Below, in pieces: positions 1 through 41,360 of a stretch of 41,360 nucleotides of DNA; within the stretch, counting starts at the first letter, position 1; every line of letters begins with the position of its first letter. The DNA is from Gemmatimonadota bacterium (GTDB taxonomy: Bacteria; Gemmatimonadota; Gemmatimonadetes; Gemmatimonadales; Gemmatimonadaceae). Location of the stretch: assembly GCA_028287225.1 (NCBI GenBank), contig JAQBPZ010000111.1, positions 1-41,360 of the forward strand. Direction: 5' to 3'. The translations under genes and the position numbers were made by a program. The notes below the pieces were generated by a model, which had not been told where the DNA came from, did not search any database, and saw only the letters and a program-made list of their open reading frames with translations.

Positions 1-1
1 G

Positions 2-2182
2 CGCGTGTACGCGCTGGTGGAGGCCAAGCCCGGCAGCGGCCTCTATCGCAGCAACGACGCGGGCGAGCACTGGTCGCTCGTCAACACCACGCCGGGCCTC
101 ATCACGCGCCCCTTCTACTACGACAACGTCGACGCCGACCCCACGAATGCCGACGTCGTGTACGCGGGCGCCGAGAGCTTCTGGAAGTCCACCGATGGCG
201 GCCGCACCTTCCGCACGATGCGCACGCCGCACGGCGACAACCACGACATGTGGATCAACCCGCGCGACGGGAACGTGATGATCCAGGGGAACGACGGGGG
301 CGCCAACGTCTCCGTCAATGGCGGCCTCACCTGGAGCACCCAGCAGAACCAGCCCACGGCCGAGATCTACGGCGTCACGGTGGACAACCAGTATCCGTAC
401 CGCGTGTACGGCGCGCAGCAGGATCAGGGCAGCACGCTCATCGTGCCGTCGCTCCCGGTCTCGTCCCTCGCGCTCGACGAGCCGATCCAGTCCTGGCGAC
501 AGGGCCCGGGATGCGAGACGGGCCCGGTGGCACCGAACCGCACCAACCCCGACACGGTCTACGGCGCGTGCAAGGGCCAGTTCAGCCGCATGAGCCTCCG
601 CGCGGGCCAGGAGCAGCAGTCGTGGATCGGCGCGCAGTCGCTCTACGGCAACCCCAACAGCGCGCTCCGCTATCGCTTCCAGCGCGTGTCGCCCCTCGAG
701 GTGTCGCCGCACGAGCCGCACACCGTCTACTTCGGCTCCCAGTTCGTGCATCGCTCGCGCGATGAAGGCACCACGTGGGAGACGATCAGCCCCGACCTCA
801 CCGCCAACGATCCCCGCTACCGCGACGTGATCTCCGGCGAGCCGGTGACGATCGATGTGACGGGTGAGGAGATGTACGCCACGCTGTACTCCATCCGGGA
901 GTCGCCGATCGCCGCCGGCGTCATCTGGGCGGGTGCGAACGACGGCCCCATCAGCGTCACGCGCGACGGTGGCCGCACCTGGAAGCGCGTCACGCCGCCG
1001 GGACTCCCGGCCGGCGGTCGGGTGCAGAACATCGACCCCTCCCCGCACCGCCCCGGCGCCGCCTACGTCGCGGTGCTGCGCTACCTCCTGGGCGACTTCC
1101 AGCCGTACATCTACAAGACGGAGGATTACGGCGCCACGTGGACCCTGCTCACGCGCAGCGGGAGCGGAATTCCCATGGACGCGCCCACGCGCGTGGTGCG
1201 CGAGGATCCCGAGCGCGCCGGCCTGCTCTACGCCGGCACCGAGTTCGGCATGTACGTCTCGTTCAACGACGGCGCGAACTGGCGTCCCCTCCAGCTCAAC
1301 CTCCCCGTCACGCCGGTCACCGACCTCCGCGTGCATCGCGGCGACCTCGTGGTCTCCACGCAGGGGCGCGCCTTCTGGATCCTTGACGACCTCGCTCCGC
1401 TCCGCCAGCTCACCGATGCGGTCACGGCGCGCGGTGCGCACCTCTTCGCTCCGCGCGAGGCGATCCGCTATCGCTACCGCGCCGGCTTCGGCGGTGCCGA
1501 GTCCGACCGCGGCCCCGGCGACGACGCGCCGCAGTATCCCCCCGCGGGCGCGATGATCGACTACTGGCTCGGCGCCGCCGGTGCGCCGGTCACGCTCGAG
1601 GTGCTCGACGCGAAGGGCGCCGTGGTCCGCACCATCGGCAGCGACACCACGGGCACCCGCCTCTCCACGCGCGCGGGCGTGAACCGCTGGATCTGGGACA
1701 TGACGTATCCCGGCCCGCTCAACGGCGCGCGCGCCGGACGTGGCGGCGGTGGACCGATGGCCGCGCCCGGCCGCTACACCGTGCGCCTCACCGCGGCGGG
1801 GCAGACCACGACGCAGCCGCTCGTGCTGCGCGCCGACCCGCGCACCCTGCGCGACGGCATCACGCAGCAGGTCATGGAAGACCAGGTCGCCTTCAACCTC
1901 CAGGCGCGCGATCTCGTCAGCCGCTCCAATGCGTTCGCCGAACAGCTGCGCGCGGCCCGCACCCGGGCGGGCGCCGGAAGGAACGAGGCCCTCGAGGCCA
2001 TCGAGCGCGAATACTTCACGCCGACGGTGCGCTACAGCCGGCCCGGCCTCGACACCCACATCGGCTACCTGTACGGCATGACGCTGGGCGCGGACCAGCG
2101 CGTCACGCGTGATGCGCGTGCACGGCTCGCCGAGCTTCGTGCCCAGCTCGACGGGCTCGCGGCGCGGCTCGCCGCGTTGTAG
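2..2182 (+). CDS. BNR/Asp-box repeat beta-propeller protein (sortilin/VPS10-like), 5' end cut by window edge
   Basis: Frame is open from the window start to TAG 2180-2182. Repeated SxDxGxTW Asp-box motifs: SNDAGEHWS, STDGGRTF, SRDEGTTWE, TRDGGRTWK, TEDYGATWT. Confidence 0.85.
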   Translation, partial: RVYALVEAKPGSGLYRSNDAGEHWSLVNTTPGLITRPFYYDNVDADPTNADVVYAGAESFWKSTDGGRTFRTMRTPHGDNHDMWINPRDGNVMIQGNDGGANVSVNGGLTWSTQQNQPTAEIYGVTVDNQYPYRVYGAQQDQGSTLIVPSLPVSSLALDEPIQSWRQGPGCETGPVAPNRTNPDTVYGACKGQFSRMSLRAGQEQQSWIGAQSLYGNPNSALRYRFQRVSPLEVSPHEPHTVYFGSQFVHRSRDEGTTWETISPDLTANDPRYRDVISGEPVTIDVTGEEMYATLYSIRESPIAAGVIWAGANDGPISVTRDGGRTWKRVTPPGLPAGGRVQNIDPSPHRPGAAYVAVLRYLLGDFQPYIYKTEDYGATWTLLTRSGSGIPMDAPTRVVREDPERAGLLYAGTEFGMYVSFNDGANWRPLQLNLPVTPVTDLRVHRGDLVVSTQGRAFWILDDLAPLRQLTDAVTARGAHLFAPREAIRYRYRAGFGGAESDRGPGDDAPQYPPAGAMIDYWLGAAGAPVTLEVLDAKGAVVRTIGSDTTGTRLSTRAGVNRWIWDMTYPGPLNGARAGRGGGGPMAAPGRYTVRLTAAGQTTTQPLVLRADPRTLRDGITQQVMEDQVAFNLQARDLVSRSNAFAEQLRAARTRAGAGRNEALEAIEREYFTPTVRYSRPGLDTHIGYLYGMTLGADQRVTRDARARLAELRAQLDGLAARLAAL

Positions 2183-2184
2183 GA

Positions 2185-2223
2185 GCTGACGGGCTGACGG
2201 CCGGTGGCCGTCAGCCCGTCAGC
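2185..2223. terminator. Bidirectional hairpin between convergent genes
   Basis: GCTGACGGGCTGACGGCC (2185-2202) is perfectly complementary to GGCCGTCAGCCCGTCAGC (2206-2223). No clear U tract. Confidence 0.6.
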
Positions 2224-2234
2224 GGGCGCGCGAC

Positions 2235-2732
2235 TCACGCGAAGCTGGGTGTGTCGGAGGCCAGTGCGGGGCCCGGCACACCCAGCAGTCGCCGCACCGC
2301 CTCCGTGCGGTACGAGAAGATGCGCCTCAACTGGTACCGCACGAGCGGATGCGCGATCTCCCCGAGCGGAAACAGTGGCAGCCGGTATCGCACCTCGTCC
2401 TCGATGATGGTGCCGCCACGATCGTCGTCGGTGAACGAGTGACGGTGCACCCACTGCGCGTACGGACCGCGCAGCTGCACGTCCACGAACTCCTCATCCG
2501 GCACCCATCGCTCGATGCGCGTGCGCCAGCGCATGGGAATGCCCCGCAGCCCGATCGTGTAGTCGATCAGCGTTCCCGCGGTCATCGCGATCGGCAGCGG
2601 CGTCTGGATGGAGAACGCGACTTCCGGTGGCGTGATCCGGCCGAGGTTCGCCGCGTCGCTGAAGAAGGCGAAGGCCCGGGACCGGGGCACCGCGAGCTGG
2701 ACGCGGGTGCGCAGGACGTGGTCTCGTGTCAT
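2235..2732 (-). CDS. SRPBCC (START/polyketide cyclase-like) family protein
   Basis: 165-aa ORF, ATG at 2730-2732. The N-terminal pattern (VQLAVPRSRAFAFFSDAANLGRITPP) and the size are typical of SRPBCC ligand-binding proteins. Confidence 0.75.
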   Translation of the reverse strand: MTRDHVLRTRVQLAVPRSRAFAFFSDAANLGRITPPEVAFSIQTPLPIAMTAGTLIDYTIGLRGIPMRWRTRIERWVPDEEFVDVQLRGPYAQWVHRHSFTDDDRGGTIIEDEVRYRLPLFPLGEIAHPLVRYQLRRIFSYRTEAVRRLLGVPGPALASDTPSFA

Positions 2733-2797
2733 GCGGGCTCAATGCGCGCGGGCGCCGGGGCGTTCCGGCGGGCGGCGCAGGCGGGCAACGCGAGCGG

Positions 2798-3112
2798 CTA
2801 GCGCTCGTCGTCCACCGCGCGGATCGCGGCCATCACGCGGGCGGCGAATCCGGCGCGAGGGTGCTGCGCCCGGCGCCGCGCGAGGTCGCCGTCCAGCCGC
2901 TTCCAGAACTCCACGTCGCCCTGCGACTGCTCGCGGCGCACACTCGCCTCCGTCGCCTCCCCGTCGAGCCACGCGTGCACCGCCTCGCTCAACGTCAGCG
3001 CGGGCGGGCCGATCGGCACCTCGCGCTCGGCGGGCACACTCCGGGCATCGGGATCAGGCGTCGCGCGCGGGGCGGCAGACTGGTCGTCGCTGGAGTGCAC
3101 GTCGTCGAGCAT
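2798..3112 (-). CDS. Putative short anti-sigma factor (104 aa)
   Basis: Its ATG (3110-3112) overlaps the sigma-factor stop (3112-3114) as ATGA. It has the anti-sigma-like motif AVHAWLDGEATE followed by ARVMAAI. The protein ends before any transmembrane segment. Confidence 0.5.
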   Translation of the reverse strand: MLDDVHSSDDQSAAPRATPDPDARSVPAEREVPIGPPALTLSEAVHAWLDGEATEASVRREQSQGDVEFWKRLDGDLARRRAQHPRAGFAARVMAAIRAVDDER

Positions 3113-3678
3113 CAGGCGTACTTCTCCTCCAGCAGTGCCTGCAGCGCCTCGCGTGCGCGATGCACGCGCATCTTCAGCGCGCCGACGGTGGTGCCGAGCA
3201 GGTCCGCCATCTCCTCGTACGACCGGCCCTCCACGTGCTTCATCACGAACGCCTCGCGCAGCGACGCGGGCAGCGATGCGAGCGCCACGTCGAGGTCGCT
3301 CCGCAGCTCCGTCCGGTCCAGCTCCTCGTCCGGCGTCGCGAAGCCGGACGGCTGGTCGTCCTCCTCGTAGCTGAGGTGCGAGCGGCGGATGTTCTTCAGC
3401 CAGTCCTTGCAGCCGTTCGCCACGATCCTGAACACCCAGGCATCGAAGCGGCCGCGCACCTCCGCGAGGTGCTGGTAGGCCTTGATGAACGACAGCTGCA
3501 GGATGTCTTCCGCGACATCCGGGCTTCCGGTCATGCACAGCGCGTGTCGATAGAGTGGATCACTGTAGCGAGTGATCAGCACGGTAAACTCATCGCGGCT
3601 GCCCGCGAGCACGCGCTGGATGATGCGCTGATCAGAGTCGTCCTGATCAACAAGCAGTTCTGGCTCCGAGGTCCTCAC
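3112..3678 (-). CDS. ECF-type RNA polymerase sigma-70 family factor
   Basis: Region 2 (DQRIIQRVLAGSRDEFTVLITRYSDPLYRHA, FDAWVFRIVANGCKDWLK) and region 4 (LREAFVMKHVEGRSYEEMADLLGTTVGALKMRVHRAREAL) are present. Start is set at GTG 3676-3678; an upstream ATG at 3762 is the alternative. Confidence 0.9.
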   Translation of the reverse strand: MRTSEPELLVDQDDSDQRIIQRVLAGSRDEFTVLITRYSDPLYRHALCMTGSPDVAEDILQLSFIKAYQHLAEVRGRFDAWVFRIVANGCKDWLKNIRRSHLSYEEDDQPSGFATPDEELDRTELRSDLDVALASLPASLREAFVMKHVEGRSYEEMADLLGTTVGALKMRVHRAREALQALLEEKYA

Positions 3679-3765
3679 GACGGTAGAGTAATGCAGATGA
3701 CGCGCGCCGGACAGGGTATTTCTGTCGCAAGTTGCAACGCCGCCCTCGAAACGCGTCCCCACGGG

Positions 3766-4845
3766 TCAGCCGAACGCCCCCCATCCGGCCGCGCGGATCG
3801 CACTGCTGTGCTCGCCAAGCCGAGGCGGCGGGTGCCGGATGGTGCCCGGCACGCTGGGCGGCATCCCGGTGAGCGCCGACGCGTCGGTGCACGCCAGCAC
3901 CTCCGTCACCGCGCGGACCACGCCGCACGGCACCCCGGCCGCATCCAGCGTCACTCGCCACTCGGCGGCGGTTCGCTCCGCAAGACGCCGCGCCATGGCG
4001 GCCACGACACGCTCACGCTGCGCGAGCCGCCCCGCGTTCGTTCGCAATGCGGGATCGTCGGCTAGCTCGAGCGTCAGGGCGCTGGCACACGCCGCCCACT
4101 GCGCATCGTTCCCCACGGCGATCACGAGCGCACGGTCGCTCGCCTGGAACAGCTGGTAGGGCACCAGGTTCGCATGCGCGTTCCCCCACCGGCGGGCGGG
4201 CGCGCCGGAGACCAGCACGTTCTGCGCGACGTTCACCAGCGCCGCCTCCGCGCTCCGCGCCAGCGACACCTCCACGGCCCGCCCCACCCCGCTCACCCCG
4301 CGCGCCACCAGGGCCGCCAGGATGGCGAGCGCCGCATCCTTCCCCGCCAGCACGTCCGCCAGTGCCACGCCATGCTTCATCGCCGCGCTGCCCGGCTCGC
4401 CGGTGATGGACATCCATCCACTCTCCGCCTGCACGACGAAATCGTAGCCCGGTCGCGAGCTCCCCGCCCCGAAGCCCGTAATGGTGCACCACACGAGCCG
4501 CGGGTTCCCCTGGCGGAGCGCCTCGCTGCCCAATCCGTATCGCTCCAGCGTGCCCGGGCGGAAGTTCTCCACCACCACGTCCGCCTCGCTCGCCAGCTCG
4601 GCCAGCAGCGCCCGGTCGCCAGCTTCGGCGAGGTCGGCCGTGAGCCCGAGCTTGTTCCGGTTCACGCTCAGGAAATAGGCGCTCTCGCCCCGTTCGTCGA
4701 ACGGAGGCCCCCAGCCCCGGGTGTCGTCGCCCGACCCCGGGCGCTCCACCTTGAGCACGTTTGCCCCAAGGTCCCCCAGCATCATGGTGCACAGGGGTCC
4801 CGCGAGCACGCGGCTCAGATCGAGCACTTTGATGCCAGTCAGCAT
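3766..4845 (-). CDS. CoA transferase family III (CaiB/BaiF)
   Basis: N-terminus MLTGIKVLDLSRVLAGPLCTMMLGDLGANVLKVERPGSGDDTRGWGPPF is the family signature. 359 aa. Confidence 0.9.
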   Translation of the reverse strand: MLTGIKVLDLSRVLAGPLCTMMLGDLGANVLKVERPGSGDDTRGWGPPFDERGESAYFLSVNRNKLGLTADLAEAGDRALLAELASEADVVVENFRPGTLERYGLGSEALRQGNPRLVWCTITGFGAGSSRPGYDFVVQAESGWMSITGEPGSAAMKHGVALADVLAGKDAALAILAALVARGVSGVGRAVEVSLARSAEAALVNVAQNVLVSGAPARRWGNAHANLVPYQLFQASDRALVIAVGNDAQWAACASALTLELADDPALRTNAGRLAQRERVVAAMARRLAERTAAEWRVTLDAAGVPCGVVRAVTEVLACTDASALTGMPPSVPGTIRHPPPRLGEHSSAIRAAGWGAFG

Positions 4846-4964
4846 CCGATTCGCCTATGCTGGTTCGATGGTGTCGTCATGGATCACGCTTTTCTACCGG
4901 GAATTTTCGGCCGGAGCGCGACAGCCCACATGCCGCCGGCCCTGCTCCGGAATGTGATTCTACC

Positions 4965-4992
4965 TTGCGTAGCTGTCGAAAAATCATATACT
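4965..4992 (+). promoter_or_regulatory. Sigma-70-like promoter candidate for the phasin-like gene
   Basis: TTGCGT (4965-4970), 16-nt spacer, TATACT (4987-4992), inside a locally AT-richer divergent intergenic region. Confidence 0.4.
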
Positions 4993-5100
4993 TGCCGCGA
5001 CAAACCGGGCCTCACGGCACGGCGCGGCGAAGTTAGCGCGCTGGAGCGCGGCCTTCAATGAAACGGGGAGTCCCTCCCCCGAGCATGGAAACGGACCGGC

Positions 5101-6003
5101 ATGGTGGACAAGGATCAGGAGATCGAGGACGCGCCGGCAGCTGCCGCCGCTCCCGCGCCTCGTCGGGGACCCGGGCATCGTGGTGCCGACATGCGCGACA
5201 CCGTGGCCGAGATGGCCGAACGGGCGCAGCTGATCAGCCAGGAGGCCGGCAGCAAGGTGTCCGCGGCCATGAAGGACGTGATCAGCGCCGCCGCCGGCCT
5301 CTCCGGCTTCGCCATCGAGAGCGCCCGCGACCTCGTGCAGTACATGGTGCGGCGCGGCCAGATGACGCAGGAAGAGGCGGACAAGCTGCTCCGCGAGGCC
5401 GAGGCCGCTCACGAGCGGAAGCCCGCGAGCGAGAAGGAGCGCCCGACCTTCTCCAAGGTGGCCGCCGAGAAGGCCGCGGCCGACAAGATCGCCCGCGACG
5501 CCGCCAACGCGGCCGCGGCGCTCCTCGCCCCGCCCCAGCGTCCTGGCGCGTTCTCGCTGCGTCCGGCAGCCCCCAAGCCCCCTGCGCCGGCCCCAGCGGC
5601 CTCGTCCGCTCCGGCCCCTGCGCGTGCGGCGGATGCCGCTCCGGCGGCCCGCTCTGCGCCCGCCGCGAAGGCCGCGCCCGCCAAGACGGCACCCGCGGCC
5701 AAGGCAGCCCCCGCCAAGGCCGCGGCGAAGGCGCCCGCCAAGTCGGCGGCCAAGGCTCCTGCAAAGGCTCCGGCCAAGGCTCCCGCGAAGTCATCGGCGA
5801 AGGCGCCCACCAAGTCCGCCGCCAAGACACCCGCGAAGTCCGCCGCCAAGGCACCTGCCAAGGGTGCGGCCTCGCGGCCCGCCAAGTCGGCCGCCAAGGC
5901 CGGCGCCAAGTCGAGCGCGGGCAAGTCGGGCGCCGGCAAGACGAGCGGCGGCAAGTCGGCCGGCAAGGGCGCCGCGAAGTCTCCGGCAAAGAAGAAGAAG
6001 TAG
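5101..6003 (+). CDS. Phasin-like N-terminal domain fused to a histone-H1-like Ala/Lys/Pro repeat tail (PhaF/AlgP-like)
   Basis: N-terminal segment (ARDLVQYMVRRGQMTQEEADKLLREAE) resembles the PHA-granule phasin domain. The C-terminal ~170 aa are AKAPAKSAAK-type repeats ending in KKKK. Confidence 0.7.
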   Translation: MVDKDQEIEDAPAAAAAPAPRRGPGHRGADMRDTVAEMAERAQLISQEAGSKVSAAMKDVISAAAGLSGFAIESARDLVQYMVRRGQMTQEEADKLLREAEAAHERKPASEKERPTFSKVAAEKAAADKIARDAANAAAALLAPPQRPGAFSLRPAAPKPPAPAPAASSAPAPARAADAAPAARSAPAAKAAPAKTAPAAKAAPAKAAAKAPAKSAAKAPAKAPAKAPAKSSAKAPTKSAAKTPAKSAAKAPAKGAASRPAKSAAKAGAKSSAGKSGAGKTSGGKSAGKGAAKSPAKKKK

Positions 6004-6035
6004 TCGCAGCGGCGATTCCTCCTGACGCTGGCTCG

Positions 6036-7013
6036 ATGTCGCGCGCGCTGGTGACCCGGGCGCCCACCCGGCTCGACTTCGGGGGCGGGTGGACCGACGT
6101 GCCGCCCTACACCGACGAGGAAGGCGGCGTGGTCTGCAACATCGCCATCACGCGCTACGCCACCGCCACCGCGGCCGTCGACGGCCACGCGGCGGTGCAG
6201 CACGGCGCCGTGACGGCCGCGGACGGTGCGCTGGTTCGCGCCGCCCTGCGACGATCGGCCCTTGTCGGTGCCGAGGCCGCCGTCACCAGCGACTTTCCCA
6301 TCGGCGCGGGGCTCGGCGGGTCGTCCGCGGCGGGCGTCGCGCTCGCCGGCGCGCTCGCGATGCTTGCCGGCGAGGTGGTGGAGCCCGGCATGCTGGCGGA
6401 GCGGAGCCGCGAGACCGAGGTGCGCGAGCTCGGCATCGCCGGCGGATTCCAGGACCACTACGCGGCGGCGTACGGCGGCGCGCTCCTGCTCACCTTCGAG
6501 GGATGCGTGGGCGTGGAGCAGCTCGCGCTCACCCCGGAATTCTGCGAGGCGCTCACGCGACGTGGCGTGCTGGTCTACACCGGAGAGTCCCGCATCTCCG
6601 GCTCCACCATCGACGCGGTGCTGAATGCGTATCGCGCACGCGAGGAACGCGTGTGCGCCGCGCTCGCGCGCATGAAGGCGCTCGCGCGCCAGATGGCCGC
6701 CACCGTGCGCGACGGCGACCTCACCGCGCTCGGCGCACTGGTGCATGAGCACTGGAGCGCGCAGCGCGCGCTGCATCCGTCCATCACCACGCCCCGCATC
6801 GACGCCATCATGGACGCGGCATCGCGCCATGGCGGCATCGGCGGCAAGGCCCTTGGCGCCTCGGGCGGCGGGTGCGTGCTCGTGATCGCCGAGGACGGCC
6901 GCGAGGACGAGCTGGCCGGCGCGCTCTCGCCCTATGGAGAGCGGCTGGACTACGGAGTCGACGAGCTCGGCTTCCAGGTCGTCGCGTCGCTGGATGGAGC
7001 GCTCGACACATGA
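6036..7013 (+). CDS. GHMP-family sugar kinase (HddA/fucokinase-like)
   Basis: ATG at 6036, in the frame of track ORF 5058..7013. GHMP motif II is PIGAGLGGSSAAGVALAGAL, and GGKALGASGGGCVLV lies near the C-terminus. Confidence 0.85.
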   Translation: MSRALVTRAPTRLDFGGGWTDVPPYTDEEGGVVCNIAITRYATATAAVDGHAAVQHGAVTAADGALVRAALRRSALVGAEAAVTSDFPIGAGLGGSSAAGVALAGALAMLAGEVVEPGMLAERSRETEVRELGIAGGFQDHYAAAYGGALLLTFEGCVGVEQLALTPEFCEALTRRGVLVYTGESRISGSTIDAVLNAYRAREERVCAALARMKALARQMAATVRDGDLTALGALVHEHWSAQRALHPSITTPRIDAIMDAASRHGGIGGKALGASGGGCVLVIAEDGREDELAGALSPYGERLDYGVDELGFQVVASLDGALDT

Positions 7014-8164
7014 CGGAGGCGCGCATCGCCCCCGGCGACGCCCGCGCGCTGGCCCGCGCGCTGGTGCGCGTGGACTCCCGCAATCCGTCGCTCGTGGCGG
7101 GCGGCGCGGGCGAGGCGGCCTGTGCGCGGCTGCTGCACGACGTGCTGCGCGAGTGGGGGTTCCACACCGAGCTGCACGATGCCGCCCCGGGGCGTCCCAA
7201 CCTCGTGGCGCGCATCGGAGCGGGGCCGCGCTCGCTGATGTTCAACGGGCATCTCGACGTCGTCGGTGTGGAGGGCATGGTCCACCCGCCCTTCGACGCG
7301 CACGAGCGTGACGGGCGCATGTACGGCCGCGGCTCCGCCGACATGAAGGGGGGCATCGCCGCGATGTGTGCGGCGGCGCATCGTGCGCATGCGCAGGGCA
7401 TCGCCGGCGAGATCGTCATCGCCGCGGTCGCCGACGAGGAGTACGAATCGCTCGGCACGCGCGCACTGATCGCGCGCGGTGTTCGCGCCGACGCCGCCGT
7501 CGTCACCGAGCCCACGCGGCTGGCCATCATGCCGGCGCACCGCGGCTTCGTGTGGATCGAGGTGGAGGTGACGGGGCGCGCCGCGCACGGCAGCCGCTGG
7601 GACATCGGGGTGGACGCCATCCGCCACGCCGGCCTGCTGCTGGCCGAGCTGGACCGCGTGGATGCCGAGGTGCTCCCGCTTCGCACCCATCCGCTGCTGG
7701 GGCGCGGCTCGTTGCACGCGTCGCTCATCGAGGGCGGCATCGGCATGTCCACCTATCCCGACCGTTGCCTCCTCAAGCTGGAACGCCGCAGCATCCCGGG
7801 CGAGTCGGCCGACGACGTGCTCGCCGAGGTGCGCGGTGCATGCGAGGCCGTGCGCTCGCGTCGCCCGAGCTTCCAGGCCGACGTGCGCCTGCTGGTCACG
7901 CAGGGCCCGAGCGACGTGGCCGTCGACGCGCCGCTCGTGCAGGGGCTCGGCGCGGCGCTCGCGTCGTGCGGCGAGCCCGTCGCCATCCAGGGAATGTCCG
8001 CGTGGACCGATGCCGCGCTGCTGAACGACGCCGGCATCCCCGCCGTGTGCTTCGGGCCGGGCGACATCTCGCTCGCGCACGCCGCCGAGGAGTACATTCC
8101 TCTCGACGAGATCGACCGCGCCACCGCGGTCCTCACCGAACTTGCCGGCCGCTGGTGCGCGTAG
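7010..8164 (+). CDS. M20 family metallopeptidase / ArgE-DapE-type deacylase
   Basis: ATGA overlap with the upstream stop (7010-7013). Motifs: NGHLDVV, GRGSADMKGG, DEEYES, GFVWIEVEVTGRAAHGS. Confidence 0.9.
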   Translation: MTEARIAPGDARALARALVRVDSRNPSLVAGGAGEAACARLLHDVLREWGFHTELHDAAPGRPNLVARIGAGPRSLMFNGHLDVVGVEGMVHPPFDAHERDGRMYGRGSADMKGGIAAMCAAAHRAHAQGIAGEIVIAAVADEEYESLGTRALIARGVRADAAVVTEPTRLAIMPAHRGFVWIEVEVTGRAAHGSRWDIGVDAIRHAGLLLAELDRVDAEVLPLRTHPLLGRGSLHASLIEGGIGMSTYPDRCLLKLERRSIPGESADDVLAEVRGACEAVRSRRPSFQADVRLLVTQGPSDVAVDAPLVQGLGAALASCGEPVAIQGMSAWTDAALLNDAGIPAVCFGPGDISLAHAAEEYIPLDEIDRATAVLTELAGRWCA

Positions 8165-8192
8165 GCCGCCCCGGCCCCACCCCGCGCGCTGC

Positions 8193-8432
8193 ATGCCGAC
8201 CCGTCGCACCAAGGTCACCCAGCTGAACGCTGCCCAGTACGATGCCCTCGAGCGCGCCATCGCCGACGGGCGGCGGCTCTCCGTGTGGCGCCGCGGCAAC
8301 GAGTACATCATCATCGTGGACCGCCTGCGCGTCACCGGCGGACGCGAGGCGCTGGAGTGCCATCATCCCACCACCGGCGACAAGCTCGTGATGTACATCG
8401 ACGAGCTCGAGGGGATCGAGGTGATCGGGTGA
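8193..8432 (+). CDS. Small hypothetical protein (79 aa)
   Basis: ATG 8193-8195. The stop TGA 8430-8432 overlaps the GTG start of the next gene (GTGA). No family recognised. Confidence 0.5.
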   Translation: MPTRRTKVTQLNAAQYDALERAIADGRRLSVWRRGNEYIIIVDRLRVTGGREALECHHPTTGDKLVMYIDELEGIEVIG

Positions 8433-9106
8433 GTCTCGACGTGAACGATCCCGACCCGAGCGGCGAGATCGATCCCACCGGCCTGCCCCTCGTCGCGATC
8501 TACGCCGACGAGTCGTGCCTCGGCAATGGCCGCGAGGGCGACAACCCCGGCGCGGCGGCGGGGGTGATCGAGCACCTGAACCCGGCGACCGAGCGGCTCA
8601 CGCGCTGGGACTACTGGATCTCGGAGCCGGGCACGACCAACAACCGCATGGCGCTCCGCAGCGCCATCGAGGCCTTCCGGGTGATCGGCCGCAAGGGGGG
8701 CCGCTTCCGCGTGCTCTTCACGAGCGATTCGCAGTACCTCGTGAAGGGGATGACCGAGTGGGTCCATGGGTGGATCGGTCGCGGCTGGCGCAGGAAGCTC
8801 GGCGAGATCGAGAACCTCGCGCTCTGGAAGGAGCTGGTGGAGGCGGCGGCGCCGCATCAGGTGCAGTGGCAGTGGGTCAAGGGCCACGCGGGACACCCGC
8901 AGAACGAGTACGCCAACGACATGGCTGTTGCGGCAGCCAAGGAGCAGACGTCCTCGGAGGGGGCACGCACGTCGGAGTTCGACGTGTGGCTGGCCGCGCA
9001 GCGCACGCGCAAGCGTGTGACCGTGGAGCCGGCCCCCTTCCCCGCCGGCCGACCCTTCGTGCCGGCGCGGCCGTTGCCACGCGCCCGCACGTCGCCGGGT
9101 GCCTGA
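8429..9106 (+). CDS. rnhA: Ribonuclease HI homologue with a basic/Pro-rich C-terminal extension; catalytic Glu position is Ala
   Basis: Colinear with E. coli RNase HI: YADESCLGNG, TTNNRMAL, FTSDSQYLVKG, WQWVKGHAGHPQNEYANDMA. GTG start at 8429. Confidence 0.85.
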   Translation: MSLDVNDPDPSGEIDPTGLPLVAIYADESCLGNGREGDNPGAAAGVIEHLNPATERLTRWDYWISEPGTTNNRMALRSAIEAFRVIGRKGGRFRVLFTSDSQYLVKGMTEWVHGWIGRGWRRKLGEIENLALWKELVEAAAPHQVQWQWVKGHAGHPQNEYANDMAVAAAKEQTSSEGARTSEFDVWLAAQRTRKRVTVEPAPFPAGRPFVPARPLPRARTSPGA

Positions 9107-9133
9107 CGTCGCCTGCATCAGTCCGGAGCTCAT

Positions 9134-9310
9134 ATGGTCAAGGTCGCGGTCGTCTTCATCCTCGGGCTGGGGCTCGGCTACCAGTACGGCTATCGCCAGG
9201 CGGTGGCAGGCTCCCCCAGCGTGATGCAGCGCATGATGGTGAACTTCGGCGTCTACAAGGTCCAGGCGGACCAGCGGAAGCGCGAGCAGGCCACGGACGC
9301 GGTGCGCTAG
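9134..9310 (+). CDS. Small membrane protein (58 aa), paralogue of the next gene; below the ORF-track length cutoff
   Basis: Hand-translated as MVKVAVVFILGLGLGYQYGYRQAVAGSPSVMQRMMVNFGVYKVQADQRKREQATDAVR. High GC3. Shares the GLGLGYxYGY motif with 9312..9530. Confidence 0.45.
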   Translation: MVKVAVVFILGLGLGYQYGYRQAVAGSPSVMQRMMVNFGVYKVQADQRKREQATDAVR

Positions 9311-9311
9311 C

Positions 9312-9530
9312 ATGATCAAGCTCCTCATCATCCTGCTCGTCGGCGTCGGGCTCGGCTACACGTACGGCTACATGCACGGCGCCGCGGGCGACGCGAGCAT
9401 CATCACCTCCACCCTCGACAAGGTGGGCGTGCATCATGCGGCTGCTCGTGGCGCCGGCGATGCCGGCGCCGAGCGCCAGGCGCGCGCCGATTCGGTGCGG
9501 CAGCGCTCCACCATCCGCACCGCTCGCTGA
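9312..9530 (+). CDS. Small membrane protein (72 aa), paralogue of 9134..9310
   Basis: MIKLLIILLVGVGLGYTYGYMHGAAGDAS... Its ATG lies 1 nt after the preceding stop. Confidence 0.55.
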   Translation: MIKLLIILLVGVGLGYTYGYMHGAAGDASIITSTLDKVGVHHAAARGAGDAGAERQARADSVRQRSTIRTAR

Positions 9531-9570
9531 CCGACCCCCGCGCGTTCACGGAAAGAGAGAGACAGAAGCG

Positions 9571-10272
9571 ATGGACGACATCGAGCGGATCTATCGACAC
9601 CTGGTGCGGACGGTGCGGGCCAACTTCGCCCCGTTCCTCACGCAGCCGTTCGAGGTCGGGGAGCTGTACCAGACGATCCTGCCCTACCGTCTGCACCGCC
9701 GCGAGCTCGGCTTCGAGACCAACCAGGACTATGAGATGGCGATGCTCGAGCTTCTCTCGGGCGCGCGCGGCTATCTCATCGTGGACGACAAGATGCGCGA
9801 CGTCCTCTCGGCGGAGCAGTCGGCGAAGAATCCGGATCCGACCATCGTGCGGGACTTCGCGTCGTCACACGTCGCCCTCGCGCCGGAGCCGTTGCGCCGC
9901 CTCGAGATCGAGGGACGGGCTTCCGGCTCGCAGGCGACGATCCCGATGTCGCCGCCGGTGCAGACGCGCGCCTCGGGGAGCTTCGCGGCGCTCACCGCCT
10001 CCCAGCCCCCGCGCCCGAGCATCCCGACGCCGGCCGCCGGCCATCCGATCGACGGCCTGGGCGGCCGGCGCACCGCGCGCCCCATCACCATCGCCCCCAC
10101 CGGCGAGAACTGCCCCTTCTGCCGCGGCCACCTGCCGGCCGGCCGCCAGGTGAGCTTCTGTCCCCACTGCGGCCAGGACCTCACGGTGGTGCACTGCCCG
10201 GCCTGCGGCAGCGAGCTGGAGCGAGGATGGAAGTTCTGCGTGACCTGCGGACGGTCGGCCGTCGATCTGTAG
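9571..10272 (+). CDS. Zinc-ribbon domain protein (N-terminal unknown domain, Pro-rich linker, C-terminal double zinc ribbon)
   Basis: ATG 9571. C-terminus has CPFCRGH..FCPHCG..HCPACGS..FCVTCG. Confidence 0.75.
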   Translation: MDDIERIYRHLVRTVRANFAPFLTQPFEVGELYQTILPYRLHRRELGFETNQDYEMAMLELLSGARGYLIVDDKMRDVLSAEQSAKNPDPTIVRDFASSHVALAPEPLRRLEIEGRASGSQATIPMSPPVQTRASGSFAALTASQPPRPSIPTPAAGHPIDGLGGRRTARPITIAPTGENCPFCRGHLPAGRQVSFCPHCGQDLTVVHCPACGSELERGWKFCVTCGRSAVDL

Positions 10273-10442
10273 GGGGACGCAGGACGGTCGGACGCTTTTC
10301 GGTTTACGGTTTGTCGGTTTGTCGGTTTATGGCGTGCCTCGGGACGCATTGGCTGACCGGGGCTGGCCGTAAACCGACAAACCGTAAACCGACAAACCGC
10401 AACCGCCAGACGGTCCTGTGCGGTCCTACCGTCCTACCGTTC
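10273..10442. repeat. Nested palindromic intergenic element with CGGTTT(A/G) repeat arms
   Basis: Left arm 10300-10330 (CGGTTTACGGTTTGTCGGTTTGTCGGTTTAT) is complementary to right arm 10367-10404, with at least 21 bp perfect. Outer arms (GCAGGACGGTCGGACG vs GGTCCTACCGTCCTACCGT) are also complementary. Core GGCGTGCCTCGGGACGC is at 10331-10347. Confidence 0.8.
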
Positions 10443-10496
10443 TCCACGGTGCATCCCTTGCCTGTAGGCCCCGGTACCCCAACGCACGGAACCGCC

Positions 10497-11627
10497 ATGC
10501 CCATCCCCCGCCGCCTCGCTGCCCTCGCCGCCCTCGCGCTCGTCGCCGCCTGCGCCCCGGGGACGGCGCCAGCCCCGACGCCGTCGCCGATGCCCGACGC
10601 GCGAACGCCGACGAACCCGAACGCGGGGCCCACGCCGCTCGTGAACACCACGTGGCCCGTCCGGTCGCGCGAGCACGTCGACCTCTGGCTGCACAGCTAC
10701 GCCCTGCTGACGCGCGACACCACGCTGGTCCCCTACTTCGATCGCGGCTACCGCGAGCGCATGCTCACGGCGCGGCGCGAGCGGTCCGCCACCTCGCTGC
10801 TCGACACCAACCGCGACCGGCTCCTCCAGCGCATCGCCGTGAACCCTGCGCTGGCGACGAACGGCCAGTTCCTCCCCCTCTACTTCGATTCGTGGGAGCG
10901 GATGCGACAGGCCATCGACCTCACGATCCGCGCGAACGGCAACCCGAACGCCTCCAATGACCCGGAGACGCGCACCTACATCGCGATCATCGCCAGCGCC
11001 TTTCCCTCGGCCCCCGATCGCGAATGGCTGCGCACCTTCTCGGAGAGCGCCGACGACGAGAGCCGGCGCTTCTATCACGCATGGTGGACGGGCGCCGGTG
11101 CGGCGCGCGGACGCGCGGTGCAGCACGTGGACTCGCTCTGGCAGCGGCAGTGGCGGCCCGCGCTCCAGCGCTTCCTGAACAACACCCAGCAGCAGAACGG
11201 CGAGCTCTATCTGTCCGCGCCACTCGGCGGCGAGGGGCGCACCGTGCATTTCGGCAAGCAGCAGAACGCGGTCGCGGTGCCGCTGCCGGAGTCGTTCGCC
11301 CAGAGCGACGCCGTGCTGTACGTGATGGCGCACGAGATCGCTGGCACCCTGGCCAACGCCGCGATCGAGGACAACACCACGCCCGCCGATCGCCGAGCGG
11401 GCGTGACGTCCCGCTTCGAGCAGTCGGCCGCCGTGCGGGCCGGCGCACTGCTGCTGGACCGCGTGCTGCCATCGGCCGTGCCGGGCTACATGCGCTACTA
11501 CCTCCAGCAGGCGGGCCGCACCGCGCCGAACGAGCCGCGCACCGCGTTCAACACCGCCTTCGCCCTGCCCGACGCCGTGCGCGACGCGCTCGCCCGGCAG
11601 ATGGACGTGATCCTCGGCGGGATCTGA
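10497..11627 (+). CDS. Hypothetical lipoprotein (376 aa)
   Basis: ATG 10497. Signal peptide plus lipobox (LALVAAC). No family recognised. Confidence 0.75.
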   Translation: MPIPRRLAALAALALVAACAPGTAPAPTPSPMPDARTPTNPNAGPTPLVNTTWPVRSREHVDLWLHSYALLTRDTTLVPYFDRGYRERMLTARRERSATSLLDTNRDRLLQRIAVNPALATNGQFLPLYFDSWERMRQAIDLTIRANGNPNASNDPETRTYIAIIASAFPSAPDREWLRTFSESADDESRRFYHAWWTGAGAARGRAVQHVDSLWQRQWRPALQRFLNNTQQQNGELYLSAPLGGEGRTVHFGKQQNAVAVPLPESFAQSDAVLYVMAHEIAGTLANAAIEDNTTPADRRAGVTSRFEQSAAVRAGALLLDRVLPSAVPGYMRYYLQQAGRTAPNEPRTAFNTAFALPDAVRDALARQMDVILGGI

Positions 11628-11636
11628 AACAACAAA

Positions 11637-11844
11637 GCGAGTAACGAGTAACGAGTAGGTCGAGAGGCGTCCCGGACGGTGGTGTCACCCTGCAGCCGCA
11701 GGCTGTCGGGGCATACTCTCCCGTGATGGGGACTGGCCCTGGGCACGGGACGGAATGCCCCGACACTCGCGATGCTCGCGCGGGGTGACATCCGCCCGGG
11801 ACGCCACGCTGCAGCTACTTACTCGTTACTCGTTCCTCGTTATT
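11637..11844. repeat. Rod-like nested palindrome with CGAGTAA heptad arms (same family as 37387-37588)
   Basis: Arms 11637-11658 / 11815-11844. GGCGTCCCGG 11666-11675 pairs with CCGGGACGCC 11796-11805. GTCACCC 11684-11690 pairs with GGGTGAC 11783-11789. GTCGGGGCAT 11705-11714 pairs with ATGCCCCGAC 11755-11764. Confidence 0.85.
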
Positions 11845-11853
11845 CTTCACCCC

Positions 11854-12654
11854 ATGCCGGATTCCAACCTCCCCCAGCGCATCGACCGCGCGGCCGTCGA
11901 CCGCGTGCTGGCGCGCGCGCTGGAGCTGCAGGCGTCGGCGTCGGGAGAGCCGCAGGCGGAGCAGCTCACGGAGGCGCAGCTGCTCGAGCTCGCGAAGGAG
12001 GTGGGGCTCGATCCGGTGAACCTCCGGCAGGCGCTCGCCGAGGAGCGTACCCGCGTGACCGTGCCGGAGGAGCGCGGCGTGCTCGCGGCCATGTACGGAC
12101 CCGCGTACGTCAGCGCGCAGCGCACCGTCCCCGGCACCCCGCAGCAGGTGCTCAAGGCGCTCGACGACTGGATGCAGCGGCAGGAAGGGCTCTGCGCGCA
12201 GCGCTACTTCAGCACCGAGCGCGTGGTGTGGGAGCCGCAGCAGGGCGTCGTGGGGCTCGTGCGTCGCGCCGTGAGCGGCCGCGCGCACTCGCTCGCGCGC
12301 GCCTCCGACGTCGCGGCCACCGCCATCGCGGTCGACGCCAGCCGCGTGCTCGTGCGCCTCGACGCCCGGCTCCTCGGCTATCGGGCCCTGATGGCGCAGC
12401 AGAACGCCATGCTCACCGGCGCCAGCCTGGTGGGTGGCGGCATCCTCGCCGTCCTCGCCTTCCCGGTCTTCGCGATCGCCGCGCCCGTCGCGGTCATCGC
12501 CCCCGCCGCCTGGGCCACCGCACGCGGCTCCCACCGCCGCACCGTCGACCGCGCCCAGATCGCCCTGGAACAGGTGCTGGACCGCCTCGAGCGCGGTGAA
12601 GCCGGACGGCCGCCAACCTTGCTGAGCATGCTGGCCGCGGCCGTACGACGATAG
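11854..12654 (+). CDS. Hypothetical membrane protein (266 aa)
   Basis: ATG 11854. Hydrophobic stretch GASLVGGGILAVLAFPVFAIAAPVAVIAPAAWA. No family recognised. Confidence 0.7.
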   Translation: MPDSNLPQRIDRAAVDRVLARALELQASASGEPQAEQLTEAQLLELAKEVGLDPVNLRQALAEERTRVTVPEERGVLAAMYGPAYVSAQRTVPGTPQQVLKALDDWMQRQEGLCAQRYFSTERVVWEPQQGVVGLVRRAVSGRAHSLARASDVAATAIAVDASRVLVRLDARLLGYRALMAQQNAMLTGASLVGGGILAVLAFPVFAIAAPVAVIAPAAWATARGSHRRTVDRAQIALEQVLDRLERGEAGRPPTLLSMLAAAVRR

Positions 12655-12655
12655 C

Positions 12656-12880
12656 GGGCGCTCGCGTTGCTCGCTTGGCGGGCGGGTCGCGTGGAACGCG
12701 ACCCTTGGCGGGCGGCTGCCCCTGTCGCCTTCGGCGACGGCGGGGCTATGCCTTGGCGGGCGGGCGGCTACGCCGCCCTTGCCGGTACTGCCGAGGGGTT
12801 TCCGCCACGCGAGCAGCGCGAGCGCCCGCCAAGCCATAGACCGAGCGCAGCGACGGTCACGCGCCCGCCAAGGCGGCGCC
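12656..12880. repeat. Composite palindromic element built on the 12-mer CTTGGCGGGCGG
   Basis: Direct copies at 12674-12685, 12704-12715 and 12752-12763. Inverted copies (CGCCCGCCAAG) at 12823-12833 and 12862-12872. 12656-12674 is complementary to 12809-12827 (18/19). Internal hairpin GGGTCGCG-TGGAA-CGCGACCC at 12684-12704. Confidence 0.75.
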
Positions 12881-12901
12881 GGAGGCGCCGCCGCCCGGCT
12901 G

Positions 12902-13948
12902 TCAGATCGTCACGCGCTGCTTCATCACCCGGTCCGCCAGCCAGTCGAGCCCTCGGTTGCTCAGCACCATCAGGAAGCCGAGCAGGGTCAGCGACTTCAC
13001 CTCGCGGCGGGTGATCTTCACCACGTCGCGGCGCGCCATGGCCTGCGGGGTCCGCGTCAGGTCGCGCAGCGTCGCGTATGCGAAGAGCAGCGGCAGCAGG
13101 CAGAAGAGCCGGATCGATACGGCACGCCGAGGGATGTGCAGCAGGTAGCTGCGCGCCCCCTCCAGGTCGTGCCACGCCAGCTGCACCAGCATGCCGAGCG
13201 CGGACTGGGTTCCCTCGAGCTTCGCGCCGCTCAGGACGTCGGCATGGCTGCTCCCGTGCGCGCGCAGCAGCTCCTGCGGCACGTAGATGGAGTTCTCCCG
13301 CTCGGCGTCCGTCGCGACGTCCTTCAGGATGTTCACCGTCTGCAGCCCCTCGGCGAAGGCGCGGCACCGCTCGCGCAGCACGGCGTACCGCCGCTCGCCG
13401 ATGCTCCCCGCGTGCTCGTGCCACAGGTCGGTGAGCAGGTAGCCCACCGTGCCGGCCACGTAGTAGCAGTACTCCTTGTACTCGTCGAGGCTCTGGATCC
13501 GGATGCCATGCGGATACAGCAGCACGAACTTCCGCATCCCCGTGATCATCTCGCCCACCCAGCGGCGCACCGCGGCACGCGTGGGCGGCGACATCCGCCG
13601 GTACAGCACGAACACGAGGTCGGCGTTGCGCGTGAGGCGCACGTGGGCCGGCTCGCCGGTGAGCGTCGCGACGCGCGCGGGAAAGGCATCGGCCGCCGCG
13701 GGATCGTCGAAGCAGGCGAGCAGCTCGTCCAGCAGCGCCGCCTTCGCCTCCGCCGGCTGCGTCGGCTCGTCCTCGAGCGTGTCGGCGATGCGGCACAGCA
13801 GGTACGCCGTGAGCACCGCCTGCCCCAGCGCGCCAGGCAGCACGCGGATGCTCAGCGCGAACGTCCGCGAGACCGCCGGCAGCACCTCCCGCCCGAACCG
13901 CTCCGCCTCGGCAACTCGCGCGGCATCCTCGGCCACCATCAGCTCCAT
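12902..13948 (-). CDS. Squalene/phytoene synthase family protein
   Basis: 348 aa, forming the 3' part of the 1679-aa track ORF. Asp-rich motifs RIADTLEDE and LKDVATDAERE; also YCYYVAGTVGYLLT. Confidence 0.85.
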   Translation of the reverse strand: MELMVAEDAARVAEAERFGREVLPAVSRTFALSIRVLPGALGQAVLTAYLLCRIADTLEDEPTQPAEAKAALLDELLACFDDPAAADAFPARVATLTGEPAHVRLTRNADLVFVLYRRMSPPTRAAVRRWVGEMITGMRKFVLLYPHGIRIQSLDEYKEYCYYVAGTVGYLLTDLWHEHAGSIGERRYAVLRERCRAFAEGLQTVNILKDVATDAERENSIYVPQELLRAHGSSHADVLSGAKLEGTQSALGMLVQLAWHDLEGARSYLLHIPRRAVSIRLFCLLPLLFAYATLRDLTRTPQAMARRDVVKITRREVKSLTLLGFLMVLSNRGLDWLADRVMKQRVTI

Positions 13949-14161
13949 TCGCACTCCCGTCCCCTTGGTGTCTTCGCTCCTACGACGGCACTCCGGCGCG
14001 GATCCGCCGCGGACGCCGCGCGGTCGTCGCGGCTGAAGATCCGAAGGGGCTGCTTCGACCGCCTTGGCATTCCCGCGGCGATCCCTTACGCATTCGGTGT
14101 CAGCCCGGGAAAGATACTTCGCAGCTCCACGCATGGCATCGCCGACGCACCCTCGCCAGCA

Positions 14162-15808
14162 ATGACGACCTCCGCGCTCCAGCCGCCGGACGACTTCCGC
14201 GGGACCTTCCGCGACGACGTCGCCGCACGCGCGGTGTACAGCGAGGCGGCGGGCATCGCGCAGGTGATGCCGCGGGCCGTCGCCGAACCGCTCGACGCCG
14301 ACGACGTGGTCGCCCTCGTGCACTGGGCCGCGGCCACGCGCACCCCGCTCGTGCCGCGCGGCTCGGGCAGCAGCATGGCCGGTGGCGCCATCGGCGGCGG
14401 CGTCATCGTGGACCTCAGCCGGCTGCGCGGCATCGACGCGGTGGATGTGACGCAGCGCACGGTGCGCTGCCGTCCCGGCGCGCTGCGCGACGAGGTGGAC
14501 GCGGCCGCGCGGGCCCGCGGGCTTCAGTTCCCGGTGGATCCCTCCAGCGGGGCCTACTGCACGGTGGGCGGCATGGCGTCCACCAACTCGGCGGGCGCCC
14601 ACACGCTGCGCTACGGGGCGATGCGTCCGTGGGTGCAGGCGCTCGACTGCGTCTTCGCCGATGGCTCCCGCGCCGAGGTCCGCCGGGGCGCCGTGCCGCC
14701 GGACGTCGAGCCGGTGCGACGCCTGCTCGCCGCCGCCCCCGCGCTCGTGGCCGCCGAGCACATCGCCCCCTCGCGTCATGCCGGCGTGCGCAAGGAGAGC
14801 TCGGGTTACGGGCTCGCCGCATGGGCGGAGTCCGGCGACCTCGTCGACCTGCTCGTGGGCAGCGAGGGAACCCTCGTGCTCATCGTGGGCCTGGAGCTCC
14901 GCCTCGCGCCGCTGCACCCGGCCACGGCGAGCGTCCTCGGCGTGTTCACGTCGCTGGAGCAGGCGGTGGACGCCGCCGTCGGCGCGCGCGAGGCCGGCGC
15001 CGCGGCGTGCGAGCTCCTCGACCGTACGTTCCTGGACGTTGCGCGCCGCGGGGGCGCGTCCACCATCGGCGAGGAGGCCGAGGCGGTGCTGCTCGCCGAG
15101 GTGGAAGGGAGCAGCGCCGACGACTGCGCCGCGCAGGCGCGCGTGCTGGAGGGCTGCTTCCGCGGCGCGGGCGCCACCGACGTCGTCCTGGCCCTCGACG
15201 CGGCCACCGAGCACGCGATGTGGGAGCTGCGCCACGCCGCCAGCCCCATTCTGAGCCGGCTCGATCCCGCGCTCAAGTCCATGCAGTTCATCGAGGACGG
15301 CTGCGTCCCCCCCGCGCGGCTCGCCGAGTACGTGCGGGGCGTGCGTGCGGCGCTGGACCGGCAGGGGATCCGCGGCGTGATCTTCGGCCATGCCGGCGAC
15401 GCGCACATGCACGTGAACCCGCTCGTGGACCTGCGCGACGCCGACTGGCGCGCGAAGGTGGACGCCCTGCTCGCCGACGTGACGGCGCTGGCGAGCCGGC
15501 TCGGCGGCACGGTGGCGGGCGAGCACGGCGACGGACGCCTGCGCGCGCCCCTGCTGCCCGCCGTGTGGCCCGCGGCGACGCTCGAGCGGTTCGCCGCCGT
15601 GAAGCGCGCCTTCGACCCGGCGGGCCTGCTGAATCCCGGGGTCAAGGTGCCCCTCCCGGGCTCGCACGCGGTGGAGGCGGTCAAGTACGATCCCGCGCTC
15701 CCCGCGCTCCCCCGCGCGGCGCGCGCCGTGCTCGCCACCGTCGAGCGAGAGCGGGCCTATGCGCGCTCGCGCCTGGCGATGCTCGACGCGGGCGCGGGCG
15801 ACGCCTAG
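14162..15808 (+). CDS. FAD-linked oxidase (GlcD/D-lactate dehydrogenase-like)
   Basis: ATG 14162. FAD-binding PCMH region (PLVPRGSGSSMAGGAIGGGVIVDLSRL) and C-terminal GTVAGEHGDGRLR. Confidence 0.9.
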   Translation: MTTSALQPPDDFRGTFRDDVAARAVYSEAAGIAQVMPRAVAEPLDADDVVALVHWAAATRTPLVPRGSGSSMAGGAIGGGVIVDLSRLRGIDAVDVTQRTVRCRPGALRDEVDAAARARGLQFPVDPSSGAYCTVGGMASTNSAGAHTLRYGAMRPWVQALDCVFADGSRAEVRRGAVPPDVEPVRRLLAAAPALVAAEHIAPSRHAGVRKESSGYGLAAWAESGDLVDLLVGSEGTLVLIVGLELRLAPLHPATASVLGVFTSLEQAVDAAVGAREAGAAACELLDRTFLDVARRGGASTIGEEAEAVLLAEVEGSSADDCAAQARVLEGCFRGAGATDVVLALDAATEHAMWELRHAASPILSRLDPALKSMQFIEDGCVPPARLAEYVRGVRAALDRQGIRGVIFGHAGDAHMHVNPLVDLRDADWRAKVDALLADVTALASRLGGTVAGEHGDGRLRAPLLPAVWPAATLERFAAVKRAFDPAGLLNPGVKVPLPGSHAVEAVKYDPALPALPRAARAVLATVERERAYARSRLAMLDAGAGDA

Positions 15809-15859
15809 CTTTCCCGCCGCGCCACGCCCCTCCTCGTTCCTCGTGCCTCGCTCCGTGCA

Positions 15860-16636
15860 ATGACCGCAGCCGCTCCCGTCACGCCCCGGCTCTACCTCGA
15901 GCCGGTGGTCACCGTGCTCTCGCGTCCCGCCTTCACCACGCCCGAGCACCTGCCGGTGCAGTGGATGGGCGAGAGCACCGACGGCGAGCGCCTCGCCGAG
16001 TTCGCGGGACGGCTCTGCTACATGAGCCAGCACAACCCCGCGGGCCGGTCCACGCGCGACTACCTGGAGAACATCAAGAAGCAGGGGCACGGCAGTGTGC
16101 TGGAGCACGCGAACTACTCGCTGCTCCTCGAGGGGGTCAGCCGGTCGCTCACGCACGAGCTGGTGCGGCACCGCTCCGGGTTTTCCTACAGCCAGCTGAG
16201 TCAACGGTACGTCGACGAGAGCCAGGCGGCGTTCGTCGTGCCCCCGGCCATCGCCGGCGACGACGCGCTTCTCGAGGCGTGGCGCACGCAGATCGAGGGG
16301 GCGCAGGCGGCGTACGTGTCGCTCGTCGCCCAGCTCATGGAGCGCTACGGCTGGGTGGCCGACAAGGTCCACCGCCGGAAGATGGCGCGCGAGGCGGCGC
16401 GCGGCGTGCTGCCCAACTCCACCGAGACCAAGATCGTCGTCACCGGCAACGCCCGGGCGTGGCGCACGATGCTCGAGCTGCGCTCCAGCGAGGCGGCCGA
16501 GCTGGAGATCCGCCGCCTCGCCATCATCGCGCTCCGGGTGCTCCAGGCCGAGGCGCCCGCCTTCTTCTCCGACTTCGAGATCTACCAGGCGGAGGATCGC
16601 CGCGAGGCGGCACGGATCGGCTACCACAAGGTCTGA
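15860..16636 (+). CDS. thyX: FAD-dependent thymidylate synthase
   Basis: ThyX signature RHRSGFSYSQLSQRY. 258 aa. Confidence 0.95.
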   Translation: MTAAAPVTPRLYLEPVVTVLSRPAFTTPEHLPVQWMGESTDGERLAEFAGRLCYMSQHNPAGRSTRDYLENIKKQGHGSVLEHANYSLLLEGVSRSLTHELVRHRSGFSYSQLSQRYVDESQAAFVVPPAIAGDDALLEAWRTQIEGAQAAYVSLVAQLMERYGWVADKVHRRKMAREAARGVLPNSTETKIVVTGNARAWRTMLELRSSEAAELEIRRLAIIALRVLQAEAPAFFSDFEIYQAEDRREAARIGYHKV

Positions 16637-16657
16637 TCGCCGGCGGATTATTTTCTG

Positions 16658-16686
16658 TTGCGCGAAAAAACCCGTGCACCTATCTT
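16658..16686 (+). promoter_or_regulatory. Sigma-70-like promoter candidate for the ATP-grasp/GNAT/kamA operon
   Basis: TTGCGC (16658-16663), 17-nt spacer, TATCTT (16681-16686), in a local AT-rich patch. This leaves a ~130-nt 5' UTR. Confidence 0.35.
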
Positions 16687-16822
16687 CGCCGTGCGCTGTG
16701 CGTGGCGTGGCTCTTGCCCGCGTGCACCGTGTACGTGAGCGACGACCCGCACGCTCGCTCCTCGCGTGATCTCGCGGCGATCCGGCGGCACTCTCACGAC
16801 AGCAGCCCACAGCAGGGACGGG

Positions 16823-17968
16823 ATGACGCGCATCGGTTTCGCGTACAATCAGAAGCCCGACCCTTCGGCCCCGGCAGCGGTGCCCGATGCGGCCGAGCCG
16901 GCCCTCGCCGACGAGGAGCCGCCCAGTAGGGACGGCGCGCTGGCGACGCTGGCGACGCGCGCCGCGCCGCGCCTCTCGCCCGTGACCCACGACGACGAGT
17001 ACGCCGAGTGGGACAGCGCCGAGACGATCGACGCCGTGGAACGCGCCCTCGCGCGGTACGGCGAGGTGATCCGCCTCGAGGCCACCGACGACTTTCCGCA
17101 GCGCCTCCGCCACGCGCGCCCGGACATCGTCTTCAACATCGCCGAGGGCCTCCGCGGGCCGAACCGCGAAGCGCACGTGCCGGCCATCTGCGAGTTCTAC
17201 GGGGTGCCGTACTCCGGCAGCGACCCGTTCACGCTCGCCCTCTGCCTCGACAAGGCGCGCACCAAGGAGATTCTCCGCGCCCACGCGGTGCCCACCGCCG
17301 ACTGGTTCCTCGTGCGCAGCCACCAGGCGCTGGGCGCGCTCGACCTGGGCGCGCTGCGCTTTCCGCTGTTCGCCAAGCCCGTGCACGAGGGCTCCTCCAA
17401 GGGCATCACGGAGCGGAACTTCGTGTCGTCCGCCGCGGAGCTCACGCTCGTGGTGGGCGAGCTGCTCGAGCGCTACCAGCAGCCGGTGATCGTGGAGACC
17501 TTCCTTCCCGGCGCGGAGTTCACCTGCGGCGTCCTGGGCAACGGCGCCCGCGCGCGCGTGCTGCCCATCGTGGGCATGAACTTCGGCGCGCTGCCGGCGG
17601 GCGCGCTGCCCATCTACGGGTTCGAGGCGAAGTGGCTCTGGGACCGCCCGGAGCACCCGCTCCCGATCTTCGAGTGCCCGGCACCCGTGGACGACCGGAC
17701 TCGCGACGAGATCGTGGACGTGGTCCTTCGCGCCTTCGAGGCGCTGGGGTGCCGTGACTGGACGCGGGTGGACGTGCGGCTCGACGCCGCCGGCCGCGCG
17801 AACGTCGTGGAGGTGAACCCGCTGCCGGGCATCCTCCCCGATCCCACGGACAACTCGTGCCTCCCGAAGGCCGCACGCGCCGCCGGCATCGGCTACGACG
17901 CGCTCATCGGTGCCTGCCTGGAGGCCGCCGCCGACCGCCATGGCCTCGCGCTGGACACGCGCCGATGA
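16823..17968 (+). CDS. ATP-grasp ligase, D-Ala-D-Ala ligase-like (1 of 2)
   Basis: ATG 16823. Ddl-like pattern: NIAEGLRGPNREAHVPAICEFYGVPYSGS, LCLDKARTKEIL, FAKPVHEGSSKGI, EVNPLPGI. Confidence 0.85.
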   Translation: MTRIGFAYNQKPDPSAPAAVPDAAEPALADEEPPSRDGALATLATRAAPRLSPVTHDDEYAEWDSAETIDAVERALARYGEVIRLEATDDFPQRLRHARPDIVFNIAEGLRGPNREAHVPAICEFYGVPYSGSDPFTLALCLDKARTKEILRAHAVPTADWFLVRSHQALGALDLGALRFPLFAKPVHEGSSKGITERNFVSSAAELTLVVGELLERYQQPVIVETFLPGAEFTCGVLGNGARARVLPIVGMNFGALPAGALPIYGFEAKWLWDRPEHPLPIFECPAPVDDRTRDEIVDVVLRAFEALGCRDWTRVDVRLDAAGRANVVEVNPLPGILPDPTDNSCLPKAARAAGIGYDALIGACLEAAADRHGLALDTRR

Positions 17969-19020
17969 AGATCGCCATCCTCTTCGACGGCCTCAGCGCG
18001 GCGTCGCCGGACCAGCTCATCGTCACCACCGTGGACGCGGTGGCCATGGAGCTCGCCGGTGAGGGAAACGAGATCGTGCGCCTCCCGGTCAGCCCGGACG
18101 CGCGGTGGATCGAGCGGCTGCGGCGCGCGCGCGTGGACTTCGTGTTCAACCTCTGCGAGTCGGTGGACGGCGTCGCCGCGCTGGAGCCGCCCGTCATCGC
18201 CGTGCTCGAGCTGCTCGGCCTGCCGTACAGCGGCAGCTCCAGCTGGACGGCCGCGCTCTGCCTGCGGAAGCACGTGGTGAACGCCGCGTTGGAAGGGGCC
18301 GGCCTCCCCGTCCCACGATTCGCCGTCGTGCGCCGCGGCGGTGCCGTGCCCTCCGTCGGCTTTCCCGCCATCTGCAAGCCGGCGGCGGAGGACGCGTCCA
18401 TCGGCGTGGAGCAGCGCTCCGTCGTGCGCACCACGCGGCAGCTCACCGAGCGCGTGGGCGCGATGCTCGAGCGCTGGGACGAAGTGCTGGTGCAGCGGTA
18501 CATCGAGGGGCGCGAGGTGAACGTCGGCATCCTGGGCGACGCCACGCTGCCCATCGCCGAGATCGACTTCGGCCAGATGCCCAAGGGCATGTGGCGCATC
18601 GTGACCTACCGGAGCAAGTGGGAAACCGGGTGCGACGAGGACCTCGGCTCCTCCCCGCGCTGCCCGGCGCGCCTGCCGGCCGGCGTCGCCACGCAGCTGC
18701 GCCGGACCGCCGTCGCCGCCTGGCGGCTCGTCGGTGGCTCGGGCTACGGGCGCGTGGACTTCCGCATCGACGAGCGCGGGCGCCCGTGGATCCTCGAGGT
18801 CAACGCCAACCCCGACATCGCCCCGGATGCGGGGCTGGCACGAATGGCCCGCGTCGCGGGCATCGAGTACGGCGCAATGGTGCGGCGCGTGTGCGAGCTC
18901 GGCCTCCAGCGCGGGCGCGCGGACGGCGCCACCGCGGACAAGTGGGCGCTCGCCCAGCGGCTCTCCGGCGTGCCGACGGCCGACGCCGAGCCCGACCTGT
19001 TCACCATCGGCGAGGCCTAG
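17965..19020 (+). CDS. ATP-grasp ligase, D-Ala-D-Ala ligase-like (2 of 2)
   Basis: ATGA overlap at 17965-17968. Motifs: NLCESVDG, LELLGLPYSGS, LCLRKHVVN, CKPAAEDASIGV, EVNANPDI. Confidence 0.85.
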   Translation: MKIAILFDGLSAASPDQLIVTTVDAVAMELAGEGNEIVRLPVSPDARWIERLRRARVDFVFNLCESVDGVAALEPPVIAVLELLGLPYSGSSSWTAALCLRKHVVNAALEGAGLPVPRFAVVRRGGAVPSVGFPAICKPAAEDASIGVEQRSVVRTTRQLTERVGAMLERWDEVLVQRYIEGREVNVGILGDATLPIAEIDFGQMPKGMWRIVTYRSKWETGCDEDLGSSPRCPARLPAGVATQLRRTAVAAWRLVGGSGYGRVDFRIDERGRPWILEVNANPDIAPDAGLARMARVAGIEYGAMVRRVCELGLQRGRADGATADKWALAQRLSGVPTADAEPDLFTIGEA

Positions 19021-19028
19021 CGACCGCC

Positions 19029-19583
19029 ATGCGAATTGCGCCGTTGCGGGCTGCCGATCGTGCGCGTCTTTCGCAGTTGCTGGTCTCCACCGGTGCGTTC
19101 AACGCCGAGGAGGTGCAGGTGGCCCTCTCGCTCTTCGACCTCTCGATGGACGAGCCGCGCGGGCGCGCGGGCCCGGTGCCGGGCGCACCCTCCACGACGA
19201 GCGTCGCGGATGATGCCATGGATTACGAGTTCATCGGGGCGTACGACGGGGAGCGGTTGATGGGCTACGCATGCTTCGGCCCGACGCCCTCCACCGAGGG
19301 AACGTTCGACCTGTACTGGCTCGCGGTGGATCCGGTGGCGCAGGGACGCGGCGTCGGACGCGCGATGCTGCGTGACGTGGAACGGCGGCTGGCCGATCGC
19401 GGGGCACGGCTCCTCGTGGCCGAGACCTCGGGACGGCCCGACTACGCCGCGACGCGCGCGTTCTACCTGGCCACGGGCTACACGGTGGCGGCGACGGTGA
19501 AGGACTTCTACGCTCCGGCGGATGACCGGATCATGCTCCACAGACGGCTCACGACACGAGAGCGCGGAGTAGCGACGCGATGA
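19029..19583 (+). CDS. GNAT family N-acetyltransferase
   Basis: ATG 19029, 8 nt after the previous stop. Acetyl-CoA motif A is VDPVAQGRGVGRAML. Confidence 0.8.
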   Translation: MRIAPLRAADRARLSQLLVSTGAFNAEEVQVALSLFDLSMDEPRGRAGPVPGAPSTTSVADDAMDYEFIGAYDGERLMGYACFGPTPSTEGTFDLYWLAVDPVAQGRGVGRAMLRDVERRLADRGARLLVAETSGRPDYAATRAFYLATGYTVAATVKDFYAPADDRIMLHRRLTTRERGVATR

Positions 19584-20770
19584 GTGATTGGCAGAAGGTT
19601 CTGCGTGACGACAGCATCAGCACCCTGGAGCAGCTCAGGGCGTACGTCGCAGAGCGCTTCGGTGAAGAGGCCGCGGCCCGCGAGATCGACGTGGAGGCCC
19701 TGCGCCCCGCCTTCGACAACTTCCAGATGCGGATCACCCGCGAGTCGCTCTCGCAGATCCGCGAGGTGGGGGATGCGAACTGGAACCAGTTCATCCCCTC
19801 CGTCCAGGAGCTGGAGATCGTCGACGGCGTGATCGACTCGCTCGACGAGGACGGCGACTCCCCGGTGCCGAACATCACGCACCGCTATCCGGACCGCGCC
19901 CTCTTCCTCGTCAGCCCCGTGTGCGCGAGCTACTGCCGCTTCTGCACCCGGCGCCGCAAGGTCGGCGATCCCGAGAAGATCTCGCTCCGCGAGTACGAGT
20001 CCGCGTTCCAGTACCTCGCCGAGCACACCGAGATCCGCGACGTCATCCTCTCCGGCGGCGACCCGATGATGCTCAGCGACCAGCGGCTGGAATACATCCT
20101 CCAGCGGCTCCGCGCCATCCCGCACATCGAGATCATCCGGCTGGGCAGCCGCATCACCTCGCACCTCCCGGAGCGCGTGACGCCGGAGTTCTGCGACATG
20201 GTGCAGAAGTACCACCCGATCTTCATGAACACGCACTTCAACCACCCGAGCGAGCTCACCCCCGCCGCGGTGGCCGCCCTCGACCGCCTCTCGCGCGCGG
20301 GCGTCTCGCTCGGCTGCCAGACGGTGCTGCTCAAGGGCGTCAACGACGACCCGCACGTCATGATGAAGCTCATGCACGAGCTGCTCAAGGCGCGCGTCCG
20401 CCCCTACTACATCTACATGGCCGACCAGGTGGCGGGCGGAGAGCACTTCCGCACCACCGTCCAGAAGGGGCTCGAGATCATCCAGGCGCTCCGCGGCTGG
20501 ACGTCGGGGCTCGCCGTGCCGCAGTTCGTCATCGACGCCCCCGGCGGCGGGGGCAAGGTGCCCCTCCTGCCCGAGTACGTCGAGGAGATCACCGACGACG
20601 AGGTGATCTTCCGGAACTACGAGGGCAAGCGCTTCACCTACAAGCAGCCCAGGCAGGCCGTCCCCGACGCCGCGCCGGGCATCGCGGCCGAGGCGTCGGG
20701 CGTGGTGCCGATCGCGGCGGGCAAGAGCGCCAAGAAGCGGGCGGCCAGGCGGCGGTCCGCGAACGGCTGA
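19580..20770 (+). CDS. kamA: Lysine 2,3-aminomutase family radical SAM enzyme (KamA/AblA-like)
   Basis: ATGA overlap at 19580-19583. Radical SAM cluster motif CASYCRFCTRRR. Also SGGDP, RLGSR and VLLKGVNDD, typical of the KamA family. Confidence 0.92.
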   Translation: MSDWQKVLRDDSISTLEQLRAYVAERFGEEAAAREIDVEALRPAFDNFQMRITRESLSQIREVGDANWNQFIPSVQELEIVDGVIDSLDEDGDSPVPNITHRYPDRALFLVSPVCASYCRFCTRRRKVGDPEKISLREYESAFQYLAEHTEIRDVILSGGDPMMLSDQRLEYILQRLRAIPHIEIIRLGSRITSHLPERVTPEFCDMVQKYHPIFMNTHFNHPSELTPAAVAALDRLSRAGVSLGCQTVLLKGVNDDPHVMMKLMHELLKARVRPYYIYMADQVAGGEHFRTTVQKGLEIIQALRGWTSGLAVPQFVIDAPGGGGKVPLLPEYVEEITDDEVIFRNYEGKRFTYKQPRQAVPDAAPGIAAEASGVVPIAAGKSAKKRAARRRSANG

Positions 20771-20873
20771 TCCGGCCGCCTTCGCGCTGGCGCCATCTGG
20801 TTACATCCACGAGGTTGGGGGGTACGACGTCCCGTCCGGACGCCGCCCCTTCGCCTGCCTGGAGTACCCTGCA

Positions 20874-23486
20874 ATGATGACGTCCCCCCGCACGGCGAGC
20901 CGCGCTGCGCGCCGGCTCGCCGTCGCCTTCGTCATGATCGGGATCGGTGCCTGCGGCGGAGGGGGCGGCGAGTCGCCACCCACCACGCCCCCCGTTGCCC
21001 CGGTCGCCTCGGTGACGGTCGCGGCCCTGCCCGCCGTCGTCTACGTCGGCGCGACCTTGCAGCTCGCCGTCACCACGCGGGATGCGGCCGGCGTCCAGCT
21101 CACCGGACGGGCGGTCACCCACAGCTCCAGCAACAACGCGATCGCGACGGTCACCTCCACCGGCCTCGTCACGGCCACCGGTGTGGGGACCACCACCATC
21201 CGCGTCGCCAGCGAAAGCCAGGCGGCCGACGTCACCGTCAACGTCGCGCTCGTTCCCGTCGTCTCCGTCGTCGTCACCCCGCCATCGGCGACGCTTGGCC
21301 TGGGCGCCTCGCTCCAGCTCACCGGCACGCCGCGCGATTCCGCCAACGGCGCGCTGTCCGGCCGGGCGATCGGCTGGACGTCCACCGCGGAGTCGATCGC
21401 CCGCGTCTCGGCCACCGGCCTGGTCACCGGCGTCGCCGCCGGCACGGCCACCATCCGCGCCACCGTCGATGGAAAGGTCGGCGAGTCGGCGATCACGGTG
21501 TCGTCCTCTGCCAGCCCGACAATCACCAGCGTCAGCCCGGCGCTCCTTGCCCCGGGCGTCACGGTGACCATCACGGGCACGAGCTTCGGCACCGTGACCA
21601 CGGCCAACACCGTCACCATCGACGGGGTGAGCGCCACGGTGATCACCGCGTCGGAAACGCAGCTCACCGTCACGGTGCCGCCACTGCCCTGCCAGCCCAC
21701 GCACTCCGCGCGCGTGCAGGTCATCGCACAGGGGCTCGGCGCCACGGCGCTCCAGCCCGCGCGCGCCGGCACCGTCGTCAACGTCACCACCAACGCGCCA
21801 CTCCTGCTCTCCGCCGCCGAGGCGGCCTGCGCCGAGCTGCCCGCCGCCGCCGCGCGCTACGTGGTGAGCGTGGTGAATACCGCCTCGGAGCCCACCTCCA
21901 CCGCCGGCTTCCGGCTGGCCGGTGCGCTGCCCCCCGCGACGCTCGCGTCGCTCACCACCACGGGGTCGGCGCTCCACCAGTCCGTCGCGACCCCGTCCCA
22001 GTCCGTCGTGCGCACCGCCGGCACCGAGCCGCTGGTGAACGGCGCGACCCGCTCCGTCGCCCAGCGGCTGCACACGTCCATCCTCGCGGAGAACCGCGCC
22101 GCCTTCGCCCGCCTTCGCGCCTCGCGCGGCAGCCTCCGCGCGCGCACGTCGGCCAGCCGGTCGGTGGCGCCCTCTGGAGCCCGCGCCGCGACCCTGCCCG
22201 CCGTGGGCGAGACGCGGAAGTTCCGCATCGCGCAGTTCAGCACCGCGCTCAACGCGACCGGCAGCTGCAGCAACTTCGTGGAGATCACCGCGCGCGCGGT
22301 CTACATCGGCTCCCACGGGGTGATCTACGAGGACGTCGCGGCGCCGCTCGCCAGCACCATGGACTCCTACTATCGCAACCTCGGGGACGAGTTCGACAGG
22401 AGCATGTACGTCGTCGACTCCACCTACTTCGGCGATCCGCTGGTCACGGATCCATTCACGGACAACGACCGCCACTTCAACATGGTGTTCACGCCGTCCA
22501 TCACGCAGGGGGTCGCCGGCTTCGTCACCAGCTGCGACTTCTTCCAGCGCGACTCGTCGGGTACCTCACGGGACAACCGGGAGAGCAACTTCGGCGAGTA
22601 CTTCTACGCCGTCGTCCCCACGGTCGCGGGCACGGGGTTCAGCAGCGGCAATACCCCCGACAGCTGGCTGCGCGGCATCCGGCACACCATCGTGCACGAG
22701 GTGAAGCACATCGCGTCGTTCGGCGCGCGCCTGACGAACAACGCCACCAACTACGAGGAGGCGTGGCTGGAGGAAGGCATGGCACGGCATGCCGAGGAGC
22801 TCTGGGAGCGGAACGCCATCTACAACGTCCCGTGGAAGGGCAACACCGGCTACCGCGAATCGCTGTACTGCGACGTGCGTCCCACCAACCCGTCGTGCAC
22901 CGGCCGGCCGTACGCGATGTTCAACCACTTCGGCACCCTGTACTCGGTGCTCGACAATCCCGGCGCATCCTCGCTGTTCGGCCGCGTCGCGGACGGCGAC
23001 TTCAGCTTCTACGCGTCGAGCTGGTCGCTGGTGCGCTACGCGCTGGACCGCTACGCCACCTCGGAGGCGAGCTTCCTGCGCGGCATCACCCAGAGCGCCA
23101 CGACGAGCGGCATGGCCAGCATCACCGCGCAGACGGGCGGACACTCCACCGCCGAGCTGCTCGCCAACTGGTCGCTCGCGATGTACTTCGACGACCAGAC
23201 GACCAATGCGGACATCAACTTCCCCACGTGGAACACGCATGACATCTACGCGGGGATGAACGCGGACTTCCCGAAGCCAGACGGGTATCCCAAGGCATTC
23301 CCGCTCACCCCCACCGCGGTCTCGGCGGCCTTCGTGGTGGACAACGACGGCATCCATGGGGGCTCGTTCGCCATGTACATCGTTCCGGCCAACGCCGGCG
23401 GACCGAGCACCCTCCAGCTCGTGGCCGCCGGGGGCGCGGGCAGCGCCAATCCATCGCTGCGCATCGCCCTGGTGCGCACGCCCTGA
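20874..23486 (+). CDS. Lipoprotein with Big_2 Ig-like repeats, an IPT/TIG-like domain and a C-terminal HEXXH gluzincin-like domain
   Basis: Lipobox IGIGAC. Three repeats of type LQL..T.RDA.G..L.GRA..W.SS...IA.V..TGLVT..G.GT..I.A. HEVKH followed by WLEEGMA, resembling the M1-type WLNEGFA. Confidence 0.85.
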   Translation: MMTSPRTASRAARRLAVAFVMIGIGACGGGGGESPPTTPPVAPVASVTVAALPAVVYVGATLQLAVTTRDAAGVQLTGRAVTHSSSNNAIATVTSTGLVTATGVGTTTIRVASESQAADVTVNVALVPVVSVVVTPPSATLGLGASLQLTGTPRDSANGALSGRAIGWTSTAESIARVSATGLVTGVAAGTATIRATVDGKVGESAITVSSSASPTITSVSPALLAPGVTVTITGTSFGTVTTANTVTIDGVSATVITASETQLTVTVPPLPCQPTHSARVQVIAQGLGATALQPARAGTVVNVTTNAPLLLSAAEAACAELPAAAARYVVSVVNTASEPTSTAGFRLAGALPPATLASLTTTGSALHQSVATPSQSVVRTAGTEPLVNGATRSVAQRLHTSILAENRAAFARLRASRGSLRARTSASRSVAPSGARAATLPAVGETRKFRIAQFSTALNATGSCSNFVEITARAVYIGSHGVIYEDVAAPLASTMDSYYRNLGDEFDRSMYVVDSTYFGDPLVTDPFTDNDRHFNMVFTPSITQGVAGFVTSCDFFQRDSSGTSRDNRESNFGEYFYAVVPTVAGTGFSSGNTPDSWLRGIRHTIVHEVKHIASFGARLTNNATNYEEAWLEEGMARHAEELWERNAIYNVPWKGNTGYRESLYCDVRPTNPSCTGRPYAMFNHFGTLYSVLDNPGASSLFGRVADGDFSFYASSWSLVRYALDRYATSEASFLRGITQSATTSGMASITAQTGGHSTAELLANWSLAMYFDDQTTNADINFPTWNTHDIYAGMNADFPKPDGYPKAFPLTPTAVSAAFVVDNDGIHGGSFAMYIVPANAGGPSTLQLVAAGGAGSANPSLRIALVRTP

Positions 23487-23510
23487 CCGTCGCCCGCGGC
23501 CCATCATGAA

Positions 23511-23544
23511 GGAGGGGCGCCGTCCCGAAGGACGGCGCCCCTCC
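23511..23544. terminator. Bidirectional hairpin between convergent genes
   Basis: GGAGGGGCGCCGTCC-CGAA-GGACGGCGCCCCTCC, a perfect 15-bp stem. Confidence 0.65.
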
Positions 23545-23567
23545 GTGCTCGGGGGTACCGCTGCGGT

Positions 23568-24428
23568 TCAGTCCAGCCGCGCGTGCACCTCGGCCATCAC
23601 CTCGGCGGCAATGCCGTACGTCTCCGCGCCGGCGGGAAAGCGGCCGGTGCGCACGTCGTCCGCCCAGCGGCGCACCGCCTCCACCTGGTCGCGATGCCCG
23701 TGCGCATACTGGCGCACGAAGCGCGCGACGCGGCCCTCGCCGAGGCCCAGCAGGTCGTGGTACACCAGCACCTGGCCATGCGTCGATGCCCCCGCGCCGA
23801 TGCCGATCACCGGCACCTCCACGCGCGACGACAGGAGCGAGGCGACCTCCGCGGGCACCGCTTCCACCACCAGCGCAGAGCATCCCGCGGCCGCCAGCGC
23901 CTCGGCATCCCGGATGATCTGCACCGCCTGGTCGGCGTCGCGCCCCTGTGCGCGGTACCCGTCGCTGGAGGTGACCGACTGCGGCAGCAGCCCCACGTGT
24001 CCCACCACGGGCATGCCGGCGTCGATGATCGCGCGCACGCGCGGCAGCATGTCGCGCGCGCCTTCCAGCTTCACCGCATCGCACAGGCCGCCTTCCATGA
24101 ACCGGCGCGCGGTGGCGACGGCGAGCGCGTCGCTCTCCTCGTACGTCCCGAAGGGCAGGTCGCCGACCACCGGGATGGACGTGACCGCACGGCGCACGGC
24201 GCGGGTGAGCATCAGCAGCTCGTCGAGCGTGATGGCGCGCGTCGTGGTGTGGCCCAGCACCGTCATGGCCGCGGAGTCGCCCACGAGCACCACGTCGACG
24301 CCCGCCTCCGCCGCCACGCGGCCCGAGGGGTGGTCGTAGGCCGTGAGCATCACGATCGGCGTGCCGCGCGCGCGCGCGCCGGCGAGCGTCGGCAGCCCGG
24401 CAGTCCCACTCGCCGCTACGCGGCTCAT
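23568..24428 (-). CDS. panB: 3-methyl-2-oxobutanoate hydroxymethyltransferase
   Basis: 286 aa. Motifs: MLTAYD, VLVGDS, VVGDLPFGTY, VKLEGA, VVGHVGLLPQS. Confidence 0.95.
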   Translation of the reverse strand: MSRVAASGTAGLPTLAGARARGTPIVMLTAYDHPSGRVAAEAGVDVVLVGDSAAMTVLGHTTTRAITLDELLMLTRAVRRAVTSIPVVGDLPFGTYEESDALAVATARRFMEGGLCDAVKLEGARDMLPRVRAIIDAGMPVVGHVGLLPQSVTSSDGYRAQGRDADQAVQIIRDAEALAAAGCSALVVEAVPAEVASLLSSRVEVPVIGIGAGASTHGQVLVYHDLLGLGEGRVARFVRQYAHGHRDQVEAVRRWADDVRTGRFPAGAETYGIAAEVMAEVHARLD

Positions 24429-25285
24429 GGAGCCACCATCGGCACGTGCAGCAGCACGTTGTCGATCAGGCGCACGGCACCGAAGCGGGCGGCGAGCGCA
24501 ACGAGCGCGTCCCCGGCGACCACGGTCACCGGGGCGAGCGTGTCCGTCGACACCACCGCGAGATATTCCGCCTGCACGCCGCGCGCGGCGAGCACCGCGC
24601 GCGCGCGCGCGAGCAGGCGCGCGACGTCGCGCTCGCCGTGCTCCACATCCGCCTCCATCCCGCGCAGCGCCGCGTACAGCACCGGCGCGCGGGACCGCGC
24701 CTCGCGATCGAGCAGCACGTTGCGGCTCGACATCGCCAGGCCGTCGGCCTCGCGCACCGTGGGGCAGACCTCGATGCGCACGGGCATGTCGAGGTCGCGC
24801 GCCATGCGACGGATGAGCAGTGCCTGCTGCGCATCCTTCTGCCCGAAGAACGCGTCGTCGGGCTGGGCCATGTTGAAGAGCTTCGCCACCACGGTGGCCA
24901 CACCACGGAAGTGCGCGGGGCCGCGCACCACTCCCTCCAGCGGCTCCGACACGCCGGCCACCTCGACCATCGTCGCGAACCCCGGGGGATAGACCTCCTC
25001 CACCGCAGGGGCGAAGAGGAGGTCGGCGCCCGCGCCCTCGGCGAGCCTCGCGTCGCGGGCCTCGTCGCGCGGATAGCGCTGGAGGTCTGCGGCCTCGTTG
25101 AACTGCGTCGGGTTCACGAACAGCGTGACGATCACCAGGCCGCAGCGCTCGCGCGCGCGTCGCATGAGGCTCAGGTGTCCCTCGTGGAATGCACCCATCG
25201 TGGGGACCAGGCCCACGCGCCGTCCCTCCGCGCGGGCCGTCGCAACCTGCGCGCGCAGCTCCGCCACCGTGCGCACGATCCTCAC
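24425..25285 (-). CDS. panC: Pantoate--beta-alanine ligase
   Basis: Motifs: VPTMGAFHEGHLSL, VTLFVNPTQF, FFGQKDAQQ. GTG start at 25283-25285 overlaps the upstream stop, and its own stop overlaps the panB ATG. Confidence 0.95.
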   Translation of the reverse strand: MRIVRTVAELRAQVATARAEGRRVGLVPTMGAFHEGHLSLMRRARERCGLVIVTLFVNPTQFNEAADLQRYPRDEARDARLAEGAGADLLFAPAVEEVYPPGFATMVEVAGVSEPLEGVVRGPAHFRGVATVVAKLFNMAQPDDAFFGQKDAQQALLIRRMARDLDMPVRIEVCPTVREADGLAMSSRNVLLDREARSRAPVLYAALRGMEADVEHGERDVARLLARARAVLAARGVQAEYLAVVSTDTLAPVTVVAGDALVALAARFGAVRLIDNVLLHVPMVAP

Positions 25286-26040
25286 CCGGCCGCCTCCACC
25301 CGCTGTGCAGCGAGGCCGCGCGTCGCGGTCGCGAGCGCATCCCACAGCGCCAGGTGCGCTGGAGCGGCCTCGGACACCGCGGCACGCTGCCGTGCGGCGG
25401 TCTGGAGGTCGCCCCGCGCGATCGGCCCGGTCAGCGCACGGCGGGCGCCGAGCGTTTCCCAGTTCTCCACGGTGGATCGGACGAGCGGAGCGAGCGCGTC
25501 GCGGTCCAGCCCGACGCGCGCCGCGAGGTCCTCCGCCATCCCCTCGATGGTGACGAGGAAGTTCGACGCCGCCGACGCCGCGGCGTGATAGAGCGCTCGC
25601 TGCTCGGCGGGAATCGTGCGCGCGCGCATGCCGAGGCGCTCGGCGAGCGCGGACGCGGCGGCATGGGCCCGCGGCGTGCTGCCGTCCACCGCGGCGGTGG
25701 CGCCGGTGAAGCGTGCGCCCGTGCCCACCACGCTCAGGAGCGGATGCAGCAGGAAGCGCTCGTGCGGTGCGAGCAGCGCGAGCTCGGCGGAGGCGCTGGT
25801 GTGGCCGACGAGTGGTCCGCGCACGATGGCGCCCGCCGCCGCGGCGATCTCGCGGTCCGGCACGCAGAGGAGGACCAGCGCGGCCCCCGCACCGGTGGCG
25901 CCCCGTCCCGCCGGCCCCCGCACCGCGACACCCGCCTCGCGCAGCGCTTCGGTGATCGCCGCTCCCATGCGGCCCTGCCCCACCACGTCACACCACCCGT
26001 CGAGGAGTCCGGTCGTCATGACGGGAATATAACCGGACAT
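25282..26040 (-). CDS. Rossmann-fold oxidoreductase with DUF2520-like C-terminal domain (candidate ketopantoate reductase)
   Basis: GQGRMG dinucleotide-binding motif near the N-terminus. Translationally coupled to panC. An alternative ATG is at 26019. Confidence 0.7.
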   Translation of the reverse strand: MSGYIPVMTTGLLDGWCDVVGQGRMGAAITEALREAGVAVRGPAGRGATGAGAALVLLCVPDREIAAAAGAIVRGPLVGHTSASAELALLAPHERFLLHPLLSVVGTGARFTGATAAVDGSTPRAHAAASALAERLGMRARTIPAEQRALYHAAASAASNFLVTIEGMAEDLAARVGLDRDALAPLVRSTVENWETLGARRALTGPIARGDLQTAARQRAAVSEAAPAHLALWDALATATRGLAAQRVEAAG

Positions 26041-26068
26041 CAGGGGCGGGCAGCACGTCGAAGCAGCA

Positions 26069-26102
26069 AACCGACGGGCGGCGAAGCCGCCGCCCGTCGG
26101 TT
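26069..26102 (-). terminator. Hairpin downstream of the EF-G paralogue
   Basis: AACCGACGGGCGGC (26069-26082) pairs with GCCGCCCGTCGGTT (26089-26102). On the minus strand it is followed by TGCTGCTT. Confidence 0.55.
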
Positions 26103-26108
26103 CAAGCG

Positions 26109-28196
26109 TCAGCGCATTCCCGCTTCCTCCACCACCTTCTGCGCGGCGTCGTTCGGCATCTCCTCATAGCCGCTGAAGTGGCGCCTGAAGAGTGCGCGGC
26201 CGTGGGTCATCGACTGGAGGGCGCTGGCGTACAGGTGCAGTTCGGACTGCGGCACCACCGCGCGCACGCGGGTGCCGGGGGCGCCCTCCGCGGTCTCCGT
26301 CCCCAGGATATGTCCGCGGCGCGCCGACAGGTCGCCGAGCACGTCGCCCAGGGATTCCTCCGGCGTCACGATCTCCACCTCGTCCAGCGGCTCGAGCAGC
26401 ACCGGCTTGCACTTCGGTGCGATCGTGCGGAACGCCTGGATGCCCGCCATCCGGAACGACATCTCGTTGGAATCCACCGTGTGGTACGAGCCGTCGTAGA
26501 GCTCCACCGTGAAGTCCACGAGCGGGAAGCCCGCGAGCACGCCGCGCTCGGCCGCTTCGTGGATGCCCTTCTCCACCGCCGGGATGAACTTGCTGGGAAT
26601 CGCCCCCCCGACGAACTGGTCGGCGAACTGGATTACCTGCCCGCGGTCGGCCGGCGCGATCCGTACCCAGCAGTCGCCGAACTGCCCGCGGCCCCCCGAC
26701 TGCTTCTTGTGTCGCCCCTGGCCCTCCGCCCGCACCCGGATCGTCTCGCGATACGCGATGCGGGGGCGCCGCAGCTCCGCCGCCACCCCGCACTTCCGGC
26801 GCAGCTTCGCCAGCGCGATCTCGAGATGCCGCTCGCCCATGCCCGCGAGGATCGTCTCGTGGGTCTCCACGTTGTAGCGCGTCTGGAGCGTCGGGTCCTC
26901 GTCGTGGAGGCGATGCAGCCCTGCCTGCAGCTTTTCCTCGTCGGCGCGGTTGGTGGCGAAGATCGCCATCTCCACGAGCGGCTCGGGATACTGCACCTGC
27001 GGCAGCCGCACCGGGTGCGCGCGCGTGGACAGCGTGTCGTTCGTGTGGGTGTTGCGCAGCCGCGCGACGCAGCCGATGTCGCCCGCGTGCAGGCGCGGGA
27101 CCTCCACGCGCTCGCGCCCCTGCGGCGCGGCGAGGTGATTGAGCTTCTCGCCCACGTCGCGCGTCGCGTTGAACACCTCGTCGCCGCTCGCCACGCTCCC
27201 TGAGAGGATGCGGAAGATGCTCACCTCGCCCACGTGCGGCTCGCTCTGGGTCTTGATCACCAGCGCCGAGAACGGCGCGGCGTCGTCCGCGTGGATCTGG
27301 ACGGTGGCCGCCCCCTCCGCGCCGGTGAAGGCGTGCACCTCCTCCATCTCGTACGCGCTCGGCATCAGCTCCACGATCGTCGAGAGCACGGCGCGCGTGC
27401 CGTAGCCGAGCGTGGCGCTCACGCAGAACAGGGGGAAGAGCTCCAGCCGCTTCACCGCCTCCCGCATCGCGGCGATCGCCTCGTCGCGGCTGATCTCCCC
27501 GCCGTTCAGGTATCGCTCGAGCAGCTCGTCATCAGTTGACGCGATCGTCTCGATGAGCTCCGCGTGGTACCGGTCGAACTGCGGACGCACCTCCTCGGGC
27601 ACCGCCGTCTCCGTGTAGCCGCCGCTCCGTCCGCCGGCGGTGTAGACGTGCGCCACGCCGTCGAAGAGGTTGACGACGCCGTGAAAGTCGGCGCCGCTGC
27701 CCACCGGCACCTCGATCGGGATCACCTTGGTCGTGAGCGTCGAGCGGATCCGGCGATAGATCGCGTCGAAGTCCGCGTGCTCCTTGTCCATCATCGAGAC
27801 CACGAAGAGCACGGGATCACCGCGCGTCAGCGCCTCGCGGAACATCCGCTCCGTGCCGACCTCGATCCCCGCGGTGGCGCTGATCACGCAGAGCGCGCCG
27901 TCGGCCGCGGCGAGGCCCGCGATCGCGTCGCCCTGGAAGTCCAGGAAGCCCGGGGTATCCAGCAGGTTGATCTTGGTGCCGGCCCACTCGGCATGCGCGC
28001 AGCCGAGGTTGATGGAGTAGCCCCGCTCCACCTCTTCCGGCGCCGTGTCCGTGAGGGTCGTGCCCTCGGCGATGGAGCCGTGGCGGCGGGTGGTGCCCGA
28101 CGCGAACGCCAGCGCGTCCACCAGCGTGGTCTTGCCACTGCCCCCGTGTCCCACCACGGCGATGTTGCGGATGCTCGATGCCCGGTACGCTCGCAT
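26109..28196 (-). CDS. Elongation factor G paralogue with non-canonical G motifs
   Basis: Full five-domain EF-G colinearity. Start is the ATG at 28194-28196, preceded by GAGG. G1 is GHGGSGKTT, G3 is DTPGFLDF, G4 is SMMD. Confidence 0.9.
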   Translation of the reverse strand: MRAYRASSIRNIAVVGHGGSGKTTLVDALAFASGTTRRHGSIAEGTTLTDTAPEEVERGYSINLGCAHAEWAGTKINLLDTPGFLDFQGDAIAGLAAADGALCVISATAGIEVGTERMFREALTRGDPVLFVVSMMDKEHADFDAIYRRIRSTLTTKVIPIEVPVGSGADFHGVVNLFDGVAHVYTAGGRSGGYTETAVPEEVRPQFDRYHAELIETIASTDDELLERYLNGGEISRDEAIAAMREAVKRLELFPLFCVSATLGYGTRAVLSTIVELMPSAYEMEEVHAFTGAEGAATVQIHADDAAPFSALVIKTQSEPHVGEVSIFRILSGSVASGDEVFNATRDVGEKLNHLAAPQGRERVEVPRLHAGDIGCVARLRNTHTNDTLSTRAHPVRLPQVQYPEPLVEMAIFATNRADEEKLQAGLHRLHDEDPTLQTRYNVETHETILAGMGERHLEIALAKLRRKCGVAAELRRPRIAYRETIRVRAEGQGRHKKQSGGRGQFGDCWVRIAPADRGQVIQFADQFVGGAIPSKFIPAVEKGIHEAAERGVLAGFPLVDFTVELYDGSYHTVDSNEMSFRMAGIQAFRTIAPKCKPVLLEPLDEVEIVTPEESLGDVLGDLSARRGHILGTETAEGAPGTRVRAVVPQSELHLYASALQSMTHGRALFRRHFSGYEEMPNDAAQKVVEEAGMR

Positions 28197-28210
28197 GCGT
28201 CTGCCTCGTG

Positions 28211-28387
28211 CTATGAGTAGGTGCCCGCGCACGGAGGCCACTGTCGGGACGCACGAAAAAGGGCGCCTTCGGGGGCGATGCGCGTCGTGCGCGCGTCGCT
28301 CCTGAGGCGCCCTGCTTCTTCGTCCGGCAACACGCGCTCCCGCCCGGAGTCCCCGGGCCTGGAGTGGTGAGTGGAGAGCCGTGGCAT
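28211..28387 (-). CDS. Candidate 58-codon leader ORF upstream of the EF-G paralogue
   Basis: AGGAGGAGG lies 7 nt before the ATG (28385-28387). The TAG at 28211-28213 is 14 nt before the EF-G ATG. The ORF spans the terminator hairpin. GC3 is lower than in neighbouring genes, so coding status is uncertain. Confidence 0.25.
   Translation of the reverse strand: MPRLSTHHSRPGDSGRERVLPDEEAGRLRSDARTTRIAPEGALFRASRQWPPCAGTYS
28255..28313 (-). terminator. Intrinsic terminator/attenuator in the EF-G paralogue leader
   Basis: AGGGCGCC (28260-28267) pairs with GGCGCCCT (28306-28313). An inner stem is GCGATGCGCG/CGCGCGTCGC. The hairpin is followed on the minus strand by TTTTT (28256-28260). Confidence 0.6.
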
Positions 28388-28501
28388 GGCCCCACCTCCT
28401 CCTGCGGTCGCCCTACTGATGCATCATCCCCGTGGGAGTGTCAAGCAGGCCCAAGGAAACGGGTGGTCCCAGGACTGCGTTTGCGTGATCCCTCAGTCGA
28501 G

Positions 28502-28700
28502 GGGGGAGACCGCATTTGACGGATGCCACGGATCAGAACGGATAACGGCCGCTCTATCAGCCCCGGCGAACCGACCCCGGATCTGGAGCCTCCGGAAATC
28601 ACGGAGGTGTTCGTGGGCGTGGCGCTGTACCCATCCACGACGAGGCCAGCCGAGCGATAATCCGTTTCACCCGTGGCATCCGTCAAATGTTGTCTCCCCC
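28502..28700. repeat. 199-bp structured element bounded by 30-bp inverted repeats
   Basis: GGGGGAGACCGCATTTGACGGATGCCACGG (28502-28531) matches the reverse complement of 28671-28700 at 28/30. Internal hairpin CCTCCG/CGGAGG at 28589-28607. Confidence 0.8.
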
Positions 28701-28731
28701 TTCCAGTGAGGGGCCGGCCCTGGCGATACAG

Positions 28732-28770
28732 GAATGGCCAGGCGCCGGACGAGTCCGGGCCTGGCCATTC
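28732..28770 (-). terminator. Long hairpin downstream of the 181-aa gene
   Basis: GAATGGCCAGGC (28732-28743) pairs with GCCTGGCCATTC (28759-28770), and inner CCGGAC pairs with GTCCGG. No U tract. Confidence 0.45.
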
Positions 28771-28814
28771 ACGAACGAGACGGTGTGCAGGTCAGACGAG
28801 GCAGGCTTCGTCGC

Positions 28815-29360
28815 TCATTCTCCTTCGTACTCGTACGCGAGCGAATCGGCTTCGCGGAGCCGGTCCAGCAGCGATTCCAGCGGAGCGAACACCGGCGCCG
28901 CCAGGCCGGCGACCGGCTCCAGCGAGATGGTGATCGCGCGCCGAGCGCCTTCGGGCCAGTCGGGCATCGAGAGGCCGGCCACCAGGCGGCGGATCAGCTG
29001 GCCGCACTCGCTCAGCAGCTGCGTCGCCGTACCGTGCAGGATGTCCAGCGGGATCTCGAGATCGCGGCTCATCAGCTCACCGGTGCCGACGTCGCGCCAC
29101 GCCGCATCACCGATGGCGCCGTGCTCCGCCCACACGCCGAGATGGCGGATGGCGTTCGGGTATTCATGTCCTTCGCCGGTGCGGTGCGACTCCACCGCGG
29201 CCGCCAGCGCGAGCGCCAGCAGCTCCGGGCTCGGCACGCCGTACAGCGTCACGATGTCACGCGCGGGCCGATTGGACGCGAGCGGGGACGTGACGGAGTT
29301 GACGTGCGCGAGCACCGGCGAATGATCGGGATTCTCGTCGAGCATGACGAGGACGTCCAT
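28815..29360 (-). CDS. Hypothetical protein (181 aa), acidic C-terminus
   Basis: ATG 29358-29360 is preceded by AGGAGGGGG. The longer 213-aa track ORF is the alternative. No family recognised. Confidence 0.6.
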   Translation of the reverse strand: MDVLVMLDENPDHSPVLAHVNSVTSPLASNRPARDIVTLYGVPSPELLALALAAAVESHRTGEGHEYPNAIRHLGVWAEHGAIGDAAWRDVGTGELMSRDLEIPLDILHGTATQLLSECGQLIRRLVAGLSMPDWPEGARRAITISLEPVAGLAAPVFAPLESLLDRLREADSLAYEYEGE

Positions 29361-29501
29361 TGCCCCCTCCTGAAGTGTGTCCAGCGTTCCGTGCGTCACG
29401 ACGGCCGTCGTTGAAAGGAGTGTCCAACCTGCCTCGACGTCACGAGCGCCTGACACATCGGCCCCCCAGGGGCGCGATGCGGGGCCCGGGATCGGACCTG
29501 G

Positions 29502-30026
29502 TCACTGCTCCGATGCCCGGTCGCGGAGGTGAAAGGCAAAGCGCATTCCAGCGAAGAGGGCGATGCCGGCGGTGAAGTACAGTGCACGCAACTCTCCCAG
29601 CGAGAGCAGCGCGGCCAACCCGCCCGGATTGCGGGCCACGACGTGGAGGTGGAGGAGGTAGCCCGCGAGGGCGACGCCTGCTCCTGCCGCGGCGACACGC
29701 AACGGGCGGTTGGCGGTCGCCAACCGGGCGGTGGCGATTCCTGCCACCGCACTCACCACAAGAACCACCGCACCCCCCAGCGGCGTCACATTTCCAGCGA
29801 CATCCCAGACCTGGTCGGCGCGGGCGCCCACGAGCGTGTGCCCGAGCGCATTCAGCGGCCGCCACGGGGTGCCCGCCCGGCGGCCGATGCCCACCAGCAG
29901 TCCGGTCACGGCCGCCGCGGCCACGAGCCCCGCGACGAGTCCCCGCGCCACGATGCGCGCGAGCGTCGCCTGGGAGGGCGTGGCGGAACGCGGCTCGGCC
30001 GGATGCACGACGGGGGGGATGGTCAC
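29502..30026 (-). CDS. Hypothetical integral membrane protein (174 aa)
   Basis: GTG start. Several hydrophobic segments: GLVAGLVAAAAVTGLLVGI, LGGAVVLVVSAVAGIATA, AGAGVALAGYLLHL, LYFTAGIALFAG. Confidence 0.6.
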   Translation of the reverse strand: MTIPPVVHPAEPRSATPSQATLARIVARGLVAGLVAAAAVTGLLVGIGRRAGTPWRPLNALGHTLVGARADQVWDVAGNVTPLGGAVVLVVSAVAGIATARLATANRPLRVAAAGAGVALAGYLLHLHVVARNPGGLAALLSLGELRALYFTAGIALFAGMRFAFHLRDRASEQ

Positions 30027-30054
30027 GCGGACAGAAGGCGAGGTGGGTCGAGGC

Positions 30055-30091
30055 GGAAAGCGAACGCGCCCGCCGGTGCAGGGCGGGCGCG
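30055..30091 (-). terminator. Intrinsic terminator after the lipoprotein gene
   Basis: CGCGCCCGCC (30065-30074) pairs with GGCGGGCGCG (30082-30091). On the minus strand it is followed by TTCGCTTTCC. Confidence 0.55.
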
Positions 30092-30115
30092 TCGCGTCAG
30101 GTCACGTGCTGGTGC

Positions 30116-30799
30116 TTACTGTATCGGCGGGTTGGCGGAATCGGACGGTGCCCCGCATGTGGCGGCGCTCGGATCGCAGTTCACGCCCCACGAGGTGTAC
30201 CCGCTGAAGTGCTTCACGCGACGGGTGCTGATGCCGGAGCGCGTGTCGACGTACGTCCGCATCGTCGGGTCGCCGATCGACTCGTCGAACACCTGCCCGC
30301 CCAGGGTGGGCGCATAGTAGATCGTGAAGCGCGAGACATCCGTCGCTCCGATCGCGGCCGGCGTGTACATGTAGATCCACACCCAGCGGCTCGCGTCGCT
30401 CGTCGGCACGAAGCGCAGCGGCGTCTTGAAGTCCACCGCCGTGCGTCCGTCGATGACGGTCGTCTCGTACTTGACCGTGATCGGCTTCTTGAGCGGGGCG
30501 CAGGGCGCGTCCCAGTTGTCATAGCCGCTCGTCGACGGCTCGCAGATGCTCCCCTTCGGGAAGACGACCGCGTTGGTGCCGACGAAGAAGATTCCGCCCT
30601 GCGGTCCCACGGTGAACGAGGCAGCCGAGCGGGACGCGGCGCTGGTGTTCAGCGACAGCGACGGGCGGCCGGCGGGGGCGAAGCGCGTCGTCGTCGTGGA
30701 CGACGGCTGCAGCGACGGGGATACGGTGTTGTCCGAGCAGCCAGCCACGACGATCATGGTGATCAGCGTGCTGACCGTCTTCCAGTTGGTACGGCGCAT
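30116..30799 (-). CDS. Hypothetical Cys-containing lipoprotein (227 aa)
   Basis: Signal peptide plus lipobox (MIVVAGCS). An alternative ATG is at 30814. Codon usage is visibly less GC-biased than in neighbouring genes. Confidence 0.7.
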   Translation of the reverse strand: MRRTNWKTVSTLITMIVVAGCSDNTVSPSLQPSSTTTTRFAPAGRPSLSLNTSAASRSAASFTVGPQGGIFFVGTNAVVFPKGSICEPSTSGYDNWDAPCAPLKKPITVKYETTVIDGRTAVDFKTPLRFVPTSDASRWVWIYMYTPAAIGATDVSRFTIYYAPTLGGQVFDESIGDPTMRTYVDTRSGISTRRVKHFSGYTSWGVNCDPSAATCGAPSDSANPPIQ

Positions 30800-30994
30800 G
30801 GTAGATACCCGCATGAGGCGGTGAGAATGCGACCATGCCGCTCGGCGTCGAGGCACGGACCGCGTATGAAACCGACGAGACAATTGGTGCTGCACGAGGC
30901 GACCTGCCGCCCCGGTTCAGTACGACCATCCTGGCGAGAGCAAATATGCACCTTTCGGGCATTCGGTCAATAGTGACCTTGCTGTCAAATTTAC

Positions 30995-33900
30995 TTACAG
31001 TACGGAAGGATTTAATACAGTGAAGCGGTCCCGCATCCGATAATTGCTCACGACCTCCGGAACGGACTCGTACCGGCGGATCGCTACTTCCACCAGTGCC
31101 GGGGCATGCGGGTGGAGCTGCTGCGCGAACTCCGCGGTCAGCCACGCCGCACCGTAGGTGTCGCTTGGCGACGCCAGGTTGAGCGCCTGGTCGAACAGCT
31201 CCGTCGCGTCGGCGATCCGATTATCGGCCAGGGCGATGTAGAGCCGAAGCGCCTCGAACAGCTCCCGACCCTGGAACCACTCCAGGAGCCCCTCCATGAG
31301 TCGGGAGGCGGCCGCCAGCGACCGCCGCGCGCCGGCGACGTCGCCCTCGAGGAACCGGCACAGCCCCATCCCGGCCACCCCGCCCGCCTGCACGGTCATC
31401 TGCCCGATCCGCTCCGCGAGCTCGGTGACCAGCTCGTAGGTGTCGATGGCCTCGCGGTGCCGGCGCCGGACCCGCTCCAGGTGCGCCATGTTGTACGTCG
31501 CGTAGAGCTGTTCCTCGCCCAGCTGCACCATGGCCGTGAGCCGAAGTGCCTCGGACAGGGCGCGCGCCGACCCTTCGTCGTCGCTCACGCGGGCCGCGAG
31601 CACGCCCAGGTTGAGCTCCGCGCGGCCCCATGATTCCAGGAGTCCCGCCGTCCGCGCCTGGTCCGACGCCATGGTGAGGGCGCTCCGGGCCGCGTCCCAG
31701 TTGCTGGCATGCAGCTCCAGCACCCCGATGTTGTTCAGTCCGCGCACACGCCGGAACGGGTCGCCCTGGGCGGTCGCGATCTCCAGCGAGCGGGCCAGCA
31801 GCTCGCGGGACCGCTGGCGCGCTTCCGGGGGCAGCGTCGTCGCCAGCCGGTTGCACGCATCGGCCAGCAGGATCGAATCGCTGCCGCGCTCCGCGATCGC
31901 CACCGCCTCCTCCGAGCAGCCCTGCGCCGCCCGCGGATCGCCCAGCCGCCAGTGCATCTGCGCCGCCAGCAGCAGCACGGCGGCGCGCTCCATGTCGGCA
32001 CCCGCCGCAGCCGCCTCCCGCTCCAGTCCGAGCAGTTCGGTGAGCGTGTCGCGCGCCGGCTGGCCGCGCTTGGTCCGCACGAGCGAGCGCGTTCGCTTGG
32101 CCTTCAGGGCATTCACCTGGTCGCCATCGATCACGTACCAGTCGAGCGCCCGGTCGCACAGCAGCTCGGCCTCCTCGTAGCGGCCGGCGATGTCGGCGAG
32201 CGACGCCATGCGCATCCGCACGCCGGCGAGCGCTCCCGCCTCCGGCGCGGTACGCTCCGCGGCGGCGAGCAGCTCGGCCACCGCGCCCGTCTCGTGCAGG
32301 GCCAGCGCCTCGTCCGCCCCAGCGAGCGCGTACCGATAGGCCTCGGCCTTGTTGCCGGCTTCCTCGAAGTGCCCCGCGATCTCCGCGGAGGAGCCGAGGC
32401 CCGCCGCCACCAGCGACTCGGCGACGCGGGCGTGCATCGCCGGGCGAATGGCCGCGGGCAGGAGGCCTCGGACCACCCGGCCCACCTCGTCGTGCGCCAT
32501 GCCGAAGCTGGCCCGGTCGCGGTCATGGAGCACCACGGCGAGCCCCGTGGCGAGCAGCTCCTGGAGCGCGGCGCGGCCCTCGACGGGGTCGAGTGACGCC
32601 ACCCCCGTCGCGAACGTCTCCGACGCGCCGTGGCCCAGCACGGCCAGCACGTCGAGGAGTGTACGGGCCGGCGGCGCGAGCCGCGCGACGCGGCGCTGGA
32701 CGAGCGAATCGAGGTCCGTGTGCGACGGAAAGTCGGCGATGGCGCGCCAGGTCCACCCGGTCTCGCTGCGCCGGAGGAACCGGCCCTCGTGCAGGTCGCG
32801 CAGGAGCTGCGTGAGGAGGAGCGGGTTGCCCTCGGTGTGCCGATAGAGATAGGCCACGAGCTCGCGCCCCGCCTCCCCGGTGCGCAGCGCGCCCTCGAGC
32901 CAGCGCTTCACGTCCTCGCGGGTGAGGCCGGTGAGACGCATCTCGTGATGCCGCGGGCGCGAGGACAGCCGGCTCCACCGGTCGATCGCATCGTCGCTCG
33001 ACGCGCCCGTCGTGATGGTCAGCGCAATGATGATGCGCTCGCTCTCGAGCTGCGCGATCAGGTACTCGAGCGCATCCCACGACGCCGCGTCGGCGCGGTG
33101 CATGTTCTCGAGCAGGAGCACGAGGGGGCGCTGCTGCGCGGCGAGCCGCAGGAAGTCCGCGAGCTCCTCGAGGAGCCGGGTCTTGCTGCCGCCACTCACC
33201 TCCTGCCCCGCGCCGTCCAGCGTCGGGTCGAGCGCCGGCAGCTCGCGCCACACGCGCGTGCTCTTCACGGGCAGGCGCCGAATGGCGCAGATCACCTCGG
33301 CCCACAGCGCGTACGGACCGGCCAGCAGGTGCGGATGGCAGCTCGCGAGCACGAGCGAGCCGCCGCGCAGCCGCACCTCGGGCTGCATCGTGCGAACGAG
33401 CGAGCTGGCGCCGATGCCGCGCTCCCCGATCACCGAGATCACGCGGCCCACGCCACGAACCATGTCGTCCAGATAGTCGGTGAGCCGCGCGAGCTGCTCC
33501 GCGCGGCCGACGAAGCGGCTCAGGTCGAGCGTGTCGTGGGACCGCGCGTCGGCAACCAGGCGGCCGTCGGACGAGATGGTCGTGCGCGCGTCGCGCGCCG
33601 TGGCCAGGAGACCGGCCGCCCGCTCGTCCCGTTTGCGGGCCACGGCGACGCCCATCGCGAGGGTGAGCCGGAGGGAGCGATCGGAGGCGCCACCCGAGAA
33701 CACGTGTCCGCGCACGGCGCCGAGGATCCGGTCGGCGACCGCCGAGGCAAGGGTGGCCGGGGCGTCGAGCATCAGGATCAGCTCGTCGCCCGATACGGCG
33801 ATGGCGTCGACCCCGCGCAGGTTGCGCCGCACGAAGAGGGTGAGCTCGCGAAGGAGCGCGTCCACGCGGCCGTCGCCGAGGTCGGCGCGCAATGCGGGGA

Positions 33901-34027
33901 CGCCGTCCGGCATCGCGGAGCAGACGATGACGTCGCGGCTGGATACGAGCTGGTCGACGAGCGACGTCAGCTCATCGGGCGAGCAGAGCCGGGCAAAATC
34001 GTCGGCGGGAGTGAGCGGGCTGATCAC
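30995..34027 (-). CDS. Large signalling protein: N-terminal cyclase/GGDEF-like palm domain, AAA_16/STAND ATPase-like module, C-terminal TPR-like repeats
   Basis: GTG start at 34025-34027. SGDEL occupies the GGDEF position (33779-33793). FVGRAEQL is followed by the P-loop-like GERGIGASS (33401-33427). The helical repeat region contains RLGDPRAAQ-type TPR units. Confidence 0.85.
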   Translation of the reverse strand: MISPLTPADDFARLCSPDELTSLVDQLVSSRDVIVCSAMPDGVPALRADLGDGRVDALLRELTLFVRRNLRGVDAIAVSGDELILMLDAPATLASAVADRILGAVRGHVFSGGASDRSLRLTLAMGVAVARKRDERAAGLLATARDARTTISSDGRLVADARSHDTLDLSRFVGRAEQLARLTDYLDDMVRGVGRVISVIGERGIGASSLVRTMQPEVRLRGGSLVLASCHPHLLAGPYALWAEVICAIRRLPVKSTRVWRELPALDPTLDGAGQEVSGGSKTRLLEELADFLRLAAQQRPLVLLLENMHRADAASWDALEYLIAQLESERIIIALTITTGASSDDAIDRWSRLSSRPRHHEMRLTGLTREDVKRWLEGALRTGEAGRELVAYLYRHTEGNPLLLTQLLRDLHEGRFLRRSETGWTWRAIADFPSHTDLDSLVQRRVARLAPPARTLLDVLAVLGHGASETFATGVASLDPVEGRAALQELLATGLAVVLHDRDRASFGMAHDEVGRVVRGLLPAAIRPAMHARVAESLVAAGLGSSAEIAGHFEEAGNKAEAYRYALAGADEALALHETGAVAELLAAAERTAPEAGALAGVRMRMASLADIAGRYEEAELLCDRALDWYVIDGDQVNALKAKRTRSLVRTKRGQPARDTLTELLGLEREAAAAGADMERAAVLLLAAQMHWRLGDPRAAQGCSEEAVAIAERGSDSILLADACNRLATTLPPEARQRSRELLARSLEIATAQGDPFRRVRGLNNIGVLELHASNWDAARSALTMASDQARTAGLLESWGRAELNLGVLAARVSDDEGSARALSEALRLTAMVQLGEEQLYATYNMAHLERVRRRHREAIDTYELVTELAERIGQMTVQAGGVAGMGLCRFLEGDVAGARRSLAAASRLMEGLLEWFQGRELFEALRLYIALADNRIADATELFDQALNLASPSDTYGAAWLTAEFAQQLHPHAPALVEVAIRRYESVPEVVSNYRMRDRFTVLNPSVL

Positions 34028-34171
34028 GCGGCGGCCTGTGGTGGGAACGCCAGTGGCGGCGTCCCTTACCCTATGGTGGAATGGCCCTCCTCCGCAAGGC
34101 GTCCGCTGCGCGGCTTAACCTTTTGCCAGCGCGAGCGTCTCATCGAGGTGCCGGTTTCCCGTCCCGACCCG

Positions 34172-36025
34172 ATGATGCCACTCCTGCGCGCGTCCCTGTC
34201 CCTCGTTGTCCTGCTGGCCGGCTGCGCCGCCACCACGACGCCGAACGGCGCTCCCGCCGCCGCCCCCCTCAGGACGAGGGGGGCGGCGCCGATCGTCGTG
34301 GTGTCCCCGGCGGAACCGCGCGAGCAGACGGCCGACCAGCAGGTGCAGCACGTGCTCGACCGTCTCGCCTTCGGCCCGCGGCCGGGCGACGTGGCGCGGG
34401 TCCGGGCGCTGGGCGTGGACCAGTGGATCGCCCTGCAGCTCGCGCCGGACCGCATCGACGACGCCGCGGCGGAGCGCGCCCTGTCTTCATATGAGACGCT
34501 CCGCCTGCCCACCGCCGAGGTGATGCGAATGTACGCGGATGGCCAGCTGGCCCTGCGACGGCTGCAGCGCGCGGGGGCGACGCCCGGCGATTCGGCGAGC
34601 GGGAAGGACCAGCGCGCCGAGCTGCTTCGCGACAACCCGGCGGTGCGCGAGCAGCTGCGGCGCACCCAGCGCGTGCTGGCCGACGTGCAGTCGGCGCGCC
34701 TGGCGCGCGCGGTGGTGAGCGACCGGCAGCTGCAGGAGGTCATGACGGACTTCTGGGAGAACCACTTCACCGTGTATGCCGGCAAGGGCATCACGCGCCT
34801 CCTGGTGCCGGCCTACGACCGCGACGTCATCCGCCCCCTGGCGCTCGGACGCTTTCGCGACCTGCTCGGCGCCGTCGCGAAGAGCCCCGCGATGCTCTTC
34901 TTCCTGGACCAGTGGCAGAGCGCGGCCGACTCCACGCATCCCACGCTCGCCGGTGCGCCACGCCTGCGCGCTGGCGTCGCGGCGCGGCGGCCGCGCGGCC
35001 TCAACGAGAACTATGCGCGCGAGCTGATGGAGCTGCACACGCGCGGCGTGGACGCCGGCTACTCGCAGGGGGACGTGATCGAGGTGGCGCGCGCGCTGAC
35101 CGGGTGGACGATGGTGTCCCGCACGAACCCGCAGTTCGTCTTCCGTCCGCAGATCCACGACGCAGGCGCCAAGACCGTGCTGGGCCACCGGCTGCCCGCG
35201 GGGCGCGGCATCGAGGATGGCGAGGAGGTGCTCGACATCCTCGCGCGCGACCCGCACACGGCGCGGTTCGTGGCGCACAAGCTCGCGGTGCGGTTCGTGA
35301 GCGATGCGCCGCCCGAATCCCTCGTGTCGCGCGCGACGGCGACGTACCTGCGCACCGATGGCGACCTGCGCGAAGTCGTTCGCACGATCGTCACCAGCCC
35401 CGAGTTCTTCAGCCGCGCGGCGTACCGCAGCAAGGTGAAGTCGCCATTCGAGCTCGTGGCCTCGGCACTGCGCGCCGTTGGGGCGGACGCGGACAGCACG
35501 CCCCGCTCCGCGCAGGCGGTGGGGCTTCTGGGCCAGCCGATCTTCGGGCATCAGGCACCGAACGGATGGCCCGAGACGGGCGACGCGTGGATGAATGCGG
35601 GCGCGATCCTGAACCGGATCAACTTCGGGCTCGCGCTCGCGGGGGGTCGGCTGCCCGGCGCGACGCTCTCGCACTGGCCGCAGGCCGCCGCGCTCCAGGG
35701 TGCGACGCGGGAAGCGCAGGTCGACGCCGTGATCGGCGCGTTCCTTGGCGGCCATGCCTCGCCCGACACGCGCGACATCCTGTTGAAGGGAGAGAACCCG
35801 CTCGCCGCGCGGCTCGCGGGCGCCGACAGCGGGCGAATGGAAGCGTCGGACGCCGCGATGCAGATGGACCGCGACGTCATGATGGACGGCGCTCCGGCAC
35901 GGAAGAACGGGCAGCCGCGACCCGGCGCCGCTCGGCGCCCCGGACTCGGGCAGCCCGTGCAGCTCACCGGGCTGGCGCAGGTCGTGGGACTGGCCATCGG
36001 CGCGCCCGAGTTCCAGCGGCGGTAG
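34172..36025 (+). CDS. DUF1800 family protein
   Basis: ATG 34172 with a signal/lipobox-like LLAGCA. Motifs typical of DUF1800 (FWENHF, NENYARELMELHTRGV). Paired with a DUF1501 gene. Confidence 0.85.
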   Translation: MMPLLRASLSLVVLLAGCAATTTPNGAPAAAPLRTRGAAPIVVVSPAEPREQTADQQVQHVLDRLAFGPRPGDVARVRALGVDQWIALQLAPDRIDDAAAERALSSYETLRLPTAEVMRMYADGQLALRRLQRAGATPGDSASGKDQRAELLRDNPAVREQLRRTQRVLADVQSARLARAVVSDRQLQEVMTDFWENHFTVYAGKGITRLLVPAYDRDVIRPLALGRFRDLLGAVAKSPAMLFFLDQWQSAADSTHPTLAGAPRLRAGVAARRPRGLNENYARELMELHTRGVDAGYSQGDVIEVARALTGWTMVSRTNPQFVFRPQIHDAGAKTVLGHRLPAGRGIEDGEEVLDILARDPHTARFVAHKLAVRFVSDAPPESLVSRATATYLRTDGDLREVVRTIVTSPEFFSRAAYRSKVKSPFELVASALRAVGADADSTPRSAQAVGLLGQPIFGHQAPNGWPETGDAWMNAGAILNRINFGLALAGGRLPGATLSHWPQAAALQGATREAQVDAVIGAFLGGHASPDTRDILLKGENPLAARLAGADSGRMEASDAAMQMDRDVMMDGAPARKNGQPRPGAARRPGLGQPVQLTGLAQVVGLAIGAPEFQRR

Positions 36026-36091
36026 AAGAGCGGCGTGCGGGCAGCACAGTCTGGCCGGCGAGTGTCATCACGCACCACGACAGAGGCGGCA

Positions 36092-37381
36092 ATGGACAGG
36101 CGCGTATTCATGAAGTCCGGCGCGATGGCGCTGGTGACGATGGGGCTCAGCCCGAGCTTCCTGCGGCGCACCGCGTTCGGCGCCGAGCTGCTCCAGGGCG
36201 CGGGCACGCTCGGCGCGGCGCGTGGCAAGACGCTCATCTGCCTGTTCCAGCGCGGCGCGGCGGACGCGCTCAACGTGGTGGTGCCGCATGGCGAGGCGGC
36301 GTACTACCGGCTGCGTCCCAACATCGCGATCGGCCGGCCCGAAGTCGCGGGCCAGGGCGCCATCGACCTGGACGGGTTCTTCGGGCTGCATCCGGCCCTC
36401 GCGCCGATGAAGCCGTTGTGGGACCGCGGACTGCTCGCGCCGATCCACGCGGTGGGCAGCCCGAGCAGCACGCGCTCGCACTTCGATGCGCAGGACTACA
36501 TGGAGACCGGCACGCCCGATCAGAAGGGCACGCACGACGGCTGGCTCAATCGCTACCTCGCGCTGCAGGGCACCTGCGAAGCCGGCTGCGCGCACGACAC
36601 GGCCCACGCGAAGGACTCGCCGTTCCGCGCCGTCGCGATGACCCAGCAGACGCCGCGCATCCTGGAGGGGCCGGCGGCGACGATCGCCATGAACTCGCTC
36701 GACGAGTTCAGCGTGCGCGCCACCGGCCCCGCCGTGGACCGGCTGGAGGCGCTGTACCGGACCGGCTCGGCCGACGTGGTGCATGCGGCCGGCGGCGAGA
36801 TGTTCGAGGCGGTGAAGATCCTGCGCGCCGCGAACCCGGAGCGGTACCTGCCGCAGAACGGGGCGTCGTACCCCGCCAGCCAGTTCGGCCAGCGGCTGCG
36901 CCAGATCGCGCAGCTCATCAAGGCCGACGTGGGGCTCGAGGTGGCGTTCGCCGACGTCGGCGGCTGGGATACGCACGTGAACCAGGGCGGCGCCACCGGG
37001 CAGCTCGCGGGACGGCTCGACGACTTCGCGCGCTCGATCGCCGCGCTCGTGGCGGACCTCGGCGACCGGATGGCCGACACCACGATCATGACGATGTCCG
37101 AGTTCGGCCGCACGGCGCGGCAGAACGGCAACGGCGGCACCGACCACGGGCATGCGAGCGCCCTCTTCGTGATCGGCGGCGACGTGAAGGGAGGGAAGGT
37201 CTACGGGCGCTGGCCGGGCCTGGAGCTCGAGCAGCTCTACGAGGGGCGCGACCTGGCACTCACGACCGACTTCCGCGCGGTGTTCTCCGAGGTCGCCGCG
37301 AAGCAGCTCGGTGCAACGCGGCTGGACGCGCTCTTCCCGGGCTTCGAGTCGCCCAGGGCGTCGTGGCTCGGGATGGTGTGA
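36092..37381 (+). CDS. DUF1501 family (sulfatase-fold) protein with a twin-arginine signal
   Basis: ATG 36092. Tat-like MDRRVFMKSGAMALV. GGWDTH and GTDHGHA motifs. Confidence 0.9.
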   Translation: MDRRVFMKSGAMALVTMGLSPSFLRRTAFGAELLQGAGTLGAARGKTLICLFQRGAADALNVVVPHGEAAYYRLRPNIAIGRPEVAGQGAIDLDGFFGLHPALAPMKPLWDRGLLAPIHAVGSPSSTRSHFDAQDYMETGTPDQKGTHDGWLNRYLALQGTCEAGCAHDTAHAKDSPFRAVAMTQQTPRILEGPAATIAMNSLDEFSVRATGPAVDRLEALYRTGSADVVHAAGGEMFEAVKILRAANPERYLPQNGASYPASQFGQRLRQIAQLIKADVGLEVAFADVGGWDTHVNQGGATGQLAGRLDDFARSIAALVADLGDRMADTTIMTMSEFGRTARQNGNGGTDHGHASALFVIGGDVKGGKVYGRWPGLELEQLYEGRDLALTTDFRAVFSEVAAKQLGATRLDALFPGFESPRASWLGMV

Positions 37382-37386
37382 AGAAG

Positions 37387-37588
37387 AACGAGTAACGAGT
37401 AACTGAATAACGAGTGGCGTCCCGGGCGTTGGTCATCCCGTGAGCCGCAGGCGAACCGGGATCGTCTCTCCTTGCGGCCTGGCCAGTCAATCCGCAGTGA
37501 AGGACGATCCCGGTTCGCTGCGCTCACGGGATGACAGGGACGCCCCCCGGCTTACTCGTTACTCGTTATTCAGTTCTCGTTACTCGTT
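37387..37588. repeat. Rod-like nested palindrome with CGAGTAA heptad arms (same family as 11637-11844)
   Basis: Arms 37387-37415 / 37551-37588. GGCGTCCCGG 37416-37425 pairs with GGGACGCC 37537-37544. GGTCATCCCGTGAGC 37431-37445 pairs with GCTCACGGGATGAC 37522-37535. GCGAACCGGGATCGTC 37451-37466 pairs with GACGATCCCGGTTCGC 37503-37518. Confidence 0.85.
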
Positions 37589-37593
37589 GCCGT

Positions 37594-39798
37594 TCAGAAG
37601 TGGAAGATCTTCCGGAGCACCTTCCCGATGCCGTCGACGCCCTTCTGCACGGGGTCGGGAAGGGGGACGCCGCCCGGCACATCCATGGGGAGGGTGTCGT
37701 CCACCGGCGCAGGCTCGGTGTGCACGTTGCAGACTTCGCGCGGCTCCGTGCCCGGCTTGAAGTACTGCCGCTGCCGCACCGGGCACCATTCGCCGGCGAG
37801 CATGCCCGTTTCCGGGTCCACGACGGCCATCGTCATGCCCGCAGGGGGCTGCCAGGCCTGCGCGGACGACGCCGGCTCCTTCCATCCATTGAGGTAGAAC
37901 TCGGCCCACGCCGGCGCGGCGAGGTGGCCGCCGGTTGCGCCCGGCGCGATCGGCCGCGGGTTGTCGTAGCCGAACCACACGCCGGCGACGAGGGTGGGCG
38001 AATAGCCCACGAACCACACGTCGGCCGCGTTGTTCGTGGTCCCCGTCTTTCCCGCCACCTGGCCCTTCACCCCCGCGTCGCGGAGCGTGCGTCCCGTCCC
38101 GTTGTCGACGACCCCCTTGAGCATCTGCGTGATCTGGTACGCGTCACGCTGGTCCATGACCGTGTCGGCGGGGGCGATCTCGGCGCTCCACAGCACCGTG
38201 CCGTCGGCGGCCTCGATGCGCCGCACCAGGCGCGGGTGCACGCGCAGCCCGCCGTTGGCGAACGGCGCATAGGCGGCGACGAGCTCCAGCGGCGTCACCT
38301 CCACGGCGCCGAGCGCCATCGACGGATAGCTGGGCAGCGGGCTCGAGATGCCGTTGCGGCGCGCGGCGTCGATCACGCGCGGGATGCCGACCGTCTGGCT
38401 GACCCGCACCGCTGCGGCGTTCGAGGAGATGGCAAGCGCCTTCGTCAGCGTGATGGTGCCTTCGTACTCATCGTAGTTGCCTGGACGCCAGACCGTCCGC
38501 CCCTGCTGGATCTCCACCGGCTCGTCGTCCACCAGCGTCATCGGGGTCATGCCGGCCCGCATCGCCGCCGCATACACGAACGGCTTGAACGCCGACCCCG
38601 GCTGGCGCCGCGCGTTGAAGGCGCGGTTGAAGCCACGCTTGCTGCGTCGCCCGCCCACGAGTGCGCGGATGTCGCCGCTCACCGGGTCCAGCGCGACGAG
38701 CGCGCCCTGCGCCGCTTCGGGCACGCGGTTCCCCGCCGCCTGCGTGGAGCGCGTCACGAGCGTCGTCCCCCGCAGCACGGCGCGGTCGGCGGCGCGCTGG
38801 GCGCCAAGGTCGAGCGTGGTGTAGACCGTGACGTCACCCTCCTTGAGGGCATCGGGGCGCAGCGAGTCGATGAGCGCGCGCACCGCGTCGAGGGCCAGCG
38901 GCTCGTCCTTCACGTCCGGGCGCCATTCGTCCTCGGCGATGCGGAGCGGCACCCGCTGCGTCGCCGCCGCCTGCTGCGGCGTGAGGTAGCCCGCGTCCGC
39001 CATCAGCGCGAGCACGAGGTTGCGGCGCTTGAGGCCGCGCTCGTAGTGGTCGCGCGGCGTGTAGGCGCTCGGGCCCTTGGGCAGCGCGGCAAGCATCGCT
39101 CCCTCGCTCAGCGTGAGCTGCGAGACGTTCTTGCCGAACAGGTCGCGGCTCGCCGCCTCTACCCCGTTCATGCCGTTGCCGAGATAGATGATGTTGAGGT
39201 AGAGCTCGAGGATCTGGTCCTTGCTGAGCTCGCCCTCGATGAGGCGCGTGAGCCGCAGCTCGATCAGCTTGCGCCGCAGCGTGCGCCCGTAGCGCTTGTT
39301 CACGAGGAAGGAGTTGCGCGCCACCTGCATGGTGATCGTGCTGAAGCCCTCGCGCACGCCGAGGTGGCGGACGTTGGAGAGCGAGGCGCGGAACACCCCC
39401 TTCCAGTCGAGCCCGTTGTGCTGGTAGAAGCGGCGGTCTTCCGTGGCGAGGAACGCGTTGCGGACGTGCTCGGGGATGGACGAGATGGGCACGTTGACGC
39501 GCCGCACCAGGGCGATGCGGCCGAGGAAGCGGTCGTTGCGGTCCACGATGCGTCCCCCCTCGCCGGGCCGGAACGCGCGAATCTCCGCGCGCGAGGGGCA
39601 CCCCTCGAACCCGCACGTCCCCAGCCAGGCGTCGAACAGCACGATGCCGATGCAGGCCAGCCCGAGCGCAGCCAGCGAGCGCCAGCGTTTCCGCATCCAG
39701 ACACGTGCGGGGACGGGCTCGGCCGGCTCGCGGAGCCGCTGGCGAAGAAGGTCGAGACGCTCGGAGAGGCGCAGGAGACGAGGGGGCTGAAGTGGCAT
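37594..39798 (-). CDS. mrcA: Penicillin-binding protein 1A (bifunctional transglycosylase/transpeptidase)
   Basis: GT51 motifs (EDRRFYQHNGLD, GFSTITMQVARN, RKLIE), transpeptidase motif (RQPGSAFKPFVY) and KTGTTN. Confidence 0.95.
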   Translation of the reverse strand: MPLQPPRLLRLSERLDLLRQRLREPAEPVPARVWMRKRWRSLAALGLACIGIVLFDAWLGTCGFEGCPSRAEIRAFRPGEGGRIVDRNDRFLGRIALVRRVNVPISSIPEHVRNAFLATEDRRFYQHNGLDWKGVFRASLSNVRHLGVREGFSTITMQVARNSFLVNKRYGRTLRRKLIELRLTRLIEGELSKDQILELYLNIIYLGNGMNGVEAASRDLFGKNVSQLTLSEGAMLAALPKGPSAYTPRDHYERGLKRRNLVLALMADAGYLTPQQAAATQRVPLRIAEDEWRPDVKDEPLALDAVRALIDSLRPDALKEGDVTVYTTLDLGAQRAADRAVLRGTTLVTRSTQAAGNRVPEAAQGALVALDPVSGDIRALVGGRRSKRGFNRAFNARRQPGSAFKPFVYAAAMRAGMTPMTLVDDEPVEIQQGRTVWRPGNYDEYEGTITLTKALAISSNAAAVRVSQTVGIPRVIDAARRNGISSPLPSYPSMALGAVEVTPLELVAAYAPFANGGLRVHPRLVRRIEAADGTVLWSAEIAPADTVMDQRDAYQITQMLKGVVDNGTGRTLRDAGVKGQVAGKTGTTNNAADVWFVGYSPTLVAGVWFGYDNPRPIAPGATGGHLAAPAWAEFYLNGWKEPASSAQAWQPPAGMTMAVVDPETGMLAGEWCPVRQRQYFKPGTEPREVCNVHTEPAPVDDTLPMDVPGGVPLPDPVQKGVDGIGKVLRKIFHF

Positions 39799-39948
39799 TC
39801 GGGGCTGGTGGTACGACAGGTGCGCAAGCAGGATTCTGGCCGCGGCGGCCGGCGGGCATGTAAAGTTGTGCAGCCGGCCACGCCGTCACCCTCGCTCCAC
39901 CGTCCCGGAGCCCATCGGGCTCCTGTCTTGTCACCCCGAAGGTCAGAA

Positions 39949-40995
39949 ATGGATCGCCGTCTCGTCGTACTCGCCGCCCTTGCCCTTGCCGCCTGCAGCA
40001 AGGGCGACGCCCCTGCTGGCCAGGCCAGCGCCGCCACCACATCCACGCGCGATTCGTCCGGCGGCGCCGTTAGCATCTCCGCCGCGTCGAACACCGGCGC
40101 AGCCACCGCGGGCGGTGCCGCGGCCGGCAATGCGGAGGCTGGCGGTGGGCTGCCCGCCAATCAGACCGGAAAGATCCCCGTGCTGGAATACCACGTGATC
40201 GGCGGCGAGAAGAACGGCCTCTACTCGCGGACCGTCGCCAGCTATCGCAACGACCTCGAGGAGGCGTACAAGCTGGGCTACCGGCCCATCACGGTGGCGC
40301 AGATGCTCGACAAGGACTTCAAGAACGTCCCCGCGGGGATGTCGCCGGTGGTGGTGGTGTTCGACGACGCCTCCGATTCGCAGTTCCGCTACCTGGAGCA
40401 GGGCGGCAAGCTGGTGGTGGACCCCACCAGCGGCCTCGGGATCTGGGAGGAGTTCGCGCGCACGCACCCCGGCTGGAAGGGCGGTGCGGTGTTCTGCATG
40501 CTGAATGGCGGCGCCGCGGGCCACAACTTCTTCGGCGACAACCCGAAGTTCAACGGCCAGAAGCGCGAGTGGCGCTTCCCGAAGGTGAAGTACCTGGCCG
40601 ACCAGGGTCACGAGCTGTGCGACCACACGCTCTGGCACGCGAAGCTGAGCCAGTACCCCGACAACGTGGTGCAGGAGCAGATCGCCCGGAACGCCATGGG
40701 CATCGACAGCGCCGTGCCCGGCTACAAGATCCGCACGATGGCATTGCCGTACGGGCTGTGGCCCAAGAACCGGCCGCTCGCCTGGCAGGGCAGCTGGACC
40801 GATCCCAAGACGGGGCAGGCGCACCCGTACAAGTTCGACGCGGTGCTCGAGGTGGCGGGCGGCCCGAACGAGAGCCCCTACGATCCGAAGTTCGACCCCC
40901 ACAGCATCAACCGCATCGAGGCGATCGGCGACGACATCGTGAAGCAGCTGCGTCGCCTCAGCGACACGAAGACACGGTTCGTGGTCGGGAAATGA
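39949..40995 (+). CDS. Polysaccharide deacetylase (NodB-like) lipoprotein
   Basis: ATG 39949. Lipobox LALAAC. Motifs FDDASDSQF and HELCDHTLWH. Confidence 0.85.
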   Translation: MDRRLVVLAALALAACSKGDAPAGQASAATTSTRDSSGGAVSISAASNTGAATAGGAAAGNAEAGGGLPANQTGKIPVLEYHVIGGEKNGLYSRTVASYRNDLEEAYKLGYRPITVAQMLDKDFKNVPAGMSPVVVVFDDASDSQFRYLEQGGKLVVDPTSGLGIWEEFARTHPGWKGGAVFCMLNGGAAGHNFFGDNPKFNGQKREWRFPKVKYLADQGHELCDHTLWHAKLSQYPDNVVQEQIARNAMGIDSAVPGYKIRTMALPYGLWPKNRPLAWQGSWTDPKTGQAHPYKFDAVLEVAGGPNESPYDPKFDPHSINRIEAIGDDIVKQLRRLSDTKTRFVVGK

Positions 40996-41053
40996 CCCGG
41001 CGGGATTGCGGCTCGGGTGCGTCCAGCCGATAATCCCCTCCATCACGCTGAGC

Positions 41054-41082
41054 AGCCTACCGGTGCCTCGCATCGGTAGGCT
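41054..41082 (+). terminator. Hairpin after the deacetylase gene
   Basis: AGCCTACCG (41054-41062) pairs with CGGTAGGCT (41074-41082). It is followed by GTTCCTGTTCTCC. Confidence 0.4.
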
Positions 41083-41360
41083 GTTCCTGTTCTCCCCCGG
41101 TCACGCGCCCGCATTGCCCGCCGCCACGCCCTTCCGCGCCTTCGACCGCAAGGCCGCCCTCGCCATCGCGTCGGCGTTCACCATCCTGCTCGTTGTCGCA
41201 CTGTTCGCCAACTACCGGCTCCGGGGCTTCGAGGTCGCGCTGGGCCGGGTCGACCACACGCACGAGGTGATCGAGCAGCTCGGGATCACCGCGCACGGGC
41301 TGGTGGACGCCGAGTCGGCGCAGCGCACCTACCTGCTCTCCGGCGACCCGGTCTACCGCG
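41063..41360 (+). CDS. CHASE3-domain sensor protein, N-terminal fragment (runs off the window)
   Basis: Open frame to the window end. A TM segment (AIASAFTILLVVALFA) is followed by VDHTHEVIEQL...DAESAQRTYLLSGDPVYR, the CHASE3 hallmark. Start is uncertain: GTG 41063 or TTG 41114. Confidence 0.6.
   Translation, partial: MPRIGRLFLFSPGHAPALPAATPFRAFDRKAALAIASAFTILLVVALFANYRLRGFEVALGRVDHTHEVIEQLGITAHGLVDAESAQRTYLLSGDPVYR

Follow-up and report, generated by a model that had tools for sequence, protein, structure and literature searches.

The systems closest to the palindromic elements described here are REP dimers and REPINs, with MITEs also close. Bacterial MITEs include the Correia/NEMIS elements of Neisseria, ERIC, RUP and the cyanobacterial Nezha, while foldback (FB) transposons, which are eukaryotic, carry long inverted termini made of short tandem sub-repeats, with a transposase in the autonomous copies. 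Intrinsic terminators, by comparison, have a stem of 5-15 pairs. REP, REPIN and BIME sequences are extragenic palindromes that are mobilised by RAYT transposases and form species-specific families (PMC3116915, PMC3733652). REP dimers consist of conserved inverted units around variable structured spacers, are found 3' of genes, in most cases where the neighbouring ORFs are co-directional or convergent, and bear a conserved unpaired tag, GTAG or CGTC, at one end of the unit (PMC3733652). A further group, the intergenic heptamer repeats (e.g. the cyanobacterial STRR, TAACTGA, and those of Beggiatoaceae), consists of direct arrays that mostly lie just upstream of start codons (PMC4679880).

In the stretch of DNA that was analysed (41,360 nt with a GC content of 71%; hereafter the window), an almost completely self-complementary DNA of ~210 bases (element A, 11628-11853) lies between two ordinary Gemmatimonadaceae genes. 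It begins 10 nt past the upstream stop codon (TGA, 11625-11627), with the downstream ATG at 11854. The two flanking genes are co-directional and both intact at the element; they are conserved, syntenic and chromosomal, and all of their orthologues are from Gemmatimonadaceae. The gene content of the window (ECF sigma factor, CoA transferase, ThyX, two D-Ala-D-Ala-ligase-like proteins, an EF-G paralogue, DUF1501 and PBP1A) is that of an ordinary chromosome. The paired segments that an earlier note on this DNA had named are all present at the coordinates it gave, and are listed together with the other features in Table 1.

Table 1. Features of element A, its neighbouring genes and copy B (window coordinates)
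Feature	Position	Strand	Remarks
Upstream gene	10497..11627	+	376 aa, no Pfam family; its transcript would enter element A
A-rich left flank AACAACAAAG	11628..11637	+	Minus strand reads CTTTGTTGTT, forming the hairpin's U-rich tail
Left heptad arm (CGAGTAA)3	11638..11658	+	Supplies TAA in all three reading frames
Inner-arm module GGCGTCCCGG..GTCACCC	11666..11690	+	Consensus GGCGTCCCGGGCGGaTGTCAYCCCG across six arms of A, A' and B
Outer inner-arm segment GGCGTCCCGG	11666-11675		Paired with CCGGGACGCC, 11796-11805
Inner-arm segment GTCACCC	11684-11690		Paired with GGGTGAC, 11783-11789
Interior	11691..11782		92 nt, variable and self-complementary
Interior pair GTCGGGGCAT / ATGCCCCGAC	11705-11714 / 11755-11764
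Side mini-hairpins within interior	11693-11705 and 11771-11783		First one CAGCC-GCA-GGCTG
Apex CCCGTG...CACGGG	11720-11749		ACTGGCC at centre
Right inner-arm module GGGTGAC..CCGGGACGCC	11783..11805	+	Complements 11666-11690
Right heptad arm ACTTACTCG TTACTCG TTCCTCG	11817..11839	+	Whole arm ACTTACTCGTTACTCGTTCCTCG
T-rich tail TTATTCTTCACCCC	11840..11853	+	Includes -10-like TATTCT, 11841-11846, 7 nt upstream of ATG 11854
Downstream gene	11854..12654	+	266 aa, no Pfam family
Copy B	37382..37593	.	Fills the exact gap between convergent DUF1501 (36092-37381, +) and PBP1A (37594-39798, -)

Folding of both strands, as had been proposed earlier, predicts a rod on either of them. The plus strand forms a single rod of -136.5 kcal/mol, compared to -87.3 +/- 4.6 kcal/mol for shuffled sequences (z -10.7, with 0 of 200 shuffles as good), and the minus strand reaches -129.4 kcal/mol (z -8.2). 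The view that such a structure is too long and too ornate for a plain terminator is upheld as well. The outer parts of the rod are formed by the heptads, which on the minus strand of the right arm (11817-11839) read CGAGGAA CGAGTAA CGAGTAA GT; over the whole window there are 8 matches to the heptad pattern, versus 0.05 expected, and TRF reports a period of 7 with 2.9-5.3 copies at 11638-11657, 11819-11842, 37387-37415 and 37552-37588.

The latter two positions belong to a second copy (copy B). Its existence near 37387-37588 had been suspected before and is real, its full extent being somewhat larger (Table 1), and it is likewise predicted to form a rod on both strands (-145.8 and -138.1 kcal/mol, z -14.5 and -13.7). 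Copy B lies 0-7 nt from the stops of both convergent genes. Elements A and B have ends of ~70 nt each in common (GAAGAA, (CGAGTAA)n, GGCGTCCCGGGCGG and GTCAYCCCG), and when the arms of both are aligned with those of an orthologous copy from a sister lineage (A', see below), the six arms share the layout GAAGAAnAA-(CGAGTAA)2-3-(8-20 nt)-GGCGTCCCGGGCGGnTGTCAYCCCG, in which the GAAGAA-like flank is found in 4-5 of the six. Each copy consists of A-rich/T-rich outer ends, arms with 2-5 CGAGTAA heptads each (all of them stop-bearing), a conserved GC-rich inner module and a variable interior that pairs with itself. The interiors of A and B differ, each still being self-pairing, with CTGGCC central in A, A' and B, and both arms of A as well as both arms of B contain stops in all three frames.

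The known members of this family are the two loci in the 41-kb window, which are ~25 kb apart in unrelated contexts, and the one orthologous copy. With an nhmmer profile of the arm, each of the six arms of A, A' and B reaches 55-67 bits, and within the 1.3 Mb compared there are no other full-arm matches (elsewhere it is the heptad part only) and no autonomous element with the same ends. The pattern CGAGTAACGAGTA..GGCGTCCC is found at 9 loci in a genome set of 185,579 species, none of them a true family member. One locus (L120) has the heptads and the stretch GGCGTCCC..GGGCGGAT in common with the family and is otherwise different. A stricter pattern gave 3 unrelated loci in the JGI metagenome set, a search of low power since the window's own sequence was not returned, and two pattern scans of viral contigs gave no matches.

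Compared to the described systems, these elements resemble REP dimers and REPINs in being non-coding, restricted to intergenic DNA (for the most part after genes, with co-directional or convergent neighbours), and composed of inverted modules around a variable self-complementary spacer that together give one long hairpin; species-specific families and proposed roles in termination and mRNA stabilisation are further points of resemblance. However, the arms are ~70 nt long with tandem heptads and do not fold by themselves (the four arms of A and B, taken alone as DNA, have z scores of +0.1 to +1.5 versus shuffles), whereas a REP is a stem-loop of 20-40 nt. The elements are also larger than REPINs (210-256 nt versus roughly 100 nt), and two copies were seen in the 41 kb of the window, REP families having tens to hundreds of copies per genome. 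A consistent unpaired tag is not apparent: in A, the heptads of either arm are followed by GTAG, which does not follow them in the arms of B and A', and CGTC lies inside GGCGTCCC, where it is base-paired. With MITEs they share the size range, the non-coding nature, the presence/absence polymorphism (seen at the orthologous sites of both A and B), the potential to give hairpin RNA when co-transcribed, and terminal inverted repeats that are common to the copies, with the six arms aligning over ~70 nt. They differ from MITEs in being complementary over their full length, in being alike at the ends only, and in having no visible target-site duplication: neither the sequences on the two sides of A (AACAACAAAG and TTATTCTTCACC) nor those on the two sides of B (AGAAGAA and TTGCCGT) repeat each other directly. 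Like FB transposons, they have inverted ends built of sub-repeats and are able to fold back over their entire length as one hairpin, but FB transposons are eukaryotic and much larger, and no homology is implied.

The suggestion that the element is mobile and REP/MITE-like therefore stands in part. It is a dispersed repeat with common ends at two loci, and its site is empty in 11 relatives and filled in the sister lineage. On the other hand, it has no target-site duplication, its arms are not REP units, and none of the 20 window proteins that were scanned with Pfam is a transposase or a Y1/RAYT-like protein. Other classes that were considered, i.e. attC sites, CRISPR repeats, retron msr/msd and a tRNA-like origin, were dropped on the grounds of the conserved syntenic chromosomal flanks and the lack of a spacer array or any matching motif.

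At the position of element A (site A), the gap between the orthologous genes is only 25-48 nt in 11 loci of relatives, and element A is an insertion relative to most relatives. In the sister lineage (L150, the closest relative found, whose neighbour protein is 95% identical), site A carries the 256-nt element A', which has the same arms as A and a largely different interior. It is also predicted to be a rod on both strands (-159/-158 kcal/mol, z -11.5/-10.4), even though A and A' are only 64% identical overall and 55% in the interior, compared to 90% for the adjacent coding sequence. Other relatives have something else at the same site: a (CGTGATC)8 hairpin in L134, at least 8 tandem CTCGCTC units in L152 (in an array that reaches the contig end), and a remnant in L136, consisting of a single CTCCTCGCT before the same TATCTT box where L152 has its CTCGCTC array. 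Because most relatives have no hairpin at all at site A, element A looks tolerated or mildly useful there, and not required. That the palindrome would be a chimera of assembly or amplification, as long palindromes in amplified or mis-assembled metagenomes can be, is extremely improbable: the locus is also present in three contigs from three other metagenome samples (99.7-99.96% identity), making four with the window, a diverged orthologue is found in yet another sample, and the flanking genes are intact. The JGI samples with this organism are 3300059325, 3300053229 and 3300066006, and the one with the sister lineage is 3300048594.

The two arms of one copy evolve together. In the left arm of copy B, an 8-nt insertion (CTGAATAA) is found among the heptads, and its complement (TTATTCAG) is found in the right arm, while A and A' have neither. 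Two independent matching insertions are implausible, which means that either one arm templated the other or the palindrome was regenerated after the insertion. The same trend is seen over the three sequences as a whole, since in 15 of the 76 consensus pairs of A, A' and B the pairing was kept through changes on both sides. Template switching is known to create and to maintain hairpins (PMC8794818, PMC7202029), and the combination of co-changing arms and about equal folding of both strands is the pattern that would result where imperfect inverted repeats undergo intramolecular template switching. This pattern alone is no proof of selection on an RNA. The asymmetry between the strands was considered as a test of RNA-level selection as well and was dropped, being too weak (the plus strand is 1-8 kcal/mol more stable than the minus strand, with low G-U counts).

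Alternatively, a short native hairpin or heptamer could have grown at the gene end by replication slippage (which would give the heptads) and by template switching from one arm to the other, with no transposition involved; the elements would then be terminator hairpins of local origin and not mobile. Template switching can create and extend hairpins (PMC8794818), and such an origin in situ would fit the at least 8 CTCGCTC units of L152 where L136 has a single CTCCTCGCT, as well as the varying number of heptads upstream of thyX (3 in the window, 6 in L152 and 0 in L153), the tiny palindromes that are present at 'empty' sites (e.g. in L158 and L162), and the fact that the repeat unit at site B is different in every species. 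By itself, however, it leaves unexplained why A and B, 25 kb apart, have ~70-nt ends in common, and why in Gemmatimonas sp. DEX182b a 120-nt palindrome is found at two loci (see below). Together, the common ends of A and B and the two-locus palindrome of DEX182b require some transfer between loci, and an origin purely in situ is therefore considered unlikely.

At the position of copy B (site B), the gap is 10-23 nt in 7 syntenic relatives, whereas 8 other relatives have near-perfect hairpins of 99-223 nt that are unrelated to copy B and differ in sequence in each. In most of them, the arms consist of tandemly repeated units of 7-9 nt, e.g. AGGAATT, GGAGTCA, AGGGATC, CACTCACC and GTTCATCCT. Further look-ups at site B gave one gap of 63 nt without a hairpin and one non-syntenic locus, and for the sister lineage with the 95% identical site-A neighbour, the protein search gave no relative closer than 82%. 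In the complete chromosome of DEX182b, site B is occupied by an unrelated palindrome of 120 nt, which is also present as a five-copy tandem array 3.3 kb away (the copies being 85-88% identical); genome-specific, multi-copy palindrome families are therefore a general trait of Gemmatimonadaceae. In total, ~25 distinct long palindromes were found in 525 kb of Gemmatimonadaceae DNA, about half of them repeat-armed. The hairpins of the A/B kind that were examined in the window are all 3' of a gene. Over 24 hairpins there is a weak trend towards A-rich left and T-rich right arms (9 elements versus 3). Stops in all three frames (both A and B, L155, L191 and one arm of L134) are found in 9 of 44 arms versus 2.4 expected; as a rule for the whole class this feature was dropped, as it is not general.

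Following these results, A and B may be examples of a class of 'repeat-armed palindromes' with fast turnover, which would have either a dedicated generator or propagator, or a conserved factor that reads the heptads. Such a class may be characterised by outer arms of 7-9-nt tandem units (often stop-bearing), a GC-rich inner stem and a species-specific sequence, may arise or land repeatedly at the same gene-end sites across Gemmatimonadaceae, and may perhaps be linked mechanistically to the stop-bearing heptamer arrays that occur across phyla. This possibility is put forward tentatively, and seems rather unlikely. If true, it would point to a mechanism other than ordinary MITE transposition and neutral slippage. 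A literature search found no published description of repeat-armed palindromes at gene ends or of stop-bearing heptads at ORF ends.

The heptads themselves are by no means restricted to these elements. More than 119 contigs of many phyla, among them Chloroflexota, Cyanobacteriota and Bacteroidota, contain exact (CGAGTAA)3. Of 112 arrays with at least 3 CGAGTAA units in the coding orientation in the loci that were retrieved, 55% lie where an ORF of 100 codons or more ends, compared to 15% for randomly chosen positions and 29% when the orientation is reversed; 18 arrays supply the stop of the ORF with a TAA of their own. Related TYCTCG heptads recur upstream of thyX without a hairpin. The literature on the CGAGTAA heptad itself and on repeats of Gemmatimonadetes yielded nothing relevant. 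The arms of A and B are heptanucleotide tandem repeats in the sense of at least 2-3 head-to-tail 7-nt units in intergenic DNA. With the heptamer repeats reviewed in PMC4679880 they share stop-containing 7-nt units, the intergenic location and the patchy occurrence across phyla (copy B even holds one TAACTGA), but in the present elements the 7-nt units make up the two complementary sides of a hairpin and directly follow stop codons. The same review notes that one cold-shock protein is bound per heptamer (PMC4679880). Following this line, the arrays could be the functional part, offering a platform with a 7-nt register to a single-stranded RNA- or DNA-binding protein (e.g. one with a cold-shock domain, or S1-like). 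The hairpin would mask or expose this platform, resulting in post-transcriptional control of the genes beside it. The wide occurrence of the heptads, their preference for ORF ends and their recurrence upstream of thyX would agree with this. However, related hairpins have entirely different repeat units from one species to another, with a length of 8-9 nt in some, the heptads of A and B are predicted to be fully base-paired, and no candidate binding protein was identified, which makes such a platform doubtful at best.

Regarding transcription, the statement in the earlier note that the element lacks a U tract is incorrect. On the plus strand of A, the 8 nt after the last CTCG read TTATTCTT, and on the minus strand CTTTGTTG, extending to CTTTGTTGTTT; the corresponding tails of B are TTCTTCTT (minus strand) and TTGCCGTT (plus strand), and those of A' are TTATTCTT and TTCTTCAG. 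All six strands of A, A' and B thus have 4-6 T in the first 8 nt after the stem, in a U tract that is interrupted (UUAUUCUU). In DNA with 14% T, the probability of at least 6 T in 8 nt is 1.7e-4, and that of at least 4 in 8 is 0.017. It follows that the elements are laid out like a bidirectional terminator, with an A-rich side, a hairpin (here with an enormous stem) and a U-rich side. With bidirectional intrinsic terminators they have in common the GC-rich stem, the A-rich 5' and U-rich 3' sides on both strands and the position right after stop codons, which for copy B is between convergent genes. They differ from these in the length of the stem (~90-100 pairs), the interrupted U tract, the repetition elsewhere with the same ends, and the emptiness of most orthologous sites. 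Simple promoter and terminator scanners found no sites at A or B, although the terminator rule that was used (loop of 3-8 nt, at most 20 pairs counted) is probably unsuited to a bulged rod of 100 pairs.

It had likewise been held that there is no room for a promoter or an SD between the element and the downstream gene, which overlooks a -10-like box. A TAnnnT box 6-7 nt from the ATG, as a hexamer that starts 11-14 nt upstream of it, is present in 18 of 18 orthologues of the downstream gene, and is kept even where another gene is inserted upstream; in the window this box (TATTCT) is located in the last 13 nt, directly at the end of element A. In Actinobacteria and Deinococcus, leaderless mRNAs, which need no SD, are marked by a -10 box that precedes the start codon by 6-7 nt. 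The downstream gene is therefore probably leaderless, with a putative promoter of its own. Because the conserved -10 box adjoins the ATG, the downstream mRNA probably does not include the hairpin, which argues against a leader or riboswitch-type role.

This also bears on whether the element is a discrete structured RNA, i.e. an sRNA, a substrate for processing by RNase III, or a cis-regulatory leader of the downstream gene. Its extreme predicted stability and the pairing that is kept through sequence change are what such an RNA would have, and a long perfect duplex would be a plausible RNase III substrate. Yet both strands fold about equally, as is expected of a DNA palindrome, not even the sister lineage has kept the interior, most relatives have an empty site, and the -10 box beside the ATG implies that the hairpin is outside the downstream mRNA. 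No Rfam family matches either: at gathering thresholds there are no matches in the whole window, and in permissive mode the best matches around A and B are models of microRNA precursors, at 30-48 bits versus thresholds of 137-268. Taken together, a discrete structured RNA is very improbable.

The explanation that is preferred, with a probability of roughly 55%, is that A and B form a lineage-specific family of non-coding palindromic repeats, MITE/REPIN-like in behaviour, i.e. dispersed palindromes that are kept paired by copying between their arms and act as bidirectional hairpin terminators or 3'-end protectors. The family would have spread between loci by transposition or ectopic copying, while changes within a locus would result from slippage of the 7-nt units and template switching, and complementarity would be kept up through template switching within the hairpin molecule, through selection for pairing, or both. 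The transcript of the upstream gene (for copy B, those of both convergent genes) would fold into a very stable rod with a U-rich tail, which would terminate transcription and/or block 3'-to-5' decay, and the heptads would stop ribosomes in any frame before the stem is reached. Termination or protection would work in both directions, which would suit copy B between its convergent genes. At site A, the downstream gene would start afresh from its own leaderless promoter, with the -10 box abutting the end of the element, so that element A would insulate its two neighbouring genes, with no regulation of the downstream mRNA.

Several observations run counter to this explanation. The family counts only two loci and one orthologous copy, with neither a target-site duplication nor a transposase in the window, and the interiors of A and B diverge far more than is usual for copies of a recently active MITE. 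The stem is ~10x the length required for termination, its U tract is degenerate, the simple terminator scan gave no site, and most relatives manage without a hairpin at site A, so that no need of the host for one is evident.

As for practical consequences, elements of this kind break metagenome assemblies (contig L152 begins inside one), and they tend to mislead gene prediction, giving small ORFs or falsely extended N-termini. They are also a clean natural example of perfect pairing that is kept while the sequence drifts at or above the neutral rate, as is predicted by arm-to-arm template switching. For the heptamer repeats of bacteria, which have long been unexplained, the results offer two possible leads, namely the recurrence of the same stop-bearing heptad at ORF ends in distant phyla and the gene-end sites that are repeatedly hit by unrelated hairpins. 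Finally, if the preferred explanation is true, a high-GC bacterium with poorly known transcription signals would end and insulate its transcripts by means of large hairpin cassettes that are rapidly replaced, instead of by compact, conserved terminators.

The exact heptad array (CGAGTAA)3, i.e. the left arm of palindrome A (the heptad-armed element just upstream of the 266-aa gene), occurs in more than 119 contigs of Chloroflexota, Cyanobacteriota, Bacteroidota, Planctomycetota and others, the loci compared (L001-L119) having been retrieved by this pattern. When read as CGAGTAA, 55% of the arrays are located where an ORF of 100 or more codons ends, compared to 15% for random positions, and in 18 cases the array itself is the source of the ORF stop codon. 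The single genome of the Chloroflexia MAG STL-CHL24 carries many (GTCGTGA)n or (GTGCTGA)n arrays, which are followed by (CGAGTAA)4-5 and CGAGGGG, every unit of these arrays holding TGA or TAA; at one locus (L034) a perfect 45-bp hairpin consists solely of CGAGTAA/TTACTCG heptads. An element of 300 nt with multiple hairpins and outer arms of the CGAGTAA/TTACTCG type was also observed in an unclassified MAG (L120, 59% GC), where it provides the stop codon for a 481-aa ORF (2059-3504; product terminus ...AVLSNE*). A number of small hairpins, whose loops are TCTCCGA/TTCGGAGA, lie in its interior, and three tandem repeats of ~190 nt are found nearby.

A palindrome family of 120 nt is present in the complete chromosome of Gemmatimonas sp. 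DEX182b (NZ_CP050872.1), as a five-copy tandem array and as a single copy occupying the DUF1501/PBP1A gap (the convergent-gene gap that is filled by B, the second copy, in the window), with copies 85-88% identical. The sister lineage (L150) has further hairpins, built of GGTACTC/CGAGTAC units, in the gap 3' of the 266-aa gene, and arms of the CGAGTAC type are also present in L139 (1587-1907) and, past the stop, in L145.

Features in the window and in comparison loci
Feature	Position	Setting
Compact hairpin (GCTGACGG)2 ... (CCGTCAGC)2	2185-2223	Exactly between convergent genes 5-2182 (+) and 2235-2732 (-)
Coding tandem repeat, GCCAAG-rich	5680-5975	
Second repeat-armed hairpin	10296-10402 (plus 10415-10445)	Gap ahead of gene 10497-11627 (+)
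TAnnnT hexamer	11841-11846	Ahead of the 266-aa gene
GC-rich block; CTTGGCGGGCGG as three direct repeats, plus inverted copies	12655-12830	
Direct TYCTCGN heptads	15831-15854	Abutting the thyX start codon on its upstream side
Rod, ~230 nt	28485-28715	570-nt gap upstream of EF-G paralogue (26109-28241, -)
DEX182b palindrome	L196:408-1000 and L196:4264-4385	
Sister-lineage hairpins	L150:1735-1775, 1820-1945	
Multi-hairpin element	L120:3487-3790	
Tandem repeats near that element	L120:4478-5200	
STL-CHL24 arrays	L004, L009, L013, L027, L034, L035, L060, L073, L075	

Within the window, the arms of the second repeat-armed hairpin are TTTCGGTTTACGGTTTGTCGGTTTGTCGGTTT and its complement (CGGTTTR units of 7-8 nt), enclosing a GC-rich inner stem (GGCGTGCCTCGG / CCGGGGCTGGCC). 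Its polarity is reversed compared to A and B, with a T-rich left arm and an A-rich right arm. Direct repeats of the GTCCTACC type come after it, and folding of the entire gap gives -116 kcal/mol (z -6.4). The rod upstream of the EF-G paralogue folds at -137 kcal/mol (z -6.9), its 42-nt arms being 88% complementary. It shows no sequence relationship to A or B, and clear tandem repeats are absent from it. The compact hairpin lacks a T-rich tail and may be an example of the ordinary terminator form of this genome. The GC-rich block, with 28-nt arms that are 93% complementary, separates the 266-aa gene from a convergent ORF (12768-13796, -). Synteny with relatives (L151-L153) predicts a squalene/phytoene-synthase-like gene for this ORF; in relatives, the gap after the 266-aa gene ranges from 35 to 253 nt. 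Repetition also extends into coding sequence, where a repeat of 12-, 15- and 24-nt units encodes an alanine/lysine-rich product that resembles a histone-like tail and differs by 15 nt in length between the window and a contig from another sample (L129).

The TYCTCGN heptads upstream of thyX are direct rather than inverted, and belong to one heptad family with the right arm of A (TTACTCG/TTCCTCG). Their number varies from three units in the window to six in a relative at 83% identity and none in one at 80% identity (sites compared with the window: L152:3799-3840 and L153:14277-14320). In the clade, CTCG at a 7-nt phase is enriched (13 arrays versus 1-7 for control tetramers).

In all 18 orthologues of the 266-aa gene (the window and the orthologous sites in L132-L154), a TAnnnT hexamer begins 11-14 nt ahead of the ATG. 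This conservation suggests, from sequence, that the transcript of the 266-aa gene is leaderless. Given this pattern, leaderless genes may be common among Gemmatimonadaceae.

Follow-up and report, generated by a model that had tools for sequence, protein, structure and literature searches.

What might a bacterium make with two Ddl-like ATP-grasp ligases, an acetyltransferase and a lysine 2,3-aminomutase encoded side by side? Such a set of genes lies in a 41,360-nt stretch of DNA from a Gemmatimonadota bacterium (GCA_028287225.1, JAQBPZ010000111.1:1-41360), the full length of which is referred to here as the window. A preliminary description had read the genes as an operon in which beta-lysine is ligated, possibly twice, and/or acetylated, and we found no published description of the four-gene cluster in the literature. 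To work out what the cluster could produce, we examined the layout of the genes (Table 1), the enzymes that they encode, and their conservation in other genomes.

Table 1. Features of the cluster and of its upstream region, in window positions.
Feature	Position	Strand	Length	Remarks	Basis
Promoter-like TTGCGC-17 nt-TATCTT	16658..16686	+		conserved upstream of AG1	direct reading
5' leader	16687..16822	+		variable; GGGACGGG ribosome-binding site immediately before ATG	
AG1, Ddl-like ATP-grasp ligase	16823..17968	+	381 aa		ORF listing, direct reading
AG2, second Ddl-like ATP-grasp ligase	17965..19020	+	351 aa		ORF listing, direct reading
GNAT acetyltransferase, 2R7H subfamily	19029..19583	+	184 aa		ORF listing, direct reading
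KamA-family radical SAM/PLP lysine 2,3-aminomutase	19580..20770	+	396 aa		ORF listing, direct reading

Operon layout and upstream region

The four genes, whose Pfam and NCBIfam domains are Dala_Dala_lig_C (twice), GNAT, and Radical_SAM with LAM_C, form a single operon. The ORF listing and direct reading confirmed four co-directional genes where the preliminary description had placed them, and direct reading also bore out the tight junctions it had reported: an ATGA overlap between AG1 and AG2 (17965-17968), an 8-nt gap between AG2 and GNAT (cgaccgcc, 19021-19028), and another ATGA overlap between GNAT and KamA (19580-19583). We recognize a single operon because the genes overlap or adjoin, a scan of positions 15700-21200 found no promoter-like or terminator-like site inside it, and a conserved promoter-like site lies upstream. 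On direct reading, this site consists of TTGCGC (16658-16663) and TATCTT (16681-16686) separated by a 17-nt spacer; it matches the sigma-70 consensus at 8 of 12 positions and falls under the threshold of a consensus scan. Its promoter-like character, proposed earlier, is upheld by recurrence, as TTGCG[CT]-N17-TAT[CT]NT is found upstream of AG1 in approximately 40 Gemmatimonadota loci. When six related intergenic regions are aligned, the two hexamers do not vary while the remaining bases do, and a six-locus alignment showed that the ribosome-binding block GGG(A/G)(C/T)GGGATG is conserved among related loci.

The leader of about 130 nt that had been described is present in this window, but its length is not conserved among relatives, and across strict promoter matches the -10 element and the ATG lie 21 to 146 nt apart. 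An Rfam search of the leader gave no match near the gathering score, its fold had no extra stability relative to shuffled sequences (z = +1.5), and the alifold covariation term was unfavourable. The leader is not a conserved regulatory RNA. The true start of AG1 is the ATG at 16823, because the orthologous proteins of more than 40 loci start with MTRIGFAYNQKP / MRIGLAYN; an upstream GTG at 16766 was considered as the start and rejected, since these N-termini fit the ATG.

Enzymes encoded by the cluster

Both ligases match PF07478 (6e-32 for AG1 and 7e-28 for AG2), and source databases label both of them D-alanine-D-alanine ligase. We reject this label because the two proteins fail every Ddl model and their D-Ala-binding positions differ. 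The best Ddl model scores AG1 at 171 bits and AG2 at 155 bits against an NCBIfam cut-off of 243, and all Ddl equivalog and Van models are far under their cut-offs for both. H63 of E. coli DdlB is replaced by E and Y216 by W in both ligases, while AG2 has A at S150 and A/G at S281/L282, and AG1 has C at L282. An N-terminal insert makes the counterpart of DdlB E15 ambiguous; in AG1, the Glu of the YAEWD motif probably fills this place. After residue ~12, AG1 carries an acidic insert that is variable. AG2 is a 34%-identical paralogue of AG1 (147 bits), and the two are closer to one another than to DdlB. The catalytic residues of DdlB (K97, K144, K215, R255, D257, E270, and N272) are kept in both proteins and are essentially invariant in ~80 AG1 and ~84 AG2 orthologues, the sole exceptions being a single AG2 sequence at K144 and a single one at E270. 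Judged from their sequences, both ligases are very probably catalytically competent.

KamA has Radical_SAM and LAM_C domains in Pfam, matches 2A5H at 1.7e-106, and carries the CASYCRFC motif noted earlier at residues 115-122. Seven residues of 2A5H (C125, C129, C132, R134, D293, D330, and K337) are kept in the window protein as well as in all 120 cluster-linked homologues; in the published 2A5H structure, K337 is the PLP lysine, R134 binds the carboxylate, D293 and D330 bind the epsilon-ammonium group, and the CxxxCxxC cysteines hold the radical SAM cluster. With regard to the Zn-site cysteines, D takes the place of C268, and the translation shows no Cys motif near the C-terminus. Because the substrate-binding residues are conserved, KamA is predicted to convert lysine to beta-lysine, and it is in all probability lysine-specific. 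Only the generic KamA model of NCBIfam passes its cut-off for this protein, with the specific models scoring 421 (AblA), 386 (glutamate 2,3-aminomutase), 321 (arginine 2,3-aminomutase), and 222 bits (EpmB). Nine cluster-linked homologues reach 447-506 bits on the AblA equivalog model TIGR03820, so that all 10 proteins are under its cut-off of 525.4 bits. Glutamate 2,3-aminomutase, which reportedly has Lys/Asn in place of the Asp pair, was rejected as an identity, given the cut-off of 650 bits for TIGR04368 and the Asp kept at both positions. EpmB (YjeK) was likewise rejected: its cut-off is 369 bits, the homologues score 220-265 bits, and LAM_C is present. KamA thus stands outside the EpmB clade, and the absence of EpmA stated in the preliminary description also held, as Pfam found no EF-P or class II tRNA-synthetase-type (epmA-type) domain in the window genes scanned, and neither the window nor 160 fetched loci gave an efp match in tblastn with E. 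coli EF-P.

The third protein matches PF00583 at 3e-12 and contains the acetyl-CoA motif QGRGVG. Its family profile matches PDB 2R7H (E = 2e-53, profile positions 6-156 of 160), a solved Desulfovibrio structure with no assigned function, to which the window protein is 41% identical, and the motifs GPTPxTxxTxDLYWIAV, ETSS, and DFYxPGDD are visible in the family alignment. RimI is its best NCBIfam match, under the cut-off, and the AblB model is absent among the NCBIfam matches at E <= 0.01. An identity as AblB was rejected because of this missing match and the membership in the 2R7H subfamily, and the earlier view that the cluster is not the AblA/AblB pathway therefore holds. Among named proteins, the protein N-terminal acetyltransferases of RimI/Naa type come closest to it, so a protein substrate is conceivable.

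Conservation of the four-gene module

The module is widespread and not peculiar to this genome, as 160 fetched loci, drawn from at least 8 phyla, have the four genes together. Two gene orders occur. AG1-AG2-GNAT-KamA is the order in 44 of the 57 untruncated genome loci, which include Gemmatimonadota, Planctomycetota, Chlorobiaceae, Ignavibacteriota, and Bacteroidota with different flanking genes, and KamA-AG1-AG2-GNAT is the order in 22 of the 30 untruncated metagenome loci (GC 29-71%), in Desulfovibrio mangrovi, and on a contig that encodes a GNAT with 99% identity to the Desulfovibrio 2R7H protein. At a Woeseia locus, KamA-AG1 stands at the start and a deacetylase-like gene followed by GNAT at the end. 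There are also fusion proteins that join AG1 to AG2, AG2 to GNAT, or all three. This co-occurrence in two gene orders, together with the fusions, shows that the four genes are functionally coupled, and the synteny that had been proposed as a test is strong far beyond close relatives. In about eight Gemmatimonadales loci, AG1-AG2-GNAT has no KamA next to it, which suggests that beta-lysine may not be obligatory or that kamA lies elsewhere in those genomes. The AG1-AG2 pair is also found in a MAG labelled as a Methanosarcinales archaeon.

The genes that flank the cluster are housekeeping genes: in Gemmatimonadota they are thyX, panBC, and EF-G, and in the loci of Bacteroidota, Ignavibacteriota, and Chlorobiaceae they are recG, dnaG, and an M24 peptidase. 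Near the cluster loci there is no recurrent gene for a transporter, an osmoregulator, or another stress function. Desulfovibrio-type loci have a sigma-54 enhancer-binding response regulator upstream. A class A PBP gene lies elsewhere in the window (37594-39885, 17 kb from the cluster), and one is also present near the cluster in related contigs.

Proposed product, alternatives, and known systems

We consider it fairly probable that the module makes an acetylated, beta-lysine-containing small molecule via two ATP-dependent amide bonds. KamA would convert L-lysine to beta-lysine, AG1 and AG2 would each form one ATP-dependent amide bond through an acyl-phosphate, and the 2R7H-type GNAT would acetylate a free amine with acetyl-CoA, giving a small acetylated beta-lysine amide or pseudo-peptide in a pathway that is self-contained from L-lysine. 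The acetyl group may stay in the finished product or may act as transient protection, and the latter option would fit lineages in which an acetylpolyamine-amidohydrolase-like gene shares the cluster. The product is presumably small and cytoplasmic. Acetylpolyamine amidohydrolases (6PHR, 247 bits), enzymes whose substrates are small molecules, are the nearest match of this recurrent fifth gene, and its affinity points to a small-molecule product, as does the lack of any precursor peptide, carrier protein, or efp gene in the cluster loci examined. A further indication comes from a Thioflavicoccus plasmid, where a related ATP-grasp adjoins another KamA and genes annotated as diaminobutyrate transaminase, an ornithine cyclodeaminase-type protein, and the 2,3-diaminopropionate biosynthesis protein SbnA. 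The product might serve as a compatible solute or as a polyamine-like nitrogen-rich metabolite, a role that is a guess because the flanks hold housekeeping genes and no stress or transport gene recurs nearby. Taken together, the reading in which beta-lysine is ligated and acetylated is supported, since KamA did not fall with EpmB and synteny was not lost, and we infer the product itself.

Other explanations can be set against this one. The ATP-grasps could, in a manner like that of RimK, LysX, or TTL, ligate beta-lysine and perhaps a second residue onto a translation factor or ribosomal protein, with the RimI-like GNAT acetylating the adduct or the protein. Beta-lysine is indeed used as a protein modification in EF-P beta-lysylation, which provides a precedent (PMC2821294), and both the RimI and N-terminal acetyltransferase relatives of GNAT and the housekeeping neighbours are in keeping with this idea. 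We nevertheless regard it as unlikely: the ligases are Ddl-like and not RimK-, LysX-, or TTL-like, KamA is LAM-type and not YjeK/EpmB-type, the associated deacetylase is of a small-molecule type, and besides the absence of efp from the window and the 160 loci, the cluster contains no conserved gene that is a candidate target. We also regard as unlikely a polymer synthase, in which the ligases would build a polyamide that contains beta-lysine, be it poly-beta-lysine or a backbone like that of cyanophycin bearing side chains, to store nitrogen or serve as a polycation, and acetylation would cap the polymer or control its charge. Some ATP-grasps do make polymers, for example RimK and the ATP-grasp domain of cyanophycin synthetase, two distinct ligases would fit a two-bond repeat unit, and the sigma-54 regulator of the Desulfovibrio-type loci would fit regulated expression, possibly by nitrogen status. 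However, the Ddl ligases, as the closest relatives that have been characterised, form dipeptides, there is no sign of processivity in the sequences, and no cyanophycinase-like or other depolymerase or export gene recurs at the cluster loci.

The remaining two explanations have very little probability in our estimation. One is that an ordinary AblA/AblB-type pair that makes N-epsilon-acetyl-beta-lysine as an osmolyte merely sits beside two paralogues of the cell-wall D-Ala-D-Ala ligase, as the database names of the ligases, the best score of KamA on the AblA model, and the adjacency of GNAT and KamA could suggest. Against it, the GNAT has no AblB match and belongs to the 2R7H subfamily, KamA is under the AblA cut-off in 10 of 10 proteins, and the ligases fail the Ddl models and differ at the D-Ala-binding positions. 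These ligases are also fused to one another and to GNAT, and in various phyla they accompany KamA in one or the other of two gene orders. The other, a cell-envelope pathway in which the ligases make a beta-lysine di- or tripeptide for peptidoglycan or another envelope polymer, draws on their Ddl ancestry and on the PBP gene in the window and near the cluster in related contigs. It is hardly probable, with that gene 17 kb away, the AG1-AG2 pair also present in the Methanosarcinales-labelled MAG, and no mur, fem, or flippase genes recurring beside the cluster loci.

The acetylated small-molecule pathway that we favour has parallels in several known systems. In the AblA/AblB system, which makes N-epsilon-acetyl-beta-lysine in methanogens and some bacteria, a LAM-type lysine 2,3-aminomutase likewise adjoins a GNAT, and the window KamA has its best score on the AblA model and retains the pair of Asp residues that bind lysine. 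The cluster differs in that its GNAT is not AblB-type, its KamA is under the AblA trusted cut-off, and two ATP-grasp ligases are obligatory partners, sometimes fused to GNAT. The Desulfovibrio protein 2R7H belongs to the same GNAT subfamily, and a 99%-identical protein is encoded in a KamA-AG1-AG2-GNAT cluster; its name, "putative D-alanine N-acetyltransferase of GNAT family", is a depositors' putative label with no assay result behind it, and the window GNAT differs by an extra low-complexity insert. Ddl and VanA share the fold family of AG1 and AG2 and the residues for ATP, Mg, and phosphoryl transfer, but the two ligases are under all Ddl and Van cut-offs and have no cell-wall gene context. 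The Ngg/AsnO pathway reportedly makes the dipeptide osmolyte N-acetylglutaminylglutamine amide and, by analogy only, shares the logic of a GNAT and an ATP-grasp ligation yielding an N-acetylated small peptide, with fusions of both domains. Its ATP-grasp and GNAT subfamilies and domain order appear different, and the input here would be beta-lysine from a radical SAM enzyme; Ngg has AsnO as an amidotransferase partner, and no asparagine-synthase-like amidotransferase adjoins the cluster in the loci examined. Finally, EpmA/EpmB is alike in that a KamA-family aminomutase supplies beta-lysine for an amide bond, although ligation in the present cluster would use ATP-grasp enzymes rather than a LysRS paralogue.

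Gene order, regulation and conservation of the cluster

The window (71% G+C) has Gemmatimonadaceae MAGs as its nearest relatives. Both the ORF listing and direct reading bore out the four genes of the preliminary description, namely two Ddl-like ATP-grasp ligase genes (AG1 and AG2), an acetyltransferase gene (GNAT) and a lysine 2,3-aminomutase family gene (KamA), together with their junctions: an ATGA overlap between AG1 and AG2, an 8-nt gap before GNAT, and a second ATGA overlap between GNAT and KamA. AG1 orthologues in more than 40 loci begin with MTRIGFAYNQKP or MRIGLAYN, which excludes the GTG at 16766 and shows that AG1 starts with the ATG at 16823. A site scan found no promoter-like or terminator-like sites within the four-gene block.

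Coordinates of the cluster genes and associated features (loci with L handles were fetched for comparison)
Feature	Sequence	Position	Strand	Basis or remark
AG1	window	16823-17968	+	ORF listing
AG2	window	17965-19020	+	ORF listing
GNAT	window	19029-19583	+	ORF listing
KamA	window	19580-20770	+	ORF listing
Promoter-like site TTGCGC-17-TATCTT	window	16658-16686	+	direct reading
Low-complexity insert in AG1	window	16856-16996		residues ~12-58
Low-complexity insert in GNAT	window	19158-19223		residues ~44-65
870-aa Big_2/TIG protein gene	window	20874-23486	+	between KamA and panB
Antisense ORF, 1679 aa	window	12902-17941	-	high-G+C artefact
Squalene/phytoene-synthase-like gene	window	~12902-13960		3' part of antisense ORF
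Family III CoA-transferase gene	window	3766-4854	-	
M20 peptidase/deacylase gene	window	6749-8164	+	
AG1-AG2-GNAT fusion ORF	L108	6902-9496		864 aa
AG1-AG2 pair	L066	3455-5415		end of contig
Fifth (deacetylase-like) gene	L166	9629-11386		
Fifth (deacetylase-like) gene	L107	9212-10954		
Fifth (deacetylase-like) gene	L086	9018-10868		
Fifth (deacetylase-like) gene	L168	6505-8001		
Sigma-54 enhancer-binding response regulator gene	L166	3857-5293		same orientation as cluster
Sigma-54 enhancer-binding response regulator gene	L167	3874-5310		same orientation as cluster
Sigma-54 enhancer-binding response regulator gene	L086	3157-4632		same orientation as cluster
Plasmid pTHIMO01 cluster	L164 (NC_019941.1)	6691-12172		

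The block had also been described as lying behind a promoter-like TTGCGC-17-TATCTT site and a leader of about 130 nt. Only 8 of its 12 hexamer positions agree with the sigma-70 consensus, and our consensus scan missed it, but its two hexamers are invariant across six aligned related intergenic regions in which the remaining bases vary, and about 40 Gemmatimonadota loci, with proteins only 45-80% identical, carry TTGCG[CT]-N17-TAT[CT]NT 5' of AG1. For these reasons it is a credible promoter. The leader length was not conserved, as the AG1 ATG follows the -10 element at 21 to 146 nt, depending on the locus. A riboswitch of recognisable kind or other structured RNA in this leader was rejected, since no Rfam match came near threshold, the fold was no better than that of shuffled sequence (z = +1.5), the alignment showed no covariation and the length is variable.

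A genome scan with the AG2 family alignment as query, taking one genome per species, returned 80 loci. The order AG1-AG2-GNAT-KamA was found in 44 of the 57 that were uncut by contig ends, in Gemmatimonadota and also in Planctomycetota, Chlorobiaceae, Ignavibacteriota and Bacteroidota; outside Gemmatimonadota the flanking genes are recG, gpsA, plsY, ispD, dnaG and an M24 peptidase gene, not thyX and panBC. A metagenome scan added 80 more loci (29-71% G+C). Of the 30 that were untruncated, 22 have the order KamA-AG1-AG2-GNAT, and in 29 KamA adjoins AG1. There are also fusion proteins of AG1 with AG2 (650-790 aa, one of them recorded from a Myxococcota MAG) and of AG2 with GNAT (500-540 aa), and a single ORF joining AG1, AG2 and GNAT lies directly downstream of KamA in L108, so that fusions tie AG1, AG2 and GNAT together. 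Desulfovibrio mangrovi also carries the cluster in its complete genome, as does a contig encoding a GNAT 99% identical to the Desulfovibrio protein of PDB entry 2R7H. Synteny in related genomes, which the preliminary description had proposed as a check, therefore held across phyla. With two gene orders, several fusions and flanks that are unrelated, it is very unlikely that chance or hitch-hiking brought the genes together, and the functional coupling of the four genes is the strongest result of our analysis.

Other loci show only parts of the arrangement. A locus of Woeseia (Gammaproteobacteria) has KamA, AG1, a deacetylase-like gene and GNAT, with a short unannotated ORF in the expected place of AG2, and a Spirochaetales-labelled contig whose start is cut off has an ATP-grasp gene and then GNAT. 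There are exceptions: in about eight Gemmatimonadales loci (L043-L046, L048, L049, L051 and L053) AG1-AG2-GNAT has no adjacent KamA and is followed by unrelated genes (TonB receptor, amidohydrolase, beta-propeller); either kamA is elsewhere in these genomes or a different amino acid is used. Two loci have AG2 alone. In L066, a 5.5-kb contig of a MAG labelled as a Methanosarcinales archaeon, the AG1-AG2 pair is at the contig end, and the contig stops before the GNAT/KamA position.

Predicted activities of the encoded enzymes

KamA contains Radical_SAM and LAM_C domains and matches the lysine 2,3-aminomutase of C. subterminale (2A5H) at 1.7e-106. The three cluster cysteines, R134, D293, D330 and K337 are kept in the window protein and in 120 of 120 cluster-linked homologues; in the published 2A5H structure R134 binds the substrate carboxylate, D293 and D330 the epsilon-ammonium group, and K337 the PLP. 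Among the NCBIfam models the window KamA scored highest with AblA (421 bits; cut-off 525), followed by those for glutamate 2,3-aminomutase (386), arginine 2,3-aminomutase (321) and EpmB (222; cut-off 369), and the generic KamA model was the only one whose cut-off it passed. Nine homologues from other phyla ranked the models in the same way (AblA 447-506 bits, EpmB 220-265 bits). These residues and scores indicate that KamA is of LAM type, with a predicted specificity for lysine, and belongs to a group sister to AblA. Placement in the EpmB clade, a possible outcome that the preliminary description had named, was rejected on the EpmB score. A link to EF-P was likewise rejected, as no efp gene was found in the window or in any of the 160 loci and no epmA-type domain was found among the window genes scanned, in agreement with the earlier remark that EpmA is not present.

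AG1 and AG2 are paralogues (34% identity, 147 bits) that score higher with each other than with E. coli DdlB (123 and 115 bits, respectively). Source databases label the cluster proteins only as "D-alanine-D-alanine ligase", "RimI-like", "GNAT" or "hypothetical". In DdlB numbering, K97, K144, K215, R255, D257, E270 and N272 are kept in both ligases across about 80 orthologues each, and neither protein reached the cut-off of any Ddl or Van model, with best scores of 171 bits for AG1 and 155 bits for AG2 against a cut-off of 243. At securely aligned Ddl substrate positions, H63 is replaced by Glu and Y216 by Trp in both proteins, while S150A and S281A/L282G occur in AG2 only, S150 and S281 being retained in AG1. 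Judging from these residues and scores, both proteins are probably active ligases, and neither is a D-Ala-D-Ala ligase. In Ddl, the serine that AG2 lacks holds the incoming D-Ala by its carboxylate, and we infer from this loss a hint that the amine acceptor of AG2 may be larger or may have no nearby carboxylate. An apparent change of E15 to Lys in AG1 was rejected, as a variable acidic insert makes that alignment column unreliable; the Glu of the conserved YAEWD motif after the insert is probably the E15 equivalent. This low-complexity insert, rich in Pro, Ala, Asp and Glu, lies between the first beta-strand and the YAEWD motif, and a similar one is present in GNAT; orthologues from other phyla are short or different at both places. 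An AlphaFold model of AG2 from a shallow alignment was poor (pLDDT 55).

The acetyl-CoA motif QGRGVG is present in the GNAT, which matched no AblB model in NCBIfam. A profile of 30 cluster-linked GNATs found 2R7H among solved structures at E = 2e-53, and the next matches were RimI, N-terminal acetyltransferases and AAC(6') enzymes at about 1e-8. By profile similarity, the 2R7H GNAT subfamily is the one definite family membership of the module beyond superfamilies. 2R7H was deposited as a "putative D-alanine N-acetyltransferase" and is without established function.

Neighbouring genes

When all neighbouring ORFs were clustered and the recurrent ones annotated, the only recurrent extra partners were an acetylpolyamine-amidohydrolase-like gene and a sigma-54 activator gene; these neighbours included no recurrent gene for a precursor peptide, carrier protein, exporter or EF-P. 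The former of the two partners is a fifth gene within the cluster in at least 13 loci, among them at least 10 from metagenomes and those of D. mangrovi and Woeseia; the window lacks it. Its protein begins with a GNAT-like domain that is fused to a domain of the histone-deacetylase fold, and its nearest solved relatives are the acetylpolyamine amidohydrolases 6PHR (247 bits) and 3Q9B, members of a group of small-molecule deacetylases. That one operon encodes both an acetyltransferase and a deacetylase suggests, by analogy with acetyl-protected amino-acid pathways, that the acetyl group may be a transient protecting group that steers which amine of beta-lysine is ligated. Recycling of the product is an alternative. 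In clusters that lack the deacetylase, such as that of the window, the acetyl group may remain on the product.

The sigma-54 enhancer-binding response regulator gene lies immediately 5' of KamA-first clusters in Desulfovibrio-type loci, including D. mangrovi and the 2R7H-like contig, which suggests signal-dependent expression there; the Gemmatimonadota version has the sigma-70-like site in its place. RecG, the M24 peptidase, PlsY, GpsA, DnaG, a Pit transporter and Fpg were rejected as partners, as they look like lineage-specific housekeeping neighbours, and a CxxCxxCC protein near the cluster is sporadic.

On the conjugative plasmid pTHIMO01 of Thioflavicoccus mobilis (L164), a Ddl-like ATP-grasp gene whose product is 35% identical to AG1 lies beside a divergent KamA-family gene and genes annotated as diaminobutyrate transaminase, 2,3-diaminopropionate biosynthesis protein SbnA and an ornithine cyclodeaminase-type protein, in a cluster adjoining IS66 elements. 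This context fits a wider ligase clade acting on diamino acids, and the cluster is possibly another diamino-acid peptide pathway.

Other window genes were also noted. The 870-aa protein combines Big_2 and TIG domains with a weak peptidase-MA-like region, and its N-terminus is probably that of a secreted protein or lipoprotein; the related contigs L001 and L002 lack its gene between KamA and panB, which makes it an insertion relative to them. The antisense ORF spans thyX and most of AG1, and only its 3' part is apparently a real gene by synteny with L001. The CoA-transferase and M20 deacylase genes lie 9-13 kb upstream of the cluster; the B. subtilis kamA operon also has a deacylase gene and CoA-transferase genes, and no linkage of either to the cluster was seen in the other loci.

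Proposed product and comparison with known systems

In the pathway that we propose, KamA would convert L-lysine to beta-lysine, AG1 and AG2 would each form one ATP-dependent amide bond, and the GNAT would N-acetylate an amine. The outcome is rather likely to be a small cytoplasmic di- or tri-amide of beta-lysine that carries an acetyl group. The reading of the preliminary description, in which beta-lysine is ligated and/or acetylated, is supported as far as computation reaches, and the finding is broader than was then thought, as it comprises a widespread module, a solved orphan structure and cultivated carriers. More tentatively, the product may represent a new class of beta-lysine metabolite made in at least eight bacterial phyla, namely a beta-lysyl di- or tri-amide that is either acetylated or protected for a time by an acetyl group. 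Our guess that it is a compatible solute or polyamine-like metabolite comes from analogy with N-epsilon-acetyl-beta-lysine and the N-acetylglutaminylglutamine amide of Ngg; no stress or transport gene backing a compatible-solute role was found among the cluster neighbours.

Other uses of the same enzymes can be envisaged. Modification of a protein is unlikely in our estimation, and synthesis of a polyamide polymer slightly more so. We give very little credence to an envelope peptide, and equally little to a plain AblA/AblB pair beside stray Ddl paralogues, given the gene orders and fusions that argue against hitch-hiking.

To our knowledge, few fates of beta-lysine are known: N-epsilon-acetyl-beta-lysine, the modification of EF-P, the fermentation of lysine and a few antibiotics. 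If the acetylated beta-lysyl amide is indeed the product, the cluster would be a fourth, widespread beta-lysine route, running through two dedicated ATP-grasp ligases and adding both a metabolite and ligase specificities that are new. It would also explain what thousands of genes now labelled "D-alanine-D-alanine ligase" or "GNAT" do, and likewise an orphan crystal structure. The two paralogous ligases would form a new family of beta-amino-acid or diamino-acid ligases with 2R7H as their dedicated acetyltransferase. Bacteria belonging to eight or more phyla and common in soils, sediments and sludge would make the product, and if it is a compatible solute, it could bear on the tolerance of Gemmatimonadota to dry soils. 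As the cluster is compact (~4 kb) and present in cultivated, genetically tractable Desulfovibrio, these proposals are directly testable.

A 2010 analysis of the LAM/YjeK family described two groups, one ablB-linked and one efp-linked, with no mention of ligases or ATP-grasp enzymes (PMC2821294). We found no paper describing the four-gene cluster in the full-text literature; earlier work is possible in subscription journals, which were outside this scope. By the tests applied, the module belongs to none of AblA/AblB, EpmA/EpmB, glutamate 2,3-aminomutase and Ddl; the preliminary description could not name a pathway that it corresponds to. It can be likened to AblA/AblB plus two ligases and is similar in logic to Ngg. 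The module is a new combination of known kinds of enzyme, and makes up a widespread and conserved pathway, predicted to run through beta-lysine, that is apparently uncharacterised so far.

What the first reader, a model, noticed from the sequence alone, without database searches (positions are those of the whole stretch)
26109..28196. EF-G paralogue lacking the catalytic histidine and with a degenerate NKxD motif
Seen: G1 reads GHGGSGKTT, where the canonical motif is AHxDxGKTT. G3 reads DTPGFLDF, where the canonical motif is DTPGHVDF; the Phe codon is at 27945-27947. G4 reads VVSMMDKE, where the canonical motif is VNKMD. Established knowledge: the His of DTPGH positions the hydrolytic water in translational GTPases, and N/K of NKxD contribute to guanine recognition. 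Inference: this is not a standard translocase. It may bind nucleotide without ribosome-stimulated hydrolysis, or use altered nucleotide chemistry, consistent with a regulatory or rescue role and with the attenuator-like leader upstream.
Basis: partly seen in the sequence, partly recalled or inferred. Interest (0 to 1): 0.6.

Follow-up and report, generated by a model that had tools for sequence, protein, structure and literature searches.

The report
His-less EF-G2 paralogue of Gemmatimonadota
This gene is a second, divergent copy of translation elongation factor G of the already described EF-G2 (EFG II) type.

Summary
The 695-aa protein (26109-28196, minus strand) reads GHGGSGKTT, RGYSI, DTPGF and SMMD. 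Phe84 (27945-27947) aligns without gaps to the catalytic His of solved EF-Gs. A fully canonical fusA lies on another contig of the same genome.

The gene belongs to the known EFG II / EF-G2 subfamily, and NCBIfam NF009381 is passed. An orthologue occurs in 121 of 151 sampled Gemmatimonadota genomes, in one well-supported clade.

Among 40 orthologues the 'His' position is Tyr (29), Phe (7) or Ser (4), never His. Phe arose several times, so His-to-Phe does not define a clade. The Lys of NKxD is absent in all 40 (Met, Leu, Gln or Ala); the Asp is kept.

Characterised relatives show the same losses: M. smegmatis EF-G2 (Tyr, no ribosome-dependent GTPase), B. thetaiotaomicron EF-G2 (Ser, GTP-independent slow translation) and T. 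thermophilus EF-G-2 (Tyr, yet it hydrolyses GTP).

Most likely it is a GTP-binding alternative translocation or stress factor without canonical ribosome-activated hydrolysis.

The upstream 'attenuator' is not conserved. It lies inside a small conserved ORF.

Earlier follow-ups of this scan reached the same verdict on other genomes. Verdict: new member of a known kind, low to moderate interest.

The parts
26109..28196 (-). EF-G2-type (EFG II) paralogue gene, 695 aa plus stop
   Evidence: Open frame. Five EF-G Pfam domains. NF009381 scores 830 bits against a cut-off of 583. Orthologues across the phylum.
27357..28175 (-). G domain with G' insert (residues 8-280)
   Evidence: PF00009 matches residues 8-280.
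28125..28151 (-). G1 / P-loop GHGGSGKTT. Gly16 and Leu25 are EFG II signatures. The Ile and Asp of canonical AHIDAGKT are both replaced by Gly.
   Evidence: EFG II positions 16 and 25 are described in PMC3150367.
28011..28025 (-). G2 / switch I RGYSI. Ser replaces the Mg-binding Thr and Tyr replaces the gate Ile.
   Evidence: Ser at this position is the EFG II rule (PMC3150367).
27945..27959 (-). G3 / switch II DTPGF. Phe84 (27945-27947) stands in place of the catalytic His.
   Evidence: Gap-free alignment to solved EF-G structures. Tyr, Phe or Ser in 40 orthologues.
27786..27797 (-). G4 SMMD in place of NKMD. Asn and Lys are lost and Asp137 is kept.
27411..27419 (-). G5 SAT (the SA of gSAx is kept)
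27024..27275 (-). Domain II
   Evidence: PF22042 matches residues 308-391.
26769..26987 (-). Domain III
   Evidence: PF14492 matches residues 404-476.
26409..26765 (-). Domain IV
   Evidence: PF03764 matches residues 478-596.
26676..26699 (-). Domain IV tip loop SGGRGQFG, identical in all 120 close homologues
26469..26486 (-). Domain IV loop YHTVDS (canonical YHDVDS); the His is invariant
26136..26402 (-). Domain V
   Evidence: PF00679 matches residues 599-687.
28211..28387 (-). 58-codon small ORF with a strong Shine-Dalgarno sequence, ending 14 nt before the EF-G2 ATG. It is a shortened homologue of an 85-87-aa ORF in three related genomes, and the window-specific terminator-like hairpin lies inside it.

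Best explanation
The gene encodes the Gemmatimonadota lineage of the EF-G2 (EFG II) family, an old second copy of elongation factor G kept alongside a canonical fusA.

Shown: it has the full five-domain EF-G fold. It keeps the nucleotide-binding core: the P-loop GKT, the switch I Ser, DxxG, the guanine-specific Asp of G4 and the SA of G5. It also keeps the domain IV tip loops that reach the decoding centre.

Shown: the parts that canonical EF-G uses for hydrolysis activated by the sarcin-ricin loop (SRL) are all replaced. These are the switch II His (now Tyr, Phe or Ser), the P-loop Ile-Asp (now Gly-Gly) and the switch I gate Ile (now Tyr). The Asn and Lys of NKxD are also replaced.

Inferred: the protein binds GTP, probably weakly, and docks on the ribosome like EF-G. 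It promotes or stabilises translocation-type states with little or no ribosome-stimulated GTP hydrolysis. In other words it would be a slow, low-energy alternative translocase or a stress-phase ribosome factor, as described for B. thetaiotaomicron and M. smegmatis EF-G2.

Odds: about 0.9 that it is an EFG II member, and about 0.45-0.5 that ribosome-activated hydrolysis is lost.
For: Family and fold:
- All five EF-G domains are present.
- NF009381 is passed, while TIGR00484, NF009377 and NF058620 are not.
- The AlphaFold2 model has pLDDT 92.4. Its TM-scores are 0.95 to ribosome-bound E. coli EF-G (7N2V), 0.91 to M. smegmatis EF-G2 (9K0Z) and 0.86 to B. thetaiotaomicron EF-G2 (8DMF).

Paralogue status and distribution:
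- A canonical fusA is in the same genome.
- An orthologue is found in 121 of 151 sampled Gemmatimonadota genomes.
- Identity falls with taxonomic distance: 78% (genus), 63-71% (family), 54-59% (order), 46-54% (class) and 44-49% (phylum). Canonical EF-G falls in parallel: 91, 81-88, 73-80, 66-73 and 61-63%.
- The orthologues form one clade with support 100.

Motifs:
- None of the 40 orthologues has His after DxPG or Lys in G4, while GKT, D80, G83, the switch I Ser and D137 are kept.
- The domain IV loops SGGRGQ(F/Y)G and H-x-VDS are conserved.
- EFG II signatures are present: Gly16, Leu25 and Ser in G2 (PMC3150367).

Characterised relatives with the same losses:
- M. smegmatis EF-G2 has H88 replaced by Y98 and minimal ribosome-dependent GTPase. 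The H88Y mutation in M. smegmatis EF-G1 nearly abolishes GTPase (preprint 10.64898/2026.05.25.727771).
- B. thetaiotaomicron EF-G2 reads DCPGS and NQLD. It enables GTP-independent translation and is induced by carbon limitation (PMC10294740, PMC6989115).
Against: T. thermophilus EF-G-2 has the same type of G domain (GHAGSGKT, DAPGY, TKLD). [quoted passage not shown] Absence of the His therefore does not prove absence of hydrolysis.

There is no biochemical or expression-condition evidence for any Gemmatimonadota member.

Gene neighbourhood differs between families and gives no functional pointer.

The protein does not pass the NCBIfam models for either of the two characterised hydrolysis-deficient EF-G2 types.
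Confidence: 0.6

Rival explanations
1. It is an active GTPase translocase despite lacking the His, like T. thermophilus EF-G-2. It would be a second, fully catalytic elongation factor that uses another way of activating the water.
For: 1WDT reads GHAGSGKT, DAPGY and TKLD and is reported to hydrolyse GTP and support poly(Phe) synthesis (PMC3150367). The Gemmatimonadota protein keeps the P-loop His17 that M. smegmatis EF-G2 has lost. The domain IV loops are conserved.
Against: Within the phylum clade the position switches freely between Tyr, Phe and Ser, so no hydroxyl-based substitute for the His can be required. Lys of G4 is also lost, which 1WDT keeps. H88Y nearly abolishes GTPase in a canonical EF-G.
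Confidence: 0.2
2. It is a non-translocating, stress-phase ribosome-binding regulator, as proposed for mycobacterial EF-G2. It would occupy the factor site on 70S or 50S particles in stationary phase rather than driving elongation.
For: M. smegmatis EF-G2 has minimal GTPase, no recycling activity and a proposed stress-specific role; structures 9K0Z and 9K10 exist. The model's TM-score to 9K0Z is 0.91. The gene was not found in 30 of 151 genomes, which fits a dispensable accessory factor.
Against: The decoding-centre loops of domain IV are strictly conserved, which a mere site-blocker would not obviously need. The NF009377 score of 639 is below the cut-off of 890. The P-loop differs from the mycobacterial GPSGG.
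Confidence: 0.15
3. It is a ribosomal protection or antibiotic-resistance factor: a Tet(M)/(O)-like protein, or an EF-G copy insensitive to fusidic acid or argyrin.
For: It has the same superfamily and domain order. Soil bacteria meet translation inhibitors.
Against: The tet_protect NF012153 score of 287 is far below the cut-off of 775, and the Tet(M)/(O) models score lower still. Tet proteins keep the catalytic His (established knowledge). The gene is inherited vertically across the phylum rather than being mobile.
Confidence: 0.04
4. It is a decaying duplicate with no function.
For: The catalytic motifs are degenerate, it evolves faster than EF-G1, and it is lost patchily.
Against: The frames are intact in all 40 orthologues fetched. 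More than 100 sequence clusters share about 80% identity. The 'degenerate' motifs are themselves conserved, and GKT, DxxG and the domain IV loops are invariant.
Confidence: 0.01

Closest known systems
EFG II subfamily of elongation factor G (Margus, Remm & Tenson 2011, PMC3150367); NCBIfam NF009381
   Same: It has five EF-G domains and co-exists with an EFG I copy. G1 starts with Gly (GHxxxGKT) and is followed by Leu25. G2 has Ser instead of Thr within a relaxed RGITI. DxPG and SA are kept. It evolves faster than EFG I.
   Different: Gemmatimonadota were not among the sub-subgroups described in that paper. G4 is not NKxD: Lys is absent in all 40 orthologues and Asn in 35 of them. That paper did not discuss the residue after DxPG.
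Thermus thermophilus EF-G-2 (PDB 1WDT / 2DY1)
   Same: GHAGSGKT P-loop with the His kept; DAPGY (no catalytic His); the first G4 residue is not Asn (TKLD).
   Different: 1WDT keeps the G4 Lys and is 30 residues shorter. It scores 450 bits against the query, lower than canonical EF-Gs at about 510. It is reported to be an active GTPase.
Mycobacterium smegmatis EF-G2 (PDB 9K0Z / 9K10)
   Same: His replaced by an aromatic residue (Y98), switch I and the P-loop gate residues changed, G4 changed. Full-length TM-score 0.91.
   Different: The mycobacterial P-loop is GPSGG (the His is lost). The NF009377 score of 639 is below the cut-off of 890.
Bacteroides thetaiotaomicron EF-G2 (PDB 7UVP / 8DMF)
   Same: His replaced (DCPGS; four Gemmatimonadota orthologues also have Ser), Lys of G4 replaced (NQLD), Ser in G2. 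TM-score 0.86.
   Different: The NF058620 score of 578 is below the cut-off of 1000. The alignment breaks after about residue 520. The query is 23 residues shorter, so the extra region I recall being described for that protein is probably absent; this was not tested directly.

Membership tests
EFG II / EF-G2 subfamily (Margus 2011) | Full EF-G five-domain architecture | tested here: met
   Pfam PF00009, PF22042, PF14492, PF03764 and PF00679 are all above their cut-offs. The AlphaFold2 model has a TM-score of 0.95 to EF-G.
EFG II / EF-G2 subfamily (Margus 2011) | Co-occurs with an EFG I (canonical) copy in the same genome | tested here: met
   C114:4713-6824 scores 1149 bits against TIGR00484 and has canonical motifs.
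EFG II / EF-G2 subfamily (Margus 2011) | G1 GhxxxGKT with Gly16 and Leu25 | tested here: met
   GHGGSGKTTL, residues 16-25.
EFG II / EF-G2 subfamily (Margus 2011) | G2 relaxed to xxxSx (Ser instead of Thr) | tested here: met
   RGYSI. Ser is present in all 40 orthologues.
EFG II / EF-G2 subfamily (Margus 2011) | G3 DxPG and G5 SAx conserved | tested here: met
   DTPG and VSAT.
EFG II / EF-G2 subfamily (Margus 2011) | G4 NKxD conserved | tested here: not met
   The motif is SMMD and only the Asp is kept. In the wider sample of 188 EF-G-like sequences only 77 have NK, so the criterion is loose within the family.
NCBIfam NF009381 (PRK12740.1-5, 'elongation factor G' subfamily) | HMM score above the curated cut-off | tested here: met
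   830.2 bits against a cut-off of 583.
Canonical EF-G (TIGR00484 equivalog) | HMM score above the cut-off, plus AHxDxGKT, RGITI, DTPGH and NKxD | tested here: not met
   597.8 bits is below the cut-off of 659.4, and all four motifs deviate.
Mycobacterial-type EF-G2 (NF009377) | HMM score above the cut-off | tested here: not met
   638.8 bits is below the cut-off of 890.
Bacteroides-type EF-G2 (NF058620) | HMM score above the cut-off | tested here: not met
   578.2 bits is below the cut-off of 1000. Only profile positions 1-511 of 717 align in the best stretch.
Tet(M)/(O)-type ribosomal protection proteins (NF012153) | HMM score above the cut-off | tested here: not met
   287.2 bits is below the cut-off of 775.
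EFG II / EF-G2 as a functional class (hydrolysis-deficient factor) | Binds guanine nucleotide but lacks ribosome-dependent GTPase | not testable with these tools
   This needs purified protein and ribosomes.

The most novel reading that the evidence does not exclude
The phylum-wide loss of the G4 Lys (and mostly the Asn), while the guanine-specific Asp is kept, may have turned the G domain into a low-affinity GTP sensor that does not hydrolyse. Ribosome engagement by this factor would then track the cellular GTP or (p)ppGpp level. That would give slow-growing soil Gemmatimonadota a starvation-tuned, energy-free translocation mode. In some genera it might act together with the small proteins encoded just upstream.
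Probability: 0.1. Interest if true: 0.6.

Novelty: new member of a known kind. Interest (0 to 1): 0.27.

Why it matters
Public annotation names these proteins simply 'elongation factor G'. That hides the fact that about 80% of sampled Gemmatimonadota carry a second factor without the catalytic His. The Tyr/Phe/Ser interchange within one clade is a natural experiment: it argues that this side chain has no catalytic role in EF-G2s. This is useful for the open question of how, or whether, EF-G2s hydrolyse GTP. Beyond that, the finding adds one phylum to a family whose His-less state is already documented.

Tried and rejected
- Rfam scan of the leader region (28000-29000): only a sub-threshold miRNA hit, which is chance.
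- Terminator scan: the tool did not call the long hairpin plus T5 on the minus strand. Comparison of leaders from 23 related loci showed no conserved terminator.
- Sequencing runs: one soil metatranscriptome study. One 160-nt contig is identical to 27000-27150. All other pieces were 18-42 nt and came from relatives. This is too little to claim expression.
- Gene-neighbourhood clustering in 21 loci: no neighbour is shared across the phylum.
- Protein Atlas search for the upstream 181-aa protein: only weak HEPN-like leads, with a top score of 0.93 to unnamed clusters. Pfam found nothing for it or for the small ORF.
- The canonical fusA locus (L001) showed no rpsG or rpsL directly upstream within the piece fetched, so I make no claim about a str operon.
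- I could not inspect the AlphaFold2 model residue by residue. The placement of Phe84 at the His position therefore rests on gap-free sequence alignments, not on structural superposition.
- One call returned nothing because the E-value limit was set too strictly; it was repeated.
Full report
**1. Observation**

The minus-strand frame 28196-26109 is open and encodes 695 residues.
- GHGGSGKTT at residues 16-24
- DTPGFLDF at residues 80-87, with Phe84 encoded by 27945-27947
- FVVSMMDKE at residues 131-139

Switch I reads RGYSI and G5 reads VSAT. HMMER alignments to solved EF-G structures run without gaps through the whole G domain. They put Phe84 opposite the catalytic His of DTPGH and SMMD opposite NKMD. 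The ATG at 28196 is the homologous start in nearly all orthologues. Pfam finds all five EF-G domains.

**2. A paralogue, with a canonical fusA elsewhere**

The window's genome is a 92%-complete assembly of 415 contigs. Its close protein relatives are labelled Gemmatimonadaceae or Gemmatimonadota. Contig C114 carries a gene that scores 1149 bits against TIGR00484. That gene has fully canonical motifs: AHIDAGKTT, RGITI, DTPGH and NKMD.

The query itself falls below the cut-offs for several NCBIfam models:
- canonical EF-G (598 bits; cut-off 659)
- mycobacterial EF-G2 (639; cut-off 890)
- Bacteroides EF-G2 (578; cut-off 1000)
- Tet-type protection proteins (287; cut-off 775)

It clearly passes the subfamily model NF009381, with 830 bits against a cut-off of 583.

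**3. Distribution and conservation**

More than 100 sequence clusters at 79-85% identity exist in public data. In them the odd motifs are themselves conserved. At least 118 of 120 have Phe, and the G4 motif is (T/S)MMD. The domain IV loops SGGRGQFG and YH(T/S)VDSNE are practically invariant.

In 151 Gemmatimonadota genomes sampled evenly across the phylum, an orthologue is present in 121, covering all 12 families. I counted as orthologues the matches with at least 44% identity and about 615 bits or more. They are clearly separated from the canonical-EF-G matches, which have 38-40% identity and about 525 bits. It was not found in 30 genomes, most of them at least 95% complete. These include single members of genera whose other members have it. 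That pattern fits a dispensable accessory gene.

Identity to the window protein falls with taxonomic distance, in parallel with the canonical EF-G of the same genomes:

| Level | This paralogue | Canonical EF-G |
|---|---|---|
| genus | 78% | 91% |
| family | 63-71% | 81-88% |
| order | 54-59% | 73-80% |
| class | 46-54% | 66-73% |
| phylum | 44-49% | 61-63% |

The paralogue is therefore old and vertically inherited, and it evolves roughly 1.5 to 2 times faster than EF-G1. In a FastTree of 188 EF-G-like sequences, the Gemmatimonadota proteins form one clade with support 100. Three metagenomic representatives fall inside it.

**4. Does His-to-Phe define a clade? No.**

Among 40 orthologues spanning the phylum, the residue after DxPG is Tyr in 29, Phe in 7 and Ser in 4. 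It is never His. On the tree Tyr occupies all deep branches. Phe appears in at least five separate places and Ser once.

In the wider sample the counts at this position are Tyr 97, Phe 41, Asp 12, Ser 8 and His 6, with 68 state changes on the tree. That sample is the 150 best 50%-identity representatives from a 1.8-billion-protein library, plus the loci fetched here. Absence of the His is thus the rule for this whole subfamily, and the Tyr/Phe choice is labile.

What is more particular to the Gemmatimonadota clade is G4. The Lys of NKxD is absent in all 40 orthologues: Met in 32, Leu in 6, Gln in 1 and Ala in 1. The Asn survives only in five members of the deepest families. The Asp is invariant. 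Even this is not unique, because only 77 of the 188 sampled proteins have NK.

**5. Comparison with what is known**

Margus, Remm and Tenson (2011, PMC3150367) defined the EFG II subfamily. Its features are a G1 that starts with Gly, a following Leu25, Ser instead of Thr in a relaxed G2, and conserved DxPG, NKxD and SAx. The query meets all of these except NKxD.

Three members have been characterised.
- **T. thermophilus EF-G-2 (1WDT).** It reads GHAGSGKT, DAPGY and TKLD. It binds and hydrolyses GTP and works in poly(Phe) synthesis (Connell 2007, as cited in PMC3150367).
[quoted passage not shown] A 2026 preprint (10.64898/2026.05.25.727771) gives more detail. His88 is replaced by Tyr98, which points away from the gamma-phosphate. 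The P-loop His-Ile-Asp that contacts the SRL and the switch I gate residues are lost. The H88Y change in EF-G1 nearly abolishes GTPase. The authors regard EF-G2 as a stress-specific factor.
- **B. thetaiotaomicron EF-G2 (7UVP / 8DMF).** It reads GSSGSGKT, DCPGS and NQLD. It is described as enabling GTP-independent translation. It is strongly induced by carbon limitation and is needed for gut colonisation (PMC10294740, PMC6989115).

The query shares the replaced His, the replaced gate residues (Ile to Gly18, Asp to Gly19, Ile to Tyr60) and an altered G4 with the two hydrolysis-deficient proteins. It keeps the P-loop His17 as the Thermus protein does.

An AlphaFold2 model built on a 63-sequence alignment is confident (pLDDT 92.4, pTM 0.86). 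It superposes best on ribosome-bound, extended EF-G: TM-score 0.95 to 7N2V, 0.91 to 9K0Z and 0.86 to 8DMF. Free crystal forms give 0.65-0.7.

**6. Mechanism**

*Shown.* The nucleotide-binding core and the decoding-centre loops of domain IV are under strong constraint. The residues that couple the SRL to water activation are gone, and the substitute at the His position can be Tyr, Phe or Ser.

*Inferred.* The protein still binds guanine nucleotide. Affinity is probably lowered by the G4 changes; by established knowledge, mutating the Asn or Lys of NKxD in Ras or EF-Tu weakens binding and speeds exchange. It would dock at the factor site with domain IV in the A site and act without canonical ribosome-activated hydrolysis. 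It would do so either as a slow, cheap translocase (Bacteroides model) or as a stress-phase ribosome ligand (mycobacterial model).

The free Tyr/Phe/Ser interchange argues against the idea that a Tyr hydroxyl replaces the His. The Thermus precedent still means that residual or intrinsic hydrolysis cannot be excluded. I put about 0.9 on EFG II membership and about 0.45-0.5 on loss of ribosome-activated hydrolysis.

**7. The leader**

The hairpin plus T5 at about 28255-28313 is not present in the same-genus relative or in any of 22 other related leaders.

The 58-codon upstream ORF (28387-28211) is a shortened, in-frame homologue of an 85-87-aa ORF. That longer ORF ends 15-18 nt before the EF-G2 start in three related genomes. 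The T-run corresponds to Leu-Phe codons. This looks like a small, fast-evolving protein gene rather than a conserved attenuator. It has no Pfam family.

**8. Context**

No neighbour is conserved across the phylum.
- Within the window's family, a 181-aa acidic protein of no known family precedes the gene in 15 of 18 loci, at a variable distance.
- In order-level relatives, the beta-lysine cluster (lysine 2,3-aminomutase, GNAT, two ATP-grasp ligases) lies convergent and directly adjacent. In the window it is 5.3 kb away.
- In class-level families the gene sits between a rhomboid gene and yebC-ruvC-ruvA-ruvB, on the same strand.

These are leads, not evidence of function.

**9. Verdict**

Earlier follow-ups of this scan reached the same verdict for EF-G2-type genes in other genomes. 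Another first-stage note describes the same DTPGF and TMMD motifs in another genome.

New here are three points: the family's presence across Gemmatimonadota, the Tyr/Phe/Ser lability within one clade, and the clade-wide loss of the G4 Lys.

Noticed in passing
window 28211-28387 (-); L010:1225-1482 (+): The SD-led 58-codon ORF upstream of the EF-G2 gene is homologous to an 85-87-aa ORF that ends 15-18 nt before the EF-G2 start in three related genomes (same genus and two others). The window copy carries an in-frame deletion of about 27 codons, and the terminator-like hairpin is specific to it. It has no Pfam family. It could be a small lineage-specific partner or a leader protein.
   Followed up: partly
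window 28815-29360 (-): A 181-aa acidic protein of no known family lies upstream of the EF-G2 gene, on the same strand, in 15 of 18 family-level loci. The gap varies from 158 to 621 nt.
   Followed up: partly
window 28502-28700: A roughly 200-bp element with long terminal inverted repeats (CATTTGACGGATGCCACGG and its complement) sits in the enlarged spacer between the 181-aa gene and the small ORF. The spacer is about 610-620 nt in the window and the same-genus locus and 158-570 nt elsewhere, so an insertion is plausible.
   Followed up: no
L029-L031 (order-level relatives); window 16658-20770: The lysine 2,3-aminomutase, GNAT and two ATP-grasp ligase genes lie convergent and directly next to the EF-G2 gene in three order-level genomes. 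In the window the cluster is 5.3 kb away. A single Ddl-like ATP-grasp gene also lies one gene upstream of EF-G2 in class-level families. This is conserved adjacency without shared transcription, and any functional link is unknown.
   Followed up: partly
L036-L039, L041: In class-level Gemmatimonadota families the order is mutS, PALP/CBS enzyme, ATP-grasp, rhomboid, EF-G2, yebC, ruvC, ruvA, ruvB. All are on one strand, and in four of them (L036-L039) only 4-84 nt separate EF-G2 and yebC. YebC-family proteins have, as I recall, been linked to relief of ribosome stalling, so co-transcription would be worth testing.
   Followed up: partly
table, many genomes: The canonical fusA of many Gemmatimonadota assemblies starts 150-350 nt from a contig end. 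This suggests that an adjacent repeated gene (probably tuf) regularly breaks assemblies there.
   Followed up: no
G131:C2:574477-575625: One same-family genome holds only the C-terminal part (residues 307-692, 69% identity) of the paralogue in a 425-aa open frame. It may be a truncated or split copy.
   Followed up: no

What the first reader, a model, noticed from the sequence alone, without database searches (positions are those of the whole stretch)
28197..28444. SD-led 58-codon uORF spanning an intrinsic terminator immediately upstream of an EF-G paralogue: candidate ribosome-mediated attenuation
Seen on the minus strand, in order. TTGACA is at 28439-28444. AGGAGGAGG lies 7 nt before the ATG at 28387. 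The 58-codon ORF has its second half encoding a strong hairpin (28260-28313) followed by UUUUU. The ORF stops at 28211-28213, 14 nt before the GAGG-led ATG of the EF-G paralogue at 28196. Established knowledge: ribosome-targeting resistance or rescue factors, including the EF-G-related Tet(M) of Tn916, are controlled by leader-peptide attenuation. Inference: a ribosome translating or stalling in the uORF would melt the terminator, coupling expression of the EF-G paralogue to translational status.
Basis: partly seen in the sequence, partly recalled or inferred. Interest (0 to 1): 0.6.

Follow-up and report, generated by a model that had tools for sequence, protein, structure and literature searches.

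The report
Decayed small gene before EF-G paralogue
The "upstream ORF with a terminator" is real, but it is the shrunken remnant of an 86-residue protein gene that normally sits in front of this EF-G-like gene in Gemmatimonadaceae; it inherited its hairpin from that gene, and whether it now regulates anything is untested.

Summary

The 58-codon ORF is not a dedicated leader peptide. Its first 43 codons are homologous (hhalign probability 95%, E 2.6e-8) to a conserved, unnamed 86-aa protein family. That family was found in 33 of 77 Gemmatimonadaceae genera sampled, and 29 of 30 fetched loci place it directly upstream of the orthologous EF-G paralogue.

In the window, about 26 central codons are deleted, a segment is frame-shifted, and family-invariant residues are lost. 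Promoter, Shine-Dalgarno, start and the ancestral stop survive. The same gene decayed at least three times within this genus.

The hairpin already lies inside the intact gene in this genus and shows some compensatory changes. There it is followed by a U-rich tail that uses a rare TTT codon. It is absent in other genera and was lost in several relatives.

In the window, small indels turned the tail into U5. This is the second-strongest hairpin-plus-T5 site in the genome.

The open frame itself means nothing at 71% GC. Translation-coupled attenuation (pyrBI / Tn916-like) stays plausible but unproven. No RNA data were available.

Verdict: gene relic with an inherited terminator-like hairpin. Moderate interest.

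The parts
28439..28444 (-). -35-like hexamer TTGACA of the promoter that serves the small ORF and the EF-G paralogue
   Evidence: Read. The block CTGCTTGACAC is invariant in all 20 aligned genus loci, at the same position before the small gene.
28410..28424 (-). Conserved block at the -10 position (GCATCAGTAGG; relatives have GCATGTCTTAG and similar)
   Evidence: Alignment of genus leaders. The exact -10 hexamer and the transcription start were not determined.
28390..28403 (-). Shine-Dalgarno region (AGGAGGAGGTGGGG) of the relic ORF, inherited from the intact gene (AGGTGG in relatives)
28211..28387 (-). 58-codon ORF: truncated, partly frame-shifted relic of the 86-aa family gene. It keeps the ancestral start and the ancestral TAG stop.
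   Evidence: hhalign probability 95.2%, E 2.6e-8, residues 1-43 against profile positions 1-41. Profile hit E 0.0035 in the own-genome search, with no second copy. Alignments. Invariant residues F20, W28 and C46 are lost.
28260..28313 (-). Long GC-rich hairpin: outer stem GGGCGCC/GGGCGCC plus the A-U pair that uses the first U of the U-tract, inner stem CGCGC/GCGCG. It corresponds to codons for GRLWSAALEQRD...GAL of the intact gene.
   Evidence: Folds. Conserved in 16 genus loci with 92% of cells paired and 6 pairs with double changes, against 2.6 in shuffles. Not significant in other genera.
28256..28260 (-). U5 tract at the 3' foot of the hairpin (its first U closes the stem). Derived from the CTCGTGTTTCGC (Leu-Val-Phe-Arg codons) of the intact gene.
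   Evidence: This is the second strongest hairpin-plus-T5 in the genome. The U5 is unique to the window among relatives.
28204..28207 (-). GAGG Shine-Dalgarno of the EF-G paralogue, 3 nt after the relic's stop codon
   Evidence: GAGG at this spacing is conserved in all genus loci.
26109..28196 (-). EF-G paralogue, 695 aa, all five EF-G domains. The catalytic His is replaced (DTPGF) and NKxD is degenerate (SMMDKE).
   Evidence: Pfam. NCBIfam NF009381 scores 830 bits against a cut-off of 583. Motifs. The start is conserved in 29 orthologues.

Best explanation
The 58-codon ORF is the decayed remnant of a real gene.

Shown:
- In Gemmatimonadaceae, an unnamed 86-aa protein (predicted four beta strands plus one helix) is encoded 15-22 nt, in most loci, upstream of the orthologue of this EF-G paralogue. 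The paralogue lacks the catalytic histidine.
- In the window's lineage the small gene lost about 26 central codons, and a segment became frame-shifted. Promoter, Shine-Dalgarno, start codon, first 43 codons and the ancestral TAG stop remain.
- The hairpin was not built as a leader terminator. It already lies inside the coding sequence of intact copies in this genus, followed by a U-rich tail (CUC GUG UUU). In the window, small indels converted that tail into U5.

Inferred: the stretch now serves as the 5' leader of the EF-G paralogue mRNA. My most likely mechanism (about 40-45%) has three steps:
1. The hairpin plus U5 terminates part of the transcripts.
2. Ribosomes that still start at the strong SD/ATG run through the hairpin and counteract this.
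3. They stop on the EF-G paralogue's SD.

This would be a passive, peptide-independent coupling inherited from the intact gene pair, of the pyrBI type. It would not be a dedicated sensor peptide. The confidence given applies to the identity of the element (a gene relic with an inherited hairpin), not to the regulatory step.
For: Homology:
- hhalign probability 95%, E 2.6e-8; own-genome profile hit E 0.0035; alignment.

The family is real:
- 659 clusters, almost all 86 aa.
- Found in 68 of 201 family genomes and 33 of 77 genera, one copy each.
- In intact copies, third-position differences are about twice those at positions 1 and 2 (717 against 345 and 355), and dN/dS is 0.09-0.79.
- Directly upstream of the EF-G paralogue in 29 of 30 loci.

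Decay:
- The nucleotide alignment shows the deletion, the frame shift and the shared stop.
- Invariant residues are lost.
- Substitutions between relics are spread evenly over codon positions.
- No coding GC3 signal.
- The EF-G paralogue tree implies at least three separate losses in the genus.

Hairpin inherited:
- Folds of -32 to -55 kcal/mol in 16 genus loci, including 8 intact genes.
- Covariation is above the shuffled and slid controls.

For a terminator role:
- Second strongest hairpin-plus-T5 of the genome, and canonical terminators exist in it.
- The Phe codon after the hairpin is TTT in 10 of 11 intact genus copies but TTC in all 28 copies from other genera. TTT makes up 3.7% of Phe codons in this genome.
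- All 8 decayed loci that keep the hairpin keep a start codon at the ancestral position, with a frame open across the hairpin.
Against: Against any present function of the hairpin:
- It is degenerate in G215.
- Its outer stem is lost in the intact L018 copy.
- It is precisely deleted in frame in L006, and deleted in L009, L010 and L013.
- The U5 occurs only in the window. The closest relatives L005 and L007 have weak tails.
- Synonymous sites in the hairpin codons are not visibly more conserved than elsewhere.

Open frames are expected at 71% GC.

The covariation set was chosen from loci that keep the region, and the loci are related to one another.

No RNA data bear on transcription, termination or translation.
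Confidence: 0.85

Rival explanations
1. Dedicated leader-peptide attenuator. The short ORF is maintained as a sensor whose translation or stalling sets read-through of the terminator. This would tie the EF-G paralogue to the state of the translation machinery, as proposed for orf12/tet(M) of Tn916.
For: The anatomy fits. The SD is strong. The hairpin plus U5 is among the best terminator-like sites in the genome. Start codons and frames across the hairpin are kept wherever the hairpin is kept. A rare TTT codon sits after the hairpin.
Against: The peptide is not conserved. Relics in relatives are in different frames and of different lengths (44-83 codons, or reading into the EF-G gene). Relatives have an 86-aa protein gene in this position, not a short leader. 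U5 is unique to the window. Orthologues in other families of the order have a short 5' UTR with no ORF or hairpin. No antiterminator or stalling motif was identified.
Confidence: 0.2
2. Neutral debris. The relic and its hairpin have no present role. Either the hairpin does not terminate in vivo, or it simply lowers EF-G paralogue expression in a lineage where that gene is under altered constraint.
For: The hairpin is lost or degenerate in 6 of about 23 genus loci. Indels are scattered and substitutions are even across codon positions. The open frame is expected by chance. The window's EF-G paralogue sits on a terminal branch of 0.28 against a median of 0.073, and has the lowest identity to the rest of the genus.
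Against: Compensatory changes keep the stem in decayed lineages. The stems are, if anything, more perfect there. The promoter-proximal part, SD and start are well conserved among relics. The EF-G paralogue is intact, with GC3 about 0.95.
Confidence: 0.3
3. The 58-aa product is itself a functional, shortened version of the small protein.
For: It keeps the ancestral start and stop and an N-terminal half recognisable by profile.
Against: It lacks strands 3-4 and the helix of the predicted fold. It has lost the invariant F20, W28, C46, R51, R55 and A56. Residues after GALFR are read out of the ancestral frame. Relics in relatives differ in frame.
Confidence: 0.04

Closest known systems
pyrBI leader of Escherichia coli (44-codon leader ORF that runs through the attenuator; from my own knowledge, not checked in a paper here)
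   Same: An SD-led ORF spans an intrinsic terminator. A ribosome close behind the polymerase would physically prevent the hairpin. No particular peptide sequence and no antiterminator structure are needed. The ORF length is similar (58 against 44 codons).
   Different: No UTP-sensitive pause sites or any other signal were identified here. The ORF here derives from a protein-coding gene. Nothing is shown experimentally.
orf12 / Ptet leader of tet(M) in Tn916 (Su, He and Clewell 1992, as cited and re-examined in bioRxiv 10.1101/2021.03.24.436905)
   Same: A short ORF and terminator stem-loops lie upstream of an EF-G-related ribosomal GTPase. The proposed read-through depends on translation of the leader.
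   Different: Tet(M) is a resistance protein on a mobile element. This is a chromosomal, vertically inherited EF-G paralogue (NF009381; it scores 287 bits against the tet_protect cut-off of 775). The cited preprint found no toeprint on orf12 and no effect of removing its start codon, so the precedent itself is uncertain.
Unnamed 86-aa Gemmatimonadaceae protein family (hypothetical proteins; no Pfam or NCBIfam model)
   Same: N-terminal 43 residues, promoter, SD, start, stop, and position in front of the EF-G paralogue.
   Different: The window copy lacks about 26 central codons and the invariant core residues. It is a relic, not a functional member.
EF-G2-type paralogues without GTPase activity (Bacteroides EF-G2, mycobacterial EF-G2; papers listed, not read here)
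   Same: The downstream gene is a full-length EF-G paralogue with DTPG[FY] in place of DTPGH across the whole order.
   Different: It scores below the cut-offs of the named EF-G2 models (NF009377: 639 against 890; NF058620: 578 against 1000). I know of no partner small gene described for those.

Membership tests
Leader-peptide transcription attenuator (ORF spanning a terminator) | Short SD-led ORF between the promoter and the regulated gene, on the same strand | tested here: met
Leader-peptide transcription attenuator (ORF spanning a terminator) | Intrinsic-terminator-like hairpin plus U-tract within the leader, upstream of the regulated gene | tested here: met
   Hairpin of about -36 to -47 kcal/mol plus U5. 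Second strongest of the genome's hairpin-T5 sites. The simple scanner missed it because the loop limit is exceeded.
Leader-peptide transcription attenuator (ORF spanning a terminator) | Leader ORF conserved as a short regulatory ORF in orthologous leaders | tested here: not met
   Relatives carry an 86-aa protein gene, or relics in differing frames and lengths. Other families of the order have no ORF.
Leader-peptide transcription attenuator (ORF spanning a terminator) | Premature 3' ends and regulated read-through | not testable with these tools
   No RNA run holds the stretch.
Unnamed 86-aa Gemmatimonadaceae small-protein family | Sequence homology to the family profile | tested here: met
   hhalign probability 95.2%, E 2.6e-8, but over residues 1-43 only.
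Unnamed 86-aa Gemmatimonadaceae small-protein family | Full length (about 82-102 aa) with the invariant core F20, W28, F44, C46, R51, R55, A56, A79, P80 | tested here: not met
   58 aa. F20 is Leu and W28 is Arg. The core from C46 to about residue 75 is absent or out of frame.
Unnamed 86-aa Gemmatimonadaceae small-protein family | Gene lies immediately upstream of the EF-G paralogue | tested here: met
   The stop lies 14 nt before the ATG at 28196. The same arrangement holds in 29 of 30 family loci.
Rho-independent terminator | GC-rich stem directly followed by a U-tract of 5 or more | tested here: met
   The hairpin is longer (54 nt) than typical terminators.
Rho-independent terminator | Lies at the 3' end of a transcription unit | tested here: not met
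   It lies 60 nt upstream of a conserved gene start and downstream of that gene's only recognisable promoter.
EF-G subfamily NF009381 (downstream gene) | Score above the curated cut-off, five EF-G domains | tested here: met
   830 bits against 583. Pfam domains.

The most novel reading that the evidence does not exclude
In this Gemmatimonadaceae genus a terminator-like hairpin with a U-rich tail was built into the coding sequence of a small protein gene. Transcription of the histidine-less EF-G paralogue behind it would therefore depend on ribosomes translating the small gene. When the protein became dispensable, several lineages kept only start, hairpin and stop, so that a protein gene was converted into a translated leader or attenuator. 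The window would be the most advanced example, with a perfected U5 tract.
Probability: 0.22. Interest if true: 0.6.

Novelty: new member of a known kind. Interest (0 to 1): 0.4.

Why it matters
The finding shows how a plausible-looking "leader peptide plus terminator" can be the wreck of a real gene. That matters when attenuators are called from sequence alone in GC-rich genomes, where open frames come free.

It also uncovers an undescribed, widely conserved gene pair in Gemmatimonadaceae: an 86-aa protein with no recognisable fold relative, followed by an EF-G paralogue that lacks the catalytic histidine. The small partner has been lost repeatedly within one genus.

If the retained hairpin does attenuate, this would be a documented path from a coding gene to a cis-regulatory leader.

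Tried and rejected
- **Rfam:** no family matched anywhere in the window.
- **Consensus scanner:** it did not report the hairpin because its loop limit is 3-8 nt; it found only a weak plus-strand site.
- **Pfam and NCBIfam:** no hit for the uORF or for the intact 86-aa protein.
- **Fold searches of the AF2 model (pLDDT 76):**
  - Foldseek against PDB found nothing at E <= 0.001; the top weak rows were PUR-alpha and Whirly-like.
  - VIA-align wide gave a best Z of 5.3, within noise.
  - The ESM Atlas returned only Gemmatimonadota hypotheticals.
- **Fused forms:** a search among longer proteins found two longer calls and no domain fusion.
- **Complex prediction (EF-G paralogue with the 86-aa protein):** no verdict, score 0.01. 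This is neither for nor against binding.
- **Sequencing runs:** no RNA holder is listed, so nothing can be said on expression. Laying contigs only confirmed the DNA sequence.
- **Open frame as evidence of selection:** rejected, because stops are rare in all frames.
- **Extra synonymous constraint in the hairpin codons of intact genes:** none visible with 8 sequences.
- **Codon-position test on the first 135 nt:** uninformative for intact pairs, because the N-terminal tail is variable.
- **Hairpin as an inserted palindromic element:** rejected, because the loop region has the same length in other genera.
- **Earlier scan notes by sequence or words:** nothing relevant.

Full report
**Observation**

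All listed elements are present on the minus strand:
- TTGACA at 28444-28439.
- AGGAGGAGG at 28403-28395, 7 nt before the ATG at 28387.
- A 58-codon ORF ending with TAG at 28213-28211.
- GAGG at 28207-28204.
- The ATG of the EF-G paralogue at 28196.

The ORF translates to a 58-aa product. Folding gives a long GC-rich hairpin at 28313-28260 that runs into UUUUU. Rfam finds nothing in the window. The simple terminator scanner misses the hairpin because of its loop limit.

The window is a whole contig of a 3.75-Mb, 71% GC metagenome-assembled genome. Three run-level assemblies reproduce 28100-28900 without a difference. All come from one study that may be the source of the DNA.

**Surroundings**
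- The downstream gene (26109-28196) has all five EF-G domains. It belongs to NCBIfam subfamily NF009381 and scores below the cut-offs of the named EF-G2 and tetracycline-protection models.
- A second, canonical EF-G (37% identical) lies on another contig.
- The GC3 frame plot shows no coding signal between 28197 and 28814: 0.64-0.76 against about 0.95 in genes.
- The upstream minus-strand gene (28815-29360/29456) is a family-less acidic protein. It is also the upstream neighbour in relatives.
- Between that gene and the promoter, the window alone carries a roughly 220-bp element with 30-nt terminal inverted repeats (28490-28712). It gives about 25 matches in the genome and a fold z-score of -7.9.

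**What the ORF is**

Orthologues of the EF-G paralogue were collected from 40 relatives, and all align from residue 1. In the same genus the leader is conserved: the TTGACAC promoter block, an AGGTGG Shine-Dalgarno and a start codon.

In about half of the loci the ORF behind them is 86 codons long and ends about 20 nt before the EF-G paralogue start. These 86-aa products align well with each other and, over their first half, with the window ORF.

A profile search of 5.8 billion proteins finds 659 clusters, nearly all exactly 86 aa. All are named "hypothetical", from Gemmatimonadaceae or Gemmatimonadota assemblies. No Pfam or NCBIfam family matches.

In a sample of 201 genomes of the family, 68 genomes in 33 of 77 genera have one copy. 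In 29 of 30 fetched loci it lies directly upstream of the EF-G paralogue, mostly 15-22 nt away.

The family evolves as a protein. Third-position differences are about twice those at positions 1 and 2 (717 against 345 and 355), and dN/dS is 0.09-0.79. Fourteen columns are invariant over 36 sequences.

AlphaFold predicts four strands and a helix at pLDDT 76. No convincing structural relative was found, and no fused form.

The window ORF matches the family profile over residues 1-43 (hhalign probability 95.2%, E 2.6e-8; E 0.0035 in the own-genome scan). The genome holds no other copy.

**How it decayed**

The nucleotide alignment shows that the window keeps the start, the first 43 codons, the hairpin and the ancestral stop context: GGCACCTACTCATAG against GGCACACTCTCATAG in intact copies. 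About 80-90 nt of the 3' half are missing. The stretch after GALFR is read in a different frame from the ancestral one.

Invariant residues are replaced (F20 to Leu, W28 to Arg) or gone (C46, R51, R55, A56).

Other genus members show different wrecks:
- Frame shifts in L002, L003, L004, L007, L008 and L014.
- Large deletions in L009, L010 and L013.
- A 56-codon relic with a degenerate hairpin in G215.

On the EF-G paralogue tree the window groups with L005, L007, L009 and L013, all decayed (support 92/72). Two further decayed groups sit among intact copies, so the small gene was lost at least three times in the genus.

Substitutions between relics fall evenly on the three codon positions. The open frame is no argument. 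In the window the ancestral TAG is the only stop in any of the three frames of the 194-nt region, and stops are rare in the relatives' leaders too.

**The hairpin**

It is not specific to the relic. In intact genus copies the codons for GRLWSAALEQRD...GAL fold into the same two-tier hairpin, at -38 to -54 kcal/mol for an 81-84-nt segment. The same holds in eight decayed loci, where the stems are often more perfect.

On 16 loci:
- 92% of cells pair.
- Six pairs show double changes, against 2.6 in shuffles (1 of 500 shuffles reach this).
- The covariation score of 0.213 exceeds all shuffles and all slid controls.

This set is restricted to related loci that keep the region, so the support is moderate.

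In other genera the equivalent coding stretch has about the same length but no significant structure (z about -2.5 to +1.5, against -3.5 and -5.2 in this genus). The hairpin is also not indispensable:
- Its outer stem is lost in intact L018.
- It is deleted exactly and in frame in L006.
- It is degenerate in G215.
- It is absent in L009, L010 and L013.

**The tail**

In intact genus copies the stem is followed by CUC GUG UUU CGC (Leu-Val-Phe-Arg), with five U in the first eight bases. The Phe codon is TTT in 10 of 11 intact genus copies and TTC in all 28 copies from other genera. TTT is only 3.7% of Phe codons in this genome, and the other conserved Phe (F20) uses TTC.

So the rare U-rich codon co-occurs with the hairpin, which hints at selection for a terminator-like signal inside the gene. 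In the window the tail has become UUUUU. This is unique among relatives: L005 and L007 have weak tails.

Genome-wide there are 258 T5+ runs. Canonical hairpin-T5 terminators exist, and the window site is the second strongest.

**Mechanism**

Shown: the stretch is a gene relic with an inherited hairpin, lying between the only recognisable conserved promoter and the EF-G paralogue.

Inferred: the hairpin plus U5 probably stops some transcripts. Ribosomes initiating at the retained strong SD/ATG would unwind it and terminate 3 nt before the paralogue's GAGG. This gives translation-dependent read-through and possibly re-initiation.

Three observations fit this: the conserved 15-22-nt spacing of the intact gene pair; the retention of a start codon and an open frame across the hairpin in all eight decayed loci that keep the hairpin, while 6 of the 16 other frames there have an earlier stop; and the TTT codon. 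None of this is statistically strong, and kin are not independent.

Equally compatible is neutral decay, with a hairpin that is merely slow to erode. The window's EF-G paralogue is the most divergent of the genus: terminal branch 0.28 against a median of 0.073, and mean identity 79.7% against 83-87%. Its canonical EF-G is 91-95% identical to relatives. That could mean altered constraint, but I did not test it further.

**Comparison with known systems**

The closest working analogue is the pyrBI leader of E. coli, where a 44-codon ORF runs through the attenuator (my own knowledge). However, a preprint that re-examined it found no ribosome toeprint on orf12 and no effect of removing its start codon (bioRxiv 10.1101/2021.03.24.436905).

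The element fails one defining feature of leader-peptide attenuators, a conserved dedicated leader ORF. It also fails the core features of the 86-aa family, so I file it as a relic of that family.

All orthologues of the downstream gene in the order have DTPG[FY] instead of DTPGH and [ST]M[ML]DKE instead of NKxD. This recalls the GTPase-deficient EF-G2 proteins in the literature list, which I did not read.

**Caveats on sources**

L008 comes from genome G012, which is flagged as unpublished. It is one of the 16 hairpin sequences and one of the decayed loci, and its sister L014 (G009) shows the same state. G047, also unpublished, contributes only one match to the tally. All relatives are unnamed metagenome-assembled or isolate genomes. 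The family name Gemmatimonadaceae comes from source names of the matching proteins.

**Verdict**

Noticed in passing
window 28490-28712: A roughly 220-bp element with 30-nt terminal inverted repeats folds into one long hairpin (-127 kcal/mol, z -7.9). It gives about 25 matches of 68-86% identity on some 20 contigs of the same genome. It is MITE-like. It sits between the upstream gene and the promoter only in this genome, and it accounts for the unusually long spacer.
   Followed up: partly
window 26109-28196: The EF-G paralogue has DTPGF in place of DTPGH and SMMDKE in place of NKxD. The same replacements (F or Y) occur in all orthologues examined across the order, whether or not the small gene is present.
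   Followed up: partly
window 26109-28196: The window's EF-G paralogue lies on a terminal branch about four times the median (0.28 against 0.073). It has the lowest identity to the rest of the genus, while the canonical EF-G of the same genome is 91-95% identical to relatives. Whether this reflects relaxed or changed selection is unexplained.
   Followed up: partly
L041, L045, L061, L063, L065 (gap between the small gene and the EF-G paralogue): In other genera the gap is enlarged to 109-237 nt by long palindromes whose arms are built of repeated heptamers (for example GGGACGC or CTGCGAA units), at -60 to -141 kcal/mol. These look like the heptad-armed palindromic insertion elements noted elsewhere in this window by an earlier report.
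   Followed up: no
L006 (G015:C2): An otherwise intact small gene has an in-frame deletion of 13 codons that removes exactly the hairpin. The same genome (5% contamination) holds two copies of the EF-G paralogue, on contigs C2 and C24.
   Followed up: no
L012 and 35 other loci (alignment A3): The intact 86-aa protein family is uncharacterised: no Pfam or NCBIfam model, a predicted four-strand-plus-helix fold without a convincing solved relative, and one copy per genome. It was found in 33 of 77 sampled Gemmatimonadaceae genera, directly upstream of the EF-G paralogue in 29 of 30 fetched loci.
   Followed up: yes
window 28815-29360: The acidic 181-aa family-less protein upstream (MDVLVMLDENPDHSPVLAHV...) is also the upstream neighbour of the small gene in several genus relatives (L007, L009, L010, L013). 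The three-gene order is therefore conserved.
   Followed up: no

Follow-up and report, generated by a model that had tools for sequence, protein, structure and literature searches.

Bacterial MITEs, of which Correia, ERIC, Nezha and the Tn3-derived TIMEs are examples, are elements of less than 300 nt that contain no ORF, carry terminal inverted repeats and are present or absent between related genomes. REPINs are REP doublets that form hairpins and are mobilised by RAYT transposases, and they are reportedly the subject of work by Bertels and Rainey from 2011. They are non-coding and extragenic, and consist of two inverted arms in a long hairpin at gene ends that is absent from relatives and whose arms change in concert, with pairing kept. 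Genomes contain them in tens to hundreds of copies, together with a cognate RAYT gene (a Y1 transposase) that the repeats flank.

Heptameric repeats at gene boundaries have been described in another form. The intergenic TAACTGA arrays are direct repeats that lie mostly just upstream of start codons and have no predicted structure (MacGregor 2015, PMC4679880), and among long simple repeats, heptamers are reported to be the most frequent in many bacteria (Mrazek 2007, as cited in PMC4679880). Replication template switching, in turn, is documented to generate and repair perfectly paired stems, to change several bases in a compensatory manner and to invert loops, and it requires no selection on RNA (Monttinen and Loytynoja 2022, PMC8794818).

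The window analysed here, a stretch of 41,360 nt, contains two long palindromes, of which the second (copy 2, positions 37382-37593) is the feature under study. The host is a Gemmatimonadaceae bacterium; the best named homologs of PBP1A and gene A, which adjoin copy 2 and copy 1, respectively, are found in Gemmatimonadaceae MAGs. We consider copy 2 to be probably, although not securely, a member of a non-coding, nested-palindrome insertion family of the Gemmatimonadaceae that is MITE/REPIN-like and owes its symmetry to DNA-level processes. A full-text literature search found no paper on repetitive, palindromic or intergenic sequences of Gemmatimonas.

The two copies in the 41 kb of the window share with MITEs their small size (212 and 215 nt), the terminal inverted repeats, which are present as mutually inverted heptad arms, and the presence or absence at orthologous sites. 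Judged from orthologous gene calls, they lie wholly between genes, although the mechanical ORF list does contain frames crossing the element. Unlike in MITEs, the palindrome takes in the whole element and not the termini only, no target-site duplication is readable, and no parent IS with matching ends accompanies it: no autonomous IS or transposase with the same ends was found in the window or among the pattern-scan loci, and a Pfam search of 20 window proteins returned no transposase, RAYT, reverse transcriptase or integrase. With REPINs, the copies have in common two inverted units that form one hairpin and evolve as a unit. By contrast, heptad microsatellites form their arms in place of REP units (imperfect palindromes of 20-40 nt with a GTAG head), nested inner palindromes are present in a stem of roughly 85 bp, and the window holds no RAYT gene. 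A REP unit with a conserved 5' GTAG was not found in arms that consist of tandem heptads plus GGCGTCCCGG, where GTAG is sporadic. The sequence-only reading had named a match to a known MITE/REP family with an identified transposase as one outcome that would overturn its interpretation; the likeness is one in kind, and no transposase was identified.

Two other identities were dropped. One arm resembles what we take to be a Tn3-type inverted repeat (GGGG...ACGAGTAAG, 36 nt); the other three of the four ends do not fit, and a 5-bp duplication is lacking. A retron msr/msd was rejected because no reverse transcriptase lies nearby. As in the TAACTGA arrays (PMC4679880) and the cyanobacterial STRR heptamers, tandem AT-rich heptamers stand at gene boundaries and put stops into three frames in one orientation; copy 2 even has a TAACTGA unit inside its arm (37400-37406). 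The TAACTGA arrays are direct and unstructured, whereas the arms described here are inverted and base-paired around a GC-rich core.

Anatomy of the two window copies

Copy 2 is a near-perfect palindrome of 212 nt that fills the gap between the convergent DUF1501 gene (36035-37381, plus strand) and PBP1A gene (37594-39798, minus strand; 700 aa as called in a conspecific contig and used to locate the orthologous junctions). The DUF1501 stop (37379-37381) lies 6 nt ahead of copy 2 and the PBP1A stop (37594-37596) 5 nt beyond it, which agrees with the distances first read from the sequence. The left arm (37378-37415, plus strand) is composed of the units GTGAAGAA, GAACGAG, TAACGAG, TAACTGAA and TAACGAG, with AACGAGT-type heptads from 37387 onwards. 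Its outermost heptad, GTGAAGAA, is degenerate and includes the TGA stop of DUF1501, whose last two codons and stop read GMV-stop here versus GVL-stop in orthologs. The right arm (37551-37588, minus strand) consists of ACTCGTT-type heptads and repeats the left arm in reverse complement.

Inside the arms, the core motif GGCGTCCCGG (37416-37425, plus strand) pairs with GGGACGCC (37537-37544). On the left, the inner stems are formed by GGTCATCCCGTGAGC and GCGAACCGGGATCGTC (37431-37466, plus strand), with GCCGCAGGC (37444-37452) at their junction, and the right halves, GACGATCCCGGTTCGC and GCTCACGGGATGAC, make up positions 37503-37544 of the same strand together with GGGACGCC. The stems pair 37431-37445 with 37522-37535 and 37451-37466 with 37503-37518. 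They enclose the apex, a non-palindromic spacer of 36 nt (37467-37502, plus strand) containing TCTCC (37467-37471) and CTGGCC (37479-37484). Family members would be built, from the outside inwards, of AT-rich heptad microsatellite arms (TAACGAG and its transition variants), a conserved GGCGTCCCGRG module, and variable nested stems round a non-palindromic apex.

Copy 1 (11636-11850) is a homologous palindromic element of 215 nt with the same plan. It is located between co-directional genes, beginning 8 nt past the stop of gene A (11625-11627) and ending, as a hairpin, 3 nt ahead of the ATG of gene B (at 11854), and short T-rich runs adjoin it on both sides. The left heptad arm (11636-11658, plus strand) reads AGCGAGT AACGAGT AACGAGT AG. 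The 40-nt apex (11715-11754) lies between GTCGGGGCAT (11705-11714) and ATGCCCCGAC (11755-11764). The right heptad arm (11818-11850, minus strand) has as its outermost end GTGAAGAATAACGAG in reverse complement (11836-11850). Both palindromes, with all of the motifs quoted for them by the sequence-only reading, were recovered at their positions.

Judged by their alignment, the two copies, 26 kb apart, are homologous. With the heptads removed, the cores align with a score of 72 (shuffles 5 +/- 9), and the order of the core motifs is identical in both. Copy 2 carries the degenerate outermost heptad GTGAAGAA on its left arm, and copy 1 has it, in reverse complement, on its right arm. As a derived feature of both copies, it argues for common descent rather than independent local growth and shows that the two have a common origin. 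The two copies had been described as having the same orientation, and this holds for the core, which aligns better in the same orientation (72) than in reverse complement (46). It does not hold for the outer arms; those of copy 2 match the opposite arms of copy 1 best when the latter are read in reverse complement, the closest pair being its left arm and the right arm of copy 1, and the statement is therefore true of the core only.

The folds of both copies were compared with those of 200 dinucleotide shuffles. The plus strand of copy 2 folds at -143.2 kcal/mol (shuffles -74.7 +/- 4.7; z -14.6), that of copy 1 at -136.5 kcal/mol (z -10.9), and none of the 200 shuffles folds as well as either. 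As DNA, copy 2 folds at -84.1 with a z of -14.4. The stem is roughly 85 bp long. Heptad dimers with up to two mismatches gave 7 matches against an expected 0.05, all of them in copies 1 and 2. With these values, the palindromes first read from the sequence are confirmed as real.

Occupied sites, empty sites and dispersed relatives

The junction of PBP1A and DUF1501 has no palindrome in two related genomes, in which it measures 63 nt (L004, PBP1A 88% identical) and 12 nt (L007, 85%). The junction of genes A and B in the same two genomes measures 38 nt (L039) and 59 nt (L041), compared with 226 nt in the window. A motif search with the GGCGTCCCG core found no element copy at the loci of the relatives, and no comparable palindrome came up when L004, L007 and L008 were scanned for inverted repeats. 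The site of copy 2 is filled in the conspecific contig L009 (PBP1A 100% identical), which ends inside the element, and that of copy 1 in the conspecific L038 (gene A 99% identical). Both junctions are therefore polymorphic for presence at orthologous sites, filled in conspecifics and empty in two relatives, implying that the copies are lineage-specific insertions or replacements and not conserved features. On this comparison of orthologous sequences, the element is shown to have been inserted into, or to have replaced, short gene-end spacers in one lineage. Neither copy shows a direct repeat that could represent a target-site duplication; the ends of the element are poorly defined, and the empty sites are too diverged to give boundaries.

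The same junctions carry different heptad arrays in other relatives, namely (GTGAATG)x16 in L043, (GGATAAG)x2 in L044 and (GGCTCTC)x3 in L045, and part of the arm structure may therefore come from slippage in place and not from transposition. The L043 array runs to the contig end and starts next to a copy of GGGCGTGAATGGTG, which suggests that arms can grow through slippage of a terminal motif; the L044 contig also breaks at its array. At the junction of genes A and B in these closer relatives, L043 and L044 (4455-4477) have stop-containing heptads, with about two units (x2-2.3) of GGATAAG in L044. Elsewhere on L043, an element of 126 nt has an inverted repeat of 19 nt that starts with GGGCGTGAATGGTG; the features of this contig lie at 3368-3511 and 2043-2165.

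These arrays bear on an origin entirely in place and without mobility, in which heptads would expand by slippage, a fold-back or template switch would copy the arms, and ectopic gene conversion would make the copies alike. Such a course would explain the different arrays at one junction and the variation of heptad and octamer copy number between conspecific contigs; template switching makes stems in one step, and the commonness of heptamers among long simple repeats, as reported for many bacteria (Mrazek 2007, cited in PMC4679880), is in keeping with it. It is improbable in our view, because copies 26 kb apart have ordered core motifs and the derived outermost heptad in common, and because the GGCGTCCCGRGCGGCCGT core is found in unrelated contigs from other samples, which calls for dispersal and not only for local growth.

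Long copies are restricted in the collections searched to the two described above and their strain variants, and the two exact-pattern scans, each of a single pass, together gave roughly the number of matches expected by chance. The scan of the genome collection yielded three loci and no other long copy. All three were rejected as family members: L001 has the same heptad arms with a different core and 59% GC, and the heptads adjoin a direct repeat in L002 (Anaerolineae MAG) and a short terminator-like hairpin in L003 (Streptosporangiaceae MAG). In the locus on L001 (3491-3795, MAG MFD01112.bin.2.36), the arms consist of GAGTAAC heptads and GGCGTCCC is present; five small hairpins, whose loops are all TCTCCGA or the complement, make up the interior, and an upstream candidate ORF ends within the heptads. 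A scan of viral contigs gave one match, at chance level, and BLAST against plasmids returned nothing relevant.

The metagenome scan returned 28 loci, about the number expected by chance, without another long copy. Roughly nine of them are genuine short-form relatives and the remainder are coincidences in coding sequence. The short forms measure 70-90 nt and consist of GAGTRAY heptad arms, a closing stem GAGTGAGG/CCCTCACTC and an asymmetric loop GGCGTCCCGRG(CGGCCGT); GGCGTCCCGG recurs in them as the conserved asymmetric core. Those with the GGCGTCCCGRGCGGCCGT core lie in contigs of 67-74% GC that are Gemmatimonadota-like, and the flanking-gene matches of one of them (L023) are named Gemmatimonadaceae. 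Candidate flanking ORFs, taken from a stop-to-stop listing, end inside the short-form arms or within about 30 nt of them. Comparable heptad arms with different interiors are present in L001 and L020, from genomes of 59-60% GC. In sequence, the long window copies look like the short module with extra nested stems placed between GGCGTCCCGG and CTGGCC.

Several further repeats were noted in the window. The orthologous regions of L004 and L007 lack a block of about 230 nt that lies upstream of EF-G in the window (region 28455-28760). The block contains an insertion (28490-28712) with 42-nt inverted repeats (28490-28531/28671-28712, 88% complementary) and a non-palindromic interior, adjoined by a conserved leader that contains TTGACA. 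The insertion is of the classical MITE-like type, belongs to a different family, unrelated to copies 1 and 2, and shows that the lineage acquires such elements. Between convergent gene B and a gene resembling squalene/phytoene synthase, positions 12654-12829 comprise three CTTGGCGGGCGG units, each with a small hairpin after it, inside a 28-nt inverted repeat (93% complementary). A lone YCCTCGY heptad array of the right-arm type (15827-15854) stands just upstream of the thyX start and has no inverted partner. Positions 5680-5990 form a long array of 12/24-nt periodicity. The AKAAPAK-type repeats that it encodes belong to the N-terminal half of a protein that has GHMP kinase domains; the stretch is a separate upstream gene in relatives.

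Strain variation in stems and apex

Between strains, the element gains and loses heptads, inverts its apex, and undergoes rewriting of several arm bases at once that restores pairing. When copy 1 of the window is compared with that of L038, the apex, 40 nt carrying TCTCC and CTGGCC, is inverted, and the two are identical at 37/40 positions only after one of them is flipped. The left arm of L038 has one heptad fewer, its left GGCGTCCCGG is replaced by GGGGCTTCCCTGG, and the right inner arm is rewritten from ACTCGCGATGCTCGCGCG to AGCTTCGCTGCG. As a result of this rewriting, CGCAGC/GCTGCG pairs perfectly in L038, where copy 1 of the window is mismatched. The same six-pair segment is GTGAGC/GCTCAC in copy 2, so that three adjacent pairs differ on both sides. 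Turnover of the element between strains is much faster than that of the flanking genes.

The sequence-only reading had described conserved, ordered loops and stems that differ yet stay complementary. Its statement on the stems was confirmed; GTCACCC/GGGTGAC in copy 1 corresponds to GTCATCCC.../...GGGATGAC in copy 2, both are paired, and the changes affect both sides. The statement on the loops fails on L038, in which the apex with both of its motifs is inverted (37/40 after the flip), and the motif order is therefore not constrained. Together with the mismatch in arm orientation noted above, the flip implies that the orientation of the core relative to the arms is not fixed.

Rapid multi-base changes made in one step, combined with a loop flip, are the published signature of template switching. 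The hairpins described for this process (PMC8794818) are alike in their loop inversions, their multi-base one-step 'compensatory' changes and their long, near-perfect stems. They differ in that template switching is a mutational mechanism and not an element family; it accounts for the upkeep of symmetry here and not for dispersal. We propose that hairpin symmetry would be kept mainly by template switching within the element or by conversion from arm to arm, possibly with the involvement of a single-stranded hairpin as transposition intermediate. Selection on an RNA gene would not be needed for the symmetry.

These observations have to be weighed against a structured sRNA gene, that is, an RNA of about 200 nt with functional, conserved loops and stems that covary under selection. 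The conserved motif order in the window copies and their complementary stem changes are what such a gene would show. Moreover, the plus strand has slightly more G-U pairs in the folds compared (8/5/4 versus 5/2/2 on the minus strand, a weak excess) and folds 3-10 kcal/mol better, and a G-to-A variant in L009 would leave a G-U pair on the plus strand. The minus strands nevertheless fold nearly as well (copy 2 -138.1, copy 1 -127.0 kcal/mol), one conspecific strain has the apex inverted, and the element is absent in relatives. In an RNAalifold analysis limited to the three long sequences, too few for statistical power, two-sided changes were seen in 10/78 pairs and the covariation term was unfavourable (+7.2); these pairing counts are too low, since MAFFT, in aligning the three copies, misplaces the inner stems of copy 2. 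Consensus scans for sigma-70 promoters and U-tract terminators on both strands around both copies detected none. The Rfam comparison that the sequence-only reading had proposed came out negative at gathering thresholds, and at permissive E-values only generic miRNA hairpin models matched, with at most 36 bits against cut-offs of at least 90. An sRNA gene is thus a very improbable explanation. What stands of the proposed selected RNA or ssDNA structure is the homology of the copies and the paired changes in their stems; the selection itself is not supported, in view of the two junctions that are empty in relatives, the fast turnover and the folding of both strands.

Inward stops and the element at gene ends

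The arm heptads include TAA, TGA or TAG, and because seven is not a multiple of three, the stops fall in two or three of the inward frames of each arm and in none of the outward ones. All three inward frames and no outward frame are stopped in 16/22 scored arms of AACGAGT-heptad elements, and two inward frames are stopped in another 4/22. The left arm of copy 2 has stops in 3/3 inward frames and in 0 outward. This property follows in part arithmetically from any 7-nt unit with a stop, and the neighbouring heptad palindrome at 10297-10402 does not have it.

Within the MITE/REPIN-like reading, the inward stops would make the element a tolerated insertion at gene ends. We infer that copies survive there because stops in nearly all three frames of each arm confine the effect of an insertion to the truncation of a gene by a few codons, and would keep ribosomes out of the hairpin. 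As a side effect, read-through transcription is probably blocked as well by the stem of roughly 85 bp.

The position of the hairpins is open to a different explanation, namely a host-selected, cis-acting RNA hairpin that would serve as a bidirectional factor-independent terminator or insulator, or as a 3'-end mRNA stabiliser, its heptad stops keeping ribosomes off the stem. Copy 2 fills a convergent gap to within 6 and 5 nt of the stops, and copy 1 starts 8 nt past a stop and is bordered on both sides by short T-rich runs. The inward three-frame stops, the very high stability on both strands and the repeat-armed hairpins that separate other convergent genes (window 2183-2234, L008 8589-8670) accord with such a role. 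Intrinsic (Rho-independent) terminators are alike in having a GC-rich hairpin right after stops and between convergent genes. By contrast, the present element has no U-tract in the consensus scan, its stem is about ten times longer and far exceeds the needs of termination, and relatives do without the hairpin, with orthologous spacers of 12-63 nt. In addition, its sequence turns over rapidly between strains, and copy 1 ends 3 nt before the next ATG and would hinder gene B, not help it. We therefore consider selection for this role rather unlikely, whereas an insulator function at gene ends, as a secondary effect, is possible and compatible with a mobile element.

Other repeat-armed hairpins were detected by sliding 100-nt fold scans, a length too short for palindromes of 200 nt. 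A hairpin with octamer arms, (GCTGACGG)x2, lies exactly between convergent genes at window 2183-2234, as does one with tandem octamer arms GTCGACTG/GACCAGCC on L008 (8589-8670). The palindrome at 10297-10402 has arms of CGGTTTA/CGGTTTGT repeats and is followed by a GTCCTACC octamer array, the region of both in L038 being 2094-2260. The array comprises 2.2 copies in the window (10423-10440) and 4.6 copies in L038 (2224-2260), a difference that indicates slippage polymorphism between strains. Hairpins with repeat arms seem to occur generally at the gene ends of these genomes.

A broader proposal would take the heptad-armed hairpins as mobile 'gene-end punctuation' throughout the Gemmatimonadota, giving three-frame stops on both faces together with bidirectional transcription insulation, spreading as DNA, deriving their symmetry from template switching and being used by the host instead of U-tract terminators. 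We regard this extension as quite unlikely.

If the insertion family is confirmed, it would provide a natural, strain-level example of 'compensatory' stem evolution and loop inversion, which bears on the trust placed in covariation as proof of a functional RNA. It would also account for contig breaks at gene ends, as L009, L043 and L044 end inside such repeats, and would supply markers for strain typing. For the Gemmatimonadota, which are abundant soil bacteria, it would lead to the testable idea that inward three-frame stops let palindromes settle on gene termini at little cost.
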